Shown piece by piece: positions 1 through 64,000 of a DNA stretch of 64,000 bases; positions within the stretch are counted from its first letter, which is position 1, and each line of letters opens with the position of its first letter. The notes below the pieces were generated by a model. The model was not told the DNA's origin and did no database searches. It was given only the letters and a program-made list of their open reading frames with translations. This DNA is from Planctomycetota bacterium (GTDB lineage Bacteria; Planctomycetota; PLA2; JAEUHO01): the NCBI GenBank assembly GCA_030066775.1, contig JASJAY010000003.1, forward strand, positions 53 to 64,052, given 5' to 3'. The position numbers and the translations under genes are program-made.

Positions 1-1697
1 CGCAGGTCGTCCACGATCATCGTGTCGAGCTCCTGCGCCCCGGTCACGGCGAAGCCGCGCAGGATCGGGTCGATGCCGCCCTCGTCCAGGATGCGGTTCG
101 GCGAGAAGAAGGCGTCGCGCAGCGCGAGCGGCCCCTCCGCGATGGGCAGGAGCTGCGCATCGAGACGGTGCACGGTCGAGGAGACGAGGCTGTGGCCGAA
201 GCGGTAGCACGCCGTCGAGAACACGTTGTCGATGTCGGGCTGCACGGCGGGCTGGTAGCCGCCGTAGGGCGCGATCGCGGTCGGACCGAGCAGGACGGGC
301 AAGAACTCGTTGAACGTGATCGACTGCATGAGCGCGCCGACGTAGCGGCGTGCGGCCTGGTAGATCTCCTCGCCCGTCAGGTGCGGGTTCATCAGCCGGA
401 GCTCGTCTGCGAGGCGGTTGTGCTCGCGCAGGAAGACCGTGTGCAGCGAGGTGAGCCCCACCTGCTCGTTCGCGCGGACGTCGCCGCAGAGGAAGAGCGC
501 GGTCGGGTCGCCGCCGTTGTCCGCGTTGGGGAGCCCGCCGGTGTTGAACGGGGGCAGGTCGCCGGCACTGGTGCGCATGCGCCCGGTGCCGTCGTTCGTG
601 CGCAGGGCGTTCTGGCGCACCGCGTCCGAGCCGTAGACCGCCGAGCCGTCGATCCAGGCGGTGATGGCGTTCGTCTGCTGGCGCGGATTGTTGGTGCCCG
701 TCGCCACGTCGTAGATCGAGCGCATGAACGGAAGGATCACGTTGCCGAAGTTCAGCGGGTCGAAGTGGAGGTCGCCCGTCGGCACCTGCACATGGAAGGG
801 CTCCGGCGGCGTTGCACCTTCCGTGAGGTCGATGTCGTGGTCCAGGAACTGGCCCCAGAGCCAGAACATGTCGGAGGCCCCGACGCTGTTCGCGGGCGCG
901 CTGGTCTGCGCGGACACGGCGTTGCTGATCGCGCGCGGGTTCGGGCGCGCGGCGCCGCTGGGCTGACTGAGCCCGTCGGCGTAGGCCGAGGCCACGGCGC
1001 GGCGGAGCTGGATGTGCGCCGCGCCCCAGAACGGGTTCGTGGCGTTGTTCCCCGAGCCGTCGATCGAGCGGATCTCGCACACGAGACAGGTGAGCGAGAT
1101 CGGCACGCCGGCCACGGCGGTCTGGCCGTCGCCGGAGACGATCTGGACCGTTCCGGCCATCGAGCCCGAGAAGCTCGGGATGAGCGGTGAGACGGCGAAC
1201 GCCGACGTGCCGCCGACGCCCATGCTCATCTCGATCTCGGGCCCCACGGCGACGCCGTTGCCGTCGTGGAAGCGCGCGGTCACGGGATGGATCAGGTTCA
1301 CGCCCGCGACCATGAACGGCGTGTTCGCGTTCGCGTCGAAGGTGTTCGGCGTACAGCTGGTGAGGACCGGCTGTTCGTTGACCACGAGGCCGTTCACGAG
1401 CGTCGGCGTGAAGCTGCGCGGCGTGTACAGGTAGACGTCGTAGGTGCCGGCGGGGATCTGGTTCGGGGCGAGCGGCAGGATCGCCGTCGTGCTGCTCGTG
1501 GGCGTGACGGGGAAGTCGCCGACGCCGATGACGTGCATGGTCAGGCCGGCTTCGAAGAGCTGGGCGCCCGTGATCGGCACGTCCGTCTGGATGCTCGTCG
1601 GCACGCCGCTCGGGCCGCCCACCGTGTGCAGGGCCATGGGGCCGGCGCCGCCCGAGCCGCCGCAGCCCGCGGCCGCCGTGCTGAGCAGGGCGACCAT
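1..1697 (-). CDS. Animal haem peroxidase family lipoprotein. The 3' end is partial: the C-terminus lies beyond the window start.
   Basis: The minus-strand reading frame is absent from the ORF track because it has no stop in the window. I translated it by hand. It reads MVALLSTAAAGC (lipobox-like) ... IRSIDGSGNNATNPFWGAAHIQLRR ... MFWLWGQFLDHDIDLT ... ALFLCGDVRANEQVGLTSLHTVFLREHNRLA ... ACYRFGHSLV. These are classical animal haem peroxidase (PF03098) motifs. An in-frame upstream GTG around 1724 (VRFRIAAWIM...) would give a better signal peptide n-region. Confidence 0.75.
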   Translation of the reverse strand, partial: MVALLSTAAAGCGGSGGAGPMALHTVGGPSGVPTSIQTDVPITGAQLFEAGLTMHVIGVGDFPVTPTSSTTAILPLAPNQIPAGTYDVYLYTPRSFTPTLVNGLVVNEQPVLTSCTPNTFDANANTPFMVAGVNLIHPVTARFHDGNGVAVGPEIEMSMGVGGTSAFAVSPLIPSFSGSMAGTVQIVSGDGQTAVAGVPISLTCLVCEIRSIDGSGNNATNPFWGAAHIQLRRAVASAYADGLSQPSGAARPNPRAISNAVSAQTSAPANSVGASDMFWLWGQFLDHDIDLTEGATPPEPFHVQVPTGDLHFDPLNFGNVILPFMRSIYDVATGTNNPRQQTNAITAWIDGSAVYGSDAVRQNALRTNDGTGRMRTSAGDLPPFNTGGLPNADNGGDPTALFLCGDVRANEQVGLTSLHTVFLREHNRLADELRLMNPHLTGEEIYQAARRYVGALMQSITFNEFLPVLLGPTAIAPYGGYQPAVQPDIDNVFSTACYRFGHSLVSSTVHRLDAQLLPIAEGPLALRDAFFSPNRILDEGGIDPILRGFAVTGAQELDTMIVDDL

Positions 1698-1894
1698 GAT
1701 CCAGGCTGCAATGCGGAATCGCACCGTCCACGTCTCCTCGGGCCGACGCGCCACCACGCGCGGTCCACCGGGTTCCAGACGCGATGGTAGCGATCCGCCT
1801 CAGGGGGGGAACCCCTCCCCGCTGTCAGGGGGGGAAATGGACGAAACGCGGCCTCGAAGCGGGCACGGGGCCCGGAATTGGGCCTTACGGGGCG

Positions 1895-2812
1895 CTACAT
1901 CGACTCCTCGGTCGAGTGCTTGTCGCGCTTGCGGCGGCCGAAGAGCAGGCGGTGCTCCTGGTGGGCGCGCATGGCGGCGTAGAACTCCGTCAGGAAGCGC
2001 TCGACGTCCGCGCGCTTGACGGACTGGTCGTAGCCGATCTTGCGGCAGATCTTGCGCGTCACGGCGACCATCGCGTCCCGCGTGGCACCGACCCGGCTCT
2101 GGCGCAGGAGGTCCTCGAGCACCTGGAGCTCGTAGATGCCGTAGACGGCGAGCTGCTCGGGGGTGAACACGAAGCGCCGGCCCTCCTTCTCCGTGCGCTT
2201 CTGGGTCTTGCCGCCCAGGTCCTCGAGCAAGAGCGTCTTCGGCGTGAGCACGACCATCGTGCCGGCGACCATGTCGCCGATGCGCAGCCGCTGCCGGTTC
2301 CAGAGGGGCATGCCGGCGAAGACGAGGATCCAGGTCATGGCCACGAGCTGCACCCAGCCGGGGGCATCGGGCCACATCGCTTCCGGGAACAGCAGGACGG
2401 TGAGCGGGACCTGGACCTCGAGCACGCGCGTCAGGTTGCGCGCCACGATCGCCTCGGGCGTGATCGGACCGGCGTGCCGGCTGACGACGCGGATGCCGGC
2501 GCGCTGCTTGCCCGGCGTCATGCCGCGCCGGCGGACCTCGAACCAGATGAAGTAGAACTGCTCTACCAGGAACGACACGATGATCACGACGGTGAGGATC
2601 CACCCCGCGTCCTGCTCGCCGCGGTCCACCAGGCTGGCGAGGATCAACAGCGCGACGATGATCAGCTTGCTCAGGATCCAGTCGAGGACGAAGGCGCCGA
2701 GGCGGTCTCCGGCCAGCGCGATCGTGAACGGCAGGGGCACGCCCTCGGGCGTCGTGAGGACCTCTTCGCGTCCCCGCTCCGGACGGAGCAGATTGGGGCT
2801 GCGCGTACTCAT
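1895..2812 (-). CDS. RDD family membrane protein
   Basis: This is the C-terminal 306 aa of ORF 1895..3586, starting at MSTRSPN. It has several TM segments and an [17 protein letters not shown] stretch typical of RDD domains. Its ATG overlaps the upstream gene stop (ATGA at 2809-2812). The N-terminal 258 aa of the track ORF is R/P/G-rich junk. Confidence 0.65.
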
Positions 2813-3810
2813 ACCGGACGCCTCCGGCCGACGAACACGAAGTACGCGAACCAGATCCCCGCCGTGACTGCGGCGAAGGTGAAGCGCACGCCCATGTCGG
2901 TGATCCGCTGACGCGCGATGCCCTCGATGAACCCGGCGATGAACAGCATGAGCACGCCCATGAGCACCATCGCGCCCGCCTTGCGGCCGGTGCGCGCGAG
3001 GTTTTCGAGGCGCGAGTAGCGGCCCGGGAAGACGAGTGCGTGGGCCAGCGCGAGGCCGCCGGCCGCGCAGATCAGGATGGCGAGCAGCTCCGTGACCCCG
3101 TGGATCATGAGCCACGCCAGGAGGTCGACCTCGAGCCCGTGCACGCGGTACACGGCGAAGAACGAGCCGAGGATCAGCCCGTTGTAGACGACGTAGAGGA
3201 AGACCGGGATGCCCGCGGCGAAGCCCAGCGCGAAGTAGAGGATCCCGATCGACGCGTTGTGGGAGAAGAGCTGGCCGGAGAACTGGCCCAGGTCGCTCGA
3301 GGTGAACTCGTCGCTTCCGTAGAGCGAGTCGACGAGCTCGTCGCGCGACGCCTCCGGCCCGCGGTCGCCGGCGAGCTGGGACGGCACGAAGGCGTGGAAC
3401 GCCTCGGGCGACGCCATCGTGACGAGGTAGCCGGCCGCGACGCCGACGAAGAGGAAGAGCGCCGCCGTGAAGATGTGCCAGCGGAACTCGCGGATCGTCT
3501 GGGGGACCTTCTGCGTGAAGAACTCCACGACCACGTCGCGCGCATGCCGGCGCGAGCCGTACACGCAGAGGTAGGCGCGCGCGCACAGGTTCTCCAGGTA
3601 GTCGAGCAGGTTGCGGTCGAGCGAGATCGCGCGCGCGACGCTGAGCGCGGAGACGGTGCCGCGATACAGCTGCGGCAGCTGCGCGAGCTGCTCGCCGGTC
3701 AGGGCGCCGAGCCCGCGGCGCTCGACCTGCGCGACCAGGTTCTCCAGCCGGCGCCAGGTGGCCTCCCGCTCCTTGCGGAACTCGTAGCTGCGCAGGCGGA
3801 TGGCCGACAT
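2809..3810 (-). CDS. SpoIIM-like / DUF95 family integral membrane protein
   Basis: The real start is MSAIRLRSYEFRKE at 3810, overlapping the DUF58 stop (ATGA). The protein is polytopic (FTAALFLFVGVAAGYL, GILYFALGFAAGIPVFLYVVYNGLILG, HGVTELLAILICAAGGLALA) as in the stage II sporulation M / DUF95 family. This family is a conserved partner of the MoxR-DUF58 cluster. Confidence 0.6.
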   Translation of the reverse strand: MSAIRLRSYEFRKEREATWRRLENLVAQVERRGLGALTGEQLAQLPQLYRGTVSALSVARAISLDRNLLDYLENLCARAYLCVYGSRRHARDVVVEFFTQKVPQTIREFRWHIFTAALFLFVGVAAGYLVTMASPEAFHAFVPSQLAGDRGPEASRDELVDSLYGSDEFTSSDLGQFSGQLFSHNASIGILYFALGFAAGIPVFLYVVYNGLILGSFFAVYRVHGLEVDLLAWLMIHGVTELLAILICAAGGLALAHALVFPGRYSRLENLARTGRKAGAMVLMGVLMLFIAGFIEGIARQRITDMGVRFTFAAVTAGIWFAYFVFVGRRRPV

Positions 3811-5123
3811 CAGATCAGCTCCCGTCGCTTGATCTCGAGGTACTGGTTCAGCATGCGCGTGCTGACGTGCTGCGGCGCGACGTCGATGCACACGCAGCCC
3901 ATGCGCCGCAGCCGGGCCAGGACCACCTCGCGCTCGCGGACGAAGTCGCCCGCGACGACGGACTCGTAGAGTCCGGAGACGCGATCCGGGTCGCGCTCGG
4001 CGATCGCGAGCAGCTCCGGATCGCGCAGCGTGACGAAGAGCACGAGGTGGCGTCGCGCGAGGCGGTGCACGTTGTCGAGCATCAGCTCGGCCGTGACCGT
4101 GTCGACGAAGTCGGTGAGCAGCACGATCAGGGAGCGGCGCCGGAGGCGCGCGGAGAGCTCCGCGAGGCCGAGCGTGAAGTTCGTCTCGGAAGCGCTGTAC
4201 GCGAGGTCGGCCGTGAGGCGGCGCAGGCGCGGGAACGCGTGCACGCCCCCCTGGGGCTCGGCGTACGTGCGCACCTTCGAGTCGAAGGCGAAGAGCCCGA
4301 CGCGGTCGCCGGTGTGCAGCCCCATGTAGGCGAGCACGAGCGCGGCCGTCACGCCGTGGTCGAGCTTGGGGATGCCGCCCATGGGCTCCGACATGAGGTG
4401 GCCCGTGTCGAGGGCGAGGATCACGGAGTGGTTGCGCTCCGCGCGGTAGTCCTGGCAGATGAGCTTGCGGTGCCGCGCCGTGGCGCGCCAGCTGATGGCG
4501 CGGGAGTCGAGCCCGGGCACGTACTCGCGCAGCGAGTCGAACTCGGTGCCGTCGCCCACGTACCGCTCGACCTTCAGACCCGACGCGAACTCGTGCGGGG
4601 CGAAGAAGGCCATTGCCGTGCTGCGCACCGCGTTCACGTTGGGCTCGACGGGCACGTGGCGGTCGATGGGCACGTGCTTCTGGCGCTCGACCAGGCCAAA
4701 GGGGCTCGTCCAGCGCAGCCAGGCGCGCTGGACCTCGGCTTGGCCGCGGCGGACGGGCACGAGCTCGACGTCGACGTCGATCGTCTCGCCGGCGCGGGCT
4801 TCGACCTTCTGGGCCGGCTGGGGGGCGAGGGTCTCGCCCAGCTCCGGCAGGACCTCGATGCGCACCGGCGGCACGCCGCGCGGCATCAGCAGCTGCATCT
4901 GCATCGTGCCGCGTCCGCCGATCATCATCGCGTCGGGGGTCTCGATCTCGACGTGCAGCCGGCGCGGGCTCATCGCGAGGAGCGCGTCGACGCCCAAGAC
5001 GAGCAACGCACCGCCGAGGTAGATCAGCCAGAACACCCACAGATCGGGATCGAACATCACCGGCAGCACGGCGAGCGGGAACCCGATCAGGAAGAGCAGC
5101 AGGGTGACGGCGGTGGGGCGCAC
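3810..5123 (-). CDS. DUF58 domain protein (vWA-like, MoxR-associated)
   Basis: 437 aa. It has N-terminal TM helices followed by a DUF58-type alpha/beta region (LVLFVTLRDPELL, SLIVLLTDFVD). It lies immediately downstream of the MoxR ATPase gene, separated by 25 nt. Confidence 0.75.
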   Translation of the reverse strand: MRPTAVTLLLFLIGFPLAVLPVMFDPDLWVFWLIYLGGALLVLGVDALLAMSPRRLHVEIETPDAMMIGGRGTMQMQLLMPRGVPPVRIEVLPELGETLAPQPAQKVEARAGETIDVDVELVPVRRGQAEVQRAWLRWTSPFGLVERQKHVPIDRHVPVEPNVNAVRSTAMAFFAPHEFASGLKVERYVGDGTEFDSLREYVPGLDSRAISWRATARHRKLICQDYRAERNHSVILALDTGHLMSEPMGGIPKLDHGVTAALVLAYMGLHTGDRVGLFAFDSKVRTYAEPQGGVHAFPRLRRLTADLAYSASETNFTLGLAELSARLRRRSLIVLLTDFVDTVTAELMLDNVHRLARRHLVLFVTLRDPELLAIAERDPDRVSGLYESVVAGDFVREREVVLARLRRMGCVCIDVAPQHVSTRMLNQYLEIKRRELI

Positions 5124-5147
5124 GGAGGCGAAGGCTCCTCTCAGGGA

Positions 5148-6104
<957 letters not shown>

Positions 6105-7376
6105 GCAGGATCTCCTGTCGCCATTCGTGGGCCATCCGGGCGGTGCGGAGCACGCGCTCGGGCGGCGGGTTGGGGTGCTCGGTGAGCGGGCGGGCCTGCT
6201 CGACGAGGTCGCGGTAGTGAAGCGTCGTCCGGCGCGAGCGCTCGACGCGATCGAACCACGCGGCCAGCTCGGCGCCCTTCAGCGCCGGCGGCGCGTGCAG
6301 CCGGCTCTTCACGACGCCGATCGTGTCTTGCAGATAGCGTCGGAGGACGGTCGCCGAGTGACCGCCGTACCGCAGGAGATCCGCGGTGTTGCGGATCAGA
6401 TAGCGGTTGCCGGGATCGATCTCCGGCGGGGGCTTCTGCGGGGAGCCGAAGCGGCGCATGCCGACCCAGAGCAGCATGATCACGCAGAAGACGGCGTGCA
6501 GCGGGATCAGCGCGAGCGGCATGCGGAAGAGCTCGCGCCAGAAGCTCGGCTCCTGGATGTGGCCGTGGCTCGTCTCGTCGATGACGACACCGCCGCCGCG
6601 GCGCATCAGCTCGATCAGCCGCACGACGAGCTCGGCGTTCTGCGCGTGCACGAGGCCGTGGTTGGAGAAGAGATCGGGATCCGACACGACGATGAGGCGA
6701 TGCATCGGCCCGTCGCCTTCTTCGTCGGGGATGAAGCGTCCCTCGCCGACGAGGATGTGGCCGTCGCTCGACGACACGATGGGATCGAGCATCTCCGTCT
6801 GCATCAGCTGCACGTGCCGAAGGGCGGGCGCGGGACCGAGCCCGCCGGTGCGCCACGTGAGTGCGTCCTCGTTCTCGGGGCGCACGATGAGCGCGTTCAC
6901 GTCGACGATACCGAGCGCCTGCTGGACCCGCTCGACGGTCATCAGCTCAGGGTCCGCGATCCACTCCGGATCCTCGAAGTCGGGGCGCGCCGTCCACTTC
7001 GGGAGCACGTAGAGGATGGAGCGCGCCGCCTCGAGCGAGATGCGCAGCTGGTGACCGGGGCTGTCTTCCTCGCCGAGCCCCGTGGGGGGGAAGTACGAGA
7101 ACTGCCCGTGCTCCCCCGGTTGGAGCAGCACCAGCACCCCGCTCTTCCCGGCGCGTTCGCCGCTCTCCCACGTGCTCTGGAAGACGGGGATGCCGAGCTC
7201 GTCGAGGAGCTCGTAGAGCGCCTGGTGTCCGGTGGCCGAGAGCCCGAAGGAGTCGAAGCGGTTCGACTCGATCGAGATGAGATCCTGGGCGAAGATCATC
7301 AGCAGCATGCCGCCCACGAACGACGTCACGCAGACGCCGATCACGATGATGAGCCCGCGGCGGCTGAAGGCGGCGC

Positions 7377-8135
7377 TCATGCCGTCGTCCTGATCGCGCG
7401 CTCCGCGTTGACGGCTTCGGCGAACTGCTCGAACTGGCGCGTGCAGCTCATGTACTCCACCCGGCCCGGCACGTCATGGCCGAAGAGCGAGACCTCCACC
7501 GCGGTGACCAGGCCGCGCAGGGCCTCGCGTGCGTCGTCGGGCAGCTCGACGCGCTCCAGGATCTCGCGGCTGGTCCACGACTTCTGCATGCCCCCGGGCA
7601 TCCGCCCCGCGAGGCGGCCCAGGGTCTCGAGCAGCAGCACGTGGATCGCTTCGTCGAAGCGGCCCGCGTCGGCGAGGCGCTCGGCCTTCGTCTTGGTCCC
7701 GGCGAGCTCGATCGGGGGCCTGGGTGGGGGCGCGCCCGCCTTCGGGCGCTCGAGCTCGACGTCCTTCGTGTACCCGCCGAGCAGCCGGACGAGCCACGTC
7801 AGGACGAGCACGCCACCGACGATCAGGAGCATCCAGATCAGGGCGTTGCCGAGATCGGCGCTGCCGCCGCTGCTGCCGCCTCCGCTGCTGCGGGAGCGCG
7901 AGCGCCGCGACGCGCGCGGGCGACGGGGCGAGCTGTCGGTCGAAGCGCGACGCGCCGTCGGTCGGCTCCGGGTGGGTTCGACGCGGCGGGGCTCGAAGTT
8001 CTGGTAGCGCGTGCGGCCGGGCATCTCGCGCTGGTAGCTCGCGTCTTCGAATACGCGCTTCGCCGCCTTCTGGATGTCCACGGGCGTGGGCACACCCAGA
8101 CAGATCCCCAAGAGCGCGCCGGCGACGATTCCCAC
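7377..8135 (-). CDS. DUF4129-like membrane protein (MoxR cluster component)
   Basis: 252 aa. It has a central TM segment (LIWMLLIVGGVLVLTWLV). The C-terminal TSREILERVELPDDAREALRGLVTAVEVSLFG resembles the DUF4129 helix. An S/R/P-rich low-complexity linker is present. Confidence 0.55.
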   Translation of the reverse strand: MGIVAGALLGICLGVPTPVDIQKAAKRVFEDASYQREMPGRTRYQNFEPRRVEPTRSRPTARRASTDSSPRRPRASRRSRSRSSGGGSSGGSADLGNALIWMLLIVGGVLVLTWLVRLLGGYTKDVELERPKAGAPPPRPPIELAGTKTKAERLADAGRFDEAIHVLLLETLGRLAGRMPGGMQKSWTSREILERVELPDDAREALRGLVTAVEVSLFGHDVPGRVEYMSCTRQFEQFAEAVNAERAIRTTA

Positions 8136-8200
8136 CCGCCGATTCTAGGCCCCTGGTCCAAGGGCCGACAAGGGCACCGAATCCGGTGGAACGGGGAGGG

Positions 8201-9580
8201 CTAGAAGTACTCGTGGGCGCAGCGCGTGCAGATCCCGTGGGACACCTGCAGATCGGGCGAGGCAGGCACGAAGTGCGAAATCGGGAGCCAGCGACGCCCC
8301 GGCACCTGGACGTCGTGGCACCAGGCGCACATGGCGATCCGGTCGTCGTCGGGGCGCTCCGGATCGTGGCGGACCAGCTGCTCCGTGAGGCTCTTGGCCA
8401 CCGTGCTCATGAGCGCGCCGTGTCGCTTCGACAGGCGCGTGCGATAGTCCGCGAGGATCTCCGGCACGTCCGGTGTCGCCTCCTGGATCTCCGGCAGCTC
8501 GCGGATGCACAGCTCGACCTCCGTGACGAGCGTCAGGAGGGATGTGGAGGCCAGCTCGAAGGCGCGTCGGGCAAGGAAGGGGTCACGCACCTCTTCGGCG
8601 AGGTATCGGCCCAGGGGCACCGCGTCGTGGTAGCGGACGCCGGCGGGCTCGGCCTCGAGCCCCCGGATGGCGTCCTCGGCCAGCGCCAGCGCGGCATCGC
8701 GACCGCCCGTGACGAGCCGGCAGCGGACGCGATCCAGCGCGGCGTGGCGCGCGAGGTCCGGACTCACCGGATCCTCCAGCGAGGCCAGGGACGCCTCGGC
8801 CTCGGCGTGGCGGCGCAGGCGAAGCAGGTTGAACGCACGCTGCACGCGGGCCGCATTGACGTAGTACCGGCCACTCGGCATCGCCTCACCGCGCGCTTCG
8901 CACAACGCGAGCAGCTCGAGCGCGACCTCTGAGTCGCCGCGGATGCGCGCCAGCTCGGCGCGCGCGAACAGGAGCTCGACACCGAGCGCCTCGGCCGCCG
9001 GACCGTCCGCGAGCACCTCGGCCGCGCGCTCCGCGTGCGCCAGGGCCTGCTCCAGACGCTCCGCGTCCTCGATGAGCACGAGCGTGCCGCAGTAGCGCTT
9101 CCAGGCGAACGCGCCCCAGTGGCGGTCCCCGATGCGCTCCGCCACGTCGATTGCGCGGCGCGCGAGGATGAGCGACTCGAGCACGCGCCGATCCTGCCCG
9201 AAGGAGAGGCTCAAGTTGAGGCAGGCCCGGAGCCAGGCGTCGTCGGGATCGTCCCGCTCGATCGCCAGCGTCTGCTGGAGGAGGTGCTTCGCGTCGTCCG
9301 CCCGGCCCTGCATCTGCGCGATCAGGGCAAGCGTGCCGCCGACGCGCCGGCGGAACCGCGGCTCGCCCTGGGCGCGCCAGGCAGCCTGGAGCAGCGGCTC
9401 GAACTCGAGGCGTTGGCGCAGATCCTGGCGGCAGATCCAGTCCAGCCGGTCCACGTCGTCGGCCGTCAGCGCATCGAGATGGGCGGCGTAGCCGGCGAGC
9501 GCGGCGGACGGGTCGTCCGTGCGCAGCTGGTCGAAGCGCGCGAGCGGCGCGTCGGTGGGGTCGGAAGGATGGATGCCCAT
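8201..9580 (-). CDS. Hypothetical TPR-like protein with C-terminal Cys4 zinc-finger-like motif
   Basis: 459 aa with an ATG at 9580. The body is helical and repeat-rich. The C-terminus reads CAWCHDV...HGICTRCAHEY. I recognise no known family. Confidence 0.45.
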   Translation of the reverse strand: MGIHPSDPTDAPLARFDQLRTDDPSAALAGYAAHLDALTADDVDRLDWICRQDLRQRLEFEPLLQAAWRAQGEPRFRRRVGGTLALIAQMQGRADDAKHLLQQTLAIERDDPDDAWLRACLNLSLSFGQDRRVLESLILARRAIDVAERIGDRHWGAFAWKRYCGTLVLIEDAERLEQALAHAERAAEVLADGPAAEALGVELLFARAELARIRGDSEVALELLALCEARGEAMPSGRYYVNAARVQRAFNLLRLRRHAEAEASLASLEDPVSPDLARHAALDRVRCRLVTGGRDAALALAEDAIRGLEAEPAGVRYHDAVPLGRYLAEEVRDPFLARRAFELASTSLLTLVTEVELCIRELPEIQEATPDVPEILADYRTRLSKRHGALMSTVAKSLTEQLVRHDPERPDDDRIAMCAWCHDVQVPGRRWLPISHFVPASPDLQVSHGICTRCAHEYF

Positions 9581-9692
9581 CGGGGCGCGCCTCGGGTGCC
9601 TTCTCGGCAGGCCGCGTCCCCTCCTCGCCAGCTCGATAGCAGTCTACGCGTGGGCACCGTCGCGCATACGTCTATCCGCGCGCCCCGCTGGA

Positions 9693-10598
9693 TCAGCGGC
9701 TGCCGGGCACGTCCACGTCGAACCGATGTCCACCCTCCTCGATGAGGATCTTGTGCTCGGTCGTGACGAGCGCGGTCCCGTCCGGGCCCTCGATCACGGC
9801 GTTCACGTAGTAGCGGCCCGGAAACATGCGCAGCTGCATGGGCGTCGTGCCCGGCAGGTCGGTCCACTCCTCGACGCGTCCGGCCTGCCGATCCCCCAAG
9901 CGATCCAGGATGCGGATGATCCGCAGACGATGGCCGGGCGCCTCGCGCACGACCTGCCCGGCGCGGTCGCGGACCACCGTACGGAAGACCACCTCGCGGT
10001 CGCCGCGCCAACCGATCTCGGCGACGAGACGCACGCCGATGCTGCCGTGCTTCTGCTCCGGATCGACACCGCACCGCACTCGGCCTGGTTGTCGCACGAC
10101 GCGCGCTCTGCCTTCTCGCGGGCCCACCGGATCGGAGAGGTCCTGCTCCGGATGCGGGCCGAACCAGTCCGCACACCAGCTTCCGATCGTGGTCCCCACC
10201 TTTGGCGGATGACGCCGCTGCGCCAACGCCCACTCCGCCTCGGTCGGAAGCCGGTAGCGGTGGTCTCCGTTCGCCTCCGTCATACGGGCGGCGAGCTCCT
10301 GTACTTCATGCCAGGTCGACCGCCGCGCGACCGGCGAACTCGCGATGTAGTAGGGGAGGCGCATCGTCACCGTGTGCACGTCCCCGCTCGGCGCGTGCCA
10401 GGGGAATTGGCCGGGCGCGACCAACAGGAACTCCGTTCCGCCCCGCTCCACGAACGAGGCGGGCACGCCGTGCCGCGCGGCGAACGCGGCGTACGCGTCG
10501 ACGACGGGCTCGGCGGGGCCGTGGGCATCGATCCGCGGCCCCACCACCATCGACAGCAGGAAGAGCGCGAGCGAGACGACGACCAGCAATCGGCCCAT
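9693..10598 (-). CDS. Secreted FGE-sulfatase (SUMF1/EgtB-type) domain protein
   Basis: The real start is MGRLLVVVSLALFLLSMVVG, a signal peptide, at about 10598. It is the C-terminal 302 aa of ORF 9693..11816. The motif YRLPTEAEWALAQRR ... GSWCADWFGPHP matches the formylglycine-generating-enzyme family. Its start overlaps the J-protein stop. Confidence 0.6.
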   Translation of the reverse strand: MGRLLVVVSLALFLLSMVVGPRIDAHGPAEPVVDAYAAFAARHGVPASFVERGGTEFLLVAPGQFPWHAPSGDVHTVTMRLPYYIASSPVARRSTWHEVQELAARMTEANGDHRYRLPTEAEWALAQRRHPPKVGTTIGSWCADWFGPHPEQDLSDPVGPREGRARVVRQPGRVRCGVDPEQKHGSIGVRLVAEIGWRGDREVVFRTVVRDRAGQVVREAPGHRLRIIRILDRLGDRQAGRVEEWTDLPGTTPMQLRMFPGRYYVNAVIEGPDGTALVTTEHKILIEEGGHRFDVDVPGSR

Positions 10599-12004
10599 CA
10601 GTCGAGCGTCCGTTCCGCCAGCTCGCGCAGGCGGCAGGTCCAGTAGAGGCCGGCCAGGCCGAGGTCGTTCGCGAGGGCTTCCTGGTGATGCGCCATTGCG
10701 TTGCTGCCGCGCGTCTCGCGCGTGCGGTGTGCGACGCTCGACAACCACCAGAGGATGTGCCGTGGGCTGATCGCCAGCTCGACGATGGCCTTGAGGAAGA
10801 CGCGACGCATGCCGTCGGCGTAGTGGCGCTTGCGCTTGCCCAGCTGACGTCGGGGCAGCGAGCCGGCCAGCGTCTCGAGCTCGCCGCGCACGCGTTCGCG
10901 CTGTAGCAGCGGGACCTCGGCGTCGGGTGGGAGTCCCGCGTGCTCGACCGACTCCCCGTGACGGCCGATCAGGGAGGGCGCCACCTCGACCATGCGATCG
11001 AAGGCCGCGAGGTAGCTCCGCGGATTCCGCTCCACGTCGGCCGCCAGCGCACGGGCGAGCTCGACCTGCTCGTCCGGATCGAGGATGGGCCACAGCGCCA
11101 TCCAACGCTCGAGCAACGCAGGCAGGGAATGTCGGTCGAACGCCTCGCGGAACGAGGCGCCGAGGCCCTCGAGCTGGATCAGGTGGTAGTGGTCCTCGAG
11201 CGTGAACCCGCTGTCGTCCCCATGCGCTCCGTGCCCGTGCTCCGTGAAGAGCTGCGCGGCCTCCTTCGGGCGGCGCCACACGGCGGCCAAGGCGACTTCC
11301 TGGGCGGCGTCCGCCAGCAGCCAGTGATCGTCGTGGGCATCGTCGAGGTAGGGGGGCTCGAGCGCTTCCCGAATCGCCACGTCCGTGCGGCCCTCGAGCA
11401 GGTGCCGATGCCAGCGGCGCCGAAGCAGCCGGATGGCGCCGTGGCGCGCCGCCTGTCCCCGGAGGCGGCCCCAGCGCGCGACCTCGCCGCCGAGCGCCTG
11501 CTCGACGTCGTTCGGCTGGAACACGCTCGTGATCCAGGGCGCCACGGGCGCGTCCTCCCCGATCAGGGCCACGAGCGGCGCCGTGGCGCGCGGGGTGGGA
11601 TCGCCCAGCGCCTCGATCAGGAGCGCGCGATGCGCCGTCGTGCGAACGCATCCCGGCCGATCCCGGTGCGCGGTCTCGATGCGGGCGCGCGCGTCCTCGA
11701 GGTCGCCGCGGGCCAGCGCCTCCCAAGCGGTGCGCACGTCGTCCTCTGCCGGGTGCTCCGGCGCGTTGGCGTCCGTGTCCTCGCCGTCCTCGGGCGGCTC
11801 GATCCAGCGCGTCCACGAGAGGTACTCGAGCGCGCGCTCGTACGCCTGGTGCAGGCGTTGGAACGCTTCCGGCGCACGCTCCGGCCGGTACGTGCGGATC
11901 AGCTTCAGGTACGCGCGCTTGATCGTCAGCTCGTCTGCGCTCTCGGGGACGCCCAGCAGCTCGTGCGGATCGTTGCTGTCGGGCAGCGGCGGCAGGTCGC
12001 TCAT
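10598..12004 (-). CDS. J-domain (DnaJ-like) protein with degenerate HPD motif
   Basis: It starts at MSDLPPLPDSNDPHELLGVPESADELTIKRAYLKLIRTYRPERAPEAFQRLHQAYERALEYL. This is a J-domain fold, but the HPD tripeptide is replaced by RPE. The ATG at 12004 overlaps the upstream gene stop (tcat at 12001-12004). Confidence 0.6.
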   Translation of the reverse strand: MSDLPPLPDSNDPHELLGVPESADELTIKRAYLKLIRTYRPERAPEAFQRLHQAYERALEYLSWTRWIEPPEDGEDTDANAPEHPAEDDVRTAWEALARGDLEDARARIETAHRDRPGCVRTTAHRALLIEALGDPTPRATAPLVALIGEDAPVAPWITSVFQPNDVEQALGGEVARWGRLRGQAARHGAIRLLRRRWHRHLLEGRTDVAIREALEPPYLDDAHDDHWLLADAAQEVALAAVWRRPKEAAQLFTEHGHGAHGDDSGFTLEDHYHLIQLEGLGASFREAFDRHSLPALLERWMALWPILDPDEQVELARALAADVERNPRSYLAAFDRMVEVAPSLIGRHGESVEHAGLPPDAEVPLLQRERVRGELETLAGSLPRRQLGKRKRHYADGMRRVFLKAIVELAISPRHILWWLSSVAHRTRETRGSNAMAHHQEALANDLGLAGLYWTCRLRELAERTLD

Positions 12005-13038
12005 CGGCCCGCCTCCCCGCCCGGTCCGCGGCCGCGTTCCGTGATCACCTGCATGCGCTTGCGGTCGAGCCGCTCGGCCGCCTTCTCGCACGCCACCAGC
12101 AGCTCGGCGAGGTCGTCGAGCGCGGGGAACTCCGGATCACCGATGTGCCGCGCCTTCGCGTAGACCAGCTCCTTCACGCCGTAGCGGATCTCCGCGATGT
12201 GCTCGCGCAGCCGCTGGTGGCGGACCAGCGAGATCGCGCGGTCCCGCTGCGCCTCCTCCGAGGCGCGCCGCACCTCCTGCCGTAGCGCGTTGACGGCGAC
12301 CAGGTGGCGCACGATGCGATCGTATGCGTCTCCGAGCGACTCGCCCTCGAGGACGCCCGTCGACTCGAGCCCGGCACCGGGCTTTGCCGGCTCGGGCCCC
12401 TTGACGCCGTCGACCGCCAACCCGAGGAGCTTCGCGACGAGCCAGATCGAGAAGATCGCGATCCAGAAGCTCCTGCGCCCGCGCTTCTTCTCTTCGACGC
12501 GTGCCGCGGCCGTGGTCGCGCTGCGCCGGCTCGGTTGTGCCGGCATGCCCTTGATGCGGCGGAACATCTGGGGATCGAGGGCGTACACCAGCGGGTAGTT
12601 GTCCTCGACGTACTGGGCGACGCGGCGCGGCTCCGCCACGTCCTGCGCCATCGCGCGGGCGCGGGGCGGCACGCCCAGTCGCGTCTCGAGCACGTGCAGC
12701 ACGACGGGCGGAACCCGCGGATCCGAACGCGCCTCGCGCCACTCCTCGCGTGCGGCAAGCACCTGACGCAGGCGGGCGAGGTCCAGCTTGGGATCGTCCG
12801 CCGAGAGACGCAGGAGCTCCGCTTCGAGCGTCGCGTCCGGCAGGGACGACTCGAGGCACGCGAGGATCCACGCCGCGCGGCCTTCGATGGCCGATCCGAA
12901 CCCGCGCGAGAGCTCCCGGCTGCGCCGGCGGAAGCGCGCGCGCAGGCCCGCGAGGTCCTGCGGTCCGTCCGCCACCTGCTTCGCCATGGCGTCGGCATAG
13001 GCAGCGCGCAGCTCCGCCTGCGAGCGGCAGGCTTCCAT
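12001..13038 (-). CDS. Hypothetical protein with one TM segment, encoded between Hsp70 and the J-protein
   Basis: This is the C-terminal ~345 aa of ORF 12001..13824, starting at MEACRSQAEL 15 nt after the Hsp70 stop. It has one TM segment (SFWIAIFSIWLVAKLLGLAV). The N-terminal half of the track ORF is antisense junk. Confidence 0.45.
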   Translation of the reverse strand: MEACRSQAELRAAYADAMAKQVADGPQDLAGLRARFRRRSRELSRGFGSAIEGRAAWILACLESSLPDATLEAELLRLSADDPKLDLARLRQVLAAREEWREARSDPRVPPVVLHVLETRLGVPPRARAMAQDVAEPRRVAQYVEDNYPLVYALDPQMFRRIKGMPAQPSRRSATTAAARVEEKKRGRRSFWIAIFSIWLVAKLLGLAVDGVKGPEPAKPGAGLESTGVLEGESLGDAYDRIVRHLVAVNALRQEVRRASEEAQRDRAISLVRHQRLREHIAEIRYGVKELVYAKARHIGDPEFPALDDLAELLVACEKAAERLDRKRMQVITERGRGPGGEAGR

Positions 13039-13052
13039 CCGCAGGCCGCCCT

Positions 13053-14789
13053 TCACCAACGCTCTCCGTCGTCGAGGAAGCTGACGAAGCGCTCCAGGTC
13101 GCGCACGGCGCGCTCGACGGCTTCCGGATCCCGGCGCGCGAGCGCGTCCTCGAGCACGTCGAGCATCGCCTCGAGGCGCTCGCGCTGATCGCTGACCACC
13201 TCGCGCATCAAGAGCTCCGCGCGGGCGATCAGGTCGCGCACGGCGGGCGTCTCGCGGGGGTCTTGCTTGATCTTCGCCAAGCGCTTTGCGGCGGCCTGGA
13301 TCTCGGTGTCCGAGAGCGAGGTCGAGGTGCGGCTGAGGATCTTCGAGACGGTCTTGCCGGTGTCCACGATCCGGCACTCCACCTCGAGGATGCCGTCGAG
13401 GTCGTACGTGAACGTGACCTCCACCTGCTGCCCCGGCGCGCCGCGCGGGATGTCCTTGACGATCAGCTCGCCGATCTTGCGGTTGTGGCTCGCCAGGCGC
13501 GCCTCGCCCTCGTAGACGTCGATGCGCATCTGCGTCTGGTTCGGCTCGACGGTGCTGAGGATCTGCGACTGCGACGTGGGGATCACGCTGTTGCGGTGGA
13601 TGATCGGCAGGAAGAACCCGTCGACCTTCTTGTGGCCGTAGTGCTTCACCACCGACGTGCCCAGGCTGTGGGAGGCAACGTCGGTGACGACCATGTCGCC
13701 GACGCCTTCGTCGTCGGCGATGAGCGCGGCCTGGATGGCCGCGCCGTGCACGATGGCGAGGTCCGGATCGACGCCCTCTTGCGGGGCCCGGTCGAAGCGC
13801 TCGCGCACGAATCGCTGGATGCACGGCATGCGCGTGGCGCCGCCGACGAGGATCACCTCGGTGATGTCGGTCTTGTTGAGCCCCGCGCCGCGCATCGCCG
13901 CCCGGCAGGGACCGCGCAGGCGATCCAGGAGCGGGGCGAATGCGTCCTCGGCGTCCTCTCGCGAGACCGTGACGGGAACCGGCTGGTCCAGCTGGCGACG
14001 GACGGGCGGCACCACGATCTCGACCGACTCGGCTTCGCTCAGCTTGCGCTTCGCCAGCTCGGCGCGCTTGAGGAGCAGCGTGATCCCCTCCGGATCGTTC
14101 ATCTCCGCCGTCTCGTAGGTCGCCCCGGCGCGCGTCAGTGCGAGGCTAGCCAGACGGCGGGTGAAGTCCTCGCCGCCGAGCATGCTCTCGCCGGCCACGC
14201 TGCGCACCATGAGTGCGCCTTCGAAGCGGTCCATCACGCAGACGTCGAACGTGCCGCCGCCCAGATCCACGACGACGATCGTGCCGTCCGGGCCCTTGCC
14301 GTGGACGCCGTGGGCGATCGCCGCCGCCGTCGGCTCGTTGAGGATGCGCTCGACGACCCAGCCCGCCATCTCGCCGGCCTTGCGCGTCGCGAAGCGCTGG
14401 GCCTCGTTGAAGTACGCCGGCACGGTGATGACGCAGCGGCTCGCCTCGCGTCCGAGCGTGCGGGCGGCGTCCTGCTTCAGCTGCTTGAGCACCATCGACG
14501 ACAGCTCGACGCTCGAGTACTTGGCCCCGGCGATCGAGTAGGAGAGGTCGCTGCCCATGCCGCGCTTGAAGGCGGCCGCGCCCAGCTCGGGGTGCGCGGC
14601 GTAGATGTCCTTCGCGGTGCGGCCCACGAGCAGCGCGCCGCCGCGCTTGTCCATGGCGACGACGGAGGGCGTGAGCGGATCGCCGAGCCCGCTTTCGAAC
14701 ACCTCGACGGCACCGGCGCGGAAGACCGCGACCGTGCTGTTGGTCGTGCCGAGATCGATCCCGACGATGGGGCCCTCGTCTGCGCTCAT
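13053..14789 (-). CDS. Hsp70-family chaperone, non-canonical (HscC-like)
   Basis: 579 aa from [22 protein letters not shown], with the ATG at about 14789. It carries the Hsp70 motifs [28 protein letters not shown] and NEPTAAAIA. It is shorter than DnaK and its substrate-binding/lid region is divergent. Confidence 0.85.
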
Positions 14790-14902
14790 CACCGGGCCAT
14801 TCTGCCTCGGTGGTCGGCGCGCGTCTCCCTCGAGTTGCGTCCCGTCCGGGCCTCGGCCCCTTCGTTCCGCGCTAGACTCGGCCCCTCGAGGAGGAGGGAG
14901 CG

Positions 14903-17900
14903 ATGCGCAACCTGATCTGGGTGGCGCTGGCCGTCGCGATCGGCGTCGGCGCCTATCTCGCGCTGGACGACAGCGCCACGGACGGTGGCTACGAGCTCGA
15001 CACGGACGGCGGTGCGGAGGCGCCCGAGGATCCGGGCGCGACGCTCGAGGGCACCGGCACGGCGCTGACCGCCGAGTCGGAAGCCGATGCGGTGGCGGGC
15101 GGCAGTGCGCGGCTGCGCGGCCGCGTCGTCGATCTCGCGGGCGCGCCCGTCGCCGGCGTCTCGCTCGAGCTGCGCACGCCCACGCGCCCGCGCTGGATCG
15201 CCTGGCGCCCGACCCGCTACCTGGAGCAGATGTTCGAGCCGCCGGCCACCGCGACGCGGCCGCTCGCGACACAGACGTCGGGGGCCGACGGCACCTTCAC
15301 CTTCCCTCGTCTCGACCCGCGGCGCAGCTACACGTTGCGCGCGCTGCCTGCAGCCGGCCGCTGCGGCAACGAACGCCACCTCGGCCAGGACGACATGCAT
15401 CGGGAGATCACGCTCGTGGTCTCGCCCGGTTCGCCGCTGGCCGTGCGTACCGTCGACGCGGACGGAGCCGGGATCCAGGCCTGGGTGTCGGCGTCCCTGC
15501 CGAACGACGGCGTGACGAAGGACCGCCCGGTCGCGCGCAACTGGCGCCTTCCCGCGACGCGGGCCGGTGCCGACGGCCGTCTCGCGCTGGCCGCGGTTCC
15601 CGACGGCGAGCTGATCTTCGACGTGACGCTGCCGGGTGTCGGCCGCCGATCGGGCCTGAAGGTGACGGTGCCTCACGAGGGCGAGGTCGTCCTGGCGCTC
15701 GGCGACGCGGATGGCGGTGGCGTGCGCGGCACGGTCACGAACACGGCCGGACAGCCGGTTTCCGGCGCCGGTGTGATGGTGATGGCCTACCCGGGTGAGA
15801 GTCAGAACTGGCAGATGCGCATCCTGCGCGTCGCCAAGACGGCGGCCGACGGCTCGTACAGCGTCGGCGGGATCCCCGAGGGCCGTCTGCAGTCCGTTGC
15901 CGTTGCCGCCGACGGATACCTCTACCTTCCGAACGCCACCAGCACGCGCCCGATCGGCGCCGGTGAGACGCTCGTGGTGGACGCGACGGTCTACCGGGGC
16001 GGCATCCTCGAAGGCACGGTGCGCGATGCGGACGGACAGCCCGTTGCGAATGCGCGGCTGGCCACGGGCTTCGCCGGCACGCGCTACAACGCGACGAATC
16101 CAGGCGTCGCCACGGCGAGCGCCGACGGGCGCTACCGGATGGAGAACGTGCCGCTCGGGGCCGGCCGCCTCGCCGCGTGGGCGCCGGGCCACTACACGAC
16201 GCCGCCCGAGGGCCGCCACCGGAATTACTGGTTCATCGCAAACGTCGGGGTGCCGTTCGAGCTGGCCGACGAGGGCCAGACGATCCAGGTCGACATCGCG
16301 CTTGCGCCTTCGGTGCCGATCGGCGGCCGCGTCGTGGACGCGGAGGGGACGCCGGTGGCGGGCGTGCACGTCGAGGCCAAGGGGAGCCTGCAGCAGGCCG
16401 TCTTGCACTTCGACCCGATCGGGCTCAGCGCGGTCACCGACGACGAGGGGCGCTTCGCGCTCGCCGGACTGCCGCCGGGATCCTGGCGGCTGGAGACGGC
16501 GACGTCCGTCGGCATCAGCGAGCCGTTCAACGTCGCCGTCAAGGCGGGCGCCGAGACGCCGGACATCGAGATCGTGCTGCGCCCGGGCGGCTCCGTCGCC
16601 GGCCGCGTCGAGGTCGAGGGAAGGCCGCCCGCCGAGCCGCTGAACGTGCAGCTGAGCCTCCGCGCGCAGCGCCCCGCCTACGGCGCCAGCAATCGCTCCG
16701 CGACGACGAAGCCCGACGGTTCGTTCCTCTTCGAAGACGTCGCGGCCGGCGAGTACGAGGCCTTCGTGACCGCCCAGTTCAGCCAGACCGTGGGCGAGCG
16801 CACGGCCGTGACCGTCGCGTGGGGTGCGCGCACCGAGGACGTGGTCGTCATCGGTGCCGACGTCGGATCGATCCGCGGCATGGTCGTCGATCCGCAGGGC
16901 AAACCGCTGGGCGGCGTGAACGTGATGCTGGAGTACGTCCACGACAACATGAACGCCAGCTGGCAGAACGCGAGCGGGCCGGACGGCCGCTTCCAGTTCG
17001 ACTCGCTGCCTGCGGGCAAGTACGCCCTCTACGTCACGGGCACGAAGGAGAAGGTCGTCGCCGAGCCCGGCACCCACGACCTGCGGCTGGTGCACCGCAA
17101 GGGCGATGCGCTCGTGATCGAGGGCAAGGTGCTCGCACCCGACGGCACGCCCGTCGCCGCAGGCCAGCTGATGGTGTTCTTCGTGAAGGGCAGTGGCTCG
17201 ACCGGCACCGGCACGATGATCTCCGGCGGCACGTTCCGCTTCGACGGCGTGAGGACCGACGGGAAGATCAGCCTCCAGGTCTCCGCGCCGTCCGACAGCG
17301 CGGGCCGCCCGCTGCGCACGCGCCCCTTCCTGATCGAGGACTACCAGCCGGACGGCGAGCCGCTCACGATCCAGCTCGAGGAGGGCCTGCGCATCGCCGG
17401 CCGCGTGGTGGACGACACGGGCGCGCCGGTCGAGGGGATCCGCCTCCGCGTGAACGCGAAGCGCACGGGGGAAAACCGTCATCTGTGGCACCACATGTTC
17501 CGGATCGAGCCCGTCGTGACGGATGCCGAGGGCCGCTTCGAGGCGGTCGGGCTGGGCGAAGGCATGCACACGCTCGAGTTCCAGCAGGCGGGAGACTGGA
17601 TCGCCGACCCGTCGTCGGTCGAGGCCGCGGCCGGGGCGCGCGACGTCGAGCTCGTCGTGACGCGCGGCGTGCGCATCACGGGCCGCGTGCTGGGGCCCGA
17701 GGGCGAGGCGATCGTCGGGGCCCAGGTCTACTGGCGGCAGAACCGCCCGAAGGGGACGCGCGCCTGGACTCCCAAGCGCGGCCGGGCGACGACCGACGCC
17801 GAGGGCGCCTACGAGATCCGCGGGATCCCGAAGGACGCGCTGGGCACCGTGTCCGTCAACGCCCCGAGTGGGTCCACCAATCCGTACCTCGCCGCGAGTC

Positions 17901-18724
17901 GCAAGGACGTCCCGACGGGCGCCACCGGTGTCGACTTCACGCTGGACCTCGGCGTGTTCATCGAAGGCACAGTGACGGGGCCCGAGGGTGAGCCCGTGGG
18001 CGACCTGCACGTCAACGCCCGACCCGTGAGCAAGGAGAGCGGTCGACGCCGCGTCAGCACGTGGGTGCGTGCCGGCAGCACCACGTTCCGCCTCGGGCCC
18101 ATGGCGCCGGGTCTCTACAAGCTCAGCGCAGGCGCCAGCGGCGAGTACAAGCGGCCCGAGCCGATCGAGGTGCGTGCCCCCGCAGCCGACGTGAAGATCG
18201 TCGTGCCGCGCGGCAACCCCGTCCGCGGCACGCTCCAGGGCGACGATGTCGCGGGCTTCGACATCTGGTTCGGCTACCGGCCCGAGCGGGGCGGCTGGAG
18301 CGCTCGACAGGCGCGCGTGCGCTCCGACGGCAGCTTCCTGATCTCGCTGGCCGACGACGTGACCGGCGTGATCTACGCCTACAAGGACGGCGACACGCGC
18401 TATGCCTTCGTAGAAGACGTCCGTCCCGCGGCGGGCCCCGTGACGGTCCGGCTGCAGCAAGGCAAGCGCATCGCGGGACGCGTCGAGAACCTGGATCCCG
18501 ACGCCAAGACGCGCTTCAACGGCGAGTTCGTGGCCCAAGTGACACTGCGCCACGAGAGCGGCTTCCAGCGCTCGGCCTTGGTTGCCAAGGACGGGACGTT
18601 CGAGGCGACCGGCCTCCCGGACGGCACCTTCAGCGCCAGCGTGCGGCAGGGCCGACGCCGAGCGAAGTCGGTGGACGCAGAAGCGGGAACCACCGGCCTC
18701 GTCCTCCGTTTGGTCGAGAGGTAG
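14903..18724 (+). CDS. Large secreted protein of ~12 tandem carboxypeptidase-regulatory-like (CarboxypepD_reg, prealbumin-fold) repeats
   Basis: 1273 aa. It has an N-terminal signal anchor ([21 protein letters not shown]). There are about 12 repeats of the form GRVVDxxGxPVAGVxV ... DGRF ... LxPGxYxL. A strong Shine-Dalgarno sequence (aggaggaggg) lies 5-14 nt upstream. Confidence 0.75.
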
Positions 18725-18732
18725 GAGGGCCC

Positions 18733-20058
18733 ATGCACACACGACGACTCTGCCTCCTCGCGGTGCTCGCCGCATTGGTCGCCCCGCCCGCAGCCGCCGA
18801 GGACGACGTCGGCTCGGCCGTGGGGGATCGCGCGCCGGAGATCTCGGCCACCACGTGGCTCAACACGGCGGAGGGGGAGAGCCCGCTCGACGGCGACGTC
18901 GACCCCAAGCTCATCCTGCTCGAGTTCTGGGGCACGTGGTGCGGGCCGTGTGTGCGCTCGATGCCCAAGATCCAGTCGCTCTGGGACCGCTACCGCGACC
19001 ACGGCCTCCTGGTCATTGCGATCACGCGCGAGAACGCGGGCGAGGTGCGCGGCTTCCTGAAGGAGAAGGGCTACACGATGCCCGTCGGCTGCGATCCCTC
19101 GCAGACGTGCATCGGGCAGTTTGCCCTCGACGGCTGGCCCACGAGCGTGATCCTCGATCGCACGATGCGCATCGTGTGGCGCGGGAGCCCGTCCGGCGCC
19201 GAAGCGCAGGTCGAGAAGGGGCTGGGCCTCGAGAGCAGCCCGAACACGCTCCTCGGTCTGTATCTCGAGGCCGCGGCCAAGGGTGACAAGGACGCGCTGC
19301 GCCAGCCCATGGAGCGGTTGGTCGCCAAGGCGCCCGCGACGTTCGACCTCAAGGCGTGGGCCGAGGGCGCGCTCGAGGCGGACACGCCTGAGCTCGAGAA
19401 GCCGAAGACGCTCAAGGCGAAGGCGGCCTGCAAGCTGCTCGACAAGCTCGCCAAGCAGTGGGGGGACGACGCCAAGCGCACCGCGCTGCTCCAGCAGCTT
19501 GCGGGTGGAGCGCCGAGCGATGTCGACCTCCGCGCCTGGATCCAACCGCGCTACCAGAAGGCCTATCCCTTCAAGACGGCCGAGCTCAAGGAGCTCTTGG
19601 CCAAGAAGCGCTACGCGACCATCGTGGACATGTTCGTGGACCGCGCCCCGTCGGGCTCCGTCTACAAGCTGGCCGGCAAGGACGACGGGCTGGTCGCGTA
19701 CTGCGACAAGAACGCGCCCGACGCCTGGACCTTCGCACGCAAGGCGACCATGGGGCGCATGTACTGGATGTCCGACGACCCGCCGCCCGAGGACTTCGAC
19801 AGCGAGGCGTTCTCACGCGACATTTCGGTGAACGGCATCGCGTTCGATGAAGAGCGCAAACGGGTGGTCGGGATCATCATCGGCGGCGGCATGGTCACGA
19901 AGCAGGCCGCGGAGGGCTACGCACGGAACCAGATGGCGCGCTCGATGATCATGAACGCCATCGCCGGTGGGCAGGCGCTCAAGCCGGCGAAGCTCGAGAA
20001 GAAGGTCGATGACGAGCTCGCGAAGATCGTCAAAGGCCTGAAGCAGAAGTACGGCTAG
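18733..20058 (+). CDS. TlpA-like periplasmic thiol-disulfide oxidoreductase with long C-terminal helical extension
   Basis: The ATG at about 18733 is preceded by aggagg. The signal peptide is MHTRRLCLLAVLAALVAPPAAA. The thioredoxin fold carries the WCGPC active site (LLEFWGTWCGPC). A ~250 aa K/A/E-rich C-terminal domain follows. Confidence 0.8.
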   Translation: MHTRRLCLLAVLAALVAPPAAAEDDVGSAVGDRAPEISATTWLNTAEGESPLDGDVDPKLILLEFWGTWCGPCVRSMPKIQSLWDRYRDHGLLVIAITRENAGEVRGFLKEKGYTMPVGCDPSQTCIGQFALDGWPTSVILDRTMRIVWRGSPSGAEAQVEKGLGLESSPNTLLGLYLEAAAKGDKDALRQPMERLVAKAPATFDLKAWAEGALEADTPELEKPKTLKAKAACKLLDKLAKQWGDDAKRTALLQQLAGGAPSDVDLRAWIQPRYQKAYPFKTAELKELLAKKRYATIVDMFVDRAPSGSVYKLAGKDDGLVAYCDKNAPDAWTFARKATMGRMYWMSDDPPPEDFDSEAFSRDISVNGIAFDEERKRVVGIIIGGGMVTKQAAEGYARNQMARSMIMNAIAGGQALKPAKLEKKVDDELAKIVKGLKQKYG

Positions 20059-20073
20059 GGAGAGGGAGCGCGC

Positions 20074-23000
20074 GTGCGGGCAGTCGCAGTCGGTCTGGTC
20101 GGAGGGGCGATCCTCGTTCTGCTCCTCTGGTGGCTCGGCTTCGGCGAGCCGGACCCCGACGAGGGCTTCGAGGTCGAAACCGCGACGGAAGCGCCCGAGG
20201 ACACGGACGAGCCGGACGCCGCGACCCTCGAGGGCCGCGCCACCGGTACGGAGAACGTGACACGCACCGTCGAGCTGACGGGCACCGCCATCGTCCGCGC
20301 CCAGGTCGTCGACGCGGACGCCAAGCCGATGGCCGGGGTGCAGGTGGAGCTGCGTCTCCAGAAGCGCCACGACCGCTTCCACTGGCGGCCGTCGACCCAC
20401 GCCGCCGAGCAGTTCAAGCCGCCCGTCGACCTGGAGCTGATCGACTCGCGCCTCTCGCAGGAAGACGGTTGGGTGGAGTTCCGCGGGCTCGACGTGCGCG
20501 GCGGCTATCAGCTGCGCGCCCTGCCGGAGCCGCCCTTCTTCTCCGCCCAGGCGACCATCTATCCCGGCCACACGAGCGTGCCGCCCGTGCTGATGCTCGA
20601 CAAGGGTGTCCCCCTGCGCGTGCGCGTCGTGGACGCCGAGGGCAAGGGGCTCAAGGCGTGGGTCTCGGGCGGCATCCGCAAGGAGCCCGACCACCGCGGA
20701 TGGAACGAGCTCACGACCTGGCACCTGCCACGCACACCGACGACAGGCGACGGCCGCCTCGGCCTGCCTGCCGTGCCCGAGACCGTGCTCTCCTTCAACG
20801 TCTTCGTGCCGGGCCGCGGCTCGCGCAACGGCATCGAGCTCGCGCCGCCCTTCGACGAAGAGATCCTGCTGCCGTTCGAGCACGCGGGCGGCCCCGTGAT
20901 CCGCGGGCGCGTCAGCGACTCGTCGGGCCAGCCGGTGGCGAACGCGCGCCTGATCGCGAACCTCAACCCCAAGGGCGCCCACGACTGGCAGTCGCGGTAC
21001 ACGCGCGTGGCGCAGTCCGGTGGCGACGGCACGTACCGCATCACGGGCCTGCCGGCCGGCTATCTCACCGGCCTCTCGGTCCACGCCGAGGGATACATCT
21101 ACGTGCAGTCGGCTGCGCCGATGATGGACGTGACCGACGGCCAGGACGTCGCGATCGACGTGACGCTCTACCGGGGCGGGATCCTCGAAGGCACGGTGCG
21201 GGATCCGGAGGGCAAGCCCATTCCCTCCGCACGCGTCGTCGCCGCGCTGCCGAACCAGCACTACTGGAACAACCGCGGCACGACGGCTGTGGCGGACGAG
21301 TCCGGCCACTACCGCATCGAGGACGTCCCGCTGGGCAAGGGCCACGTCGGCGCCTACGCGGACGGCTTCTACATGCCCGTACCGGAGGGCGTGAAGGTCC
21401 AGAGCTGGCAGATGCCGCCGGGCGCGCTCTACGAGGTGAAGGAGGAAGGGCAGCGCCTCACGCGCGACGTGCAGCTCGAGCGCGGCGTGCGGGTCGAAGG
21501 CCAGGTCGTCGACGAGAGCGAGGCGCCCGTGGTGGGGGCGCGCGTGTGGGCCTCCGGCAACCTGCAGCAGCGCCTCTACGCCTTCGACCAGTACGCGACC
21601 CAGCGCGTCACCGACGCCGAGGGGCGCTTCGAGTACCTCGGCCTGGCGCCGGGTGATGTGTGGCGCTTCGGCGCCAACACCTCCGAGGGCCACGCGAAGC
21701 AGGTCAGCGTCACGCTGGCCGCCGGCAAGGAGCAGGAGCCGATCAAGCTCGTCTTCCAAACGAAGGGCGCCATCCGCGGCAAGGTCGACGCGGGCTCGCG
21801 TCGCCTGACCCGGCCCATCGCGGTCTCGATTCGCCGCAAGCAGGGCGGCGGCTCCTACTCGACCAGCACGCGCGCGGACGGCGGCTTCGAGCAGAAGAAC
21901 CTCGCCGCCGGCACGTACGACGTCTACGCCAGCGACGGCCTCGGGCGGCGCGTGGGGACCGCCGTCACCGTGGAGGTGGTCGACGGCAAGGTCACGGACG
22001 ACGTCAAGATCGCCGTCGAGCCCCTGGCGCACGTGATGGGCCGCGTGGTCGACCTCGACGGCGAGGCCGTCCCCGGCGTGCAGGTGAAGCTCTACTACAA
22101 GAACGCGCGCGGCGGCAACCAGACCAACAGCACGAACACGCGCGCGGACGGGCGCTTCGCCTGGCGCGACCTGATCGACGGCGACTACGAGGTCCGGATC
22201 GCCGAGGAGAAGACGCGCTACGGCGTGCGTCCCGGCGAGGAAGAGCAGAAGTACGTCTACGTCATGCCCCCGAAGGAGTTCGTCGAGGGCACGGTCGTGG
22301 ATCCGGAGGGGCGACCCGTGGCCGGCGGCTCCGTGAGCATCCGCCGCGTGCGCAAGCCCGGCAACTGGAACGGCTCGGGCGCGCAGATCGTCAACGGCCG
22401 CTTCCGGGGCGAAGCCCCGCGCGGGGACGGGCACATCGACGTCGCCGTCGACAACGCCCTCGACGCCTTCGGTCGCAAGCTCAACACGCTGCCCTACCTG
22501 TACGAGGCGTGGACGCCCGGCAGCGGTCCGCTCCAGATCAAGCTCGAGAAGGGCTACAAGATCGCGGGGCAGGTCCGCGGCCCCGACGGCAAGCCGATGC
22601 CGCACGTCGGCATCCACATCCAGCAAGAGCGCCGCGACGGACGCAAGTGGTACGGCTACTACTACCGCAACTACCACACGAACCTGCGTACCGGGGAAGA
22701 CGGGCGCTTCGAGCAGCTCGGGCTCAAGGAAGGGCGTTACGAGGTCTACGCCCAGCCCGGCGACAAGTACATGCAGCCGGAGCCCGTGAGCACGGAAGCG
22801 GGCGCCGAGAACGTGGTCGTTCGCATCGAGGCCGGCTTGACGATCCAGGGGCGCGTCGTCTGCCCGGAGGGCCAGCCGATCGTCGGCGCGAACATCAACT
22901 ACTCGTGGTCGATCAAGGACGAGCGCGGGCGCAACCGCAACCGCAATCGATCGGCCAAGACGGACGCCGACGGGGCGTTCACCGTGGGCGGGCTCCCCGC

Positions 23001-23868
23001 CGACGCCGTGGGCACGTTGCGCGCGACGCCGGCCTCCGGCGGCGAGAAGAGCTACATCGCCCAGTCCGTATCGCGTGTCTCCGCGGGCGAGAGCAACGTG
23101 ACGGTCACGCTCGAGGGGGGCGGCTACATCGAGGGTCGCGTGCTCGGGCCCGGCGGCGAGGGCGTTGGTCGCGTACGCGTACGCGCCGAGGTGCACAACG
23201 GGACGCGCTGGCAGCGCCGCCACTCGGCGCGCACGAGCAACGACGGCTCGTACAAGCTCGGCCCGGTGCCCCCCGGCGTCTACCGCCTGCGCGTCGAGGC
23301 CAAGGGCTCCTACTCCGCCTCCGAGCCCATCGAGGTGCGCGGCCCCGCCAGCGACATCGTGCTGGAGATGCCCCTCGGCCTGCCGATCAAGGGCCAACTG
23401 CTCGGCGACAACGTGAAGGGCTTCCACGCGACGTGGTATGCGCCGAAGCCCAACGGCGGCTGGACGAGCAAGGGGTCCGGCGTGAAGAACGACGGCTCCT
23501 TCTTCATCAACCAAGGCTCCGAGGAGGCGGGCATGCTCCTCGTGCGCAAGAACGGCGACAGCCGCTACGCGCTCCTCGAAGACGTGCGCCCGTCCGACGG
23601 CCCGTTCGAGATCGAGCTGATCCAAGGCGACAGCATCCGCGGGTTCGTCACCGGACTGCCCCAGAGCTGGCGGTGGGCCAACGTCTACGCGCGCAACGAT
23701 CGGGGCATCTCGATCTGGGGGCGCGTGAACCGCGACGGCACGTTCGTGATCCACGGCGTGCCGCCGGGCACGTACACGATCACCGGGCACATGCGTCCGG
23801 GTCGGATCGGAAGCAAGCAGTCCGTGGCGGCCGGCGCGACCGACGTCGAGCTCGCCTACAGCCGCTAG
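20074..23868 (+). CDS. Large secreted CarboxypepD_reg-repeat protein, paralogue of 14903..18724
   Basis: 1264 aa with the same repeat architecture and clear paralogy. Both carry the shared block [12 protein letters not shown](A/P)(D/E)G(Q/K)P(V/I) and both end in a GDxRYA(F/L)(V/L)EDVRP(A/S)(A/D)GP motif. Confidence 0.75.
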   Translation: MRAVAVGLVGGAILVLLLWWLGFGEPDPDEGFEVETATEAPEDTDEPDAATLEGRATGTENVTRTVELTGTAIVRAQVVDADAKPMAGVQVELRLQKRHDRFHWRPSTHAAEQFKPPVDLELIDSRLSQEDGWVEFRGLDVRGGYQLRALPEPPFFSAQATIYPGHTSVPPVLMLDKGVPLRVRVVDAEGKGLKAWVSGGIRKEPDHRGWNELTTWHLPRTPTTGDGRLGLPAVPETVLSFNVFVPGRGSRNGIELAPPFDEEILLPFEHAGGPVIRGRVSDSSGQPVANARLIANLNPKGAHDWQSRYTRVAQSGGDGTYRITGLPAGYLTGLSVHAEGYIYVQSAAPMMDVTDGQDVAIDVTLYRGGILEGTVRDPEGKPIPSARVVAALPNQHYWNNRGTTAVADESGHYRIEDVPLGKGHVGAYADGFYMPVPEGVKVQSWQMPPGALYEVKEEGQRLTRDVQLERGVRVEGQVVDESEAPVVGARVWASGNLQQRLYAFDQYATQRVTDAEGRFEYLGLAPGDVWRFGANTSEGHAKQVSVTLAAGKEQEPIKLVFQTKGAIRGKVDAGSRRLTRPIAVSIRRKQGGGSYSTSTRADGGFEQKNLAAGTYDVYASDGLGRRVGTAVTVEVVDGKVTDDVKIAVEPLAHVMGRVVDLDGEAVPGVQVKLYYKNARGGNQTNSTNTRADGRFAWRDLIDGDYEVRIAEEKTRYGVRPGEEEQKYVYVMPPKEFVEGTVVDPEGRPVAGGSVSIRRVRKPGNWNGSGAQIVNGRFRGEAPRGDGHIDVAVDNALDAFGRKLNTLPYLYEAWTPGSGPLQIKLEKGYKIAGQVRGPDGKPMPHVGIHIQQERRDGRKWYGYYYRNYHTNLRTGEDGRFEQLGLKEGRYEVYAQPGDKYMQPEPVSTEAGAENVVVRIEAGLTIQGRVVCPEGQPIVGANINYSWSIKDERGRNRNRNRSAKTDADGAFTVGGLPADAVGTLRATPASGGEKSYIAQSVSRVSAGESNVTVTLEGGGYIEGRVLGPGGEGVGRVRVRAEVHNGTRWQRRHSARTSNDGSYKLGPVPPGVYRLRVEAKGSYSASEPIEVRGPASDIVLEMPLGLPIKGQLLGDNVKGFHATWYAPKPNGGWTSKGSGVKNDGSFFINQGSEEAGMLLVRKNGDSRYALLEDVRPSDGPFEIELIQGDSIRGFVTGLPQSWRWANVYARNDRGISIWGRVNRDGTFVIHGVPPGTYTITGHMRPGRIGSKQSVAAGATDVELAYSR

Positions 23869-23882
23869 GAGCGCGCGCGCCC

Positions 23883-24371
23883 ATGTCCGCAGTCGACGAA
23901 CATCTCCAGGCCTTCGACCACGCGTGGGCCCACGACTTCGAGTCGATCCGGAGCGCGCTCGACGGCGTGACGGACGACGAGGCCTACTGGCAGGCCGACG
24001 CCTACGCGGACGAGGACGTCGAAGACGGCTGGCCCGCGCCGGGCACGATCGCCTGGCAGGTCGCGCACCTGGCGCACTGCAAGCGGCACTACGCCGAGTT
24101 CGTGCGTACGCGAGCCGCGGCCGAACCGCCGCCGGTGGAGCCACGGACCCCGCTGGCGACCTTCGCAGAGGAGCGGGCCGCGCTCGACGCCGCACACGCC
24201 GCGCAGCGCGCGGCCATCGCCGCCGTCGACGACGCGGACCTCACACGGGTTGCCTGCGGCCACGTTGCGCTCGGCGCCTTCCTCGCCATGGCCACCCGGC
24301 ACGACGCCTGGCACGCCGGTCAGATCGCCGTGGCCCGCCGGCTCTACCGGGTCGCGCACGCCGCGTCGTAG
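23883..24371 (+). CDS. DinB/YfiT-like four-helix-bundle protein (DinB_2 family)
   Basis: 162 aa from MSAVDEHLQAFDHAWAHD. The conserved His positions are WQVAHLAHCKRHY and DAWHAGQIA. It starts 15 nt after the upstream stop. Confidence 0.55.
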   Translation: MSAVDEHLQAFDHAWAHDFESIRSALDGVTDDEAYWQADAYADEDVEDGWPAPGTIAWQVAHLAHCKRHYAEFVRTRAAAEPPPVEPRTPLATFAEERAALDAAHAAQRAAIAAVDDADLTRVACGHVALGAFLAMATRHDAWHAGQIAVARRLYRVAHAAS

Positions 24372-24494
24372 ATCGCGACCCTTCGCAGCCGCCCGCGGGC
24401 CATTTCGTGCCTCCCGGGCGTGATCTTGGCCCCGCCGACGCCCCGGGCGCCCGGCGCGCGTCGTAGGGATGCAACCGTTGTCCCGGCGTTCACC

Positions 24495-25223
24495 ATGACC
24501 ACGCTCCTGCTCCTCGATCAAGCCGCCCGCCCCACGCCGTCCCCGACGTTCCAGGAGACGGATTGGCGGATCGAGCGCGTCGAGACCGTCGATGCGGCGC
24601 GGGAGCGCATGGCCGCGGGCGACGTCGACATGTTGCTCGTCGGCGTCGACAGCGGTCGCCATGACCAGGTCCTGATCGCGTCGCTGCGGAAGGCGTTTCC
24701 TACCCAGCTGATCGTGCTCATCGCCACGGAGAACGAGCGGCGGGGCATGTCGCTGACCTTCCAGCTGCCGCCCGACCGTGCGCGCGTTCCGCAGGTCGTC
24801 GGCTACCTCCGCGACTGTGCTGCCGAATTCGGCTTCAGCGGCGATGACGAAGCGTTCGAGCTGGCCGTGGCCATCGACGAAGCGCTCACGAATGCGCTGA
24901 TCCACGGAACGCTCGAGGTCGACGGCCGGCTGCGGGGCCTGGATCCGAGCGCGCACAACGCGCTCGTCGAGCGCCGCATCACAGAGGAACCGTATCGCTC
25001 GCGGCGCATTCATGTCGAGGCGAGCATCGAGCCCGACATGCTGCGCTTCGTCGTCCGCGATGAAGGGCCGGGGTTCGATGCCACGTCGATCGAAGACCCG
25101 ACCGACCCGGTGAACGCGCTCCGTCCTCACGGCCGTGGCGTCATGCTCATGCGCGCGTTCATGGACGAGGTCGAGTTCAACGAAACGGGGAACGAGATCA
25201 CGCTCGTCAAGCGCCGCGCCTGA
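24495..25223 (+). CDS. Pseudo-receiver fused to GHKL anti-sigma-regulatory-factor-type Ser kinase (RsbW/SpoIIAB-like)
   Basis: The C-terminus is an HATPase_c_2-like region (AVAIDEALTNALIHGT ... RFVVRDEGPGFD ... GRGVMLMRAFMDEVEF). The N-terminal ~100 aa is receiver-like. The start is ambiguous between 24420 and 24495. Confidence 0.5.
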   Translation: MTTLLLLDQAARPTPSPTFQETDWRIERVETVDAARERMAAGDVDMLLVGVDSGRHDQVLIASLRKAFPTQLIVLIATENERRGMSLTFQLPPDRARVPQVVGYLRDCAAEFGFSGDDEAFELAVAIDEALTNALIHGTLEVDGRLRGLDPSAHNALVERRITEEPYRSRRIHVEASIEPDMLRFVVRDEGPGFDATSIEDPTDPVNALRPHGRGVMLMRAFMDEVEFNETGNEITLVKRRA

Positions 25224-25291
25224 GCGCCTTGGCCGCCTCCGCAGCTCTTCGCGGTCCGTGAGGCTCCCTCCTGCCGGTACGATCCACCGCC

Positions 25292-28249
25292 ATGCGTCGG
25301 GGAGGTCTCATCCTGCTGTTGCTCCTGCTGGCCGCGGGAGCGATCTGGTGGCTGCTCGAGGGCGGTCCGTTGGGCGCCCCGGACGTCGATCCGTACGCCG
25401 CCGACGAGGGCGACGTGGATTCGGAGCCCGGTCTCGAAGGCCGCGAGGCACCGGGACCACAGGGCGATCCCGCGCGGCCGGACGATCCCGGATCCGACGC
25501 CGACGACACGCCAGAGGCGACCGGCATCGTGCTCATCGGTCGCGTCGTCGACGAGCGCCGCCGGCCGGTTGCCGAGGCACGCGTCGAAGCGCGGTTCCCC
25601 GACCGGCCGACACGCGATGCGACGACGGACGCGGAGGGGCGCTTCGAACTGGCGGTCGGTGAGCGTCCCGGCGTCTTCGTCGTCGGGACGCTGCATGCGC
25701 GGACCGACGACGGTCGCGTGGCGGCGGGACCCGTGTCGTTGCAGGCGTCGAGCCCGGCGCGCCGCGACGTGCGTCCACTCGTGGTGGGTCCCGCGTACAG
25801 CTTCGACGTGCGCATCGAGCGGGCCGGCGCGCCCGTGGCAGGCGCGGCGGTCGTCGTGGCGCGTCCGATCTGGGCCCAGATGACCGCGCTCCAGGCGGGC
25901 ACCACGAACGACGCCGGCGTGTTCCGGGCCGAGGGCATCTCGCGCGGACCGGTGCGCGTGTTCGCAAGCGCGGAGGGGCACGGCCGCAACCACCTGGGGC
26001 TGTACCTGCCGCGATCCGAGACCGACCCTGTCGTGGTCGAGCTGCTCGAGGAGCGTCAGCTCACGGTGCGTGTCGTCGACGCGCAGACGAAGCGCCCGGT
26101 GGAGGGCGCGACGGTCCATGTGGGCGATCGCTACGCGTCGCGCTCGAACCTCGTCCTCTCGCTCCTGCCGAAGCTCGTGGCCGAGCCCACGGATGCCGCC
26201 GGCATGACGACGATCGGCACGCTGAACGCGCGGGACGAGTACAGCGTCAACGCGGAGGCGGAGGGCTACGCGCCGCCGGATCCGCGGCTGTCGCCCCCCA
26301 AGACGGTCGCGCCCGACGCGGTCGAGGTGACCTGCGAGGTAAAGGGCTTCCGGACCGTGTCGTTTCCCATCGCGGAAGGCGACGCGCGGGTGCCCCAAGA
26401 CGGCACGTCGCTGGAGCTTCAGCTCGTCGCGTGGATGAAGGCGACCTTCGCCGACGACGCCGCAGCGCGCATCGAAGCCGGGCGCCTGGTCGTCAGCGGG
26501 CTGCCGCCCACCTTCGCCACCGGCCGCGTGCGCACGCCGGAAGGGCTCGTCGCGCGGTTCAACGCGCTGATGGGCAAGGACGAGGGATCGCCCGTCACGT
26601 TCCGACAAGGGCTCGAGGCGCGCGTCCGCATCGTCGAGCGAGGGCGGGGGCCGCTCACCGGCGCGCGCGTCACGTGGACGGGCGGCGTCGCGTTCGGCGA
26701 GCCGCGGACCGAGGTCACCGACGCGCGCGGCGAGGCGACACTCCGCGGCATGGAGCCGGGGCGCATCACGGTCGTGCTGCTCTCGGGAAGCGATGCGTAT
26801 CGGGGCGTGTCCGCCGGCGCGATCGACCTGAACCCGGGCAACGCCGACGAGCTGCACGTGCTCGAAGTCGAACCCCCGCATCCGCTCACCCTCGAGGTCA
26901 CGATCGACGGCGAGCCGGGCCTGCCGCCCGCCTACGAGCTGCGCCTGGGCAATCGGTGGGTGGGTCCGGCGGAGCTCGTGGAGGACGCCGCGGCCGGTGT
27001 GCTGCAGATCGACACGCGGACGTCGGGCAGCGCCGCACCGCAGCCGATCGAGCTGCGGGCGCGCGGATTCACGAGCGGGACGGGCATGTTCCGCGGGGGC
27101 GGTTCCGAGACCGTGCGCCTCGCGCTGACCACGGCGGCCGAGCTGACCGTCCGCGTCACGCCGCCGGAGGACGGCGACGTGTCGATTGCGATCGAGCGCT
27201 TCGACGCGGACGCCGACCGCTGGGTCAACGCACGGGCGCGGCGGTCCGAGTCCGAAGCGGCGGGCGCCTTGGGCGGCCGCCAGGAGGCGTCGGCGCAGGT
27301 CTTCCTGATCGCCGAGTCGGGACGCTTCCGCGCACGTGACGCGTACTCCGACACGTACTCCGACCCCGTCGACGTTTCGCTCGGCTACGAGGCCGAGACG
27401 TCGATCGACCTCTCGCAGGTCGTCTGGATCCGCGTGCAGGTCGAGGTGCCGGAGGGCACCGCCGTTCACCGCGCGCGCGTGTTCCGCACCGACGTGGAGC
27501 CAGATCATCGCTTCGGCGTCAAGTTCGGCGTCCCGGTGGACGGCCGCGGCCGTGCACGGATGCGGGCGCGTCGCGGCGAACGCGCAGCGCTCTCGGTACG
27601 CCATCCGGTCCTCGCGGCCGCGATCGAGGGGGGCCGCGTCGACGTGACGGCCGGTGCGCCGAAGCCTGCGGTGTTGAAGCTCGAGCAGGGCAACCTGCTC
27701 ACGTTCCGCATCCTCGGGCGCGACGGGAAGGCGCCGCCGCGCGGGCGCGCCACCAACGTGCTGCTCGCGCCGAGCGGCGACTTCGGCGCCGCGGACGTGA
27801 TCCGCGCGATCACCGTGGTCGAGGACGGGCAGCACACGCTCGGCGGCTTCCCGGCCGGCACATACCACCTCTGGATCGACGCGTTCCGCGACGCGCCGAT
27901 CGTCCTCGGCGCGCGCGCCTTGGGCGCCGGCACGACGGATCTCGGCGCGCTCACGCCGCCCGCCGGCGCTTCGCTGCGCGTCAAGCTCCTGGCCGACGCC
28001 GGGGCCACGACACCGAACCTCTGGGTGGTCGCGCGGCGCCAAGGGGCGCCGACGTTCAGCCGTGCAGGCAATCGCCCCAAGGGCAGCGCAGAGGACGTGC
28101 GCATCACCGGCCTCGCCGCCGGCACGTACGAGGTGTCCATTCGCTACCTCGGCGCAGCGGGCGCCAGCCCGCCGGCACCGCAGCGCGTGGAGGTCGGCGA
28201 GCAGGGCCAGGTCGACGTGACCTTCGACCTCGGCAAGCGCGGGGGCTGA
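25292..28249 (+). CDS. Large secreted CarboxypepD_reg-repeat protein, third paralogue
   Basis: 985 aa with the signal anchor MRRGGLILLLLLLAAGAIWWLL. It carries repeats such as GRVVDERRRPVAEARVE...TDAEGRFEL. It is more divergent than the first two. Confidence 0.7.
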   Translation: MRRGGLILLLLLLAAGAIWWLLEGGPLGAPDVDPYAADEGDVDSEPGLEGREAPGPQGDPARPDDPGSDADDTPEATGIVLIGRVVDERRRPVAEARVEARFPDRPTRDATTDAEGRFELAVGERPGVFVVGTLHARTDDGRVAAGPVSLQASSPARRDVRPLVVGPAYSFDVRIERAGAPVAGAAVVVARPIWAQMTALQAGTTNDAGVFRAEGISRGPVRVFASAEGHGRNHLGLYLPRSETDPVVVELLEERQLTVRVVDAQTKRPVEGATVHVGDRYASRSNLVLSLLPKLVAEPTDAAGMTTIGTLNARDEYSVNAEAEGYAPPDPRLSPPKTVAPDAVEVTCEVKGFRTVSFPIAEGDARVPQDGTSLELQLVAWMKATFADDAAARIEAGRLVVSGLPPTFATGRVRTPEGLVARFNALMGKDEGSPVTFRQGLEARVRIVERGRGPLTGARVTWTGGVAFGEPRTEVTDARGEATLRGMEPGRITVVLLSGSDAYRGVSAGAIDLNPGNADELHVLEVEPPHPLTLEVTIDGEPGLPPAYELRLGNRWVGPAELVEDAAAGVLQIDTRTSGSAAPQPIELRARGFTSGTGMFRGGGSETVRLALTTAAELTVRVTPPEDGDVSIAIERFDADADRWVNARARRSESEAAGALGGRQEASAQVFLIAESGRFRARDAYSDTYSDPVDVSLGYEAETSIDLSQVVWIRVQVEVPEGTAVHRARVFRTDVEPDHRFGVKFGVPVDGRGRARMRARRGERAALSVRHPVLAAAIEGGRVDVTAGAPKPAVLKLEQGNLLTFRILGRDGKAPPRGRATNVLLAPSGDFGAADVIRAITVVEDGQHTLGGFPAGTYHLWIDAFRDAPIVLGARALGAGTTDLGALTPPAGASLRVKLLADAGATTPNLWVVARRQGAPTFSRAGNRPKGSAEDVRITGLAAGTYEVSIRYLGAAGASPPAPQRVEVGEQGQVDVTFDLGKRGG

Positions 28250-29176
28250 TCAGTCCGACAAGAGTCGCACGTTGTCGAGGTGAAACTTGCGCGGTGCGTC
28301 CAAGCCGTTGACGAACCAGATCAGCGTGTACATGCGGCTCAGGTTCAGGCGGCGCTTGGCGGGCGCGGCCTGCACGTCGGCGAGCCGCACACGCACCGTG
28401 TGGCGGCCGGGCGCGTAGGACTCGATCAATCGGAAGCGATCGTTGTAGTCGTAGTGCTTGCGGTCGTGGTGCTGGTCCTCCGCCTCGAAGATGAGGCGCA
28501 GGGGCGCGTCGCCGAGCACGACCAGATCGAAGGCGAGCGCGTCGTAGTCGCTCCAGTCCTCGGGGAAGCTGCCGAGCGTCACGCCCGGATAGGTCCCTGC
28601 GGCCAGCCGCACCTCGAGCGATGCGTTGCCGTGCGTGGCGTGGTCCGGCGAACACGCGTACGTCGATTCGCGGGAGCCCACGCGCGTCAGCTCGAGCCGG
28701 TCCTCGAACGAGGCGAGCAGCGGGAAGCTGCGAGCCTGTCGCACCGCGTCGACCGTCGTGATCGCCGGGTTGAAGAGACCGACGGCGAGCAGCAGCCCGG
28801 TTGCGGTCCAGATCACGCGCCGCGGCCCGGCCCGTTCCGCCACCCGCGCGCGATGCGCCAGGAACCACGCCCCGGTGCCGACGGCGTTCGTCGCCGCATC
28901 CATCCAGGACGGCTCGCGGCCCACGAAGCCCTGCAGCCACTCCATTCCGATGCCGGCGACCGTGGCGCCGGCCAGCGCGAGCCCGTCGCGCAGCCACGAC
29001 GAGCGCATCCCCAGGAGCCCGAGGAACCGGGCGGCGAGGAAGCCGAGCGCGGCACCGATCGCGAGATGGCCGGCGTCGAAGCCCGCCTTCCACACGCGCC
29101 CGCGCAGGGGGATCGGCACGATCAGGAGGAGCAGGACCAGCAAGACGACGAGCGTGGTGGTCCGGGGCTTGTTCAT
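28250..29176 (-). CDS. VanZ-like family membrane protein with C-terminal extracytoplasmic domain
   Basis: The real start is MNKPRTTTLVVLLVLLLLIV at 29176. It has four TM segments, with EWLQGFVGREPSWMDAATNAVG typical of VanZ. The stop abuts the convergent upstream stop (tgatca). Confidence 0.6.
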   Translation of the reverse strand: MNKPRTTTLVVLLVLLLLIVPIPLRGRVWKAGFDAGHLAIGAALGFLAARFLGLLGMRSSWLRDGLALAGATVAGIGMEWLQGFVGREPSWMDAATNAVGTGAWFLAHRARVAERAGPRRVIWTATGLLLAVGLFNPAITTVDAVRQARSFPLLASFEDRLELTRVGSRESTYACSPDHATHGNASLEVRLAAGTYPGVTLGSFPEDWSDYDALAFDLVVLGDAPLRLIFEAEDQHHDRKHYDYNDRFRLIESYAPGRHTVRVRLADVQAAPAKRRLNLSRMYTLIWFVNGLDAPRKFHLDNVRLLSD

Positions 29177-29320
29177 CCGCGCGGAGCATAGCCGCGGTCG
29201 CCTGCATTCCGCGCGCGGGGCGGACGATCGGGACGGACGCTGGAAAGCGCGGGGGCGCGATCGGTAGGATGCGCCCGACGATCGGGCGTGGGGGGTGCGC
29301 GGCGTCGAGGGAGGCAGGGC

Positions 29321-30622
29321 ATGAGGCAGCGGTGGATCTCCGCAATTTGCGTGATGGCACTCGTAGCGGGCTCGATCTGGATCGCGCCGGAGGCCGAGGC
29401 CGGTGGCGTGGGGCTCTTGGAAACCGGCGGCAAGCGCATGGGCAGCGCGTACGCGGGCGGGGCCGCTTCCGCTGACGACGCCACCACCATCTGGTGGAAC
29501 CCCGCCGGCATGGCGCGGCTGCGACGCCACAGCGCCGCGGTGGCAGCGGTCTACATCGCGCCCACCTTCGAGTACACGGACCAGGGCTCGCTCGACGTGG
29601 CTTCGATGCCGATCATCGGCGTCAACGCCGATGGCGCCGAGGATGCCGTGGTCCCGAGCGCCTTCGTCGCCTGGCGGCTGAACCGCAAGTGGAACGTGGG
29701 CCTGAGCGTGAACGTGCCGTTCGGCCTCAGCACGTCGTACCCCGACAACTTCTACGGCCGCTACTACGCGACCGACTCGGAGCTGTTCACGCTGAACATC
29801 AACCCCGCGGTTGCGTACCGCATCAACAACCGGCTCTCCATCGGCGCAGGCTTCAACGCGATGTACGCCGACGCCACCCTGGAGAACCAGGTCGACTTCG
29901 GTGCTTCGGCGATGATGCCCCAGGCGCTGGACGGCAGCGCGAAGATCGAAGGCGACGGTTGGGGCTTCGGCTTCAACGTCGGCCTGCTCTACGAGGTCAA
30001 CTGCTGCACCCGCTTCGGCATCCACTACCGCTCGCGCGTCACGCAGGAGATCGAGGGCGACGGGTCGTTCGTCGTGCCGGGGCCGGTCCAGCCGGGTCTG
30101 CCCCCGGGCCTCTTCACGAACTCGGCCGCCGAGACCGAGATCGACTTCCCCGACTCCCTCTCGGTGAGCGCATACCACCGGGTCAACAACCGCTGGGCCG
30201 TGATGGGGGACGTGACCTGGACGAACTGGGAGACCTTCGACGAGCTGGTCGTGGACTTCGCGAACCCGGTCCAGCCGAACACCGTCCTCGAGTTCGACTG
30301 GAAGGACACGTTCCGTGTCGGCGTGGGCGTGGCCTTCACGCCGAACAGCTGCTGGGAGTTCCGCGCCGGCGTGCTCTTCGACGAAGGCCCGGCCTCGACC
30401 AGCAACAGGACGCCGCGCGTCCCGGACGCGGATCGGCTCTGGGTGACGGCCGGTGTCGGCTATCGCATCAACAACCGCCTCCGGGTCGACCTCAGCTACG
30501 CGCACATCTTCGGGAGCGAGGTCGACGTGCGGCAGACGAGCCCCACGGCGGGCACGCTGCGCGGCACCTACGAGGACTCCGACGCGAACCTCTTCGGCCT
30601 GCAGGTGACCGTCGACTTCTGA
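29321..30622 (+). CDS. fadL: FadL/OmpP1/TodX family outer-membrane hydrophobic-compound transporter
   Basis: The signal peptide is MRQRWISAICVMALVAGSIWIAPEAEA. An alternative start lies at 29288. The beta-barrel pattern and a C-terminal aromatic residue (VTVDF) fit the FadL family. Confidence 0.75.
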   Translation: MRQRWISAICVMALVAGSIWIAPEAEAGGVGLLETGGKRMGSAYAGGAASADDATTIWWNPAGMARLRRHSAAVAAVYIAPTFEYTDQGSLDVASMPIIGVNADGAEDAVVPSAFVAWRLNRKWNVGLSVNVPFGLSTSYPDNFYGRYYATDSELFTLNINPAVAYRINNRLSIGAGFNAMYADATLENQVDFGASAMMPQALDGSAKIEGDGWGFGFNVGLLYEVNCCTRFGIHYRSRVTQEIEGDGSFVVPGPVQPGLPPGLFTNSAAETEIDFPDSLSVSAYHRVNNRWAVMGDVTWTNWETFDELVVDFANPVQPNTVLEFDWKDTFRVGVGVAFTPNSCWEFRAGVLFDEGPASTSNRTPRVPDADRLWVTAGVGYRINNRLRVDLSYAHIFGSEVDVRQTSPTAGTLRGTYEDSDANLFGLQVTVDF

Positions 30623-30728
30623 TCCCGATTCCGCGCCTCCGGCGACCTGAAGCGTCTCGGAACGAGACGATCTGAAGGCCCTGTGAAGGCCCTCCGCGGG
30701 GCCATGGGGGGGACCTCCCCATGGGCCG

Positions 30729-33194
<2,466 letters not shown>

Positions 33195-33292
33195 GCCGCG
33201 GGCGACCGCCACGCCGGGGCGAATCGCTTTCGGCGCCGGGCCCTCCGATCGGCCTTGCGGCCGATCCGACACCGGGCTCCAATGCACCTGTC

Positions 33293-36200
33293 GTGGCACG
33301 CATCCCGTGCGTTTCCTGTGGGCAGAGGACCGACGTTCCGCGCCGGCCCGCCGACACCCGCTGTCCGAGCTGCGGCGCCTGGCTCAACGTGCTCCCGTGG
33401 CGTGAGCTGTGGGCCGCGCAGGATCTCCGCGACCGCATTCGTGCGGATCGCGAGCTCCCCGACGACTTCCGCGAGCAGCTCGAGCGGCTGCTCGAGGGCC
33501 GCATCCGGAGGATGCGCGAGGACCTCGCGACCGCCGAGGCGCTCGCGCGCGCGGCGCGCCCCGAGCCGCCGCCCGCCGCAGCGGTCCCGCCACCGCCCAC
33601 GCCGGCGTCGCTGCCCCCGCCGCTCGAGCCGACGGCACCGATCGAGCCGGTGCCGCTCGAGGCACCCGAGCCGCACGATGCGCCCACGCCCGCCCCGACC
33701 CCGGCGCGGCCGCGTGCGCCCACGGTCTGGCAGCGGTTGGGGCCGGCGTTCGCCGAGAACCTCGGGTTCGGGCTGGCGGCCTTCCTGATCGTGGCGGGGG
33801 CCGTCTACTTCACGACCACGGCGTGGACGACGATGTCGGGCGCGCAGCGCTTGATGGTCGTCGCCGGCGGCCTCGTACTCCTGGGCGGGGTGCTGTTCGC
33901 GGCGGCGCGCTTGCTCAACCGCGCCGGCAACCTGCCCGAGGTCGAGCGCACGCTGCTGCTGATCGTCGCGTTCCTCATCCCGATCGCCGCCATCCCCGCC
34001 GGCACGCTGTTCCCGCTCTCGACCTGGCGCGCCCTGCTCGCGACCGGCATCGTCTTCGGCGGCGGGTGGTTCGCGGCCCGGCACCTGGCCCGCGTACTCG
34101 GCGATGCGCACGCCACGTTCCTGCCCTCGGCCCTCATCGCGCTCTCGGCGCTCTCGCTCCTCGGCGGCGCCATGCCGCCCGCCGCGCCCGTCGTCTCGGC
34201 GCTGATCATCGCGCTGTTCTTGATCGGCGTGACGTGGCTCTATGCGCGACGCGTCGTGCCCCGGCTCGAGTCCAAGGACTGGCGCGCGCTGTGGCCCACG
34301 ATCCTCTTCGCGTTCGCCGCGGTCGTCGCCGTCGGTCGGCTCGCGATCGCCGGCCGCGCCACGTGGTCGATGGGGACGTCGCTGTCGACGCTGGGCATCG
34401 TCATCGCGGCGCTCGGGGGCGCCGTCGTCACCTGCGAACCCGCGCTGTACGCACGCCGCCTTCTCGGACGCCGGCGCTCCGCGGTCCTGCTCGTCGTGGC
34501 CATGGCCCTCGGCATCACCGGCACGCTCATGGCGCTCGGCGACGACGTCGGGCTCTTGGTCGCGTCGCTGCTCGGTGCGTACGCGTGTCTGCGCGCCGGC
34601 TTCGCGCTGCCGGTTCCGTGGTTCGCCTTGCCTGGCCTCGTCCTGTCGGCGTTGGCCTACCTCAAGTCGCCTGCGCCCATCCGCGCCGCAGCCTTGCAGC
34701 TTCGCGATCAGGCCGCCGACGCCCTCGGCTACGCGGACCGGCCCATGCCGCTCGCCTGGTACGGCATGACCTTCCTGCCGTACGTGTTCCTCTGCGCGTG
34801 CGCGGGATGGATCCTGCTGCGCCGGGACGAGGCGGCGAAGGCGCGCGTGCTGCTCGCGTGGTCGTTCGTCGCGGCCGTGGGGCTCTCGGCCCTCGCCCTG
34901 TTCGCCAGCGGGGATCCCGTCTTCAGCGATCTGCGTGCCCCGGCTGCGGTGTTCGCTGCGCAGGGCGGGCTGCTGTTGGCCATGGGCGTGGCGCTGCGCG
35001 GCCGCTGGTTCACGTTCGGCGGCGCGGCGGGCGTCATCGCGGGACTCGCGTGCGCCGTGCTGCACTACCGGCCCAGCGCGCCGATCGCGGTGCTCGCGCT
35101 CGCTGCGCTGGGCGTGGTCGCGCTCGGCGCCTGCGCCCGCCTCGCCCGTGAGGGGACCGAGGCGCACACCGCCGTGCGGGCCGGCCTCATCGACGCCACC
35201 GCCTTGCTCACGCTCGTGCTCGTCGTCGTCGCGACGGTCGACGCCCTCACGCTGGCACCGGCCCCGGCCTGGCATGCCCTCGGCCACGTTCTCCTGACCG
35301 TGCTCGTTGCGGCCGTCGCCTTCTCCGTGCGTCGCCCGGAAGGCGTCGCGCTCGCCGGCGTCGCCCTCGGCGCAGCCGGCGTGCGTCTCGTCGCGGGCCT
35401 CGCGCCCGACGCCGGTGGCGATGTCTACTTCCTCGTCCTCGCGCTCGTGTCGGGGGCCGTGCTCCTGGCGCCGCGCGTCGAGCGGTTGCTCCCGGAGGCC
35501 TTGCGGCACCCGCTGCCCGCGGCGCCCGCATCGCTCGGTTCGTGGACGCCCTTCGGCGCGATGGCGATCCAGGTGCTGGGACTCATCCTGCTCCTGCGCT
35601 ACCTGCCCGAACCGGGCTGGACGCTGACCCTGGCCATCGGTCTGCTCGTCGCGGCGGGGGTGCTGGCCACGGCCGCGGCCCGCGAGGCGCAGCCGTGGCC
35701 GCTCTACCCCGGCGTGTGCGAGCTCGTCGCTGCGGGCGTCGTCGCCGGAACGGCGCTCACGTCGGGGCGCTGGTACGGGACGGGAGGACTGCTCGGTACT
35801 GCCGGCTCTCTTGCCCTGGTCTGCGCGCCCTTGCTCTTCGACCGCCCCCGAGCGCTCACCGAGCGCCTGCGCGTTCCGCTGCGTCACCTGCTCCCCGTGC
35901 TCGTCACGGGGTTCGCCGTCTGGGCGTTCGGACTCGTCGTGGCGTGGTGGGCCGGGGAGGCGGCGGACCTGGACGGCTGGCGGCTGCTCGTCGCGGCGCT
36001 GGCCGTTGCGCTCGTCGTGCGCGCCACGCTCGTGCGGCACCTGCGCTCGCACGCGGTTCGCGCGGCGACGCTGTACGCGGGCACGCTCTTCGCGCCCGCG
36101 GCGGCCGGGCCGCTCATCGCGCGCCATCCGGTCGCGACGCACACGTGGGCGCTTGCGTGCCTCGCCGCGGCAGCCGTCACATGGGTCTGGGCCGGCCGGG

Positions 36201-38272
36201 ATCGGCGCATCCGGCCGCCGGCGGTGCTGCACCTCGTGCTGGCGCTCGCGTTCGCCACGTGGTCATCGGCCATGGGGACGGGGGATCCCTACGTCCTGCT
36301 CGGCGCCTTCCTGCTCTGCGCCGGCGGTGGCTGGGTCACCGCGCGGCGCGTACCGGTCCTCGGCTGGTGCCTGCTCCTCGTTGCGCTGCTGCTCGGGATC
36401 TCGATGCCGCTTTGCGCGCGCATCCTCCACGTGGAGCTCACGTACCAGCCGGCGGTCTGGCTCCTCTTCGCGGCCGCGGCGTACGCCGCGCTGGCCGTGC
36501 GCGGCCTGGGCGTCGACGCGCGGGCGGTGCGCATCGTCGCGGATCCGATCCTCTCGCTCGGCGTGATCGGCGCGCTCATGCACGCGGTCCACGTGACCGT
36601 GCTCGAGCCGACGACCGCGCGCGTCGGTGAGGGGTTGCCGATCACCGTCGCGGGATTGCGCGTCGCGGAGGGGGCGCTCGGTCTGGCGGCCCTGGCGCGC
36701 AGCCTGACCCTGCCGTTCCCCGCCTTGGGGCGGCGCACGCTGGCGCTCTTCATCATCGGCATCGTCACCTTCGCGTTCGCGCCGGTGAACATGGCGATCC
36801 ACGGCAGCGATGCCTGGTTCTGGCGGCCGGATGTCGAGCTGGCGCTCATCGCCGTCCTCCTCGCCGCCATCATGCGGCGCGCGGAGCACCCGCGCTTCGA
36901 GGATGGGTCCGGTCGGCTCGGGCAGCGAACGCAGTGGCCGATCCTCTTGGCGCTCGTCGGTGTCGGCCTCACCGTGGCCGAGCTACGCGACCTCAGCACG
37001 CCGCTCACGGTGCTCGGCTTCACCGCCGCGCTCACGATCCTCGTCGTGCGCGATCGCGGGCCGCGTCTCGGGACGCTGGCGGCTGCCGGCACGTTGGCGA
37101 CGGCGTTGGCCTTCGCGTCCTGGTGGCGGCCCATGCCCGGCACGATCCACGAGGGCATTCTGCTCCTCTACGCCGCCGTGTGTGCGCTGGTCGCGCCCCT
37201 GCTCGGGCTGACCGCCCGGCGTCTCACGACCGAGGGCAATCCGCCCTGGCGGGTCCGCACCGGTCGCGAGGTCTACCCCGTGGCGGTCCTCGCCGCGTGC
37301 TTGACCTTCGCATTCGTGATCGCCGACGTCGGGGCCAACGCGGGGCGGCAGGCGTCGGCGCTCGAGGTCGCCCTCGCCGTCATCGGCCTCCTTGCCCCTG
37401 GCCTCGCCGCGGCCTGGGGCGCGCTGCGTGCAAGTCGCCCGCGACTCGTGCACGTCGCGCTGGGCGCGGGCCTCCTCCTCTACACGTTCTTGGTGCAGCG
37501 CACGGCCTCCCTCGACCTGTTCGACGGCTATCACCTGCACGTGCTGACCGCGATCGGGTCGTCGCTCCTGTTCGTCGCCGACCGCCGATCGTCCGCCCTC
37601 GCGCGCCTGCTCGCCATCGACGGAACGCTGCTCGCCGTGCCGGCGGCGGCGCGGTATGCCCCCGCAGCCGTCGGGCTCATGCCCCACGTCGACGGCACGG
37701 CGTCCGCGCTCGCGCTGGCCGCCGTGGCGTCGGCCGCTGCCGCGAAGCGGTTGGCGCTGCCGGCGCTCTACGCTGCCGCCGCCGTGCTCGTGAACCTGAT
37801 GCTGTACTCGTTCTGGCGGCAGAACGGGCTCGTCGACCCGGCGTTCTACGGCATCCCGCCCGGCCTCACGCTGCTCGCCGCCGCGATGCTCCTGCGCGGA
37901 CGCATCTCCTCCCCGGCGCGGCTCGCCCTCGTCGTCCCGGGCCTGGCGCTGCTCTACGGGTCGGTCGCCATCCAGGTCGTGCGCGCGGACGAGCCGGTGC
38001 ACGCGCTGCTGCTCTTCGGCCTCGGGTTCCTCACCGTCGTGCTCGGCTTCTGGGCCCGGCGCAACGCGTGGATGGTGGTCGGCGTCGTCGTCATCGTGCT
38101 CGACGTCGTGACCTATCTCCTCGTACACGGCTTCGAGACGGGGTTCTTCGGGGCGGCGCTCCTCATCGTCGCGGGCCTGGTCGTGATGGCGGTCGCGGCG
38201 ATCACCACCACGCGGCGTCGCCGACAGGCGGCCGCCGATGCCGACGATGCCGAGGGGGCGCGGGATGCTTGA
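33293..38272 (+). CDS. Giant (1659 aa) polytopic membrane protein with N-terminal zinc-ribbon
   Basis: One uninterrupted frame has a GTG start. The N-terminus reads CVSCGQ...CPSCGAW. A Pro-rich linker follows, then more than 40 predicted TM helices with Ala/Leu/Gly-rich composition and no recognisable catalytic motif. The stop overlaps the start of the next gene (ATGCTTGA). Confidence 0.6.
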   Translation: MARIPCVSCGQRTDVPRRPADTRCPSCGAWLNVLPWRELWAAQDLRDRIRADRELPDDFREQLERLLEGRIRRMREDLATAEALARAARPEPPPAAAVPPPPTPASLPPPLEPTAPIEPVPLEAPEPHDAPTPAPTPARPRAPTVWQRLGPAFAENLGFGLAAFLIVAGAVYFTTTAWTTMSGAQRLMVVAGGLVLLGGVLFAAARLLNRAGNLPEVERTLLLIVAFLIPIAAIPAGTLFPLSTWRALLATGIVFGGGWFAARHLARVLGDAHATFLPSALIALSALSLLGGAMPPAAPVVSALIIALFLIGVTWLYARRVVPRLESKDWRALWPTILFAFAAVVAVGRLAIAGRATWSMGTSLSTLGIVIAALGGAVVTCEPALYARRLLGRRRSAVLLVVAMALGITGTLMALGDDVGLLVASLLGAYACLRAGFALPVPWFALPGLVLSALAYLKSPAPIRAAALQLRDQAADALGYADRPMPLAWYGMTFLPYVFLCACAGWILLRRDEAAKARVLLAWSFVAAVGLSALALFASGDPVFSDLRAPAAVFAAQGGLLLAMGVALRGRWFTFGGAAGVIAGLACAVLHYRPSAPIAVLALAALGVVALGACARLAREGTEAHTAVRAGLIDATALLTLVLVVVATVDALTLAPAPAWHALGHVLLTVLVAAVAFSVRRPEGVALAGVALGAAGVRLVAGLAPDAGGDVYFLVLALVSGAVLLAPRVERLLPEALRHPLPAAPASLGSWTPFGAMAIQVLGLILLLRYLPEPGWTLTLAIGLLVAAGVLATAAAREAQPWPLYPGVCELVAAGVVAGTALTSGRWYGTGGLLGTAGSLALVCAPLLFDRPRALTERLRVPLRHLLPVLVTGFAVWAFGLVVAWWAGEAADLDGWRLLVAALAVALVVRATLVRHLRSHAVRAATLYAGTLFAPAAAGPLIARHPVATHTWALACLAAAAVTWVWAGRDRRIRPPAVLHLVLALAFATWSSAMGTGDPYVLLGAFLLCAGGGWVTARRVPVLGWCLLLVALLLGISMPLCARILHVELTYQPAVWLLFAAAAYAALAVRGLGVDARAVRIVADPILSLGVIGALMHAVHVTVLEPTTARVGEGLPITVAGLRVAEGALGLAALARSLTLPFPALGRRTLALFIIGIVTFAFAPVNMAIHGSDAWFWRPDVELALIAVLLAAIMRRAEHPRFEDGSGRLGQRTQWPILLALVGVGLTVAELRDLSTPLTVLGFTAALTILVVRDRGPRLGTLAAAGTLATALAFASWWRPMPGTIHEGILLLYAAVCALVAPLLGLTARRLTTEGNPPWRVRTGREVYPVAVLAACLTFAFVIADVGANAGRQASALEVALAVIGLLAPGLAAAWGALRASRPRLVHVALGAGLLLYTFLVQRTASLDLFDGYHLHVLTAIGSSLLFVADRRSSALARLLAIDGTLLAVPAAARYAPAAVGLMPHVDGTASALALAAVASAAAAKRLALPALYAAAAVLVNLMLYSFWRQNGLVDPAFYGIPPGLTLLAAAMLLRGRISSPARLALVVPGLALLYGSVAIQVVRADEPVHALLLFGLGFLTVVLGFWARRNAWMVVGVVVIVLDVVTYLLVHGFETGFFGAALLIVAGLVVMAVAAITTTRRRRQAAADADDAEGARDA

Positions 38273-38975
38273 GCTCCGGTGCCCGGCCTGCGAGTGCGCC
38301 AACGGCGTGACGGGTGAGGTCGACCTCGATGCCATCCGCTGCGCCGCCTGTTCCGCGGCGCTCGATCCGGACCGGTTCGTGCGCTATCGCGTAGACGGCG
38401 AGGGGCGCGCGTGGGGCAACCTGCTTCACCGCGGCCTCGTGATGCGCGCGACCCGTGGAACCCTGGATCGTGACATGCGCATCTCGGAGGAGGGCGGTCC
38501 CTGGTTCCGTGCCGGGGAGCGCCTCGACCTCTTCGCGCGCGCGCCGGGCCCCGTCACGGTGACGCCGTCGCCGCGTCCCCGAAGAGTGCGGCAACGGCAG
38601 ACGGTCCCTCCGTCGGTCGTCACGATGGCCGCGCTCGGCAAGCTGCTCGGCGTCGCACTGTTGCTTCTCGCGATGGCTGCGTTCGGCGTGAGCGCCTCGT
38701 TCGACGCCGGCGGATTGGCCGTCGGCACGTTCGTGCTCTTCGTCGGCCTGGGCGTGGGGCAGATCGCCGTGGCGAACCGTCTGCTGCAGCGCAGCGCCAC
38801 GGCGCGCAACCTGCAGCTCCTGGCCGCGACCTTCGCGGCCGTCGGCTACCTGCTCGTCGTCGCCGACGGGGCCGACGGTTTCTTCGTGCTTCTTGGCGGG
38901 GGCTTCGTCGCGATTCCGTTCCTGCTCCTCTTGCCGCAGGAGGTCCGCGCCTGGTTCGCAGGCGACGACGCCTAG
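38265..38975 (+). CDS. Small zinc-ribbon membrane protein, partner of the giant membrane protein
   Basis: It starts at MLELRCPACECANG...CAACSA, a zinc ribbon, and has 3-4 C-terminal TM helices. It is translationally coupled to the upstream gene. Confidence 0.5.
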   Translation: MLELRCPACECANGVTGEVDLDAIRCAACSAALDPDRFVRYRVDGEGRAWGNLLHRGLVMRATRGTLDRDMRISEEGGPWFRAGERLDLFARAPGPVTVTPSPRPRRVRQRQTVPPSVVTMAALGKLLGVALLLLAMAAFGVSASFDAGGLAVGTFVLFVGLGVGQIAVANRLLQRSATARNLQLLAATFAAVGYLLVVADGADGFFVLLGGGFVAIPFLLLLPQEVRAWFAGDDA

Positions 38976-39067
38976 GACATCCCGCGCGGTGACCGCTTCC
39001 GCGCGTTGGGGGGCGGCAAGGGCCTTGCTAGACTCCCGCGCCGCGCGGGACGCGCACCAGGAGCCCC

Positions 39068-40546
39068 ATGACGACCACACCGGTGATTCGTGAGTTTTCC
39101 TACTGCCTCGCCCATGTCCCGGAGCTCGTGCAGTACGGCTCGAAGCCCATGCGCGAGATCAGCCGCGATCCGTCGCTAGCCGATCGGATCGTGGCCGCGA
39201 CGCGCTCGTTCGAGGCCGCTGCCGCCTATCCGCCGAACCAGGCCTTCATCGGGCGAATCCGGCCCGAGGAACTCGCTTCGATCGAGCGGCCCTGGTTCGC
39301 GGCCGCAGCGGAGAGCGCCGAACAGGCCAACGAGATGAGCGTGGGGCCCTACGGCGAGATCGTGAGCGAAGCGCTCTTCTACTCGCTTTTGTGGCAGGCC
39401 GACATCCTCTCGCCGCCGCTGTTCGAGGTGCACGACGACGTCGCTCACCGCATGGAGAAGGTCCTGGCGGCGCACCCCGTCTTGCCGGATGCGAGCCCGC
39501 ACCGCGAGCCCTCCGAGGCGGCCGCCGCCGCGGCGCACGACCTCGAGGAGGGGCACCCGCTGCCGCTGATGTTCGACGGGCGTGAGGTGGCGTGGTTCCA
39601 CCGGGACAACCGGGCCGAGGGGCGTGAGGACGAGAACCTCATGGCCCACACCCTGCTCGAGAACCTCTGCACGAAGGCCTCGGGTGCGCTCGCGCTCTCG
39701 TGGCTCCTGCGGCGCGCCGAGCTCGAGCCGGATGCGATCGACTACGTGATCACTTGCGGCGAGGAGGCGGTGGGGGATCGCTATCAGCGCGGCGGCGGCG
39801 GCATGGCCAAGGCCATCGCCCAGATGGTCGGCTGCAGCCGCGCCAGCGGCATGGACGTGAAGAACTTCTGCGCGGCGCCGGCGAACGCCATCCTGACCGC
39901 GTGTGCCTTGGTCAAGGCGGGCCTGCACGAGCGCGTGGCCGTCGTCGGCGGCGGATCGCTGGCGAAGCTCGGCATGAAGTTCCTCTCCTTCCTCGACAAG
40001 GGCGTGCCGATCCTCGACGACTGCCTCGGTGCGATGGCCTTCCTCATCACGAAGGACGACGGCGTCAGCCCGATCGTGCGTCTGGACGAGGGCGCCGTCG
40101 GGCGCGCGCCGATCGGCGCGAGCGCCTCCGACGAGGCCGTGTACCGCAGTCTCGTGGTCGAGCCGCTGTCCGCGTTGGGGCTCACGATCCCCGACGTCGA
40201 TCGGTTTGCGCCCGAGCTGCAGAACCCCGAGATCATGGAGCACGCCGGCTCCGGCGATGTCGCGCGGAAGAACTACCGCAAGATCGCTGCGATGGCCGTC
40301 ATGTCGGGTCAGCTCGAGAAGAAGGAGATGAAGTCCTTCGTCGAGCGCGTCGGCATGTCCGGCTTCGCGCCGACCCAGGGCCACATCCCTTCCGCCGTGC
40401 CGTACCTCGGCCATGCCATCGACGCCCTGCGCAGCGGAGACATCCAGCGCGCCATGTTCGTGGGCAAGGCCAGCCTGTTCCTGGGACGCTGCACCGATCT
40501 CTTCGACGGCGTCTCCTTCTTGCTAGAACCCAACCCCGCCGCCTGA
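39068..40546 (+). CDS. grdC: Glycine/sarcosine/betaine reductase complex protein C beta-subunit-like (GrdC-like)
   Basis: 492 aa. It has a thiolase/KAS-like fold with blocks I recognise from GrdC: AAYPPNQAFIG...PWF, MAHTLLENL...YVITCGEEAVGD..QRGGG, FAPTQGHIPSAVPYLGHA and LFLGRCTDLFDGVSFLLE. It lies directly upstream of grdA. Confidence 0.6.
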   Translation: MTTTPVIREFSYCLAHVPELVQYGSKPMREISRDPSLADRIVAATRSFEAAAAYPPNQAFIGRIRPEELASIERPWFAAAAESAEQANEMSVGPYGEIVSEALFYSLLWQADILSPPLFEVHDDVAHRMEKVLAAHPVLPDASPHREPSEAAAAAAHDLEEGHPLPLMFDGREVAWFHRDNRAEGREDENLMAHTLLENLCTKASGALALSWLLRRAELEPDAIDYVITCGEEAVGDRYQRGGGGMAKAIAQMVGCSRASGMDVKNFCAAPANAILTACALVKAGLHERVAVVGGGSLAKLGMKFLSFLDKGVPILDDCLGAMAFLITKDDGVSPIVRLDEGAVGRAPIGASASDEAVYRSLVVEPLSALGLTIPDVDRFAPELQNPEIMEHAGSGDVARKNYRKIAAMAVMSGQLEKKEMKSFVERVGMSGFAPTQGHIPSAVPYLGHAIDALRSGDIQRAMFVGKASLFLGRCTDLFDGVSFLLEPNPAA

Positions 40547-40558
40547 CCAGGAGCACCC

Positions 40559-41023
40559 ATGTCGGACACCATCAAGGGCTTGAAGGCCATTGTCTTCGGG
40601 GAGCGCGACGACGTCGCCGGTCCCGCCATTCGCGCGTGCCTGGAGGCCGCGGGGGCGGAGATCGTCCACGAGAACACCGCCTGCTTCGTGTGAACGGCAG
40701 CCGGCGCCGCGGGTCTCGCGGAGCAGGAAACCGTCAAGAAGATCGCCGAGACGCACGACCCGTCGTCGTTGGTCGTCGTGCTCGGTCTGAACGAGCCGGC
40801 CGCGCTCAAGATCATGGCGACGACGTACAAGCACGGGGATCCGAGCTTTGCCGGCGTGCTCGCCGGGGTCGCGCTCGGGATCCCGAGCTACCACGTCCTC
40901 GAGCTGAAGGACCAGGTGCCCGACGAGGTGTGGTCGGATCAGCTCGGCATGGTCGAGCTGGAGCTCGAAGACGAGGAAGTCGAGGCGATCACCGCTGCGA
41001 TGACCGAAGTCCGCGGTAGCTAG
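40559..41023 (+). CDS. grdA: Glycine reductase selenoprotein A (GrdA) with in-frame UGA selenocysteine codon at 40691-40693
   Basis: The frame reads MSDTIKGLKAIVFGERDDVAGPAIRACLEAAGAEIVHENTACFV-TGA-TAAGAAGL.. and continues into the track ORF 40769..41023 (..HGDPSFAGVLAGVALGI..DQLGMVELEL). This matches the GrdA consensus GPAI..C..AGAE.V..ENT.CFVUTAAGA / GDP.FAG.LAGV.LG. An SD-like caggag lies upstream. A hairpin (ccgcg-ggtct-cgcgg, 40707-40721) sits 13 nt after the UGA. Confidence 0.8.
40694..40725 (+). ncRNA. Candidate bacterial SECIS stem-loop for grdA
   Basis: There is a 13-nt spacer after the UGA, then a stem ccgcg/cgcgg with apical loop ggtct. This placement is expected for a SelB-binding element. 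Confidence 0.4.
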
Positions 41024-41037
41024 CGTTCGTTTCGAGC

Positions 41038-42369
41038 CTAGACCGGGGTCGGCTCGAACACGGTCTGGGCATCGATCGAGGTCGTGAGGGCGTCCAGCGC
41101 CCGCTCGACCAGCCGCCGCCGCAGCGCCCGCTCGTCGTCCGCGGACAGCGACGGGTCGCCCAGGGGGTGCGGGATCGCGATCGACGGCACGATGCGGTTG
41201 GCACCGACTGTCTTCGAGATCGGGACGATCGAACAGACGTGAACGGTGGGGATGCCCGCCCGCTCGATCTCCTTGACCAGCGTTGCACCGCAACGCGTGC
41301 ACGTGCCTCAGGTCGACGTCAGGATCACCGCCTGGACCTGGGCCTCCTTCAGCTGCGCCGCGATCTCGGCGCCGAACTTGCGTGCGCGCTCGACCGACGT
41401 CGCGTTGCCGACCGTTGCGTAGTACGTCTCGTGCAGGTCGCCGATGCGGCCCTCGGCCACGAGCTCGCGGACGACGTCCAGCGGCAGCACGCGGTTCGGG
41501 TCCTCGAAGGCGTAGGTCGGGTCGTAGCCGCCGTGCACCGTCGTGTGCGTCTGGCTCGACAGGCGCTCGAGCCCGGTGATGTCGTAGGCGCCGAAGCGGC
41601 TGGCATCCGCCGACTCGATCCGGTCCGGGTTGCCGCGCGGCACGATGCCGCCGCTCGTGACGAACGCCACGCGGCACGACGAGAGGTCGGGCGCGGCCGG
41701 TGCCGGCGGAACGCGCTCGAAGAGGGGCATCTCGTATTCGGTCTCGAACGGCTCGCCGGCCAGCTTCTTCATCAGCATGGCCACCGCGCGCACGGCGCCG
41801 GTCTCCCCGGCGAACTCGTTCTGGCGGATCCCGCGGGTGAGCGTTCCATCGGCGCTGGGCACCAGCGGCTCGCCGGCGGCCAGCTTCTTGCCGACCCGCG
41901 CCAGACCCTCCATGGCGGCGGGCATGCCGAGCACGTCCCGACCGGCCTCGACGATCGGGACCGTCCGCCGGAATGCGTCGGCGCCGGGGTTCTCGGGATG
42001 GAGGGCGGTCACGGCAGGGAGCCCGATGCGCTCGGCCACGGCGGCGCACACCGATCCGCAGGCCAGGCCGTAGCGGCCGGCGAAGAAGGCCGGACCCGCG
42101 ACGAGCAGCGCGGGCGGTTCGTCGCCGGCGTCGATCACGCCCCGAACGAGGTCCACCACGGCGCCGACGGCCGCATCGCCGCCGTCCATCATGTGGTCGT
42201 CGCCTGCGATGATCGTCGCCACGATCTCGAGGTCCGGGTCCAGCTGCATCAGGAGGAGCCCGGGCCCCTTCGCCCCGTCGATGACGGACGGCGCGACGCC
42301 GGCCTGATCTTCTCCGCCCAGCCCACCGAAGAACTGGTTCAGGTAGTGGATGACGCGCACACGGCCCAT
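41038..42369 (-). CDS. grdB: Glycine/sarcosine/betaine reductase selenoprotein B (GrdB family) with in-frame UGA at 41308-41310 (minus strand)
   Basis: The track ORF 41308..42369 begins MGRVRVIHYLNQFFGGLGGEDQAG, the GrdB/PrdB N-terminal signature, and ends ...QAVILTST at a TGA. I translated in frame beyond the TGA and got GTCTRCGATLVKEIERAGIPTVHVCSIVPISKTVGANRIVPSIAIPHPLGD...TVFEPTPV, ending at the stop at 41038-41040. The total of about 443 aa matches GrdB size, with Sec near residue 354. Confidence 0.8.
41280..41307 (-). ncRNA. Candidate SECIS stem-loop for grdB
   Basis: On the mRNA the sequence is UGA + 11 nt (GGCACGUGCAC) + perfect 7-bp stem GCGUUGC-GGU-GCAACGC, the complement of plus 41280-41296. 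This is canonical bacterial SECIS spacing. Confidence 0.5.
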
Positions 42370-42371
42370 CG

Positions 42372-43610
42372 TTACACCTCCCGCGCCCGCAGGCGGCTGA
42401 AGCCGAGCTCGTTCGTCGATCCCATCATGGCCTGCAGCTCGACCGTCAGCCCGCCGTCCTCGCGAAGCGTCGTCGGCAGGCCGCCCGCGAGCCGCTCGAC
42501 CGAGGCGATCGGGCCGATCGTGCGCTCCATCGGCGGCAGCACGAGGACCTCGTTGGCGTTGCCGGTCGAGACGACGGCGTTCGCTTCGATCGTGGCGTCG
42601 GCCAGGGACTGCGAGCCGCCGTCCTCGCCCGCGTACTCGTCGGTGATCGCGACCGTGCGGATCCCTGCCTGCTCCAGGCCGCGGATGATCATCATGAGGT
42701 CCGCATCGGGATTGCCGAAGCCCTCCTTGGAGATCACCGCCGCGTCGAGATCGAGCTCCTTGGCGAGCAGCAGCACGCCCTCCGCTGCTTTCGTCTTGTC
42801 GGCGAGCCGCACTGGCTCGGTCGAGAGCACGATCCCAGCGAACGACAGGTCGGTCCCGTGTCGCCGGAACAGCTCGCGGACGACCGGGTTGTTCTGGTGG
42901 TGGTACGTCGTGTTCTTATCGCACGCGCTCACGCAGTTCCCGGACACGATGGCGTCGTCCAGCACCACCTCGGGGCTGACGATGCGCGGCAGGTCCGCCT
43001 GACGGGCGTTCACGCCGAGCACATACGTGTCGTGCAGGAGCCCCTGGTTCTGCAGCAGGTACACGTAGCCGACACGAGGCAGCTTCGGGTCGCTGATGCC
43101 GCTGTCGTACGTCGTGAACGACGGGGCCGGCGCCGTCCGGGCTGTCTCGGCGAGCCACCGGGCCGCGTGCGATGACGCCATGCGCAGCACTTCCTCGTGG
43201 GCATGCAGCTCGAGCCCGGGCTCGACCTCGACTTCCAGCACGATCAGGTCGAGCGCGGAGAAGGGCGTGTAGGCGGCGCCGGGGCCGCTCATGTCGATGA
43301 TCCCTTCCTGGAACCCGACGATCGGCCCGCAGCTGACGACCGCCACGCCGGAGAGCGCGAGCATGCGCCCTTCACCGGGACGCTCGCCCTCGAGCTTGAC
43401 GCGCGGCTGCACGACGTCCTTCGTGCACACGATGCGTGTCGACGACCCCGAGGAAGCGAGGTGCACGCGTAGCTCCCGGATGCGGTCGTCCGCCGCCTTG
43501 AGCTCCCGGGCCAGGTCGTCCGCGCTCACCGTGAGGCGCGCGCCGTCCAGCGCCGTGCGCTCACCGAGCGCGACGTCGTCGACTTGAATGATGCCGATCT
43601 CGAATGCCAT
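42372..43610 (-). CDS. grdE: Glycine reductase protein B proprotein (GrdE family)
   Basis: 412 aa. MAFEIGIIQVDDVALGE...VVQPRVKLEGE follows the same pattern as the C. sticklandii GrdE N-terminus (MRLEVGNIFIKDIQFGE...VIEPRVKVEG). The internal SGNCVSAC is a candidate autoprocessing Cys. The stop lies 3 nt before the grdB start. Confidence 0.75.
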   Translation of the reverse strand: MAFEIGIIQVDDVALGERTALDGARLTVSADDLARELKAADDRIRELRVHLASSGSSTRIVCTKDVVQPRVKLEGERPGEGRMLALSGVAVVSCGPIVGFQEGIIDMSGPGAAYTPFSALDLIVLEVEVEPGLELHAHEEVLRMASSHAARWLAETARTAPAPSFTTYDSGISDPKLPRVGYVYLLQNQGLLHDTYVLGVNARQADLPRIVSPEVVLDDAIVSGNCVSACDKNTTYHHQNNPVVRELFRRHGTDLSFAGIVLSTEPVRLADKTKAAEGVLLLAKELDLDAAVISKEGFGNPDADLMMIIRGLEQAGIRTVAITDEYAGEDGGSQSLADATIEANAVVSTGNANEVLVLPPMERTIGPIASVERLAGGLPTTLREDGGLTVELQAMMGSTNELGFSRLRAREV

Positions 43611-43696
43611 GGCGGCAGACCCTACTCCGTCCGTCCCGCGTGCGGCGAGGATCGGACGTCAGATCACGGTGCGATGTCCTGCCTTTGCGGCGCTGC

Positions 43697-44719
43697 CTAG
43701 ACGGCGGCCGCCGGCTCCATGTCCGCGGTGTACGCGCCCGAGCGCGCGGCGCCGTTGCAGCGCGCGCGATGCAGGTACGCCGCCTGCGCGGCCGGCACGT
43801 TCGCAGGCTCGCCGCCCCACGCCTTGAGCGCGGGCGCCTGCAGGGCACGGCCGTACGAGAAGCTGAGCTCCCACGGCTGCGGGCCCATGGCGTTCATGGC
43901 CGACAGGTGCGCGCTCGCCAGCTCGTCGCTCTGGCCGCCGGACAGGAACACGATGCCCGGCACTGCGGCCGGGACGACCCGGCGGAAGCAGCGCACGGTG
44001 CGCTCGGCCACCTCCTGCACGTCGGCCTGGTCGGCGCACTCCGTGCCGGAGAGGACCATGTTGGGCTTCAGCAGGATGCCTTCGAGCAAGACGCCCTGGT
44101 CGTACAGCGCCGTGAAGGTGCGCTGCAGCGTCCGCGTGGTGACGTCCTCACAGCGCTGGGCGTCGTGCGGACCGTCCATGAGCACCTCGGGCTCCACGAT
44201 CGGGACGAGGCCGCACTCCTGGCTGATCTTGGCGTAGCGCGCCAGGGCGTGGGCGTTGGTGTCGATGCAGTAGTCCGTCGGGATGCCGTCGGCGATCGTG
44301 ATGACCGCGCGCCACTTGGCGAAGCGGGCGCCCAGGTCGTAGTACTCCGAGCAGCGCTCGCGGAGGCCGTCGAGGCCCTCGGTGACCTTCTCCCCGTTCG
44401 CGCCGGAAAGCGACTTCGCGCCCTTGTCGACCTTGATGCCGGGGATGATGCCCTGGTCGTTCAGCACGTTCACGAAGGGCACGCCGTCGGCGCTCGACTG
44501 GCGCAGCGTCTCGTCGAAGAGGATCACGCCGCTGACGTGGTCCGCCGCACCGTCGGTGCTGAACAGCATGCCGCGGTAGTCGCGGCGGTTGGCCTCGGTC
44601 GACTCGACGTTGATGGAGTCGAACCGCTTCTTGATCGTCCCGCTGCTCTCGTCGGCTGCCAGGATGCCCTTGCCCTCGGCCACCAAGGCCCGGGCCGTCT
44701 GCTTCAGCTCCGCACTCAT
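43697..44719 (-). CDS. fbaB: Class I fructose-bisphosphate aldolase
   Basis: The real start is MSAELKQTARALVAEGKGILAADESSGTIKKRF. The hallmarks IIPGIKVDKG (Schiff-base Lys region) and LLKPNMV fit class I aldolases. The first 36 aa of the track ORF are junk. Confidence 0.8.
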   Translation of the reverse strand: MSAELKQTARALVAEGKGILAADESSGTIKKRFDSINVESTEANRRDYRGMLFSTDGAADHVSGVILFDETLRQSSADGVPFVNVLNDQGIIPGIKVDKGAKSLSGANGEKVTEGLDGLRERCSEYYDLGARFAKWRAVITIADGIPTDYCIDTNAHALARYAKISQECGLVPIVEPEVLMDGPHDAQRCEDVTTRTLQRTFTALYDQGVLLEGILLKPNMVLSGTECADQADVQEVAERTVRCFRRVVPAAVPGIVFLSGGQSDELASAHLSAMNAMGPQPWELSFSYGRALQAPALKAWGGEPANVPAAQAAYLHRARCNGAARSGAYTADMEPAAAV

Positions 44720-44926
44720 TGCTTCCTCTCCGATGCAAATGGGGCCGCATGGTACCCCCCGGGCGCAACCGGGTCCGAGGGGCGCCCCGGCGCTCGGGCC
44801 CGGTTCCGGCGAAGTCGCCCGGAACACGGCAGGCTTGCGGGGCCGGCCCGTCGGATATGCTTACGCGCGCCTGGCTTCCCGGCCGGCCGGATGGGGATTC
44901 CATAAAGTCTGTCGTAGGAGAACCGG

Positions 44927-45499
44927 ATGACCGTAGCCGTCCTCGCGTCCCTCGGGCTGATCCTGGGGATCGTCGGCGTGATCGTGGTCGTGGTCCTGTA
45001 TTTCATCGGGATCTACAACGGCCTGGTCAGGGCCCGCAACGAGACGAAGAACGCCTGGTCGCAGATCGACGTCCAGCTGAAGCGTCGCCACGACCTCATT
45101 CCCAACCTGGTCGAGACCGTCAAGGGCTACGCCAAGCACGAGGCCGAGACGCTCGAGGCGGTGATCTCGGCGCGCAACGCGGCGGTCAGCGCCGAAGGCC
45201 CGAAGGCGGCCGGCGCGGCCGAGGGCATGCTGAGCGCCGCGCTCGGCAAGCTCTTCGCGCTCTCCGAGGCGTATCCGGACCTCAAGGCCAACACCAACTT
45301 CCTCGCGCTGCAGGAAGAGCTGACGTCGACCGAGAACAAGATCGGGTTCGCGCGGCAGGCGTACAACGACGCCGCCACGACCTACAACAACAAGCGCGAG
45401 GTCTTCCCCGCGAACCTCATCAGCGGCGGCTTCGAGGAAGCCGAGCTGTTCGAGATCGAGGCGCCCGCCGAGCGCGAGGTTCCGAAGGTCGAGTTCTAG
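44927..45499 (+). CDS. lemA: LemA family protein
   Basis: 190 aa with an N-terminal TM helix. WSQIDVQLKRRHDLIPNLVETVKGYAKHEAETLEAV..AR and QEEL..TENKI..AR..YN.A...YN are LemA signatures. An SD aggag lies 6 nt upstream. Confidence 0.8.
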   Translation: MTVAVLASLGLILGIVGVIVVVVLYFIGIYNGLVRARNETKNAWSQIDVQLKRRHDLIPNLVETVKGYAKHEAETLEAVISARNAAVSAEGPKAAGAAEGMLSAALGKLFALSEAYPDLKANTNFLALQEELTSTENKIGFARQAYNDAATTYNNKREVFPANLISGGFEEAELFEIEAPAEREVPKVEF

Positions 45500-45517
45500 C
45501 GCCAGGAGCACGTTCCC

Positions 45518-46735
45518 GTGTGGGAGCAGATCCGGTCCAACAAGATCCGCAGCGTGGTCGTGATCACGCTGATGGGCTCGCTGCTCGCCCTGACGGGCAT
45601 CGCGGCAGGCGTCGCCTTCGGCGGCTCCCTGGATGCGGGCTTCGTCGGGGGCGGGATCGGGCTGCTGCTGTGGTTCTTCATGTGGATGGGGACCGTGCAG
45701 AGCGGCGACAAGGTGATGCTGCGCATCGCCGGCGCGCGTGAGATCGAGCGCAAGGACCATCCGCAGCTCTGGAACATCGTCGAGGAGATGACGATCGCGT
45801 CGCGGCTACCGCAGATGCCGCGCGTCTTCATCGTGGACGACCCTTCGCCCAACGCGTTCGCCACCGGACGCGATCCGAAGTGGGCCGGCGTCAGCGTCAC
45901 GACCGGGCTCCTGCGCATCCTCGACCGCGACGAGCTGCAGGGTGTCGTCGCGCACGAGATCGGGCACATCAAGAACCGCGACGTGGCGCTCATGACGACC
46001 GCGGGCGTGATGATGGGCTGCATCGTGATCCTGGCGGAGCGTGCGCTCCGCCTGCTCTGGTACACGGGCGGTACACGGCGCTCGCGTACGTCGGGGAGCG
46101 ACAGCAAGGGCGGCGCCGAGGCCGTGGCGATGGTGATCGCCTTGATCCTGCTGGTCCTCGCGCCGCTCCTGGCCCAGCTGATCTACTTCGCGCTGTCGCG
46201 CAAGCGCGAGTACCTGGCCGACGCCTCCGGCGCGATGTTCACGCGCTACCCGGAGGGCCTGGCGCGCGCGCTCGAGAAGCTCGGGGGCTCGCGCGTGGCG
46301 CTTGCCGACGAGAGCCGCGTGACCGCGCCGATGTACATCGTGCGGCCGAAGGCGCGCTCGGCGTCCGGGGGCAGCAAGGCGTCGCTGTTCGCCACGCACC
46401 CTCCGATCCAGGAGCGCGTGCGCATCCTGCGTGAGATGGGCGGCGGTGCGGGCCTCGCGGCCTACGAGACCGCGTACGCCAAGGTGCACGGCGGCTCGGT
46501 CGTGGGCGCGCGCTCGCTGGCCGGCGCGGAGGCGCTGACCGTGCGCGAGGCGTCGGCCGCGGTCGACACGACCAGCGAGCGGGCGCGCGCGCGAACGGCG
46601 TCCAACGCGTTCATCTCCGCATCGGGCTACGTGCGCAAGGAGTGCGGCGCGTGCGGCGCCGTCTTGAAGATCCCGCCGAGCGTCGCCGACCGCATGACCA
46701 AGTGCCTGCGCTGCGACACGCCCCTGCCGTCGTGA
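45518..46735 (+). CDS. htpX: M48 family zinc metalloprotease (HtpX-like) with C-terminal zinc-ribbon
   Basis: It carries HEIGHIKNRD (HExxH) and EYLAD. TM helices sit at the N-terminus and after the HExxH motif. The C-terminus reads CGACGAV...CLRCDTPL. The gene lies downstream of lemA, which is a common pair. Confidence 0.8.
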   Translation: MWEQIRSNKIRSVVVITLMGSLLALTGIAAGVAFGGSLDAGFVGGGIGLLLWFFMWMGTVQSGDKVMLRIAGAREIERKDHPQLWNIVEEMTIASRLPQMPRVFIVDDPSPNAFATGRDPKWAGVSVTTGLLRILDRDELQGVVAHEIGHIKNRDVALMTTAGVMMGCIVILAERALRLLWYTGGTRRSRTSGSDSKGGAEAVAMVIALILLVLAPLLAQLIYFALSRKREYLADASGAMFTRYPEGLARALEKLGGSRVALADESRVTAPMYIVRPKARSASGGSKASLFATHPPIQERVRILREMGGGAGLAAYETAYAKVHGGSVVGARSLAGAEALTVREASAAVDTTSERARARTASNAFISASGYVRKECGACGAVLKIPPSVADRMTKCLRCDTPLPS

Positions 46736-46741
46736 GCCCCG

Positions 46742-47983
46742 CTAGGGCTTGGTGACGCGGCCCATGAACAGGATCGCGCCCGTCTGCTGGTGACGGATCA
46801 CGAACACGAACGGGTGGTCCGCGTCGAAGACGATCGGCTTCTCCGGCTGCGCAGGGCGCCCGCCCTTGCGCATGATCACGACCGTCGCGGCAGCGGCCTC
46901 GGTGCCTTCTTCGTCGACCCCGACGAATGCCTTGTGCAGGACGGCGCCGATGAAGAGCCGCTCCTTCTTCGTCATGCCGGAGAAGTCGGCCGTGCGTGCA
47001 TTGAACGCAGACGGCATGCCCAGGTTGCTGAGGACCCGGGTGAGCTCCTTGCTCGTCGTGAACTCGAACTTCGGGAACCGTACGTCCACGAGGCGGCTCT
47101 GGAGCTTCCCGCTCCAGCCGGCGAGGTCCTGCTTCATGAGCCGGTTCTCGAGCGTGGCGAGGCCGTCTTCCGCGCGGGGCAGGAACACGGCCATGGAGAG
47201 CTGATTGCCACGGTAGGGCAGCTCGAGGATCTGCACGCCGTCCAGCTCGGCGTGGCGGTAGCGCCCGACGCGGCGCATGAAGTCCGCCTTGGACGTGGTC
47301 CCGTCGAGGGCGGTGAACGCGTCCTCCTTGGTGAGGTGCTTCTTGAACGGATGCAGCCAGGGCGCCTTCAGGTAGATCGCGTTCGCCAGCACGAGCCGCG
47401 TGAGCGGGTCCGGCATGTCGGGCGGCACGATGTCCTGGATCTTGTCGCGTGTCTTCTTGGCGACCCAGTCGTTGATGCGCTTGCGCGCGGCGGCGCTCTG
47501 CGCGAAGTCGATGCGCGCCAGCGGCGCGCCGTAGTCCGTTTTCAGGGCGCTGATGAACGGCGCCTCGAAGTCGAAGCCCGTCTGGCCCCACAGCGCGTTG
47601 GCGACCTCGATGTCGTAGGCGGGGACCTGCTTCGCGTCCTTGCCAAAGCCCTCACGCACCTGGCGCGGCGTCAGCGCCTCGAGCAGGGCCTGGTAGCCGG
47701 CGCCGCGGGCTACGCCTTCGAGGAACAGGACCCGATCCATCTCCTTCGCCGTGTCGCCGCGTGCCCCCTCGCGGGTCATCGCCAGGGCCGCGTGCACCGA
47801 GTAGGGCGAGACGAAGAGGTTGCCCTCCTCCGCACGCAGCTGCTCGTACAGGCTCCACGCGAACCGGTCGTTGGCTGCCGCCATCGTGGCCGCCTCGTCC
47901 TGCTCGACATCTTCGCCCTGGGCGGGCGCGATCGGTGCCAGGAGGAGCGCGGCGAAGAGCAGCAGATGGACGCAGGACTTCAT
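46742..47983 (-). CDS. Serpin (serine protease inhibitor) with signal peptide
   Basis: The real start is MKSCVHLLLFAALLLAPIAPAQG at 47983. Serpin blocks are present: NLFVSPYSVHAALAMT, the hinge/RCL EEGTEAAAATVVIMR, and PFVFVIRHQQTGAILFMGRV at the C-terminus. The first 80 aa of the track ORF are junk. Confidence 0.85.
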   Translation of the reverse strand: MKSCVHLLLFAALLLAPIAPAQGEDVEQDEAATMAAANDRFAWSLYEQLRAEEGNLFVSPYSVHAALAMTREGARGDTAKEMDRVLFLEGVARGAGYQALLEALTPRQVREGFGKDAKQVPAYDIEVANALWGQTGFDFEAPFISALKTDYGAPLARIDFAQSAAARKRINDWVAKKTRDKIQDIVPPDMPDPLTRLVLANAIYLKAPWLHPFKKHLTKEDAFTALDGTTSKADFMRRVGRYRHAELDGVQILELPYRGNQLSMAVFLPRAEDGLATLENRLMKQDLAGWSGKLQSRLVDVRFPKFEFTTSKELTRVLSNLGMPSAFNARTADFSGMTKKERLFIGAVLHKAFVGVDEEGTEAAAATVVIMRKGGRPAQPEKPIVFDADHPFVFVIRHQQTGAILFMGRVTKP

Positions 47984-48246
47984 GGCAGGGCCTCCATGTC
48001 GCCACGACGGCGCACTCCGTTCGAACCGCTTCGCAGCCGGGAGTTCCGAGCGTCCGCCGGTAATCATGTTTCCAGTCGCTGCCCGCCGAGCCCGGCCCGC
48101 GCGTCTGCCATGCCAGGACCCGCTGGGGGTCGATGGGCCGCTTGGGCCCCACGGATTGCGGGCAGCGCCCCCTCGGGGCGCGAGGACGAATCGGACGGGG
48201 CCTGCCGAGCTCCGGATTCGCATTTGCTGCCCTGCGAGGCGGGCGT

Positions 48247-51200
48247 ATGCGGAGCAGGCGAGCGTGGGCTGTCCTTCTCGTCGTGACCCTGGGAGCGGGG
48301 CACGTCGCGGCCGATCCCGTGCTCGACGCAGCCGAGCAGGCGATCGTGGCGGCCCGCGCGAACGACACCCTCCGCTTGCGCATGCTGGCCCGCGCCGATC
48401 GGCCCGACCCCTGGCTCGTGGCCGAGGAGCTCATCCTGCGTGGCGAGGAGGCAGCGGCGACCGCCCTGGCCGCGCACGCCGACCTGCCTGATGTGAAGGC
48501 GCTCGCGACCTACGTGGCGCAGCGCGAGCCGCCGACCTCGAAGGGCTCTGGTCGGCCCTGCTTCCTCGAGGCGGTGCGCGCCCTCGAAGACGGACGACAC
48601 GAAGACGCGTTGGCGCGGCTGCAGGGAACCGGCGGCTCGAACGACGACGTGGCGTCGGCCGTCGTGCTCTACGCTCGCGGGGTCGCCCAGCTGCGCCTGA
48701 AGCAGTGTGCCATCGCCTCGTTCGCGGACGCTGCAGCGACGGCCGAGCGGATCGGCTGGCTTCGCATGGCAAGCCGCGGCTATCGCGCCGCGGTCCATCA
48801 TGCGCTCACGCACGGCCGGTTGGATGCCGCACGCCACGGTGCACGGCAGCTGCTCGCCCTCGGCAAGCGGCGTGCGCATCCGGGCACATCCGCCCATGCT
48901 CACGAGCAGCTCGCGATCGTGGCCCGGCGTGCGGGCGACGCAACGGGAGCCACGGCGTGTCTCGAGGAAGCGCTGCATGCGCACAAGCGCGCGAGCGACA
49001 ACGCGGGACGCGCGCGCTGCCTGGCGCGCCTCGGTGATCTAAATCTGGCGGCTGGACGGCTCGAGGTCGCGGAGCGCTCTTTCGTGGAGTCCGTCGCGCT
49101 TGCGAAGCGCGCGAAACAGACTGGTATCGAGGCGCGCGGCCGACGCGGCGCAGCGATCGTGCTCGCCCGACTGGGCAGCCTCGACAAGGCGGAGATGGAG
49201 CTCCGTTCGGCGCTGGAGCTAGCGAAGGCCGCCGGCCTCGATGACCTGCGCGGCGAGGTGCTGGCCGACCTCGGCACCGTGCTCCTCCAACAGGGGCAGT
49301 ACAGCAGGGCCCTCGCGTGCGCAGACGAGGGCGTCGAGGTGCTGCGCACGCTCGGATCGCGCGAGGAGCTGGCGACCGTCCTCATGAACGTGGGCGTGAC
49401 GCACGCCAGCCTCGGCAAGCACGAGGTCGCATTGCGCCACCTCGAGGAGGCGCGCACGCTGTCAGCGTCTCTCGGTGATTCGCCGCGTCAGGCCCGCATC
49501 CTCTCGAACATCGGCGTGATCCACGCTGCGCTCGGTGATCTCGACGAGGCACTCGCATGCCAGCAGCGCGCCTCGGGCATAGCGGCCAAGACAGGCGACG
49601 CATCCAGCCGGGCGTTGGTGTTCACACGCATCGGACACGTGCAGGGGCAGCGTGGCGACTACGCAGAAGCGATCGCCATGCATGAGCGCGCCTTGGCCAT
49701 CAAGCGCACGCTGAAGGACCGCTTGGGAGAGGCCATCTCCCTCGAGTCCCTGGGCACCCTGCACCAGCAGCTGGGGCACTTTGCGGACGCCGAGGCCCGT
49801 CAACGCGAGGCGCTCTACGTGGCCGAGCGCATCGCGGCCCGAGACGTCGCTGCGCGAGCGCACTGGGGGCTCGCAGAGCTCGCCCTCCTGTCGGCGGATC
49901 CCGAACGCGCCCTGGCCAGCGCGCGGAAGAGCGTCGAGGCCCTGCCGGCCCTGGCGCGTGGCCTGTTCGACGAGCAGGGCGCGCATGCGCGCGAGCGCTG
50001 GGCGGGTGTCTACGACGTCGGCATGTGTGCCGCGGCCACGCTCGACGACGTCGATGCATTCACGTGGTTCCTCGAGCGACAGCGGAGCGCCACCCTGCTC
50101 GAGTCGCTCGGTGCGCGCGAAGCGTTGGAGCGCGCGACCGTTCCGCCGGCCCTCTTCACTGCGCTGAGCAATGCGCGCGAGGTGGAGGCCCGGCGCTTGC
50201 GAGCGCATCGCGACGCGCAGGAGACCGGGCGTCGCCGGCAATCCCGCAAGACGCGGCGGGCGCTGCAGAGCGCACGCCAGGCTTTGGTCGAAGCCCGCGA
50301 GCGCATCACCCTCCGCATGGCCGCGAAGGCGCCCTTCCTGTCCGCCGAGCCGGCGTCCGCGGCAGAGCTGCGTCGTCTCATGCGGCCGGGGGATGCGCTC
50401 GTGCTGTACGCGCTGCTTCCCGACCACGCCTATGCCGTCGTGGTCACGACCCGGGGGCTCACGCTCCATTCGCTCGGTCCGGCGCGCACGCTGGTGGAAG
50501 CCTGCAGTGGGCTCGACGATCAATGCCGCGGTCAGCTGAGCGAGGCGTGCATCGGCCGCTTCCGGAAGCTGCTGATCGAGCCGCTCGAGCTCGGCAAGCG
50601 CGTGAAGCGCCTAATCGTGTCGCCGGACGGCGCGCTCTGCGCCGTTCCGTTCGCGCTCCTGGTGCCCGAGGTGGACGTCTCCCACGTGTCGTCGGGCACG
50701 ACCTACGGTTGGCTGCGCAAAGCGAACCGCTCCACGCGGCGTGGCCGCGGCGTGCTCGCCCTGGGGCGGCCCGTCTACGGTCCGATGGAGGTTGCGCAGG
50801 ATCCGGGACCCGACGGGGCGCAGCGCGGACCAGTTCGCAAGGCGCATCCGGCCGGGCTGCTGCCGCCGCTCGAGGGCTCGGCCATCGAAGCGCGATCGGT
50901 CGGCGACATGGTGCTGACGGACGAAGACGCCACGGAAGACGCGCTGCAGGCGGCGCTGCTCGCACGCGAGCGTTGGCGCGCGCTGCATCTCGCCTGCCAT
51001 GGGCTCGTCGACTTCGATCGCCCGCTCTTCTCGTCGCTGGCGCTGACGCCCAACGCCTACGGCGACGGGCTGCTCACGACGCTCGACGTGTTCAGCATGC
51101 GTGTGCCGGCGGACCTCGTCGTGCTGAGCGCGTGCGAGACGGGCCGGGGTCGCCTGATGCGCACCGAAGGGGTGTTCGGGTTCACGCGTGCGTTCATGGT

Positions 51201-51426
51201 GGCCGGCGCCCCGCGGGTGATCGTGAGCCTCTGGAAGGTCGATGACGAAGCCACCCGGGCGCTGATGCAGCGGTTCTACGCGCACTGGAATCCGGGCAAC
51301 GGCGAGCGCCGCGGCCTCGCCGCCGCTCGCGCCTTGCGCCTTGCACAGGCAGACGTGCGCGCGGATCCCCGTTGGGCAGATCCGTACTACTGGGCTGCGT
51401 GGCAGCTCTGGGGGCTCCCCGACTAG
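48247..51426 (+). CDS. TPR-repeat protein with C-terminal CHAT (caspase-like) protease domain
   Basis: The signal peptide MRSRRAWAVLLVVTLGAGHVAA is followed by ~600 aa of TPR-like repeats. The CHAT region reads LHLACHG...VVLSACETGR, the His/Cys dyad. The gene is divergent from the serpin gene, with a shared ~260-nt promoter region. Confidence 0.75.
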   Translation: MRSRRAWAVLLVVTLGAGHVAADPVLDAAEQAIVAARANDTLRLRMLARADRPDPWLVAEELILRGEEAAATALAAHADLPDVKALATYVAQREPPTSKGSGRPCFLEAVRALEDGRHEDALARLQGTGGSNDDVASAVVLYARGVAQLRLKQCAIASFADAAATAERIGWLRMASRGYRAAVHHALTHGRLDAARHGARQLLALGKRRAHPGTSAHAHEQLAIVARRAGDATGATACLEEALHAHKRASDNAGRARCLARLGDLNLAAGRLEVAERSFVESVALAKRAKQTGIEARGRRGAAIVLARLGSLDKAEMELRSALELAKAAGLDDLRGEVLADLGTVLLQQGQYSRALACADEGVEVLRTLGSREELATVLMNVGVTHASLGKHEVALRHLEEARTLSASLGDSPRQARILSNIGVIHAALGDLDEALACQQRASGIAAKTGDASSRALVFTRIGHVQGQRGDYAEAIAMHERALAIKRTLKDRLGEAISLESLGTLHQQLGHFADAEARQREALYVAERIAARDVAARAHWGLAELALLSADPERALASARKSVEALPALARGLFDEQGAHARERWAGVYDVGMCAAATLDDVDAFTWFLERQRSATLLESLGAREALERATVPPALFTALSNAREVEARRLRAHRDAQETGRRRQSRKTRRALQSARQALVEARERITLRMAAKAPFLSAEPASAAELRRLMRPGDALVLYALLPDHAYAVVVTTRGLTLHSLGPARTLVEACSGLDDQCRGQLSEACIGRFRKLLIEPLELGKRVKRLIVSPDGALCAVPFALLVPEVDVSHVSSGTTYGWLRKANRSTRRGRGVLALGRPVYGPMEVAQDPGPDGAQRGPVRKAHPAGLLPPLEGSAIEARSVGDMVLTDEDATEDALQAALLARERWRALHLACHGLVDFDRPLFSSLALTPNAYGDGLLTTLDVFSMRVPADLVVLSACETGRGRLMRTEGVFGFTRAFMVAGAPRVIVSLWKVDDEATRALMQRFYAHWNPGNGERRGLAAARALRLAQADVRADPRWADPYYWAAWQLWGLPD

Positions 51427-51497
51427 CCGGCGCCCGCCGTTCCGCGGAGGGTGACGTGATCCGGTCCGCGCGGACGATGGAGTGCGATCCGAGGCCG

Positions 51498-52796
51498 CCT
51501 ATGCTCCTCGGCATGCATCCCCTCGTCTCCGACCTGCTTGCCTACATCGATGCCTCGCCGACGCCCTACCACGCGGTGGCGGAAACCAGCCGGCGGCTCG
51601 AGGCCGCCGGGTACGCGCGCCTCGACGAGGGCGCGGCGTGGACGGTCGAGCCCGGTCAGCGCGGCCTGGTCGTCCGAGGCGGCAGCCTGATCGCCTTCGA
51701 GCGCGGGAGCCAGGACCCCGTCGAGGCGGGCTTCCGCCTGATCGGGGCGCACACGGACAGCCCCAACCTCCGCATCAAGCCGAACCCCGAGCGCACGGAG
51801 TACGGGATCCGGATCCTCGCCGCGGAGCCGTACGGCGGCGTGCTGCTGCATACCTGGCTCGACCGCGACCTGGGCCTGGCCGGCCGGGTGGTGGTCCGGG
51901 ACGCGGGCGGTGGAACGCGCACGGCGCTGGTGCGGATCGATCGCCCGATCCTGCGCGTGCCCAACCTCGCGATCCACCTGCAGCGCGAGCTCCGCACCGA
52001 AGGGCTCAAGCTCAATCGTCAGGATCACATGTCGCCCTTCTTCGGACTCTCGGGGCAGACGACGCTCGAGAGCGTGCTGCGGGATGCGATCGATGGGGAG
52101 GCCGGCGAGATCCTCTCGTGGGACCTGATGGTGTTCGACCTGACGCCCTCGAGCGTGGGCGGCGTGGATGACGCGTTCGTCTTCGCGCCGCGGCTGGACA
52201 ACCTCGCGTCGTGCCATGCGGGTCTCGCAGCGTTGACGACGGGGGGCGCCGGCGAGGTGCCGGCGTTCACGCGCGTGCTGGCGCTCTGGGACCACGAGGA
52301 GGTGGGCAGCCGGACGGCCTCGGGCGCGGGCGGGCCGTTCCTGCGGGACGTCCTGGAACGTCTGACGGCCCCCGGCGAGGCGTACGCGCGCGCCGTGTCG
52401 CGCTCGGCGCTCGTGTCCGCCGACATGGCGCACGCGGTCCATCCGCACTTCGCCGCACGCCACGATCCCCAGCACATGCCCAAGCTGGGCCAGGGACCCG
52501 TGATCAAGGTGAACACGAACCAGTCGTACGCGAGCGACGCGGAGACGATCGCGCTCTTCGCCGCCCTGTGCGACGACGTCGGCGTGGCCTACCAGCGATT
52601 CGTGAACCGCTCGGACCTCGCGTGCGGATCCACGATCGGTCCGATCACGGCGACGCGGCTCGGGATCCCGACCGTCGACGTGGGCAACCCGATGCTGTCG
52701 ATGCACAGCGCGCGCGAGATGTCGGCTGCCGATGACGTCGAGCCGATGGTGCGCGTGATGCGTGCGTTCTACGGAACGCAGGAGGATCCGGCATGA
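51498..52796 (+). CDS. apeB: M18 family aminopeptidase (aspartyl aminopeptidase-like)
   Basis: It starts at MLLGMHPLVSDLLAYIDASPTPYHAV and carries LIGAHTDSPNLRIKP and IPTVDVGNPMLSMHSARE. An alternative start is MECDPRPP at 51477. Confidence 0.8.
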   Translation, partial: PMLLGMHPLVSDLLAYIDASPTPYHAVAETSRRLEAAGYARLDEGAAWTVEPGQRGLVVRGGSLIAFERGSQDPVEAGFRLIGAHTDSPNLRIKPNPERTEYGIRILAAEPYGGVLLHTWLDRDLGLAGRVVVRDAGGGTRTALVRIDRPILRVPNLAIHLQRELRTEGLKLNRQDHMSPFFGLSGQTTLESVLRDAIDGEAGEILSWDLMVFDLTPSSVGGVDDAFVFAPRLDNLASCHAGLAALTTGGAGEVPAFTRVLALWDHEEVGSRTASGAGGPFLRDVLERLTAPGEAYARAVSRSALVSADMAHAVHPHFAARHDPQHMPKLGQGPVIKVNTNQSYASDAETIALFAALCDDVGVAYQRFVNRSDLACGSTIGPITATRLGIPTVDVGNPMLSMHSAREMSAADDVEPMVRVMRAFYGTQEDPA

Positions 52797-53461
52797 GCGA
52801 CCTTCATCCTTCGACCGCGCGCGTGCGCGACATCTTCGACGACTGGGCCAGGCGGGGCCGCGCCGAGGGCATGGAGACCGGGCACGGTCCGAGTGCACGT
52901 GCCGGGATCGAGCATCTGGACCTGGGTGAGGGCAGCCACTACCTCGACATCGGATGTGGCAACGGCTACACGCTGCGCTGGGTGTCCGCCGGCGTGGGCG
53001 CGGACGGGCGAGCCGTCGGGATCGACGTTGCCCCCGCGATGGTCGAGCGGGCGCGTGCGTTGTCGTCCGCCTTCGAGAACGTCGAGGTGCTGCTGACGGC
53101 CTTTCCCGCGCATCCGTTCGAGGCGGGGACGTTCGACGGCATCTTCTCGATGGAGGTCCTCTACTACCTGCCGGACCTTCCGGGTGCGCTGGCGGAGATC
53201 CGTCAGCTGCTGAAGCCCGGGGGGCGCTTCGCGTGCGTGGTCGACTACTACGCCGAGAACCCCGAGAGCCACGACTGGCCCGAGCAGCTGGGCTGCGACA
53301 TGGCGCTCTTGAGCGAAGCCGAGTGGGGGGCGGCCTTCGAGGCCGCCGGGCTCGAGGTGGTGGCCCAGGAGCGGGTCCGCTATCCGCTCGCGGAGGGCGC
53401 CGAGCCGGGCTGGAAGCAGACGATCGGCTCGCTCCTCACCGTAGGCCAGCGCCCCTCCTGA
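52793..53461 (+). CDS. Class I SAM-dependent methyltransferase
   Basis: 222 aa. Motif I is YLDIGCGNGY. Its start overlaps the aminopeptidase stop (ATGA). Confidence 0.75.
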   Translation: MSDLHPSTARVRDIFDDWARRGRAEGMETGHGPSARAGIEHLDLGEGSHYLDIGCGNGYTLRWVSAGVGADGRAVGIDVAPAMVERARALSSAFENVEVLLTAFPAHPFEAGTFDGIFSMEVLYYLPDLPGALAEIRQLLKPGGRFACVVDYYAENPESHDWPEQLGCDMALLSEAEWGAAFEAAGLEVVAQERVRYPLAEGAEPGWKQTIGSLLTVGQRPS

Positions 53462-53517
53462 GCCCTATTTGTTGGGATTTGGGCCCGATCTGGGGTCCAG
53501 GTCGGGCGACTGTCGGA

Positions 53518-53550
53518 CCTGATCGTTAGTGTATTGTTATGACGATCAGG
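53518..53550. promoter_or_regulatory. Perfect 9-bp inverted repeat enclosing the start codon of the HNH gene
   Basis: The sequence is CCTGATCGT-tagtgtattgttATG-ACGATCAGG. The loop is the only AT-rich patch for kilobases and contains the ATG at 53539. Confidence 0.4.
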
Positions 53551-54648
53551 GTCGACCACCGGACCATCGACGCCACGCGGATCGAGGGCGCCTCGCGCTC
53601 GCTCCGTGCCGTGGCCGGTGACCTGCTCGATGCGAAGCTGCGGATGGCGCGGCTGCTGGCGCAGATCGACGACGCGCGGCACTACCAGCTCGAGGGCTGC
53701 GCCTCGATCGGCGAATACGCCGCGCGCTTCGGCATCTCGCGCGTGGAGGCCGTTGGGCTGTGCGACCTGGGGCGCGCGTTGCGCGACCACGCCGATCTCG
53801 AGAAGGCGCTGCGTTCCGGCAAGACCGACAGCGTGCGCGCCTCGACCGTGGCGCGCGTGTTGGCGAACCCGGCCCTGGTGAAGCCCGGCGACGAGTGGGT
53901 GCGCCATGCGTGCGCCGATGCGCTGCCCGCGCTCAAGCGTCGGGTGAAGGCACGGATCGACGAGTTCGCGCAGCAGGCAACGGGCGTCGTCGAGCTCAGC
54001 CTGCACGTGCGCGAGGAGACGAAGAAGGACTTCCTGCGCGCGCGCGATCTTGCCTCGCGCAAGGAGAAGCAGGCCCTGACGCACGGCCAGGCCTTCCACC
54101 GCATCGTCCACTTCTATCTCGACAAGAACGACCCGCTGCGTGCGAAGCCCCGCAAGCGCCGCGTCCCCGATACCGCCACGCGGCCGGACTCACGCTACGT
54201 GCCGGCCGAGGTGGTGCGCGCCGTGCTCGAGCGCAGTGGCGGTCAGTGCGAGTTCCCCGGGTGCGAGAACCGGATCTTCACCGAGCTCGGACACATCGTT
54301 CCGCATGCCTGCGGCAGCGGCCGCGAAGCGGACGACTTCTTCCACTTCTGCAGCATCCATCACAAGCTCTACGACGCGCGCCTCATCCGCTTCGTGGGGG
54401 GGACCGTGGAGGCGCCCATCTTCTGGGTGAAGGGCGTCGGCACCGTCTGCGCCGACACGCTCGGAGCCGTGAAGACGACGCGCTCGCCTTCCGGGCCGCC
54501 TGGTGCCAACGGAGGCGGTGGCCGCACGGCCCCGCGGAAGATCGATCCAAACGGTGACCCGCCACCTGCGGTGGCCGAGCGGGGCGCCTTTCGGCGCCGA
54601 GGGGACGGGCGCTATCCGCTCTTCGAGAGCGCCTTCGTGCACTGCTGA
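53539..54648 (+). CDS. DUF222 + HNH endonuclease domain protein
   Basis: 369 aa. The HNH core reads CEFPGCENRIFTELGHIVPHACGSGREADDFFHFCSIHHKL. The N-terminal DUF222-like region begins LLAQIDDARHYQLEG. Confidence 0.7.
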   Translation: MTIRVDHRTIDATRIEGASRSLRAVAGDLLDAKLRMARLLAQIDDARHYQLEGCASIGEYAARFGISRVEAVGLCDLGRALRDHADLEKALRSGKTDSVRASTVARVLANPALVKPGDEWVRHACADALPALKRRVKARIDEFAQQATGVVELSLHVREETKKDFLRARDLASRKEKQALTHGQAFHRIVHFYLDKNDPLRAKPRKRRVPDTATRPDSRYVPAEVVRAVLERSGGQCEFPGCENRIFTELGHIVPHACGSGREADDFFHFCSIHHKLYDARLIRFVGGTVEAPIFWVKGVGTVCADTLGAVKTTRSPSGPPGANGGGGRTAPRKIDPNGDPPPAVAERGAFRRRGDGRYPLFESAFVHC

Positions 54649-54768
54649 GAGCCGCGGTAGCGGCGTCCTGGACACGGTTTGCCGGGCCCGCCGGTACCGT
54701 CAGGGCCCTGAGTGGACGCATCTCTCCGCCGCCCTACGGTACGGATCCGCACGTGACGGAGCCGGCCG

Positions 54769-56430
54769 ATGGCACAACCGCTAATTCCCTCCCGCTTCCA
54801 GCCGACGCTGCCCGATGAGCGCCTGCTGATCCGCGAGAAGCCCGACGAAGAAGAAGCCATCCCCATGGATGTCGTCTTCGTGGGCGGCGGCCCGGGGGGA
54901 CTGGCGGGGGCCATCGAGCTCGCGCGCTTGGTCAAGCAGGACAACGAGAGCGGTGGGGGCATCGGCGAGGTCGAGATCGCCGTGCTCGAAAAGGCCGAGG
55001 AGCTCGGCAACCACAACCTCTCGGGGGCGGTGATCAACCCGCGCGCGATCCGGGAGCTGTTCCCCGATCTGGCGGACAAGGACTTCCCGTTCCGCACGCA
55101 GGTCGACAAGGAGCGCGTCTACCTCCTGACCAAGAAGCGGGCATGGCGCATCCCGACGCCGCCGCCGATGAAGAACCACGGCAACTACATCGCGTCGATC
55201 AGCGAGGTCGTGCGGTGGCTCGGGGAGCAGGCCGAGGGGTTGGGCGTCAACGTCTTCCCCGGCTATCCCGTCGAGTCGCTGCTCGTGGAAGGCGACCGGG
55301 TCGTGGGCGTGCGCACCGTTCCCTCCGGTTTGGACCGCGAAGGCAAGCCGGGGCCGGCGTTCGAGCCGGCGGGCGACATCACCGCGCAGGTGGTCGCCCT
55401 TTCCGAGGGCACGCGCGGACCGCTCACGCAGGCATGGCGTGAGTGGCAGGGCGTCGAGTCTCCGAACCCGCAGATCTACGCCCTCGGCGTCAAGGAGCTC
55501 TGGGAGACGAAGGAGCCGTTCGAGGGCGTCGTGCACACGCTCGGCTGGCCCCTGCCCAAGAGCGCGTTCGGCGGGAGCTTCCTCTACGCGCTCGAGCCGA
55601 ACCTCGTCGCGCTCGGGCTGGTCGTCGGCATGGACTACCGCGACCGCGGCCTCGACGTGCACATGAAGCTGCAGGAGCTCAAGACGCATCCGTTCGTGCA
55701 GAAGATCCTCGATGGCGGCGAGATGCTCGAGTGGGGGGCCAAGACGATCCCCGAGGGCGGCTTCTACGCGCTCACCGAGCGGCGTCACAGCGACGGCCTC
55801 GTCGTGCTGGGCGATGCCGCCGGGATGGTCGAGGTGGCCTCGCTCAAGGGCATCCACTACGCGATGCAGTCGGGCATCTACGCAGCACGCGCCATATTCC
55901 AGGCGCTCAAGAAGGGCGATACGTCCTCCGCGACGCTCAAGGCCTACGACGACGCCTTCATGGAGAGCTACGTCCGCAAGGATCTGAAGAAGCGGCGCAA
56001 CATGCGCCTGGCCTTCAAGAGCGGGTTCCTGTGGGGCGCCTTCAAAGCCGTGCTGATGACGCTCACGGGCGGGTGGTTCCCGGGCTGGCGCATCAAGTCC
56101 GAGGAGGACGCTGCCGAGCCGCGCAAGGCGGGCGGCCAGTCCGAGCTCACCCCGGACAACAAGCTCACGTTCAGCAAGGTCGATGCGGTCTTCAAGTCCG
56201 GCAACCAGACGCGGGACGACATCCCCTCGCACTTGATCGTCGGGGAAGACGTGCCCGGGGACGTGGCGGATCTCTACGCCAGCATGTGCCCCGCCGGCGT
56301 CTACGAGCGCGACGGCGACAAGCTCGTCGTGAACCCGCCCAACTGCGTGGACTGCAAGGCCACCGACGTGATCGGCCCGCGCTGGACGCCGCGTGAAGGC
56401 GGCAGCGGCCCGCGCTACAAGCGCATGTAG
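54769..56430 (+). CDS. etfD: Electron-transfer flavoprotein:ubiquinone oxidoreductase (ETF-QO)
   Basis: 553 aa. The FAD-binding motif is VVFVGGGPGGLAGA. The C-terminal 4Fe-4S region reads CPAGVY...CVDCKATDV. The overall layout is that of ETF-QO. Confidence 0.85.
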   Translation: MAQPLIPSRFQPTLPDERLLIREKPDEEEAIPMDVVFVGGGPGGLAGAIELARLVKQDNESGGGIGEVEIAVLEKAEELGNHNLSGAVINPRAIRELFPDLADKDFPFRTQVDKERVYLLTKKRAWRIPTPPPMKNHGNYIASISEVVRWLGEQAEGLGVNVFPGYPVESLLVEGDRVVGVRTVPSGLDREGKPGPAFEPAGDITAQVVALSEGTRGPLTQAWREWQGVESPNPQIYALGVKELWETKEPFEGVVHTLGWPLPKSAFGGSFLYALEPNLVALGLVVGMDYRDRGLDVHMKLQELKTHPFVQKILDGGEMLEWGAKTIPEGGFYALTERRHSDGLVVLGDAAGMVEVASLKGIHYAMQSGIYAARAIFQALKKGDTSSATLKAYDDAFMESYVRKDLKKRRNMRLAFKSGFLWGAFKAVLMTLTGGWFPGWRIKSEEDAAEPRKAGGQSELTPDNKLTFSKVDAVFKSGNQTRDDIPSHLIVGEDVPGDVADLYASMCPAGVYERDGDKLVVNPPNCVDCKATDVIGPRWTPREGGSGPRYKRM

Positions 56431-56432
56431 CG

Positions 56433-56756
56433 ATGCTGCCGAGCATCACCCCTCAGGATCTCGCGACACGCCTCGCTGCCGAGGACGACGATCTCGTCCT
56501 GCTCGACTGTCGCGAGGCGCTCGAGCTGCAGATCGCGAGGATCGACGGCGCCCTGCACATCCCGATGCAGGAGATCCCGGGGCGTCTCGACGAGCTCGAT
56601 CGGGAGCAGCCCTACGCCGTCATCTGCCATCACGGCGTCCGCAGCTCGCACGTGGTCGCCTTCCTTGCCCAGCAGGGCTTCGGCAAGTGCCTCAACGTGG
56701 TGGGGGGGATCGACGCGTACGCGCGCTTCGTCGATCGCTCCATCCCGATCTACTAG
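56433..56756 (+). CDS. Rhodanese-like domain protein
   Basis: 107 aa. The active-site loop is VICHHGVRS. The gene lies 2 nt after the etfD stop. Confidence 0.7.
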   Translation: MLPSITPQDLATRLAAEDDDLVLLDCREALELQIARIDGALHIPMQEIPGRLDELDREQPYAVICHHGVRSSHVVAFLAQQGFGKCLNVVGGIDAYARFVDRSIPIY

Positions 56757-56787
56757 GCGCAACGCCCGCCTCTTCTAGGATGCGCCC

Positions 56788-57375
56788 ATGGGACGTCCCT
56801 GGCCCGACGCCGCTGTCGTTGCCGGCCCGCGCACGTATCTGCGCCCGCCGCGGGAGTCGGATCGCGTCCCCTTTCGGCAACTGGTCGAAGCCAGCCGCGC
56901 GTTCCTCGCCCCCTGGGAGCCGCTTGCACCGCCCGATGCGGGCCCCGACCACCGCTTCGAGCGCCTGCTGGCCGCCGACGACCGCAAGCGCAACCTCAAG
57001 CACTTCGTATGCAGCCTCGAGGACGATCGCCTGCTCGGCTGCATGAACGTCAACAACGTCGTACGCGGCGTCGGCCAGTACGCGAGCCTCGGCTATTGGA
57101 TCGGCGCGCCCCATGCGGGCCAGGGCTACATGACCGAGGCGCTGCAGCTGGCGCTCGCGTTCGTCTTCGGCCCGCTGCGGCTTCACCGCATCGAGGCCAA
57201 CGTCCGCCCTGAGAACGAGGCCTCCGTGGCGCTCGTGCAGCGCGCCGGCTTTCGTCTCGAGGGGCGCTCGCTTCGATACCTCAAGATCGCCGGCCAGTGG
57301 GCGGACCACGAGCGCTACGCGATGCTCGTCGACGAGTACGAACGACCGGCCTTCGTGCGACTGCCGCCGAATTGA
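56788..57375 (+). CDS. GNAT family N-acetyltransferase (RimJ/RimL-like)
   Basis: 195 aa. The acetyl-CoA motif region is LGYWIGAPHAGQGYMTEAL. The C-terminal LHRIEANVRPENEASVALVQRAGF is typical. Confidence 0.75.
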   Translation: MGRPWPDAAVVAGPRTYLRPPRESDRVPFRQLVEASRAFLAPWEPLAPPDAGPDHRFERLLAADDRKRNLKHFVCSLEDDRLLGCMNVNNVVRGVGQYASLGYWIGAPHAGQGYMTEALQLALAFVFGPLRLHRIEANVRPENEASVALVQRAGFRLEGRSLRYLKIAGQWADHERYAMLVDEYERPAFVRLPPN

Positions 57376-57402
57376 AAACCGGCGGCCTCGTGGCCGCCGG
57401 TT
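57372..57402. terminator. Hairpin terminator between convergent genes
   Basis: The sequence aaccggcggcc-tcgt-ggccgccggtt has a perfect 11-bp stem. For the minus-strand transcript it is followed by UUUUCAAU. It sits between the GNAT stop (57373-57375) and the end of the minus-strand gene (57429). Confidence 0.6.
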
Positions 57403-57428
57403 GTCGACTCGAAGGCGAACGCGACGGA

Positions 57429-58055
57429 CTAGGCCTTGGTCTCCTTCAGCTCGAACTTCAGGAGCTTGTCGCGCTTCGCGTTCATCTCCGTCTCGAGGGC
57501 ATCGAGTGCCTGGCGCTCCAGGGCGACGTCCTCGAGCGCCTCCTTGTCGTTCTCCGCTGTCAGCGTGGCTTCCTTGTTCGTCAGACGGCGACGCTTGTTG
57601 TTGATCTTGTCGAACTCGGTCAGGACCTTGAGCACGTCCTTGAGCGTGGTCTCGAAGTCGCTCTTGTAGGCCGCGTTCGCGAACGTCGTCATCGTCTCGA
57701 AGACCGTCTTCGTCGACATGCGCTTCATGTCGATGACCTCGATCGTCTTGGTGTCGCGCGAGACGAAGATGAAGCCGCGGTCCTGATCCTCCTCCCACTG
57801 CGCGGAGAGGATCTTGTCCTTGCGGACCTTGTCCGGCGCCATCTTGACGGTCTCGAAGGCCCACATGCCGATCGAGACCTTCTCGTCGATCAGCACGACC
57901 TTCTCGATCTTGTCGAACGGGCTGCTTTCTGTCCCGTCCGTCACATAGATCAGGACCGGCTTGGGAAGCAGGCGAGCCTTCGACGTACCGTCCTTGGCCG
58001 CTTCACTCTCACCCGCGGGGAGCTGCTCCACGCTGCCCCAGGTCTTGTTCAACAC
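57429..58055 (-). CDS. Hypothetical Lys/Glu-rich protein (GTG start in the track), possibly truncated form of a secreted protein
   Basis: 208 aa with GC around 60%, lower than the surroundings. A perfect signal peptide (MRKAMIFGLLMAAVGLLWAASAAQAGG, ATG at 58166) lies in the same frame upstream, separated by TGA-TGA (58080-58085). Confidence 0.45.
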   Translation of the reverse strand: MLNKTWGSVEQLPAGESEAAKDGTSKARLLPKPVLIYVTDGTESSPFDKIEKVVLIDEKVSIGMWAFETVKMAPDKVRKDKILSAQWEEDQDRGFIFVSRDTKTIEVIDMKRMSTKTVFETMTTFANAAYKSDFETTLKDVLKVLTEFDKINNKRRRLTNKEATLTAENDKEALEDVALERQALDALETEMNAKRDKLLKFELKETKA

Positions 58056-58316
58056 GGCCAGACTGGCCGGAGAACGGCCTCATCAGCCGCCTGCCTGGGC
58101 CGCGCTCGCGGCCCAAAGGAGTCCGACGGCCGCCATGAGCAGCCCGAAGATCATTGCCTTGCGCATGTCGCTGTCCTCGCCGCGTTCGAATCGCTGCGAG
58201 CGACCACGCGGGAAACTCAGCCTGATCGGCTGACGTACCTGAGCGTACGACGTCGACGCCCGGCTCCCGGTTTCATCGAGCTCTCGAGCCGCGTTGCCTT
58301 CGACCCCAACGGGCGC

Positions 58317-58976
58317 TTACGGAGGCGGCACCAGCAGGTCCAGCTCGAGCACCGGCCCGCCGATCAGGTTCGCGGCGATGAAGGCCGCGAAGTCGTCGTC
58401 GCCGTTGTTGTCCGTCTGGATGGGGAACGTGAAGCGGAAGTCGCTGGTCGTGCGCGCCTGGGCCAGGTCGAGAGCGACCTGCACGCCCACCCCGAGGGTG
58501 CGCTCGCCCGTCGTGGCGTCCATGGAGATCGTCCCGATGTTGAGGGCCAGCGAGTTGGCGCTGAAGTCGGCGTCATCGAGCATGGCGCCGGCGTCGATGT
58601 GATCCACCTGCAGGTTCGTGAGGAGGTCCGCGTAGGGCGTGCCCGTGGGCGCGACCTGGGTGATGCGGATCGTCGCCGACTGCACCTGCGCCCCGGCCGG
58701 GATCGTCGAGAGATCGAAGCGGACGAAGCCGCGCCGCCAGTTGTTGGCCGTGTCGTCACCGGCCTGGATCTGCGCGTTCGTCGTCACGGCGTAGGTCATC
58801 CCGGGGGTGACCTCGACGATGTGCCCCGTGAAGTCGCCATCCGGGCCGACCGTGATCGACTGCGGGATGGGGGTCGTGTCCTTGGAGCTGCCACCGCAGG
58901 CGGTGAGCGGCACCACGAGCAGGACCGCGGCCAGAAGCAGGGACACCCGCGCAGCGCGGGGGGAAACGATGGTCAT
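58317..58976 (-). CDS. Lipoprotein, hypothetical (paralogue A)
   Basis: Signal peptide plus lipobox LLLAAVLLVVPLTACGG. The shared block reads VDHIDAGAMLDDADFSANS. Confidence 0.55.
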   Translation of the reverse strand: MTIVSPRAARVSLLLAAVLLVVPLTACGGSSKDTTPIPQSITVGPDGDFTGHIVEVTPGMTYAVTTNAQIQAGDDTANNWRRGFVRFDLSTIPAGAQVQSATIRITQVAPTGTPYADLLTNLQVDHIDAGAMLDDADFSANSLALNIGTISMDATTGERTLGVGVQVALDLAQARTTSDFRFTFPIQTDNNGDDDFAAFIAANLIGGPVLELDLLVPPP

Positions 58977-59043
58977 GGTGACTCCTGTCGTCGTTCCAAG
59001 CCCGGGACCAGTGTCCCTGGAGGCGGCCCCATGTAAAGCACGC

Positions 59044-59661
59044 TCAGGGAACGGGGACCCGCACCGTGACCCGGACCCGCGGCGCGCTGCCCGTCACGCC
59101 GCTGTTCGGGGCGTCGTTCCAGATCGTGAAGTCCTCGGCCTGGTCGGCGTCCGATCCCGTTGCCATGCGAATGCGCAGATCGGTCCGGTCGCGCCCGGCA
59201 GCCAGATCGGCCAACACGAGCGCGGTGATGTCCAACGCCTTCTCCTCGATCGCCGGCGTGGTCGAGAGCACGCCGAAGTCCGCCGTCAGCGCCGCCGCGT
59301 CGAAGTCGGTCGCATCGAGGCCCGGGCCGAGGTCGACGTGGTCGATGACGGCATCGCCGAGGTCGGTATACGGAGCCCCGCGGATGCCCTCCTGCCCGAT
59401 CAAGAGGATCGCGCGCACGACCTCCGCCTCCGCCGGGAAGGCGGGATGGGGAAAGCGGTAGAACGCGCGCGCGACCTGATCGATGGCGTCATCGCCTGCG
59501 AGGGGGCGCTCGCCCTGCACGACGAACCCCGTGCTCGTGACGAACCCGTCCACGGTGACATCGCTCGGAACGACCTCCGTGAACTCCACGTGGGAGGGGC
59601 CGCCGCCGCCGCATGCTGCGAAGAGCACGGCGACCAGGGCAAGGGCACTCGAGCGCGTCAT
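59044..59661 (-). CDS. Lipoprotein, hypothetical (paralogue B)
   Basis: Signal peptide plus lipobox ALALVAVLFAACGGG. The block IDHVDLGPGLDATDFDAAA is shared with the neighbouring gene. Confidence 0.55.
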   Translation of the reverse strand: MTRSSALALVAVLFAACGGGGPSHVEFTEVVPSDVTVDGFVTSTGFVVQGERPLAGDDAIDQVARAFYRFPHPAFPAEAEVVRAILLIGQEGIRGAPYTDLGDAVIDHVDLGPGLDATDFDAAALTADFGVLSTTPAIEEKALDITALVLADLAAGRDRTDLRIRMATGSDADQAEDFTIWNDAPNSGVTGSAPRVRVTVRVPVP

Positions 59662-59710
59662 TCAGCCATGTCTATCCACGCCGCGTCGCCACCGGACGCG
59701 CGACCCGCCA

Positions 59711-61105
59711 CTATAGGAAGATCAGCACATAGCCGGTCGCGAGGACGATTTGCGCGATCGCGAACGGGAAGGCCAGCTTCACGAATCGCCCGAAGCTCAC
59801 GTTCAGCTCGTGCTTGTGCATGATCGTCACCGCCACGAGCGTCGACGCGCTGCCGATCGGCGTCAGGTTGCCGCCCAGGTTCGCGCCGAAGACCACCGCC
59901 CACCAGAGCGACGACGTGCTGGCGAGCCCGAGCCCGGTGAGGATCTTGGCCAGCATCGCGGCCAACGGGATGTTGTCCGTGACGGAGCTGAACACCGCCG
60001 CGCCGATCAGCAGGAGCCCCGTGCCCCAGAGCGGCCCGAGGTCGATCACGTGTTCGAGCACGGTGCCCAGCACCTGCAGCACGGCGGCTTCCTCCACCGC
60101 GTGGATGAAGATGAACAGCGCGATGAAGAAGCCGAGCAGGTCCCAGTCGATCGCCTTGTAGAAGCGATCCGCCGTCGCCTTGAAGCGCACCAGCATGATC
60201 GCGGCGAAGCCCAGGGCGACGTAGCCCATCCCCAGGTCGCGGATCACGGGCAGGATCGACGTCGTGGCGATCGTCAGGATGAACAGGATCGTCATCGCCG
60301 CGCCGAACCAGAAGAACGCCTTGCTCTCGATGCCGTCGTTCTCGTCGAAGCCCGAGACGAGCAGCTCGGCGTTGGCCCGCTCCTCGTCGCTCGAGAGCTT
60401 CTTGATCGCGAAGATGCGGGCGCCCATCCAGATCGTCAGCGCGGTTGCCACCGCGACGTAGGGCGCGGCCTTTACGAAGAAGGAGACGAAGCTGATGCCG
60501 GCTGCGTTGCCGACGATGATGTTCGGGACGGAGCTGATCAGCGTCAGCAGGCCCCCGATGTTCGTCAGCAGGCCCTCGGTGATGAGGAAGCCGAGGAGCT
60601 TGTCCCGTCGACCGAGCTTCGAGAGCGAGACGGCCGTCAACGATCCGACGATGATCATCGCCGTCACGTTGTTGAGCACGGCCGAGAACACGACGGTCAT
60701 CACGCCGTAGTACGTCAGGAGCTTCAGCGGATCCCCACCCGACGACTTCGTCAGCTTGATCGCGATCCACGTGAACAGCCCCGACCGCGAGGTGATGTCC
60801 ACGAAGAGGCTCGAGCCCAGGATGATCGCGATCACCTCCCAGTTGATCGAGGTGATGTAGATCGGGAGGACGAAGTCCACGTCGCCGGCGTGCACGCCCA
60901 CCGTGCCCGGGATCAGCTGCAGCACTTGGGCCAGAAAGAGCCCGACCAGCGCGAAGGCGCCCGCGATCACGGACTTCTTCGCGTGCAGCTTCTCCTCGAA
61001 CGCGAGGCACAGGATGAGACCGAGCAGCAGCGCGCCGAAGAGGACCGTGATCCAGGTGTCGACGTGGATCTCGGCGGCGGCGAGAAGGAGTTGGCTCGAG
61101 GGCAT
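59711..61105 (-). CDS. ArsB/NhaD superfamily permease
   Basis: 464 aa with about 12 TM helices. The two-repeat anion-permease architecture includes AMLAKILTGLG and GANLGGNLTPIGSASTLV. Confidence 0.75.
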   Translation of the reverse strand: MPSSQLLLAAAEIHVDTWITVLFGALLLGLILCLAFEEKLHAKKSVIAGAFALVGLFLAQVLQLIPGTVGVHAGDVDFVLPIYITSINWEVIAIILGSSLFVDITSRSGLFTWIAIKLTKSSGGDPLKLLTYYGVMTVVFSAVLNNVTAMIIVGSLTAVSLSKLGRRDKLLGFLITEGLLTNIGGLLTLISSVPNIIVGNAAGISFVSFFVKAAPYVAVATALTIWMGARIFAIKKLSSDEERANAELLVSGFDENDGIESKAFFWFGAAMTILFILTIATTSILPVIRDLGMGYVALGFAAIMLVRFKATADRFYKAIDWDLLGFFIALFIFIHAVEEAAVLQVLGTVLEHVIDLGPLWGTGLLLIGAAVFSSVTDNIPLAAMLAKILTGLGLASTSSLWWAVVFGANLGGNLTPIGSASTLVAVTIMHKHELNVSFGRFVKLAFPFAIAQIVLATGYVLIFL

Positions 61106-61117
61106 CGGGGACTCCGC

Positions 61118-62044
61118 CTAGAGCATCAGGATGGGGACGTGGCGCAGCTCCACCACGAGCGGGTATGCGAGGCCGTGCATGGCGAGCTGGTCCTCGTCCT
61201 TCGTGTTGAGCACGAGCAGGTCCACGTCGCGCGCCTCGATCACCCGGCGGTACTCCGAGAGGCGGTGGCCGACCGTGATCTGCTTCTCGACCTGGATGCC
61301 CAGCTGTTCCCCATCGAGGGCCCTCTGGCAGCTGTCGATGAAGTCGGAGGGCTCTCGGAGCAGCTGGTGCTCGATGCGCTCGCGGGCCTCGTCCGTGTCG
61401 ATCTCGGGGATCTTCGAGATCGCGTCCATGTAGCGGTCGAAGACGAAGCCGTCCTCGACGTGGCTCAGGACCAGCACGCCGCCCGGCAGCGTGAACCGCA
61501 CGGCCCAGTGGATCAGGTGATGGTCGCCGGCGAGGTGGTCGGTCATGGCCATGACGGTTCGCGTGCCGTCAACGCCGTAGACGGGCGCGGCATGCGACGC
61601 CCCCTCGCGCGCGTCGACTTCCTGGAGCGGGTGGGGGAGCAGCAGCACGGGGACGGCCGTCTCCTGGGCCAGGATGTCCACGTAGCGCCCCAGCGTGTAC
61701 GACCAGCGCCAGCCCTGGCTGTGCAGGCTGCGGTAGGTGCAGATCAGGTCGGGCGCGGTTTCGTTGATGAGCCCCAAGAGCTCGTCGACCCCGCCGTAGC
61801 GATCGCCCGGCACGAGGGTCCAGGTGACCGGCGCCTCGGCTGTGGCCGGCCCCTCGAGCGCCGCGAGGAACGCCTGCACCCGTTCCTTGAAGGTGGCGGC
61901 CTCCTGCTCGTCGAGATCCGTCAGGACCAGCACCTTTCGGATCGGGACGGCCTCGTGGCGGTAGGGCGTCTTCGCCGCGGCCTTGAACACGCTCTCGAAC
62001 TGATCGACCTTCGTCATGGGCGGAGCATAGCAAGTGGTCGCCAT
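61118..62044 (-). CDS. Tandem universal stress protein (UspA) domain protein
   Basis: It has two Usp-like halves (KVLVLTDLDE...LLLPHP and LVLSHVED...VDLLVLNTKD...VPILML). The start is either 62044 (MATT..) or 62017 (MTKV..). Confidence 0.7.
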   Translation of the reverse strand: MATTCYAPPMTKVDQFESVFKAAAKTPYRHEAVPIRKVLVLTDLDEQEAATFKERVQAFLAALEGPATAEAPVTWTLVPGDRYGGVDELLGLINETAPDLICTYRSLHSQGWRWSYTLGRYVDILAQETAVPVLLLPHPLQEVDAREGASHAAPVYGVDGTRTVMAMTDHLAGDHHLIHWAVRFTLPGGVLVLSHVEDGFVFDRYMDAISKIPEIDTDEARERIEHQLLREPSDFIDSCQRALDGEQLGIQVEKQITVGHRLSEYRRVIEARDVDLLVLNTKDEDQLAMHGLAYPLVVELRHVPILML

Positions 62045-62071
62045 CCACCTCGCCGCCTAGACTCCCGCGCC

Positions 62072-62818
62072 ATGGCGCGACACGTGCTCCTCACCGGCGC
62101 GACGGACGGCATCGGCCTCGCGATGGCGCGGCGGCTCGAGGCCGAGGGCGCGGTGCTGACGCTCGTCGGTCGCCGCCCCCTCGAGGCGCTGGACGAGGTC
62201 CTCTTCACGCCCACGACGTATTGCCGCGCCGACCTGTCCCTGCCGGACGCCGCGTCGCGGGTGGTCACCTTCCTGGAGGACCAGGGCCGGCCGCCGATCG
62301 ACCTCCTCGTGCACAACGCCGGCGTCGGCTGGTACGGCGCGGCAGAGGCCGAGGACGCGGCGCGGATCCGCACGACGCTCGATGTGAACCTCTGGGCGCC
62401 CGTGGCCCTGACCCATGCGTTGCTGCCCCACCTCGCGGAGCCGACGGCCACGATCGTCTTCGTCTCGTCGGTGCTGGCCGACCTGCCGGCACCGGAGATC
62501 GCTTGCTACGCGGCGAGCAAGGCGGCCCTCGACGGCTTCGCGCGATCCCTGCGCGTCGAGCTTGCGGGTCGCGCGCGGGTCGTCGCGGTGCACCCGGGCG
62601 GGACCGCCACGGCGATGCACGAGAAGGCGGGCGTCCCGGCGGCACAGCGCGAGCGCTTCCGCTTCCCCAGCGCAGACCGGGTGGCGGCGCGCATCCTGCG
62701 GCACGCCGAGCGGGGCCGACGCGCGCCGACGGTCGGTGCGGGGAACGCCGTCGCCCGCTTCCTCGGGCGGCACGCGACCGGCCCGCTGGACTGGGCCATG
62801 CGCCGGGGGCGCAAGTGA
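62072..62818 (+). CDS. SDR family oxidoreductase
   Basis: It starts at MARHVLLTGATDGIGLA, the TGxxxGxG motif. The catalytic YxxxK is YAASK. It forms the last 249 aa of the otherwise spurious track ORF 59750..62818. Confidence 0.8.
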   Translation: MARHVLLTGATDGIGLAMARRLEAEGAVLTLVGRRPLEALDEVLFTPTTYCRADLSLPDAASRVVTFLEDQGRPPIDLLVHNAGVGWYGAAEAEDAARIRTTLDVNLWAPVALTHALLPHLAEPTATIVFVSSVLADLPAPEIACYAASKAALDGFARSLRVELAGRARVVAVHPGGTATAMHEKAGVPAAQRERFRFPSADRVAARILRHAERGRRAPTVGAGNAVARFLGRHATGPLDWAMRRGRK

Positions 62819-63597
62819 TGCGCGTTCTCATCACCGGCGCAGCCGATGGCATCGGCAAGGCCCTCCTCGAGCTCTACGTCGCGCGGGGGGCCGAGGTCGT
62901 CGGTGTGGATGTCGACGCGGAACGCGCCGCGCCGCTCGAACACGAGCACGGCGTGACGTTCGAGCTCGTCGACCTTTCGGATCGCGAAGCCGTCGATGCG
63001 CTTGCTGCCAAGCTCGCGGAGGGGGACGCGTTCGACGTCGTGGTCCACAACGCGGGCATCAGCTGCGTCGGGCGCTTCGCCCGCTCGGACCTCGATGCAC
63101 AGCGCGCCGTGCATGCCGTGAACCTCGAAGCGCCGCTCGTGCTCACGGCCGCGCTACTCGGCACGGACCGTGTGCGCGCGGGCGGATCGATCGCGTTCGT
63201 CTCCTCGCTGTCGCATCAGGTCGGCTATCCGGGCGCCGCCGTGTACGCGGCGACGAAGGACGGGCTGGCCTCGTACGCGCGCAGCTTGAGCGTGGCGCTG
63301 GCGCCGAAGCGCATCCATGTGCTGCGCGTGTTCCCGGGGCCGACGCGCACCGTGCACGCCGCGCGCTATGCCCCCAAGGGCAGCGACGCGAGCAAGCGCA
63401 TGCCGCCCGAACGAACCGCGAAGGCGATCGTGCGCGCCATCGACCGCCGCAAGCGCGTCTGTGTACCGGGCTTCGGGACGCGCTTGATCGCCGGACTCGG
63501 ACCGAAGCTGCCGCGGCTGATGGACCGCACGATGCGCAAGGCGATCCTCGAACCCCTCGATCGAGACGCAGCCAGTAAACGTCAGCGGCGGGCGTAG
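62818..63597 (+). CDS. SDR family oxidoreductase (tandem paralogue)
   Basis: It starts at MRVLITGAADGIGKA and carries YAATK. The start overlaps the upstream stop as gTGATG. Confidence 0.8.
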   Translation: MRVLITGAADGIGKALLELYVARGAEVVGVDVDAERAAPLEHEHGVTFELVDLSDREAVDALAAKLAEGDAFDVVVHNAGISCVGRFARSDLDAQRAVHAVNLEAPLVLTAALLGTDRVRAGGSIAFVSSLSHQVGYPGAAVYAATKDGLASYARSLSVALAPKRIHVLRVFPGPTRTVHAARYAPKGSDASKRMPPERTAKAIVRAIDRRKRVCVPGFGTRLIAGLGPKLPRLMDRTMRKAILEPLDRDAASKRQRRA

Positions 63598-63995
63598 CAG
63601 GAGCTGCTGCGCGCAGCCGATGCCCATTGCCGGCGCCCGTCGCCGACCAGCTCGACGGCGTCGATCTCGTTCCAGCCGTTGACCTTGTTGGTGTCGAGCG
63701 TGAGGCGCACGGTTCGGATGCGCTCGGCGAGCGACTCGAGCGGCGGCGCGAACCAGCGCGGCGTGCCCGCAGCGCGGGCTTCCCCCTTCCAGAGCGTGAC
63801 GTAGTCACCGCCGGACATGCGCACCTCGACCTTCACGATCGCGCCCGCGTTGAAGGTCTCGTGCACGCGCACCTGCTCCGGCACGACGTCCACGGGGAAG
63901 TCGAGCTCGACCCAGACCATGCCCTCCTGCGCCTTGAGCGATGCCCACGCCGTCTGGTTGTCGCCGCCCACCGGAGTGTCCGGCTCGCCGGTCAT
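63582..63995 (-). CDS. Hypothetical protein. It may be 5'-truncated by the window end, or the 63995 start may be real.
   Basis: 137 aa ORF with reasonable composition (MTGEPDTPVGGDNQTAWASLKAQEGMVWVELDFPVDVVPEQVRVHE...). It is convergent with the SDR gene and overlaps it by 16 nt. I recognise no family. Confidence 0.35.
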   Translation of the reverse strand: MTGEPDTPVGGDNQTAWASLKAQEGMVWVELDFPVDVVPEQVRVHETFNAGAIVKVEVRMSGGDYVTLWKGEARAAGTPRWFAPPLESLAERIRTVRLTLDTNKVNGWNEIDAVELVGDGRRQWASAARSSSCYARR

Positions 63996-64000
63996 CTGCG

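Follow-up and report, generated by a model that had tools for sequence, protein, structure and literature searches.

The question raised by this locus, which lies in a 64,000-nucleotide stretch of DNA from an uncultured planctomycete, analyzed here as a whole (the window), is what a 1659-residue membrane protein with about 46 predicted transmembrane (TM) helices might do, and whether the small membrane protein encoded directly after it belongs to the same system. The giant gene occupies positions 33293–38272 (GTG start, TGA stop at 38270–38272), as defined by the ORF list, its translation, and homologues, and the gene for its 236-residue partner occupies 38265–38975, with the stop codon at 38973–38975; all features described here are on the plus strand. 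A preliminary description, made from the sequence alone, had the stop of the first gene overlapping the start of the second, and this was borne out, the overlap being the 8 nt ATGCTTGA at 38265–38272. This octamer is identical in the related loci L019 and L020, and the giant and partner genes of locus L001 likewise overlap by 8 nt. An upstream ATG at 38238 is an alternative start for the partner, but we place its start at 38265 because five of six partner homologues begin MLELRC or MRELLC, the window protein itself beginning MLELRCPAC. In the public annotation of the same giant protein (P0001, 1627 aa), the start is 32 residues later and the N-terminal zinc ribbon is omitted; because relatives keep this ribbon in frame, the GTG at 33293 is the better choice.

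An ORF of this length in 70%-GC DNA could be a chance product, a pseudogene, or several genes fused by an assembly error, since long shadow ORFs do arise in high-GC DNA, an example here being a 1013-aa ORF on the opposite strand. However, the GC content at third codon positions (GC3) is 0.92 in the giant frame and 0.88 in the partner frame, and on this codon-position GC both frames are coding and the opposite-strand shadow ORFs are not. The ratio dN/dS is between 0.13 and 0.47 in each 200-aa window over the full length of the giant ORF, which indicates that purifying selection acts along its entire length, and the reading frame is kept open in homologues across 1279–1441 aligned residues. Full-length homologues of 1300–1900 aa are found on many contigs from many samples, one per contig. 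The ORF is unbroken within the window, as first described; frameshifts in reads or assemblies had been named as a danger to this reading, and one does occur in L001, between the ribbon and the remainder of the gene, but it lies in the Pro-rich linker and is limited to that contig, with L002 and L003 reading in frame through the linker. We regard the artefact reading as already effectively refuted, and its probability as negligible.

The anatomy originally proposed for the giant protein, an N-terminal CxxC...CxxC ribbon followed by a Pro-rich linker and more than 40 helices, was reproduced, a hydropathy scan giving 46 hydrophobic segments, laid out as hairpins joined by short loops. The K/R-rich loops alternate along the chain, so an N-in/C-in topology fits the protein; this topology was drawn from hydropathy combined with the positive-inside rule rather than from a dedicated predictor. 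Residues 4–32 (33302–33388) form a ribbon of pattern CxxC-x14-CxxC (C6, C9, C24, and C27), predicted to be cytoplasmic, whose four cysteines are kept in 12 of 19 aligned sequences, the window protein counted. The partner has a similar ribbon (C6, C9, C26, and C29; 38280–38351), with cysteines invariant in its homologues, five of seven of which give weak zinc-ribbon family matches, and the two ribbons align with each other at an hhalign probability of 94.8%. In both proteins the two CxxC pairs lie 10–20 residues apart and are conserved among homologues, and, together with weak matches to several zinc-ribbon models, including Pfam models for the giant, this identifies them as predicted zinc ribbons. 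The ribbon of the giant is followed in the alignment by a conserved stretch of about residues 36–85 (33398–33547; consensus LP..LR..L), which we read as a probable helix and which has an equivalent in the Myxococcus xanthus relative P0037. Between this stretch and the membrane lies a Pro/Ala-rich low-complexity linker of about residues 86–142 (33548–33718), recognized from sequence and alignment, that differs in length and sequence among relatives.

The membrane part consists of two conserved blocks separated by a variable center. The N-terminal block (residues 143–620; 33719–35152), delimited by conservation, AlphaFold modeling, and a profile search, contains about 16 TM helices and carries the motifs AFAENL, TTAWTTM, YLxxPAPxR...LGY...PLAWYGxTFLPY, and DLRAPA. 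The central run of TM hairpins (residues 621–1480; 35153–37732) is, by alignment, hydropathy, and dN/dS, poorly conserved and length-variable, with small conserved islands at about 1179–1182 (RPDxE) and 1411–1415 (GYHLH), and it is likewise under purifying selection as judged by dN/dS. The C-terminal block (residues 1481–1640; 37733–38212), defined by alignment, has six TM helices and the conserved residues N1501, D1515-P-x-F-Y-G-x-P-x-G, R1535, Q1561, H1570, and D1604, and its signature is also found in the consensus of distant relatives and in P0037. Our mapping on the hydropathy and K/R topology puts the invariant motifs in loops predicted to be periplasmic. Besides the N-terminal arm, the largest hydrophobic-poor gap is 93 residues (1398–1490), and otherwise the longest loop is about 50 residues.

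The AlphaFold model of residues 135–620 (pLDDT 84.5, pTM 0.80) contains 18 helices, which agrees with the count of 16 hydrophobic segments over this stretch. A Foldseek search of one structure library gave no solved-fold match for this model, the best matches being soluble alpha-solenoid repeat proteins. One reading that this brings forward is that the giant is purely structural, an array of helical hairpins forming an in-membrane solenoid that would organize or shape the cytoplasmic membrane in bacteria whose envelopes are complex, with the length of the hairpin run setting its size. The best structural neighbors of the model are indeed alpha-solenoid or toroid repeat proteins, the central run is weakly conserved and variable in length, and the family is confined to Planctomycetota and Myxococcota; yet the TM-scores are 0.34 or below, making the resemblance a mere hint, and no internal repeats were detected in the giant sequence by hhalign, and we consider this reading unlikely.

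For the partner, the first account was right in giving a 236-residue protein with an N-terminal CxxC ribbon followed by TM helices, of which there are four, but it missed a GYF_2-like domain between them. Hydropathy and AlphaFold place the four TM helices and a short C-terminal helix at residues 116–232 (38610–38960), with modeled helices at 116–146, 149–174, 178–199, and 205–222 (pLDDT 75–88). The GYF_2-like domain, at about residues 38–91 (38376–38537; VRYxV...SEEGGPWFRAxER.DLF), is predicted from a homologue's Pfam match and from the model: PF14237 (GYF_2) is matched by one of seven partner homologues (P0024, E 7.8e-6), while the window protein has no PF14237 match in the Pfam scan. This region is conserved in all partner homologues, and AlphaFold renders it, after the ribbon, as strand-helix-strand-strand-helix, with a pLDDT there of about 46–68.

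The giant belongs to a much wider family than the partner. A search with a profile of the N-terminal block (A4) gave about 237 clusters of relatives at the 50%-identity level (E<=1e-3), with 120 cluster representatives at E<=1e-10, mostly 1200–2900 aa in length; they come from Planctomycetota and Myxococcota, including M. xanthus, whose relative aligns over about 400 columns of the N-terminal membrane block at an hhalign probability of 99.4%. Defined by the N-terminal membrane block together with the C-terminal DPxFYGxPxG block, and with the window protein as its seed, this is an uncurated and uncharacterized family having an N-terminal block of about 16 TM helices, a variable hairpin center, and a C-terminal 6-TM block. 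The N-terminal arm is exchangeable: 33 of 98 near-full-length members carry a zinc ribbon, P0036 and P0039 carry TPR, one member has a CDKN3-like phosphatase fold, and a subgroup of roughly 1200 aa has no N-terminal module. Pro-rich linkers are present also in relatives that have no partner.

The partner, by comparison, has only 6 homologues among 5.8 billion proteins. It lies directly downstream of the giant in five assemblies, in which the giants are at least 65% identical to that of the window. Related loci whose giants share at most 49% identity with it show no partner in the flanking 5 kb wherever the gene end is visible, and the P0003 contig lacks one as well. The proposal of a dedicated two-component module holds in this narrow clade, but it does not extend to six more distant giant relatives, which have no adjoining partner. 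The giant and the partner are a genuine conserved two-gene unit, and the unit appears to have a promoter-like element of its own. When the DNA upstream of the giant gene is aligned for the window, L001, L002, and L003, the −35-like hexamer TTGCGG (33255–33260) is unchanged while the flanking intergenic DNA has diverged, and it is followed in the window after 17 nt by an invariant −10-like hexamer, (C)TCCAAT (33278–33283). We infer the identity of the second hexamer from conservation and spacing, and with it the promoter function of the pair; it was not called by a simple sigma-70 scan. It lies 7–9 nt ahead of the start codon in all four loci, so the leader would be very short or absent.

Beyond the partner, the neighborhood is as the preliminary description gave it, with a hybrid histidine kinase upstream and selenoprotein genes downstream, including a glycine-reductase B homologue with an in-frame TGA. 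These kinase and glycine-reductase selenoprotein neighbors are incidental, because none recurs in any related locus; gene neighbors of the giant differ in every locus examined. The upstream kinase of the window, the Ser/Thr kinases that flank the M. xanthus and L001 loci, and the order of a cytoplasmic zinc-binding module, a linker, and then a membrane region would suit an anti-sigma-like or signaling device, in which the ribbon would hold a transcription factor or kinase and let it go once the membrane part senses a signal from the envelope. That is quite unlikely, however, in that the ribbon is a plain CxxC...CxxC ribbon with no HxxxCxxC ZAS motif and is missing in two thirds of the family, a sigma factor is adjacent in no locus, the kinase neighbor is not conserved, and 46 TM helices go far beyond what anchoring needs. 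An NlpC/P60-like gene lies 3′ of the M. xanthus relative, and this, with the many TM helices and the conserved periplasm-facing loops rich in aromatics, Pro, and Asp/Arg, could be taken to suggest a membrane-bound enzyme that works on envelope polymers, be it a glycosyltransferase, a polymerase, or a ligase, of the GT-C or Wzy/O-antigen-ligase-like kind. We judge this very unlikely: the window giant has no Wzy_C, PMT, GT-C, DUF2339, or related Pfam match at E<=1, scans of relatives gave zinc-ribbon families and DUF2157 only, besides TPR and single weak one-offs, no large periplasmic domain is present, each hydrophobic-poor gap being shorter than 100 residues, and polysaccharide genes are not conserved nearby.

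The absence of a recognizable transporter or enzyme motif, as originally stated, agrees with the database searches, which found no transporter or enzyme family for the giant in Pfam or NCBIfam at E<=1, no PADLOC (anti-phage defense) match for the giant or the partner at E<=0.1, and, for the giant, nothing above threshold among Pfam, NCBIfam, PADLOC, or PDB sequence matches. A new type of transporter, flippase, or channel, for lipid, polymer precursor, or ions, is a rather unlikely alternative, with the N- and C-terminal TM blocks as the translocation core and the center as an accessory. In its favor, the giant is a polytopic inner-membrane protein with two well-conserved TM blocks, and several polar or charged positions within or bordering its TM helices are conserved (E155/N156, N1501, R1535, Q1561, and D1604). 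It has to contend with the lack of transporter-family similarity in Pfam/NCBIfam and of a solved membrane-protein fold by Foldseek, and with the lack of conserved neighboring genes for an ATPase, substrate binding, or biosynthesis. Many transporters contain an internal two-fold repeat, and none is present in the giant, and the family's range of 1200–2900 aa is wider than is usual where the architecture of a transporter is fixed. More generally, so variable a center and so wide a length range would not be expected if a catalytic or transport architecture were fixed.

Tentatively, and with considerable doubt, we favor the reading of the giant as a membrane-embedded scaffold or a sensor of the envelope or its state, rather than a transporter or enzyme of any known type, with a modular cytoplasmic N-terminus that recruits partners. 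Conserved loops on the predicted periplasmic side (TTAWTTM, the PAPxR...LGY...WYG loop, DLRAPA, and DPxFYGxPxG) would touch some component of the envelope or signal the state of the bilayer, while the flexible cytoplasmic arm, swapped among relatives for a zinc ribbon, TPR, a phosphatase-like domain, or nothing, would recruit soluble partners. In the clade of the window, the start–stop overlap could tie translation of the small protein to translation of the giant, after which the small protein would enter the complex within the membrane, its ribbon sitting beside that of the giant and its GYF-like domain plausibly docking on the Pro-rich linker. In favor of the proposal are the exchangeable arm, the position of the invariant motifs in predicted periplasmic loops, the variable center and length range, the lack of transporter, enzyme, or defense family matches and of a solved fold, and the recurrent DUF2157 signal with its published link to a sensory domain, both taken up below; for the pair, they are the overlapping adjacency in five assemblies, the similar ribbons, and the GYF_2 match of one homologue. 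Several observations weigh against parts of it, the sub-threshold scores of the DUF2157 signal and its absence from the window giant among them. The operon context of the giant points to no function, with neighbors differing everywhere examined, and the polar residues in or near TM helices (E155/N156, N1501, Q1561, and D1604) equally fit a transport or catalytic core. Contact of the GYF-like domain with the linker has no co-variation support, the linkers are Pro-rich in partnerless relatives too, and the GYF-like region of the window protein has no Pfam match.

A bolder proposal, which we also hold to be unlikely, is that the family represents a new class of membrane-embedded helical-hairpin solenoid, with a conserved "head" of about 16 TM helices, a conserved 6-TM "tail," and an evolvable hairpin run between them, forming a scaffold that extends in the plane of the cytoplasmic membrane in Planctomycetota and Myxococcota and carries exchangeable cytoplasmic adaptors; in this clade a zinc-ribbon/GYF-like subunit, possibly translationally coupled, would clamp the Pro-rich arm. 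The giant family as it stands is a well-documented uncharacterized family, not a demonstrated new mechanism or new kind of system. If it has a defined role, a polytopic protein that, with about 46 TM helices, is among the largest in bacterial membranes would gain a function, in two phyla known for complex envelopes and large genomes, and there would be a first handle on DUF2157-like membrane modules and bacterial GYF_2 domains, which both lack an established function. The presence of a relative in the genetically tractable M. xanthus makes the question directly testable.

Among described families, DUF2157 (PF09925, "predicted membrane protein") gives the sole recurrent signal among the relatives of the giant. 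Sub-threshold matches occur in five of six, seven of 38, and one of 19 relatives (the latter two sets at E<=0.01), the best scoring 28.5 bits (E 1.4e-6) against a Pfam gathering threshold of 32.4 bits that no tested member attains. They cover model positions of about 31–141 and fall on the relatives' first TM helices, either immediately ahead of the region that aligns with window residues 156–265 or overlapping with it, and they are found in relatives only; the window giant has no DUF2157 match at E<=1, and the signal is also missing from 10 other relatives scanned in full. The earlier statement that the protein fits no described family holds for matches reaching threshold, but has to be qualified by these recurrent matches in distant relatives, and the first helices of the family appear to be distantly DUF2157-like. 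In some relatives, a segment immediately before the first TM helix (e.g., the N-terminus of P0077) may resemble the soluble helix that opens the DUF2157 model. We know of no established function for DUF2157. The match spans about 100 of 1659 residues, whereas the remaining TM helices of the giant, about 40, have no counterpart in it, and neither does its C-terminal block. According to one paper (PMC11237479), the N-terminal TM helices of LiaF correspond to DUF2157 and are merged with the four TM helices of LiaI as a "LiaI-LiaF-TM sensory domain"; zinc-ribbon fusions to PspC are noted there as well. Membership in the LiaI-LiaF-TM/PSP envelope-stress systems was rejected, since Toastrack, PspA/LiaH, PspC, and LiaRS genes are found neither in the window neighborhood nor in five related neighborhoods and the upstream hybrid kinase is not conserved.

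The ZAS anti-sigma factors and the zinc-ribbon-PspC fusions are similar to the giant in having an N-terminal cytoplasmic zinc module tethered to a membrane region, but ZAS proteins carry HxxxCxxC where the giant has a CxxC...CxxC ribbon, and both have 1–4 TM helices compared with 46 and are set apart by the lack of adjacent sigma factor or psp genes in the case of the giant. With HxxxCxxC absent and no sigma-factor domain among the neighbors, ZAS membership was rejected. DUF2339 and O-antigen ligase (Wzy_C) proteins, which the preliminary description had named as families whose clear match would overturn its reading, are also long polytopic membrane proteins, but neither is matched by the window giant at E<=1 or in the scans of relatives, and the O-antigen ligase/Wzy_C and GT-C assignments were set aside, with no Pfam match and no sizeable periplasmic loop in the giant. 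The partner resembles GYF_2 (PF14237) membrane proteins in combining a ribbon, a GYF_2-like motif (VRYxV...G...L...G.L...ISEEGGPWF.A), and TM helices, but the model is unmatched by the window partner and by five of six other homologues, the canonical G-Y-F signature is not evident in the partner, and its 4-TM part has no family match. Eukaryotic GYF domains bind proline-rich peptides, and to our knowledge no ligand has been described for the bacterial GYF_2 domains.

Also close to the giant are other giants from Myxococcaceae and Isosphaeraceae: M. xanthus BHS04_32405 (1848 aa), Pyxidicoccus JY651_49240 (1988 aa), and a protein of Singulisphaera sp. GP187 (1844 aa). These are annotated as hypothetical, that of Singulisphaera bearing the name "tetratricopeptide repeat protein," and a literature search found no study of them. 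They are about 21–25% identical to the window giant, with no small partner adjoining, but they share its N-terminal membrane block and its layout, in which a ribbon or TPR and a linker, acidic or Pro-rich, precede about 40 TM helices and the C-terminal block, which reads xYxIPxGLSLL in P0037 and, in a related form, FLIPVGLSAIL in P0036.

Because the window has a G+C content of about 70%, long ORFs in it need support beyond their length, and this applies to the giant, a protein of 1659 aa read from a GTG start in an ORF listed at 33293..38272 (+). The codon-position composition of this ORF and of the one that follows it at 38265..38975 (+), which encodes the 236-aa small partner, is that of real genes in the window (GC3 of 0.92 and 0.88, respectively, with GC2 about 0.54), and both ORFs were listed with translations matching those of the preliminary description, which had been made from the sequence alone. 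When the codons of the giant were compared with those of the related loci L002, L003, and L020 (66-69% identity), zero stops were found across 770-1434 aligned codons, and dN/dS was 0.13-0.47 in each 200-residue window, the weakly conserved center included. The giant ORF is a gene, and its reading as a high-GC artefact, which has the composition of the window in its favor and the codon comparison against it, is dismissed with a residual likelihood close to nil. The AT skew is strongly negative over the gene (-0.45 and -0.35 over window 34001-38000) and about 0 elsewhere, which is attributed to T being in excess at the second position of the Leu, Val, and Phe codons of a nearly wholly transmembrane protein.

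The translation of the giant shows VARIPCVSCGQRTDVPRRPADTRCPSCG, a zinc ribbon with cysteines C6, C9, C24, and C27, after which come a charged region, one rich in Pro and Ala (about aa 86-142), and hydrophobic sequence up to the C-terminus, with an overall composition of 19.7% Ala, 16.9% Leu, 9.8% Val, and 0.2% Lys. Segmentation by hydropathy yields 46 hydrophobic stretches, and Arg-rich loops alternate with loops that are nearly Arg-free, a pattern that fits the positive-inside rule with both termini predicted to be cytoplasmic. The public copy of the protein (P0001, 1627 aa) is annotated from V33 (GTG 33389) and has lost the zinc ribbon (33293-33388), which in relatives is in frame with the rest of the giant; the homologs P0002, P0006, P0008, and P0017 also look N-terminally truncated through gene calling. 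The preliminary description had foreseen that so long a frame might be broken, and it is intact in the window, L002, and L003 but shifted in one relative, L001 (the same locus as L011, 65% identical to the window protein), where the ribbon and helix are off-frame with respect to the remainder of the gene (L001 7619-8000) and the shift falls within the Pro-rich linker. Since L002 and L003 are in frame, the shift is read as a probable local error or lesion of that contig, whether an assembly indel or real, and not as a family trait.

Upstream of the giant start, TTGCGG and CTCCAAT are invariant at four loci (window 33255-33283, L001 7581-7609, and the equivalent positions of L002 and L003) in intergenic DNA that has otherwise diverged. 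The two are spaced by 17 nt in the window, all four loci have 7-9 nt between CTCCAAT and the start codon, and on the basis of this conservation and spacing the element is read as a putative promoter of the pair itself, giving an mRNA with little or no leader; a scan for sigma-70 promoters and terminators returned nothing useful and did not call it. The gene pair had been described as lying downstream of a hybrid histidine kinase and directly upstream of a selenoprotein cluster. These genes are present, with the kinase at 30729-33194 and, downstream of the small-partner gene, a DUF5940 protein and glycine/sarcosine/betaine reductase B components on the strand opposite to the giant gene, but tblastn against all loci found that the window neighbors recur at no related locus, and the five other neighborhoods examined have no genes in common. 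The sole conserved companion of the giant gene, from the six neighborhoods inspected and tblastn, is the small partner, and that in the close clade only. The reductase B homolog (41308-42369 (-), continuing to about 41050) contains a TGA within its frame (...AVILTST*GTCTRCGATL), past which the frame runs on for about 85 codons, and this TGA is consistent with a selenocysteine codon; no tRNA genes, tRNA-Sec included, were found within the window. Just upstream of the kinase, two long ORFs overlap on opposite strands, one of 907 aa at 28250-30973 (-) with no Pfam match and one of 444 aa at 29288-30622 (+) whose GC3 of 0.93 is gene-like, and at 44927-46735 there is a LemA-family gene with an M48 peptidase gene a few kb downstream of it.

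The stop of the giant, TGA 38270-38272, overlaps the small-partner gene, which starts at ATG 38265, inside ATGCTTGA; the overlap is thus as first described, and it could couple translation of the two proteins. An alternative in-frame ATG is found upstream at 38238, and five of the six homologs start at the MLELRC/MRELLC position, with P0025 having eight extra N-terminal residues before MLELRC. The small partner begins MLELRCPACECANGVTGEVDLDAIRCAAC and ends in four hydrophobic helices. Its homologs number only six among 5.8 billion proteins, and all have four invariant Cys, an Arg-rich linker, four TM helices, and a conserved block, VRYxV...L...SEEGGPWxRAxER.DxF. The small partner of the L001 locus has about 190 further aa at its C-terminus, not seen elsewhere. 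Pfam GYF_2 matches one homolog (E 7.8e-6) and has no match in the window protein. The small-partner model (mean pLDDT 68.7, with TM helices at 75-88 and a lower cytoplasmic part at 10-residue block means of 40-68) contains, in order, two ribbon hairpins, a strand-helix-strand-strand-helix unit, four TM helices, and, at the C-terminus, a short helix. A PDB-chain sequence search with this protein returned only zinc-ribbon noise (E>0.1).

Five independent assemblies have the small-partner gene directly 3' of the giant gene, namely the window, L001/L011, L019 (the start of which overlaps the end of L002, both being from the same genome bin), L020, and L021; the ATGCTTGA overlap is identical in three of these five loci, a fourth has an 8-nt overlap, and the giants of all five are at least 65% identical to that of the window. 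In the other related loci, with giants at most 49% identical, tblastn found no small partner, the ORFs just downstream look unrelated where the giant end is visible, and the contig of the homolog P0003 likewise carries no small-partner gene. The dedicated two-component module of the preliminary description therefore holds as adjacency in the close clade but does not extend to more distant loci, and since the pair occurs only with giants at least 65% identical and is otherwise absent, it is a clade-specific addition to a family whose giants otherwise stand alone. Where they occur together, the two form a conserved pair of inner-membrane proteins.

A word-indexed search recovered 19 giant homologs, all of 1300-1900 aa, unnamed, and without Pfam domains, and a scan of species-representative genomes gave 17 loci, all in metagenome-assembled genomes, which comprise eleven Planctomycetota, four Myxococcota (Myxococcales, Nannocystaceae, Bradymonadia), and two or three that are unclassified. 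Profile search reached cultured relatives in Myxococcus xanthus (1848 aa), Pyxidicoccus, Archangium, and Singulisphaera, and the profile of aa 135-620 matched 237 of 1.84 billion cluster representatives at E<=1e-3, 120 of them also passing E<=1e-10; most are 1200-2900 aa long. The M. xanthus protein (P0037; record CP017169.1, gene within 8,091,542-8,113,088) aligns with the N-terminal membrane block of the giant at an hhalign probability of 99.4% and is laid out alike, with a zinc ribbon and helix, an acidic/Pro-rich linker, some 40 TM helices, and a C-terminal QFYVIPAGLSLL block. The N-terminal arm of the family is modular: of 98 near-full-length members, 33 carry the CxxC...CxxC ribbon, others have TPR repeats, a subgroup of ~1200 aa has nearly no arm, and among scanned N-termini one had a CDKN3-like phosphatase fold and four had nothing recognizable. 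Two low-GC distant relatives, P0109 and P0125, have similar N-terminal regions of ~316 aa instead of the ribbon, and that of P0109 matches the CDKN3/dual-specificity-phosphatase family (E 3.3e-5); P0109 reads HGQSKENR at what we take to be the position of the catalytic Cys loop, and this domain may be catalytically inactive.

Invariant residues of the N-terminal membrane block (aa 143-620) are E155, T176/W178/T180, Y456, P460, G479/Y480, P486, Y490, P496, D546, and R548, and the C-terminal block (aa 1481-1640) carries N1501, D1515, R1535, Q1561, H1570, and D1604, with a center of weak conservation and many indels between. Hydropathy and positive-inside topology, checked against the model helices for aa 135-620, would place TTAWTTM, YLxxPAPxR...LGY...PLAWYG, DLRAPA, and DPxFYGxPxG in predicted periplasmic turns or loops and E155 at the predicted cytoplasmic start of TM1. 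The AlphaFold2 model of aa 135-620, for which 19 aligned sequences were used, has 18 helices with a mean pLDDT of 84.5 and a pTM of 0.80. Foldseek against the PDB gave no match at E<=1e-3 for this model or that of the small partner; the best matches of the giant were designed circular tandem-repeat proteins and TPR solenoids, at TM-scores of 0.34 or below and with no membrane-protein fold near the top of the list, and they hint at a hairpin-array architecture. A purely structural solenoid within the membrane, which these neighbors would suit, is rather improbable, and pairwise hhalign of eight ~190-aa segments found no internal repeats in the giant, with all probabilities <25%.

The conserved residues of the giant cluster on its predicted periplasmic side and in the C-terminal six-TM block, the protein also has a variable run of hairpins and an exchangeable cytoplasmic arm, and the giant and small partner have similar zinc ribbons, both predicted to be cytoplasmic, which align with each other at a probability of 94.8% in profile comparison. 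Our tentative preference is for a membrane-embedded scaffold or envelope-state sensor, in which the periplasm-facing loops would engage an envelope component or report the state of the bilayer, the flexible arm would recruit cytoplasmic partners, and, in the close clade, the small partner would join the complex. Eukaryotic GYF domains bind proline-rich peptides, and the GYF-like domain of the small partner may dock on the Pro-rich linker of the giant. The conserved polar residues in or beside TM helices, E155/N156, N1501, Q1561, and D1604, would also suit a core for transport or catalysis; a new transporter or flippase is an unlikely identity for the giant, and an envelope glycan enzyme a much more unlikely one, because family and fold resemblance were not found, no metabolic or energizing neighbors are conserved, the center is length-variable, and the N-terminus is modular, all of which favor the scaffold or sensor. 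An anti-sigma-like signaling device, considered beside the cytoplasmic ribbons, is a distinctly improbable reading. The findings point to no surprising biology yet, and the size of the giant, its confident but unmatched fold, and its tractable M. xanthus relative make it worth experiment.

The proteins already appear in public databases as 'hypothetical'; no study of the giant family came up in literature searches, nor was a curated model or a structure of it found. Pfam and NCBIfam gave nothing at threshold for the giant or the small partner, PADLOC gave nothing for either, and a PDB-chain sequence search with the N-terminal membrane block gave nothing. The DUF2339 and O-antigen ligase (Wzy_C) families, which the preliminary description had named as possible identities, were checked and gave no signal, nor did any transporter, in the window protein or any relative scanned; SCO7613 was also considered, and NCBIfam returned no such match. 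The sole recurrent family signal is DUF2157 (PF09925), always under its gathering score of 32.4 bits, which appears in five of six distant relatives (best 28.5 bits, E 1.4e-6), in seven of 38 further full-length relatives, and in one of the 19 sequences of the homolog alignment; 10 other relatives, scanned over their full length, lack it. In relatives, the matches fall on the first TM helices. A comparative study (PMC11237479) states that DUF2157 corresponds to the TM helices at the N-terminus of LiaF, unites these and the four LiaI TM helices in a domain of envelope-stress systems that it names 'LiaI-LiaF-TM sensory domain', and notes zinc-ribbon fusions to PspC. Unlike those systems, the giant gene and its relatives have none of the defining companions Toastrack, PspA/LiaH, PspC, and LiaRS nearby, and with the DUF2157 signal also below threshold, no family assignment is made; among named families, DUF2157 is treated as the nearest to a small part of the giant. 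The family is a variant of a poorly understood kind, with a new mechanism not demonstrated, and is best described as uncurated and uncharacterized, its distant members having first helices that resemble DUF2157 below threshold, and the giant itself as a hugely expanded module to which one clade has added a zinc-ribbon/GYF-like partner.

What the first reader, a model, noticed from the sequence alone, without database searches (positions are those of the whole stretch)
39068..43610. Selenocysteine-containing glycine-reductase-type cluster (GrdC-like, GrdA[U], GrdB[U], GrdE) in a non-canonical convergent layout
Two reading frames are interrupted by single in-frame TGA codons exactly at the positions where GrdA (CFV-U-TAAG, 40691-40693) and GrdB (..ILTST-U-GTCTRCG.., 41308-41310) carry selenocysteine. 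Each TGA is followed at 11-13 nt by a hairpin. The grdB one is a perfect 7-bp stem. The ORF track splits both genes, so a standard annotation would miscall them as fragments or pseudogenes.

The organisation is unusual. grdC-like plus grdA run on the plus strand and converge on grdE-grdB on the minus strand, with only about 14 nt between the two stop codons (41023 and 41038). I recognise no grdD, trxA/trxB or grdX anywhere in the window. The neighbours are aerobic-type genes such as ETF-QO, peroxidase and aldolase. That layout suggests either a variant Grd-type reductase or a Grd module dependent on a distant thioredoxin system, in a high-GC lineage where such genes are rarely described.
Basis: partly seen in the sequence, partly recalled or inferred. 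Interest (0 to 1): 0.75.

Follow-up and report, generated by a model that had tools for sequence, protein, structure and literature searches.

The report
Selenocysteine glycine reductase cluster lacking GrdD
This is a real four-gene, selenium-dependent glycine-reductase-type cluster whose two in-frame TGA codons encode selenocysteine. It belongs to a widespread but apparently undescribed lineage that never has the acetyl-phosphate-forming subunit GrdD next to it.

Summary
The genes are grdC (39068-40546, +), grdA (40559-41023, +), grdB (42369-41038, -) and grdE (43610-42372, -). All four match curated Grd models. The two in-frame TGAs sit at the CxxU site of GrdA and the UxxCxxC site of GrdB. 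All 86 GrdA and 70 GrdB homologues I collected carry TGA at those positions. The grdB hairpin passes Rfam SECIS_4, and the grdA hairpin shows compensatory base changes. The frames after each TGA are as conserved as those before it.

GrdE keeps the Asn-Cys pyruvoyl site. GrdB fits a published glycine-type motif with two deviations.

The "unusual" convergent layout is the norm in this GrdC's closest relatives, about 30 loci from Desulfobulbales, Alpha- and Gammaproteobacteria and one candidate-phylum genome. None of the 86 related loci, nor the 64-kb window, has a GrdD homologue. In canonical clusters grdD directly follows grdC wherever the contig reaches grdC. GrdD-less GrdCs form a separate sequence cluster, lack a roughly 25-residue C-terminal tail, and carry diagnostic substitutions.

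Verdict: a bona fide selenoprotein Grd module, a new member of a known kind, sitting in a variant lineage whose last catalytic step is unresolved. Genome-wide absence of grdD, and presence of the Sec machinery, could not be tested.

The parts
39068..40546 (+). grdC, component C beta subunit. It has a thiolase-superfamily fold with catalytic-type Cys268 (codon 39869-39871), Asn402 and His439. It is of the GrdD-less (N-type) subfamily.
40559..41023 (+). grdA, selenoprotein A, 154 residues with Cys42-x-x-Sec45.
   Evidence: Read-through translation. PF04723 scores 146.8 bits and NF040748 scores 148.6 bits against a cut-off of 130. The closest homologue, in L006, is 76% identical.
40691..40693 (+). 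UGA codon for Sec45 of GrdA.
   Evidence: All 86 GrdA homologues in the fetched loci have TGA at this codon. The literature reports no Cys form of GrdA (PMC1794560).
40701..40727 (+). grdA SECIS-type hairpin. The upper stem is 40707-40711 paired with 40717-40721 (CCGCG/CGCGG), with apical loop GGUCU at 40712-40716. A weaker lower stem flanks it.
   Evidence: Fold. On 43 distinct sequences, the four innermost of the five upper-stem pairs are paired in every sequence. CG-to-UA swaps occur in 7 and 17 sequences. The covariation score is 0.272 against 0.140 in shuffles, with 0 of 500 shuffles reaching it. There is no Rfam hit.
41024..41037 (.). 14-nt spacer between the convergent stop codons of grdA (TAG, 41021-41023) and grdB (TAG, 41040-41038 on the minus strand).
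   Evidence: Read directly from the sequence. No terminator-like site was found.
41038..42369 (-). grdB, selenoprotein B, 443 residues with Sec354-x-x-Cys357-x-x-Cys360.
   Evidence: Read-through translation. PF07355 scores 442.6 bits and TIGR01918 scores 567 bits. It falls below the equivalog cut-offs for glycine (536.8 vs 602.2), sarcosine (558.7 vs 800) and betaine (483.1 vs 775). It fits the glycine-GrdB motif of PMC9751293 except for CGD changed to AGD and AHGG changed to VHGG.
41308..41310 (-). UGA codon for Sec354 of GrdB.
   Evidence: All 70 GrdB homologues in the fetched loci have TGA here. Public "full-length" entries show W at this site, which is TGA read as Trp.
41270..41307 (-). 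grdB SECIS element. The stem-loop spans 41296-41280, with a 7-bp stem GCGUUGC/GCAACGC and loop GGU.
   Evidence: Rfam RF01990 SECIS_4 scores 42.6 bits against a gathering score of 38, E = 1.7e-6 over the whole window. On 41 sequences, 94.8% of cells are paired and 3 pairs show compensatory changes, with 0 of 500 shuffles reaching the covariation score.
42372..43610 (-). grdE-type proprotein of protein B, 412 residues. The predicted self-cleavage and pyruvoyl site is Asn225-Cys226 (codons 42938-42933).
   Evidence: PF09338 scores 488.7 bits over the full length. The motif VSGN-CVSACDKNTTYHHQNNP aligns to the same site in a canonical GrdE from L087. A Bacillaceae homologue in L055 lacks the Cys.

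Best explanation
The region encodes a functional, selenocysteine-dependent reductase of the glycine/sarcosine/betaine reductase (Grd) family, most likely acting on glycine.

**Decoding (shown).** The two in-frame UGAs (GrdA Sec45, GrdB Sec354) lie directly upstream of SECIS hairpins and are decoded as selenocysteine.

**Chemistry (inferred from the established Grd mechanism).**
1. GrdE self-cleaves at Asn225-Cys226 to give a pyruvoyl group.
2. The pyruvoyl group binds the amine substrate.
3. Sec354 of GrdB takes the carboxymethyl group and ammonia is released.
4. The carboxymethyl group passes to Sec45 of GrdA.
5. Cys42 of GrdA attacks, giving a Se-S bond and an acetyl thioester on the thiolase-type Cys268 of GrdC.
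6. Oxidised GrdA is re-reduced by a thioredoxin system encoded elsewhere.

**What differs from the textbook system (shown).** This module belongs to a large lineage whose GrdC motif was found in at least 466 genome-collection hits. In that lineage grdC is followed by grdA and never by grdD, the PlsX-like subunit that makes acetyl phosphate. These GrdCs lack the C-terminal tail and carry different conserved residues from GrdD-linked GrdCs.

**How the acetyl group leaves (inferred, about even odds).** In this lineage GrdC may release the acetyl group without a dedicated GrdD, for example to CoA, as thiolase-fold enzymes do, or to phosphate or water. The alternative is a distant GrdD.

**Source of substrate in relatives.** The module often sits next to threonine dehydrogenase-like and glycine C-acetyltransferase genes. 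This points to glycine produced from threonine as the substrate.
For: - **Identity.** Curated-model hits for all four proteins. NCBI's own name for the GrdC of this contig.
- **Sec decoding.** TGA in 86 of 86 GrdA and 70 of 70 GrdB homologues. Rfam SECIS_4 above its gathering score. Covariation in both hairpins. Post-UGA frames conserved. TGA is otherwise a stop in the window.
- **Pyruvoyl site.** Conserved.
- **Glycine type.** The GrdB motif TxGNxTxV / RV[IL]PxD from PMC9751293 is present, and the sarcosine motif is absent (sequence against text). kbl (NF005394, 480 bits against a cut-off of 460) plus an SDR dehydrogenase lie next to related clusters in 13-16 loci.
- **GrdC fold and Cys-Asn-His.**
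- **GrdD-less lineage.** No GrdD in the window or in 86 related loci, by tblastn at E < 10 and by a profile HMM built from 79 GrdDs. In canonical loci, grdC sits directly upstream of grdD in 75 of 80; in the other 5 no grdC was detected. The two GrdC sets separate perfectly, 58 against 81, with mean between-set identity of 42%. They are distinguished by a tail of about 25 residues and the residues Y239, K265, K304 and H449. Bacillaceae relatives carry trxB and trxA inside the cluster and still have no grdD.
Against: - No expression, selenium-labelling or enzymatic data exist for any member of this lineage that I could find.
- selA, selB, selD and tRNA-Sec are not in the window. The window is nearly the whole 64,148-bp contig, so their presence in the genome is untested.
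- GrdB scores below every substrate-specific equivalog cut-off and deviates from the glycine motif at two positions, so the substrate is uncertain.
- Absence of grdD was shown only within about 10 kb of each cluster and within this 64-kb contig, not genome-wide. Grd genes are known to be split between loci in some organisms.
- The partition of the two GrdC sets is partly shaped by how the loci were sampled. One set was drawn by similarity to this GrdC, the other by similarity to one Firmicute GrdD.
Confidence: 0.8

Rival explanations
1. This is an ordinary canonical glycine reductase whose missing parts (grdD, trxA, trxB) are simply encoded elsewhere in the genome. Under this reading, the layout is a rearrangement with no mechanistic consequence.
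For: All four proteins are recognised by the standard Grd models. Split grd loci exist in this data set: grdC-grdA pairs occur with no grdB or grdE within 10 kb in L013, L032 and L076. Absence of grdD was tested only locally.
Against: - grdD directly follows grdC in all 75 canonical loci where grdC was detected, yet it is absent from all 86 related loci across many phyla.
- GrdD-less GrdCs are a separate cluster that has lost the conserved C-terminal tail and changed invariant residues. This is expected if the partner changed.
- Clusters that do carry their own trxB and trxA still lack grdD (L055-L059, L068).
Confidence: 0.3
2. The protein B pair (GrdE-like plus GrdB-like) acts on a substrate other than glycine. 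Candidates are sarcosine, another small primary or secondary amine acid, or a haloacetate as in the FarE-type system. It would use the shared GrdA/GrdC module.
For: GrdB misses the glycine equivalog cut-off (536.8 against 602.2), and its best substrate-specific score is to sarcosine GrdF at 558.7. The GrdE-like protein's best named model is GrdG at 399.7. Two positions deviate from the glycine motif: CGD to AGD and AHGG to VHGG.
Against: - The scores are far below the sarcosine (800 and 780) and betaine (775) cut-offs.
- The sarcosine motifs IHGGYDR and TTGTGT are absent, and the glycine-type RVLPLD and TVGNATSV are present (against PMC9751293).
- The pyruvoyl-forming Cys is present, which argues against a betaine type.
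- kbl, which produces glycine, is a recurrent neighbour in related loci.
Confidence: 0.2
3. The two TGAs are inactivating mutations, or TGA is reassigned, so the genes are pseudogenes or are read with another genetic code.
For: Standard gene callers split both genes. The public record holds a 353-aa GrdB fragment. Some databases translate the site as Trp.
Against: - The TGAs fall exactly on the catalytic Sec positions in 86 of 86 and 70 of 70 homologues.
- SECIS elements are present and covary.
- Downstream frames are conserved and keep GC3 of about 0.9.
- TGA terminates 16 of 35 genes in the window, including grdC.
Confidence: 0.02

Closest known systems
Clostridial-type glycine reductase complex (GrdX-TrxB-TrxA-GrdE-GrdA-GrdB-GrdC-GrdD; Eubacterium acidaminophilum, Clostridium sticklandii, C. 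difficile, Treponema denticola, Desulfovibrio desulfuricans G11)
   Same: Same four protein families. Same CxxU motif in GrdA and UxxCxxC motif in GrdB, both with selenocysteine. Same Asn-Cys pyruvoyl site in GrdE. Same conserved thiolase-type Cys in GrdC. Same grdB SECIS (Rfam SECIS_4).
   Different: - There is no grdD next to grdC, in the window or in any of 86 related loci.
- There is no trxA or trxB in the cluster.
- grdC-grdA and grdE-grdB are two convergent units rather than one co-directional operon.
- GrdC is only about 39-42% identical to GrdD-linked GrdCs, lacks their C-terminal tail of about 25 residues, and differs at otherwise invariant positions.
- The grdA SECIS is a different hairpin (CCGYR-GGUCU-YRCGG) from that of canonical grdA.
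- GrdB falls below the glycine equivalog cut-off.
Sarcosine reductase (GrdF/GrdG) and betaine reductase (GrdH/GrdI) protein B variants
   Same: Homologous protein B subunits that use the shared GrdA and protein C. GrdG is also a pyruvoyl proprotein.
   Different: The scores are far below the curated cut-offs (GrdF 558.7 vs 800, GrdG 399.7 vs 780, GrdH 483.1 vs 775). The sarcosine-specific motifs are absent. GrdI-type proteins lack the cleavage Cys that is present here.
Thiolase / KAS III / HMG-CoA synthase superfamily (the structural relatives of GrdC)
   Different: Sequence identity is only 9-19%. GrdC has an extra N-terminal region of about 190 residues. Its acyl donor is a selenoether on GrdA rather than an acyl-CoA or acyl-ACP. 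The acceptor in the GrdD-less lineage is unknown.

Membership tests
Glycine/sarcosine/betaine reductase (Grd) complex | Selenoprotein A (GrdA) with a CxxU redox motif | tested here: met
   Cys42-Phe-Val-Sec45. PF04723 scores 146.8 bits and NF040748 scores 148.6 bits against a cut-off of 130.
Glycine/sarcosine/betaine reductase (Grd) complex | Selenoprotein B (GrdB family) with a UxxCxxC motif | tested here: met
   Sec354-G-T-Cys357-T-R-Cys360. PF07355 scores 442.6 bits and TIGR01918 scores 567 bits.
Glycine/sarcosine/betaine reductase (Grd) complex | Protein B proprotein (GrdE/GrdG type) with a Cys that becomes the pyruvoyl group | tested here: met
   PF09338 scores 488.7 bits. The SGN-CVSACDKN motif aligns with canonical GrdE. 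The cleavage itself cannot be tested here.
Glycine/sarcosine/betaine reductase (Grd) complex | Component C beta subunit (GrdC) | tested here: met
   NF040746 equivalog scores 549.3 bits against a cut-off of 450, aligned end to end. For comparison, a canonical GrdC scores 809 bits.
Glycine/sarcosine/betaine reductase (Grd) complex | Component C alpha subunit (GrdD, PlsX-like, forms acetyl phosphate) | tested here: not met
   There is no hit in the 64-kb window or in 86 related loci, by tblastn at E < 10 or by a profile HMM built from 79 GrdDs. The control locus L087 scores 669 bits. Genome-wide absence cannot be tested with these tools.
Glycine/sarcosine/betaine reductase (Grd) complex | Thioredoxin and thioredoxin reductase as electron donor | not testable with these tools
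   There is no cytoplasmic Trx or TrxR in the window. The only thioredoxin-fold gene is a secreted TlpA-like protein at 18733-20058. The rest of the genome is not available.
Bacterial selenoprotein genes | In-frame UGA followed within about 11-13 nt by a SECIS hairpin | tested here: met
   grdB passes Rfam SECIS_4 at 42.6 against 38 and covaries. The grdA hairpin covaries but matches no Rfam family.
Bacterial selenoprotein genes | Sec machinery (selA, selB, selD, tRNA-Sec) in the genome | not testable with these tools
   None is in the window (Pfam scans). The window covers nearly the whole contig. One relative, L059, has tRNA-Sec beside its grd cluster.
Glycine-specific reductase (GrdB equivalog TIGR01917) | Score at or above the curated equivalog cut-off | tested here: not met
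   536.8 bits against a cut-off of 602.2. A related GrdD-less cluster, in Syntrophus (L052), does pass at 615.9.
Glycine-specific reductase (GrdB motif of Nobu et al., PMC9751293) | YxNx6GGE ... CGD ... GPxF[NF]AGRYG ... AHGGxD[QTAP]x8RV[IL]PxD ... TxGNxTxV | tested here: inconclusive
   Five of the seven elements are present exactly. Two deviate: AGD in place of CGD, and VHGG in place of AHGG (sequence against text).
Sarcosine reductase (GrdF/GrdG) | NF040794 and NF040793 cut-offs, and the IHGGYDR and TTGTGT motifs | tested here: not met
   558.7 against 800, and 399.7 against 780. The motifs are absent.
Betaine reductase (GrdH/GrdI) | NF040795 cut-off, and an uncleaved GrdI without the pyruvoyl Cys | tested here: not met
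   483.1 against 775. The pyruvoyl Cys226 is present.
D-proline reductase (PrdA/PrdB) | TIGR04483 and TIGR04480 equivalog cut-offs | tested here: not met
   102.7 against 300, and 60.6 against 700.

The most novel reading that the evidence does not exclude
There may be a widespread second type of glycine reductase. Its GrdC motif was found in at least 466 genome-collection hits. The 80 loci read span Desulfobacterota, Alpha- and Gammaproteobacteria, Planctomycetota, Acidimicrobiia, Chloroflexota, Bacillaceae, Latescibacterota, NC10 and Patescibacteria. In this type a modified GrdC would work without GrdD and hand the acetyl group directly to CoA, or to phosphate or water. That would uncouple glycine reduction from the classical acetyl-phosphate/ATP step. 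Together with Tdh and Kbl, it would give a redox-neutral route from threonine to two acetyl units. Such a route could also be useful to non-fermenting, possibly facultatively aerobic bacteria such as the host of this window.
Probability: 0.4. Interest if true: 0.7.

Novelty: new variant of a known kind. Interest (0 to 1): 0.45.

Why it matters
Glycine reductase is the textbook case of substrate-level phosphorylation driven by a selenoenzyme. It is also the last step of one branch of the reductive glycine pathway. Its energy yield depends on GrdD making acetyl phosphate.

If a large, phylogenetically broad lineage really works without GrdD, three things follow:
- The product, and so the ATP yield and physiological role, of these enzymes must be re-examined.
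- Metabolic reconstructions that score "Grd present" from grdB and grdE alone may be assigning the wrong energetics.
- The presence of Grd genes in organisms with respiratory, aerobic-type gene content becomes easier to explain.

On the practical side, the locus is a clean example of two selenoprotein genes that standard pipelines truncate or mistranslate. The public record has a 353-aa GrdB fragment, and other databases place Trp at the Sec site. The locus also supplies a covariation-supported grdA SECIS variant that is not in Rfam.

Tried and rejected
- **Exact-sequence look-ups.** Look-ups of the window's GrdE and of the GrdB fragment returned nothing. The source contig was identified only indirectly, as an NCBI MAG labelled Planctomycetota, 64,148 bp.
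- **Cluster-member look-up.** It gave no organism names.
- **Genome-collection scan.** It did not recover the source genome. The best GrdC match was 60% identical. The closest relative is an unnamed ENA metagenome contig, L006, whose GrdC is 80% identical.
- **Rfam at permissive thresholds.** No family matched the grdA hairpin.
- **Single-sequence folding.** The energies were not better than shuffles, so stability alone was rejected as evidence.
- **Promoter and terminator scans.** None were found in 38800-43900.
- **PDB sequence searches.** GrdC, GrdB and GrdE gave no hits.
- **Literature.** Seven searches and several full-text reads found no description of a GrdD-less Grd lineage or of this layout. 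This covers only open-access papers and is not proof of novelty. The supplementary tables of PMC7547702 did not list the relevant taxa.
- **A conserved neighbour replacing GrdD.** Neighbourhood clustering found none. The only recurrent neighbours were tdh-like/kbl, acyl-CoA-synthetase-like genes, trxA and a P-type ATPase.
- **The weak thioredoxin hit at 18913-18999.** I considered it as the missing TrxA. It is a signal-peptide TlpA/AhpC-TSA-like protein and was rejected as the GrdA reductant.
- **Pseudogene and code-reassignment readings.** Both were rejected; see the rival explanations.

Full report
**1. What is there**

The window is 70.6% GC. It covers almost all of a 64,148-bp NCBI metagenome-assembled contig labelled "Planctomycetota bacterium" (P0001, P0135 and P0255).

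Four genes occupy 39068-43610:
- grdC, 39068-40546, plus strand, 492 aa.
- grdA, 40559-41023, plus strand.
- grdB, 42369-41038, minus strand.
- a grdE-type gene, 43610-42372, minus strand, 412 aa.

Translating through the stops gives GrdA ...TAC-F-V-U-TAAG, with TGA at 40691-40693. It gives GrdB ...ILTST-U-GT-C-TR-C-G, with TGA at 41310-41308.

Family assignments:

| Protein | Model | Score (bits) | Cut-off |
|---|---|---|---|
| GrdC | NF040746 | 549.3 | 450 |
| GrdA | NF040748 | 148.6 | 130 |
| GrdA | PF04723 | 146.8 | 22 |
| GrdB | TIGR01918 | 567 | 65.45 |
| GrdB | PF07355 | 442.6 | 22 |
| GrdE-like | PF09338 | 488.7 | 22.2 |

[quoted passage not shown] It holds GrdB only as a 353-aa fragment that ends at the TGA. 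The grdA and grdB stop codons converge with 14 nt between them. Each gene has a plausible Shine-Dalgarno sequence.

**2. Are the TGAs selenocysteine codons?**

Yes, as far as sequence can show.

- All 86 GrdA and all 70 GrdB homologues in 167 fetched loci have TGA at the aligned codon. This agrees with the literature statement that GrdA has no Cys form (PMC1794560).
- Public "full-length" GrdB proteins carry Trp at the site, which is TGA read with another genetic code.
- The 38 nt after the grdB UGA pass the Rfam SECIS_4 gathering score (42.6 vs 38).
- The grdB 7-bp stem is paired in 94.8% of cells across 41 distinct sequences, with compensatory changes at three pairs.
- The grdA hairpin (CCGCG-GGUCU-CGCGG, starting 13 nt after UGA) matches no Rfam family.
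- On 43 distinct sequences from the closest relatives, the four innermost of its five upper-stem pairs are paired in every sequence. CG-to-UA swaps occur in 7 and 17 sequences.
- Those swaps require coupled amino-acid changes: Ala to Val together with Ala to Thr. The covariation score is 0.272 against 0.140 in shuffles, with 0 of 500 shuffles reaching it.
- Post-UGA frames are as conserved as pre-UGA frames. GrdB is 65% against 53% mean identity, and GrdA 50% against 60%.
- TGA is a normal stop for 16 of 35 window genes, including grdC.
- Folding energy alone does not discriminate in this GC-rich DNA.

The Sec machinery is not in the window (and the Pfam scans). It cannot be checked for this genome.

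**3. Substrate type**

GrdE keeps the Asn225-Cys226 site inside the motif VSGN-CVSACDKN, which is shared with a canonical GrdE. A Bacillaceae homologue lacks the Cys, as betaine-type GrdI proteins do.

GrdB misses all three substrate-specific cut-offs:

| Substrate model | Score (bits) | Cut-off |
|---|---|---|
| Glycine | 536.8 | 602.2 |
| Sarcosine | 558.7 | 800 |
| Betaine | 483.1 | 775 |

However, GrdB carries the glycine-type elements RVLPLD and TVGNATSV of the motif published by Nobu et al. It has none of the sarcosine elements. It shows two deviations, AGD for CGD and VHGG for AHGG.

In 13-16 related loci a glycine C-acetyltransferase (kbl; NF005394, 480 bits against a cut-off of 460) lies beside the cluster, together with an SDR dehydrogenase of the kind usually paired with it. 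This is independent support for glycine. I rate glycine at about 0.6.

**4. The layout and the missing GrdD**

A scan of one genome per species with an alignment of this GrdC and four relatives confirmed 466 relatives, of which the best 80 were kept. They come from these groups:
- Desulfobulbales, Syntrophia and other Desulfobacterota;
- Alpha- and Gammaproteobacteria, and Planctomycetota;
- Acidimicrobiia and Chloroflexota;
- Latescibacterota, NC10 and Spirochaetes;
- Bacillaceae and Patescibacteria.

Among the closest relatives (GrdC 50-80% identical), the convergent grdC-grdA / grdB-grdE arrangement is the rule:
- About 25 distinct loci have the two units directly adjacent.
- 5 more have genes inserted between them.
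- 2 are co-directional.

The flanking genes are unrelated from locus to locus. More distant relatives are mostly co-directional, grdE-grdB-grdC-grdA. Some carry trxA or trxB inside the cluster.

No GrdD was found in any of these 86 loci or in the 64-kb window:
- tblastn with a canonical GrdD found nothing even at E < 10.
- A profile HMM built from 79 GrdDs, run against all six-frame ORFs, hit only the positive control.

By contrast, 80 loci retrieved with a canonical GrdD have grdC directly upstream of grdD in 75. In the other 5, no grdC was detected.

GrdC sequences from the two sets separate perfectly, 58 against 81, with mean between-set identity of 42%. GrdD-less GrdCs differ in two ways:
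- They lack a conserved C-terminal tail of about 25 residues.
- They differ at positions invariant within each set. In window numbering they have Y239, K265, K304, A381, L384, R404 and H449, where GrdD-linked GrdCs have N, R, N, S, M, K and F.

Both sets keep the thiolase-type Cys268, Asn402 and His439.

**5. How it most likely works**

*Shown:* gene identities, both Sec codons with their SECIS elements, the pyruvoyl motif, the GrdC fold with its conserved Cys, and lineage-wide local absence of grdD.

*Inferred from the established Grd mechanism:*
1. The substrate forms an imine on the pyruvoyl group.
2. The carboxymethyl group passes to Sec354 of GrdB, then to Sec45 of GrdA.
3. Reductive cleavage gives a Se-S bond in GrdA and an acetyl thioester on GrdC.
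4. Thioredoxin encoded elsewhere re-reduces GrdA.

*Open:* the fate of the acetyl group. There are two options.
- **(a) A distant grdD, about 0.3.**
- **(b) Release without GrdD, to CoA, phosphate or water, about 0.4-0.5.** I favour this. It fits the strict grdC-grdD coupling elsewhere, the lost tail, the changed invariant residues (two of them new basic side chains), and the existence of clusters that carry trxB and trxA yet no grdD.

This cannot be decided without whole genomes or biochemistry.

**6. Context in the window**

Pfam and NCBIfam scans of about 40 ORFs found no trx, grdD, sel, pta or ack genes.

Neighbours on one side are:
- class I fructose-bisphosphate aldolase, LemA, an M48 peptidase and a serpin;
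- a CHAT-TPR protein, an M18 aminopeptidase and a methyltransferase;
- ETF-ubiquinone oxidoreductase, rhodanese and GNAT.

On the other side are:
- a large unannotated membrane protein, a hybrid histidine kinase and FadL;
- three giant CarboxypepD_reg-repeat proteins and a secreted TlpA-like protein;
- Hsp70/DnaJ, a MoxR-DUF58 set and an animal-type haem peroxidase.

The host is therefore a diderm with respiratory-type genes. No functional link to the grd genes is evident. The ETF-QO's nearest named homologues are from Gemmatimonadota at about 70% identity, so the phylum label is uncertain.

**7. Comparison with what is known, and novelty**

Sec-containing GrdA and GrdB outside Firmicutes have been known since 2005-2006 (PMC1088965, PMC1794560). 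D. desulfuricans G11 has a canonical complex with both C subunits, Trx and TrxR (PMC7547702).

So the core finding is a new member of a known kind. It is correctly read by the first-stage reader and partly annotated by NCBI.

What I could not find described in seven open-access literature searches is the split of GrdC into GrdD-linked and GrdD-less lineages, or the convergent four-gene cassette. On that basis I rate the locus a new variant of a known kind. Interest is moderate (0.45). It would rise to about 0.7 if GrdD-independence were demonstrated.

Noticed in passing
window 18733-20058 (+): A signal-peptide-bearing thioredoxin-fold protein of the TlpA/AhpC-TSA/Redoxin type, with a WCGPC motif and a long C-terminal extension. 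It sits between two giant repeat proteins. It is the only thioredoxin-like gene in the window and is probably periplasmic and unrelated to Grd.
   Followed up: partly
window 14903-18724 (+), 20074-23868 (+), 25262-28249 (+): Three large paralogous proteins made of CarboxypepD_reg / Big_1 repeats. Two are about 1270 aa and one is 995 aa. Their function is unknown.
   Followed up: no
window 33293-38272 (+) and 38238-38975 (+): A 1659-aa extremely hydrophobic polytopic protein with no Pfam hit and an N-terminal CxxC...CxxC zinc-ribbon-like segment. The next ORF (245 aa) also begins with a double CxxC motif. These two genes lie immediately upstream of grdC.
   Followed up: no
window 3-1799 (-), 46742-48223 (-), 48064-51426 (+): Eukaryote-like families on a bacterial contig: an animal haem peroxidase (cut by the window edge), a serpin and a CHAT-TPR protein.
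   Followed up: no
L001 6407-8631; L014 7811-9987; also L015, L017, L020, L022, L023, L025, L028, L035, L042, L065, L070: A glycine C-acetyltransferase (kbl) and an adjacent SDR/epimerase-type dehydrogenase, probably threonine dehydrogenase, recur next to GrdD-less grd clusters. This suggests a threonine-to-glycine-to-acetyl route. They are not present in the window.
   Followed up: partly
L007-L010, L013, L021, L033 (Desulfocapsa-type loci): grdC-grdA pairs with no grdB or grdE within 10 kb. They are preceded by one or two AMP-binding acyl-CoA-synthetase-like genes and, in several loci, followed by a conserved unannotated protein of about 220 aa.
   Followed up: no
L066 9212 and L079 9203 (Dehalococcoidia): A second, short GrdB/PrdB-like gene with its own in-frame TGA. 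It is followed by a different hairpin (CACACAG-UCU-GUGUG), so a separate selenoprotein paralogue lies in the same loci.
   Followed up: no
L059 12596-12692 (-): A tRNA-Sec gene directly beside the grd cluster of Metabacillus herbersteinensis. This cluster also has two grdA copies.
   Followed up: no
P0002, P0004, P0010, P0015, P0023: Public "full-length" GrdB proteins carry Trp at the selenocysteine position because TGA was translated with another genetic code. P0071 is a genuine Cys form.
   Followed up: partly
window 54757-56430 (+) and the contig label: The source MAG is labelled Planctomycetota. The nearest named homologues of its ETF-ubiquinone oxidoreductase are from Gemmatimonadota (Longimicrobiales) at about 70% identity, so the taxonomic label may be unreliable.
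   Followed up: no
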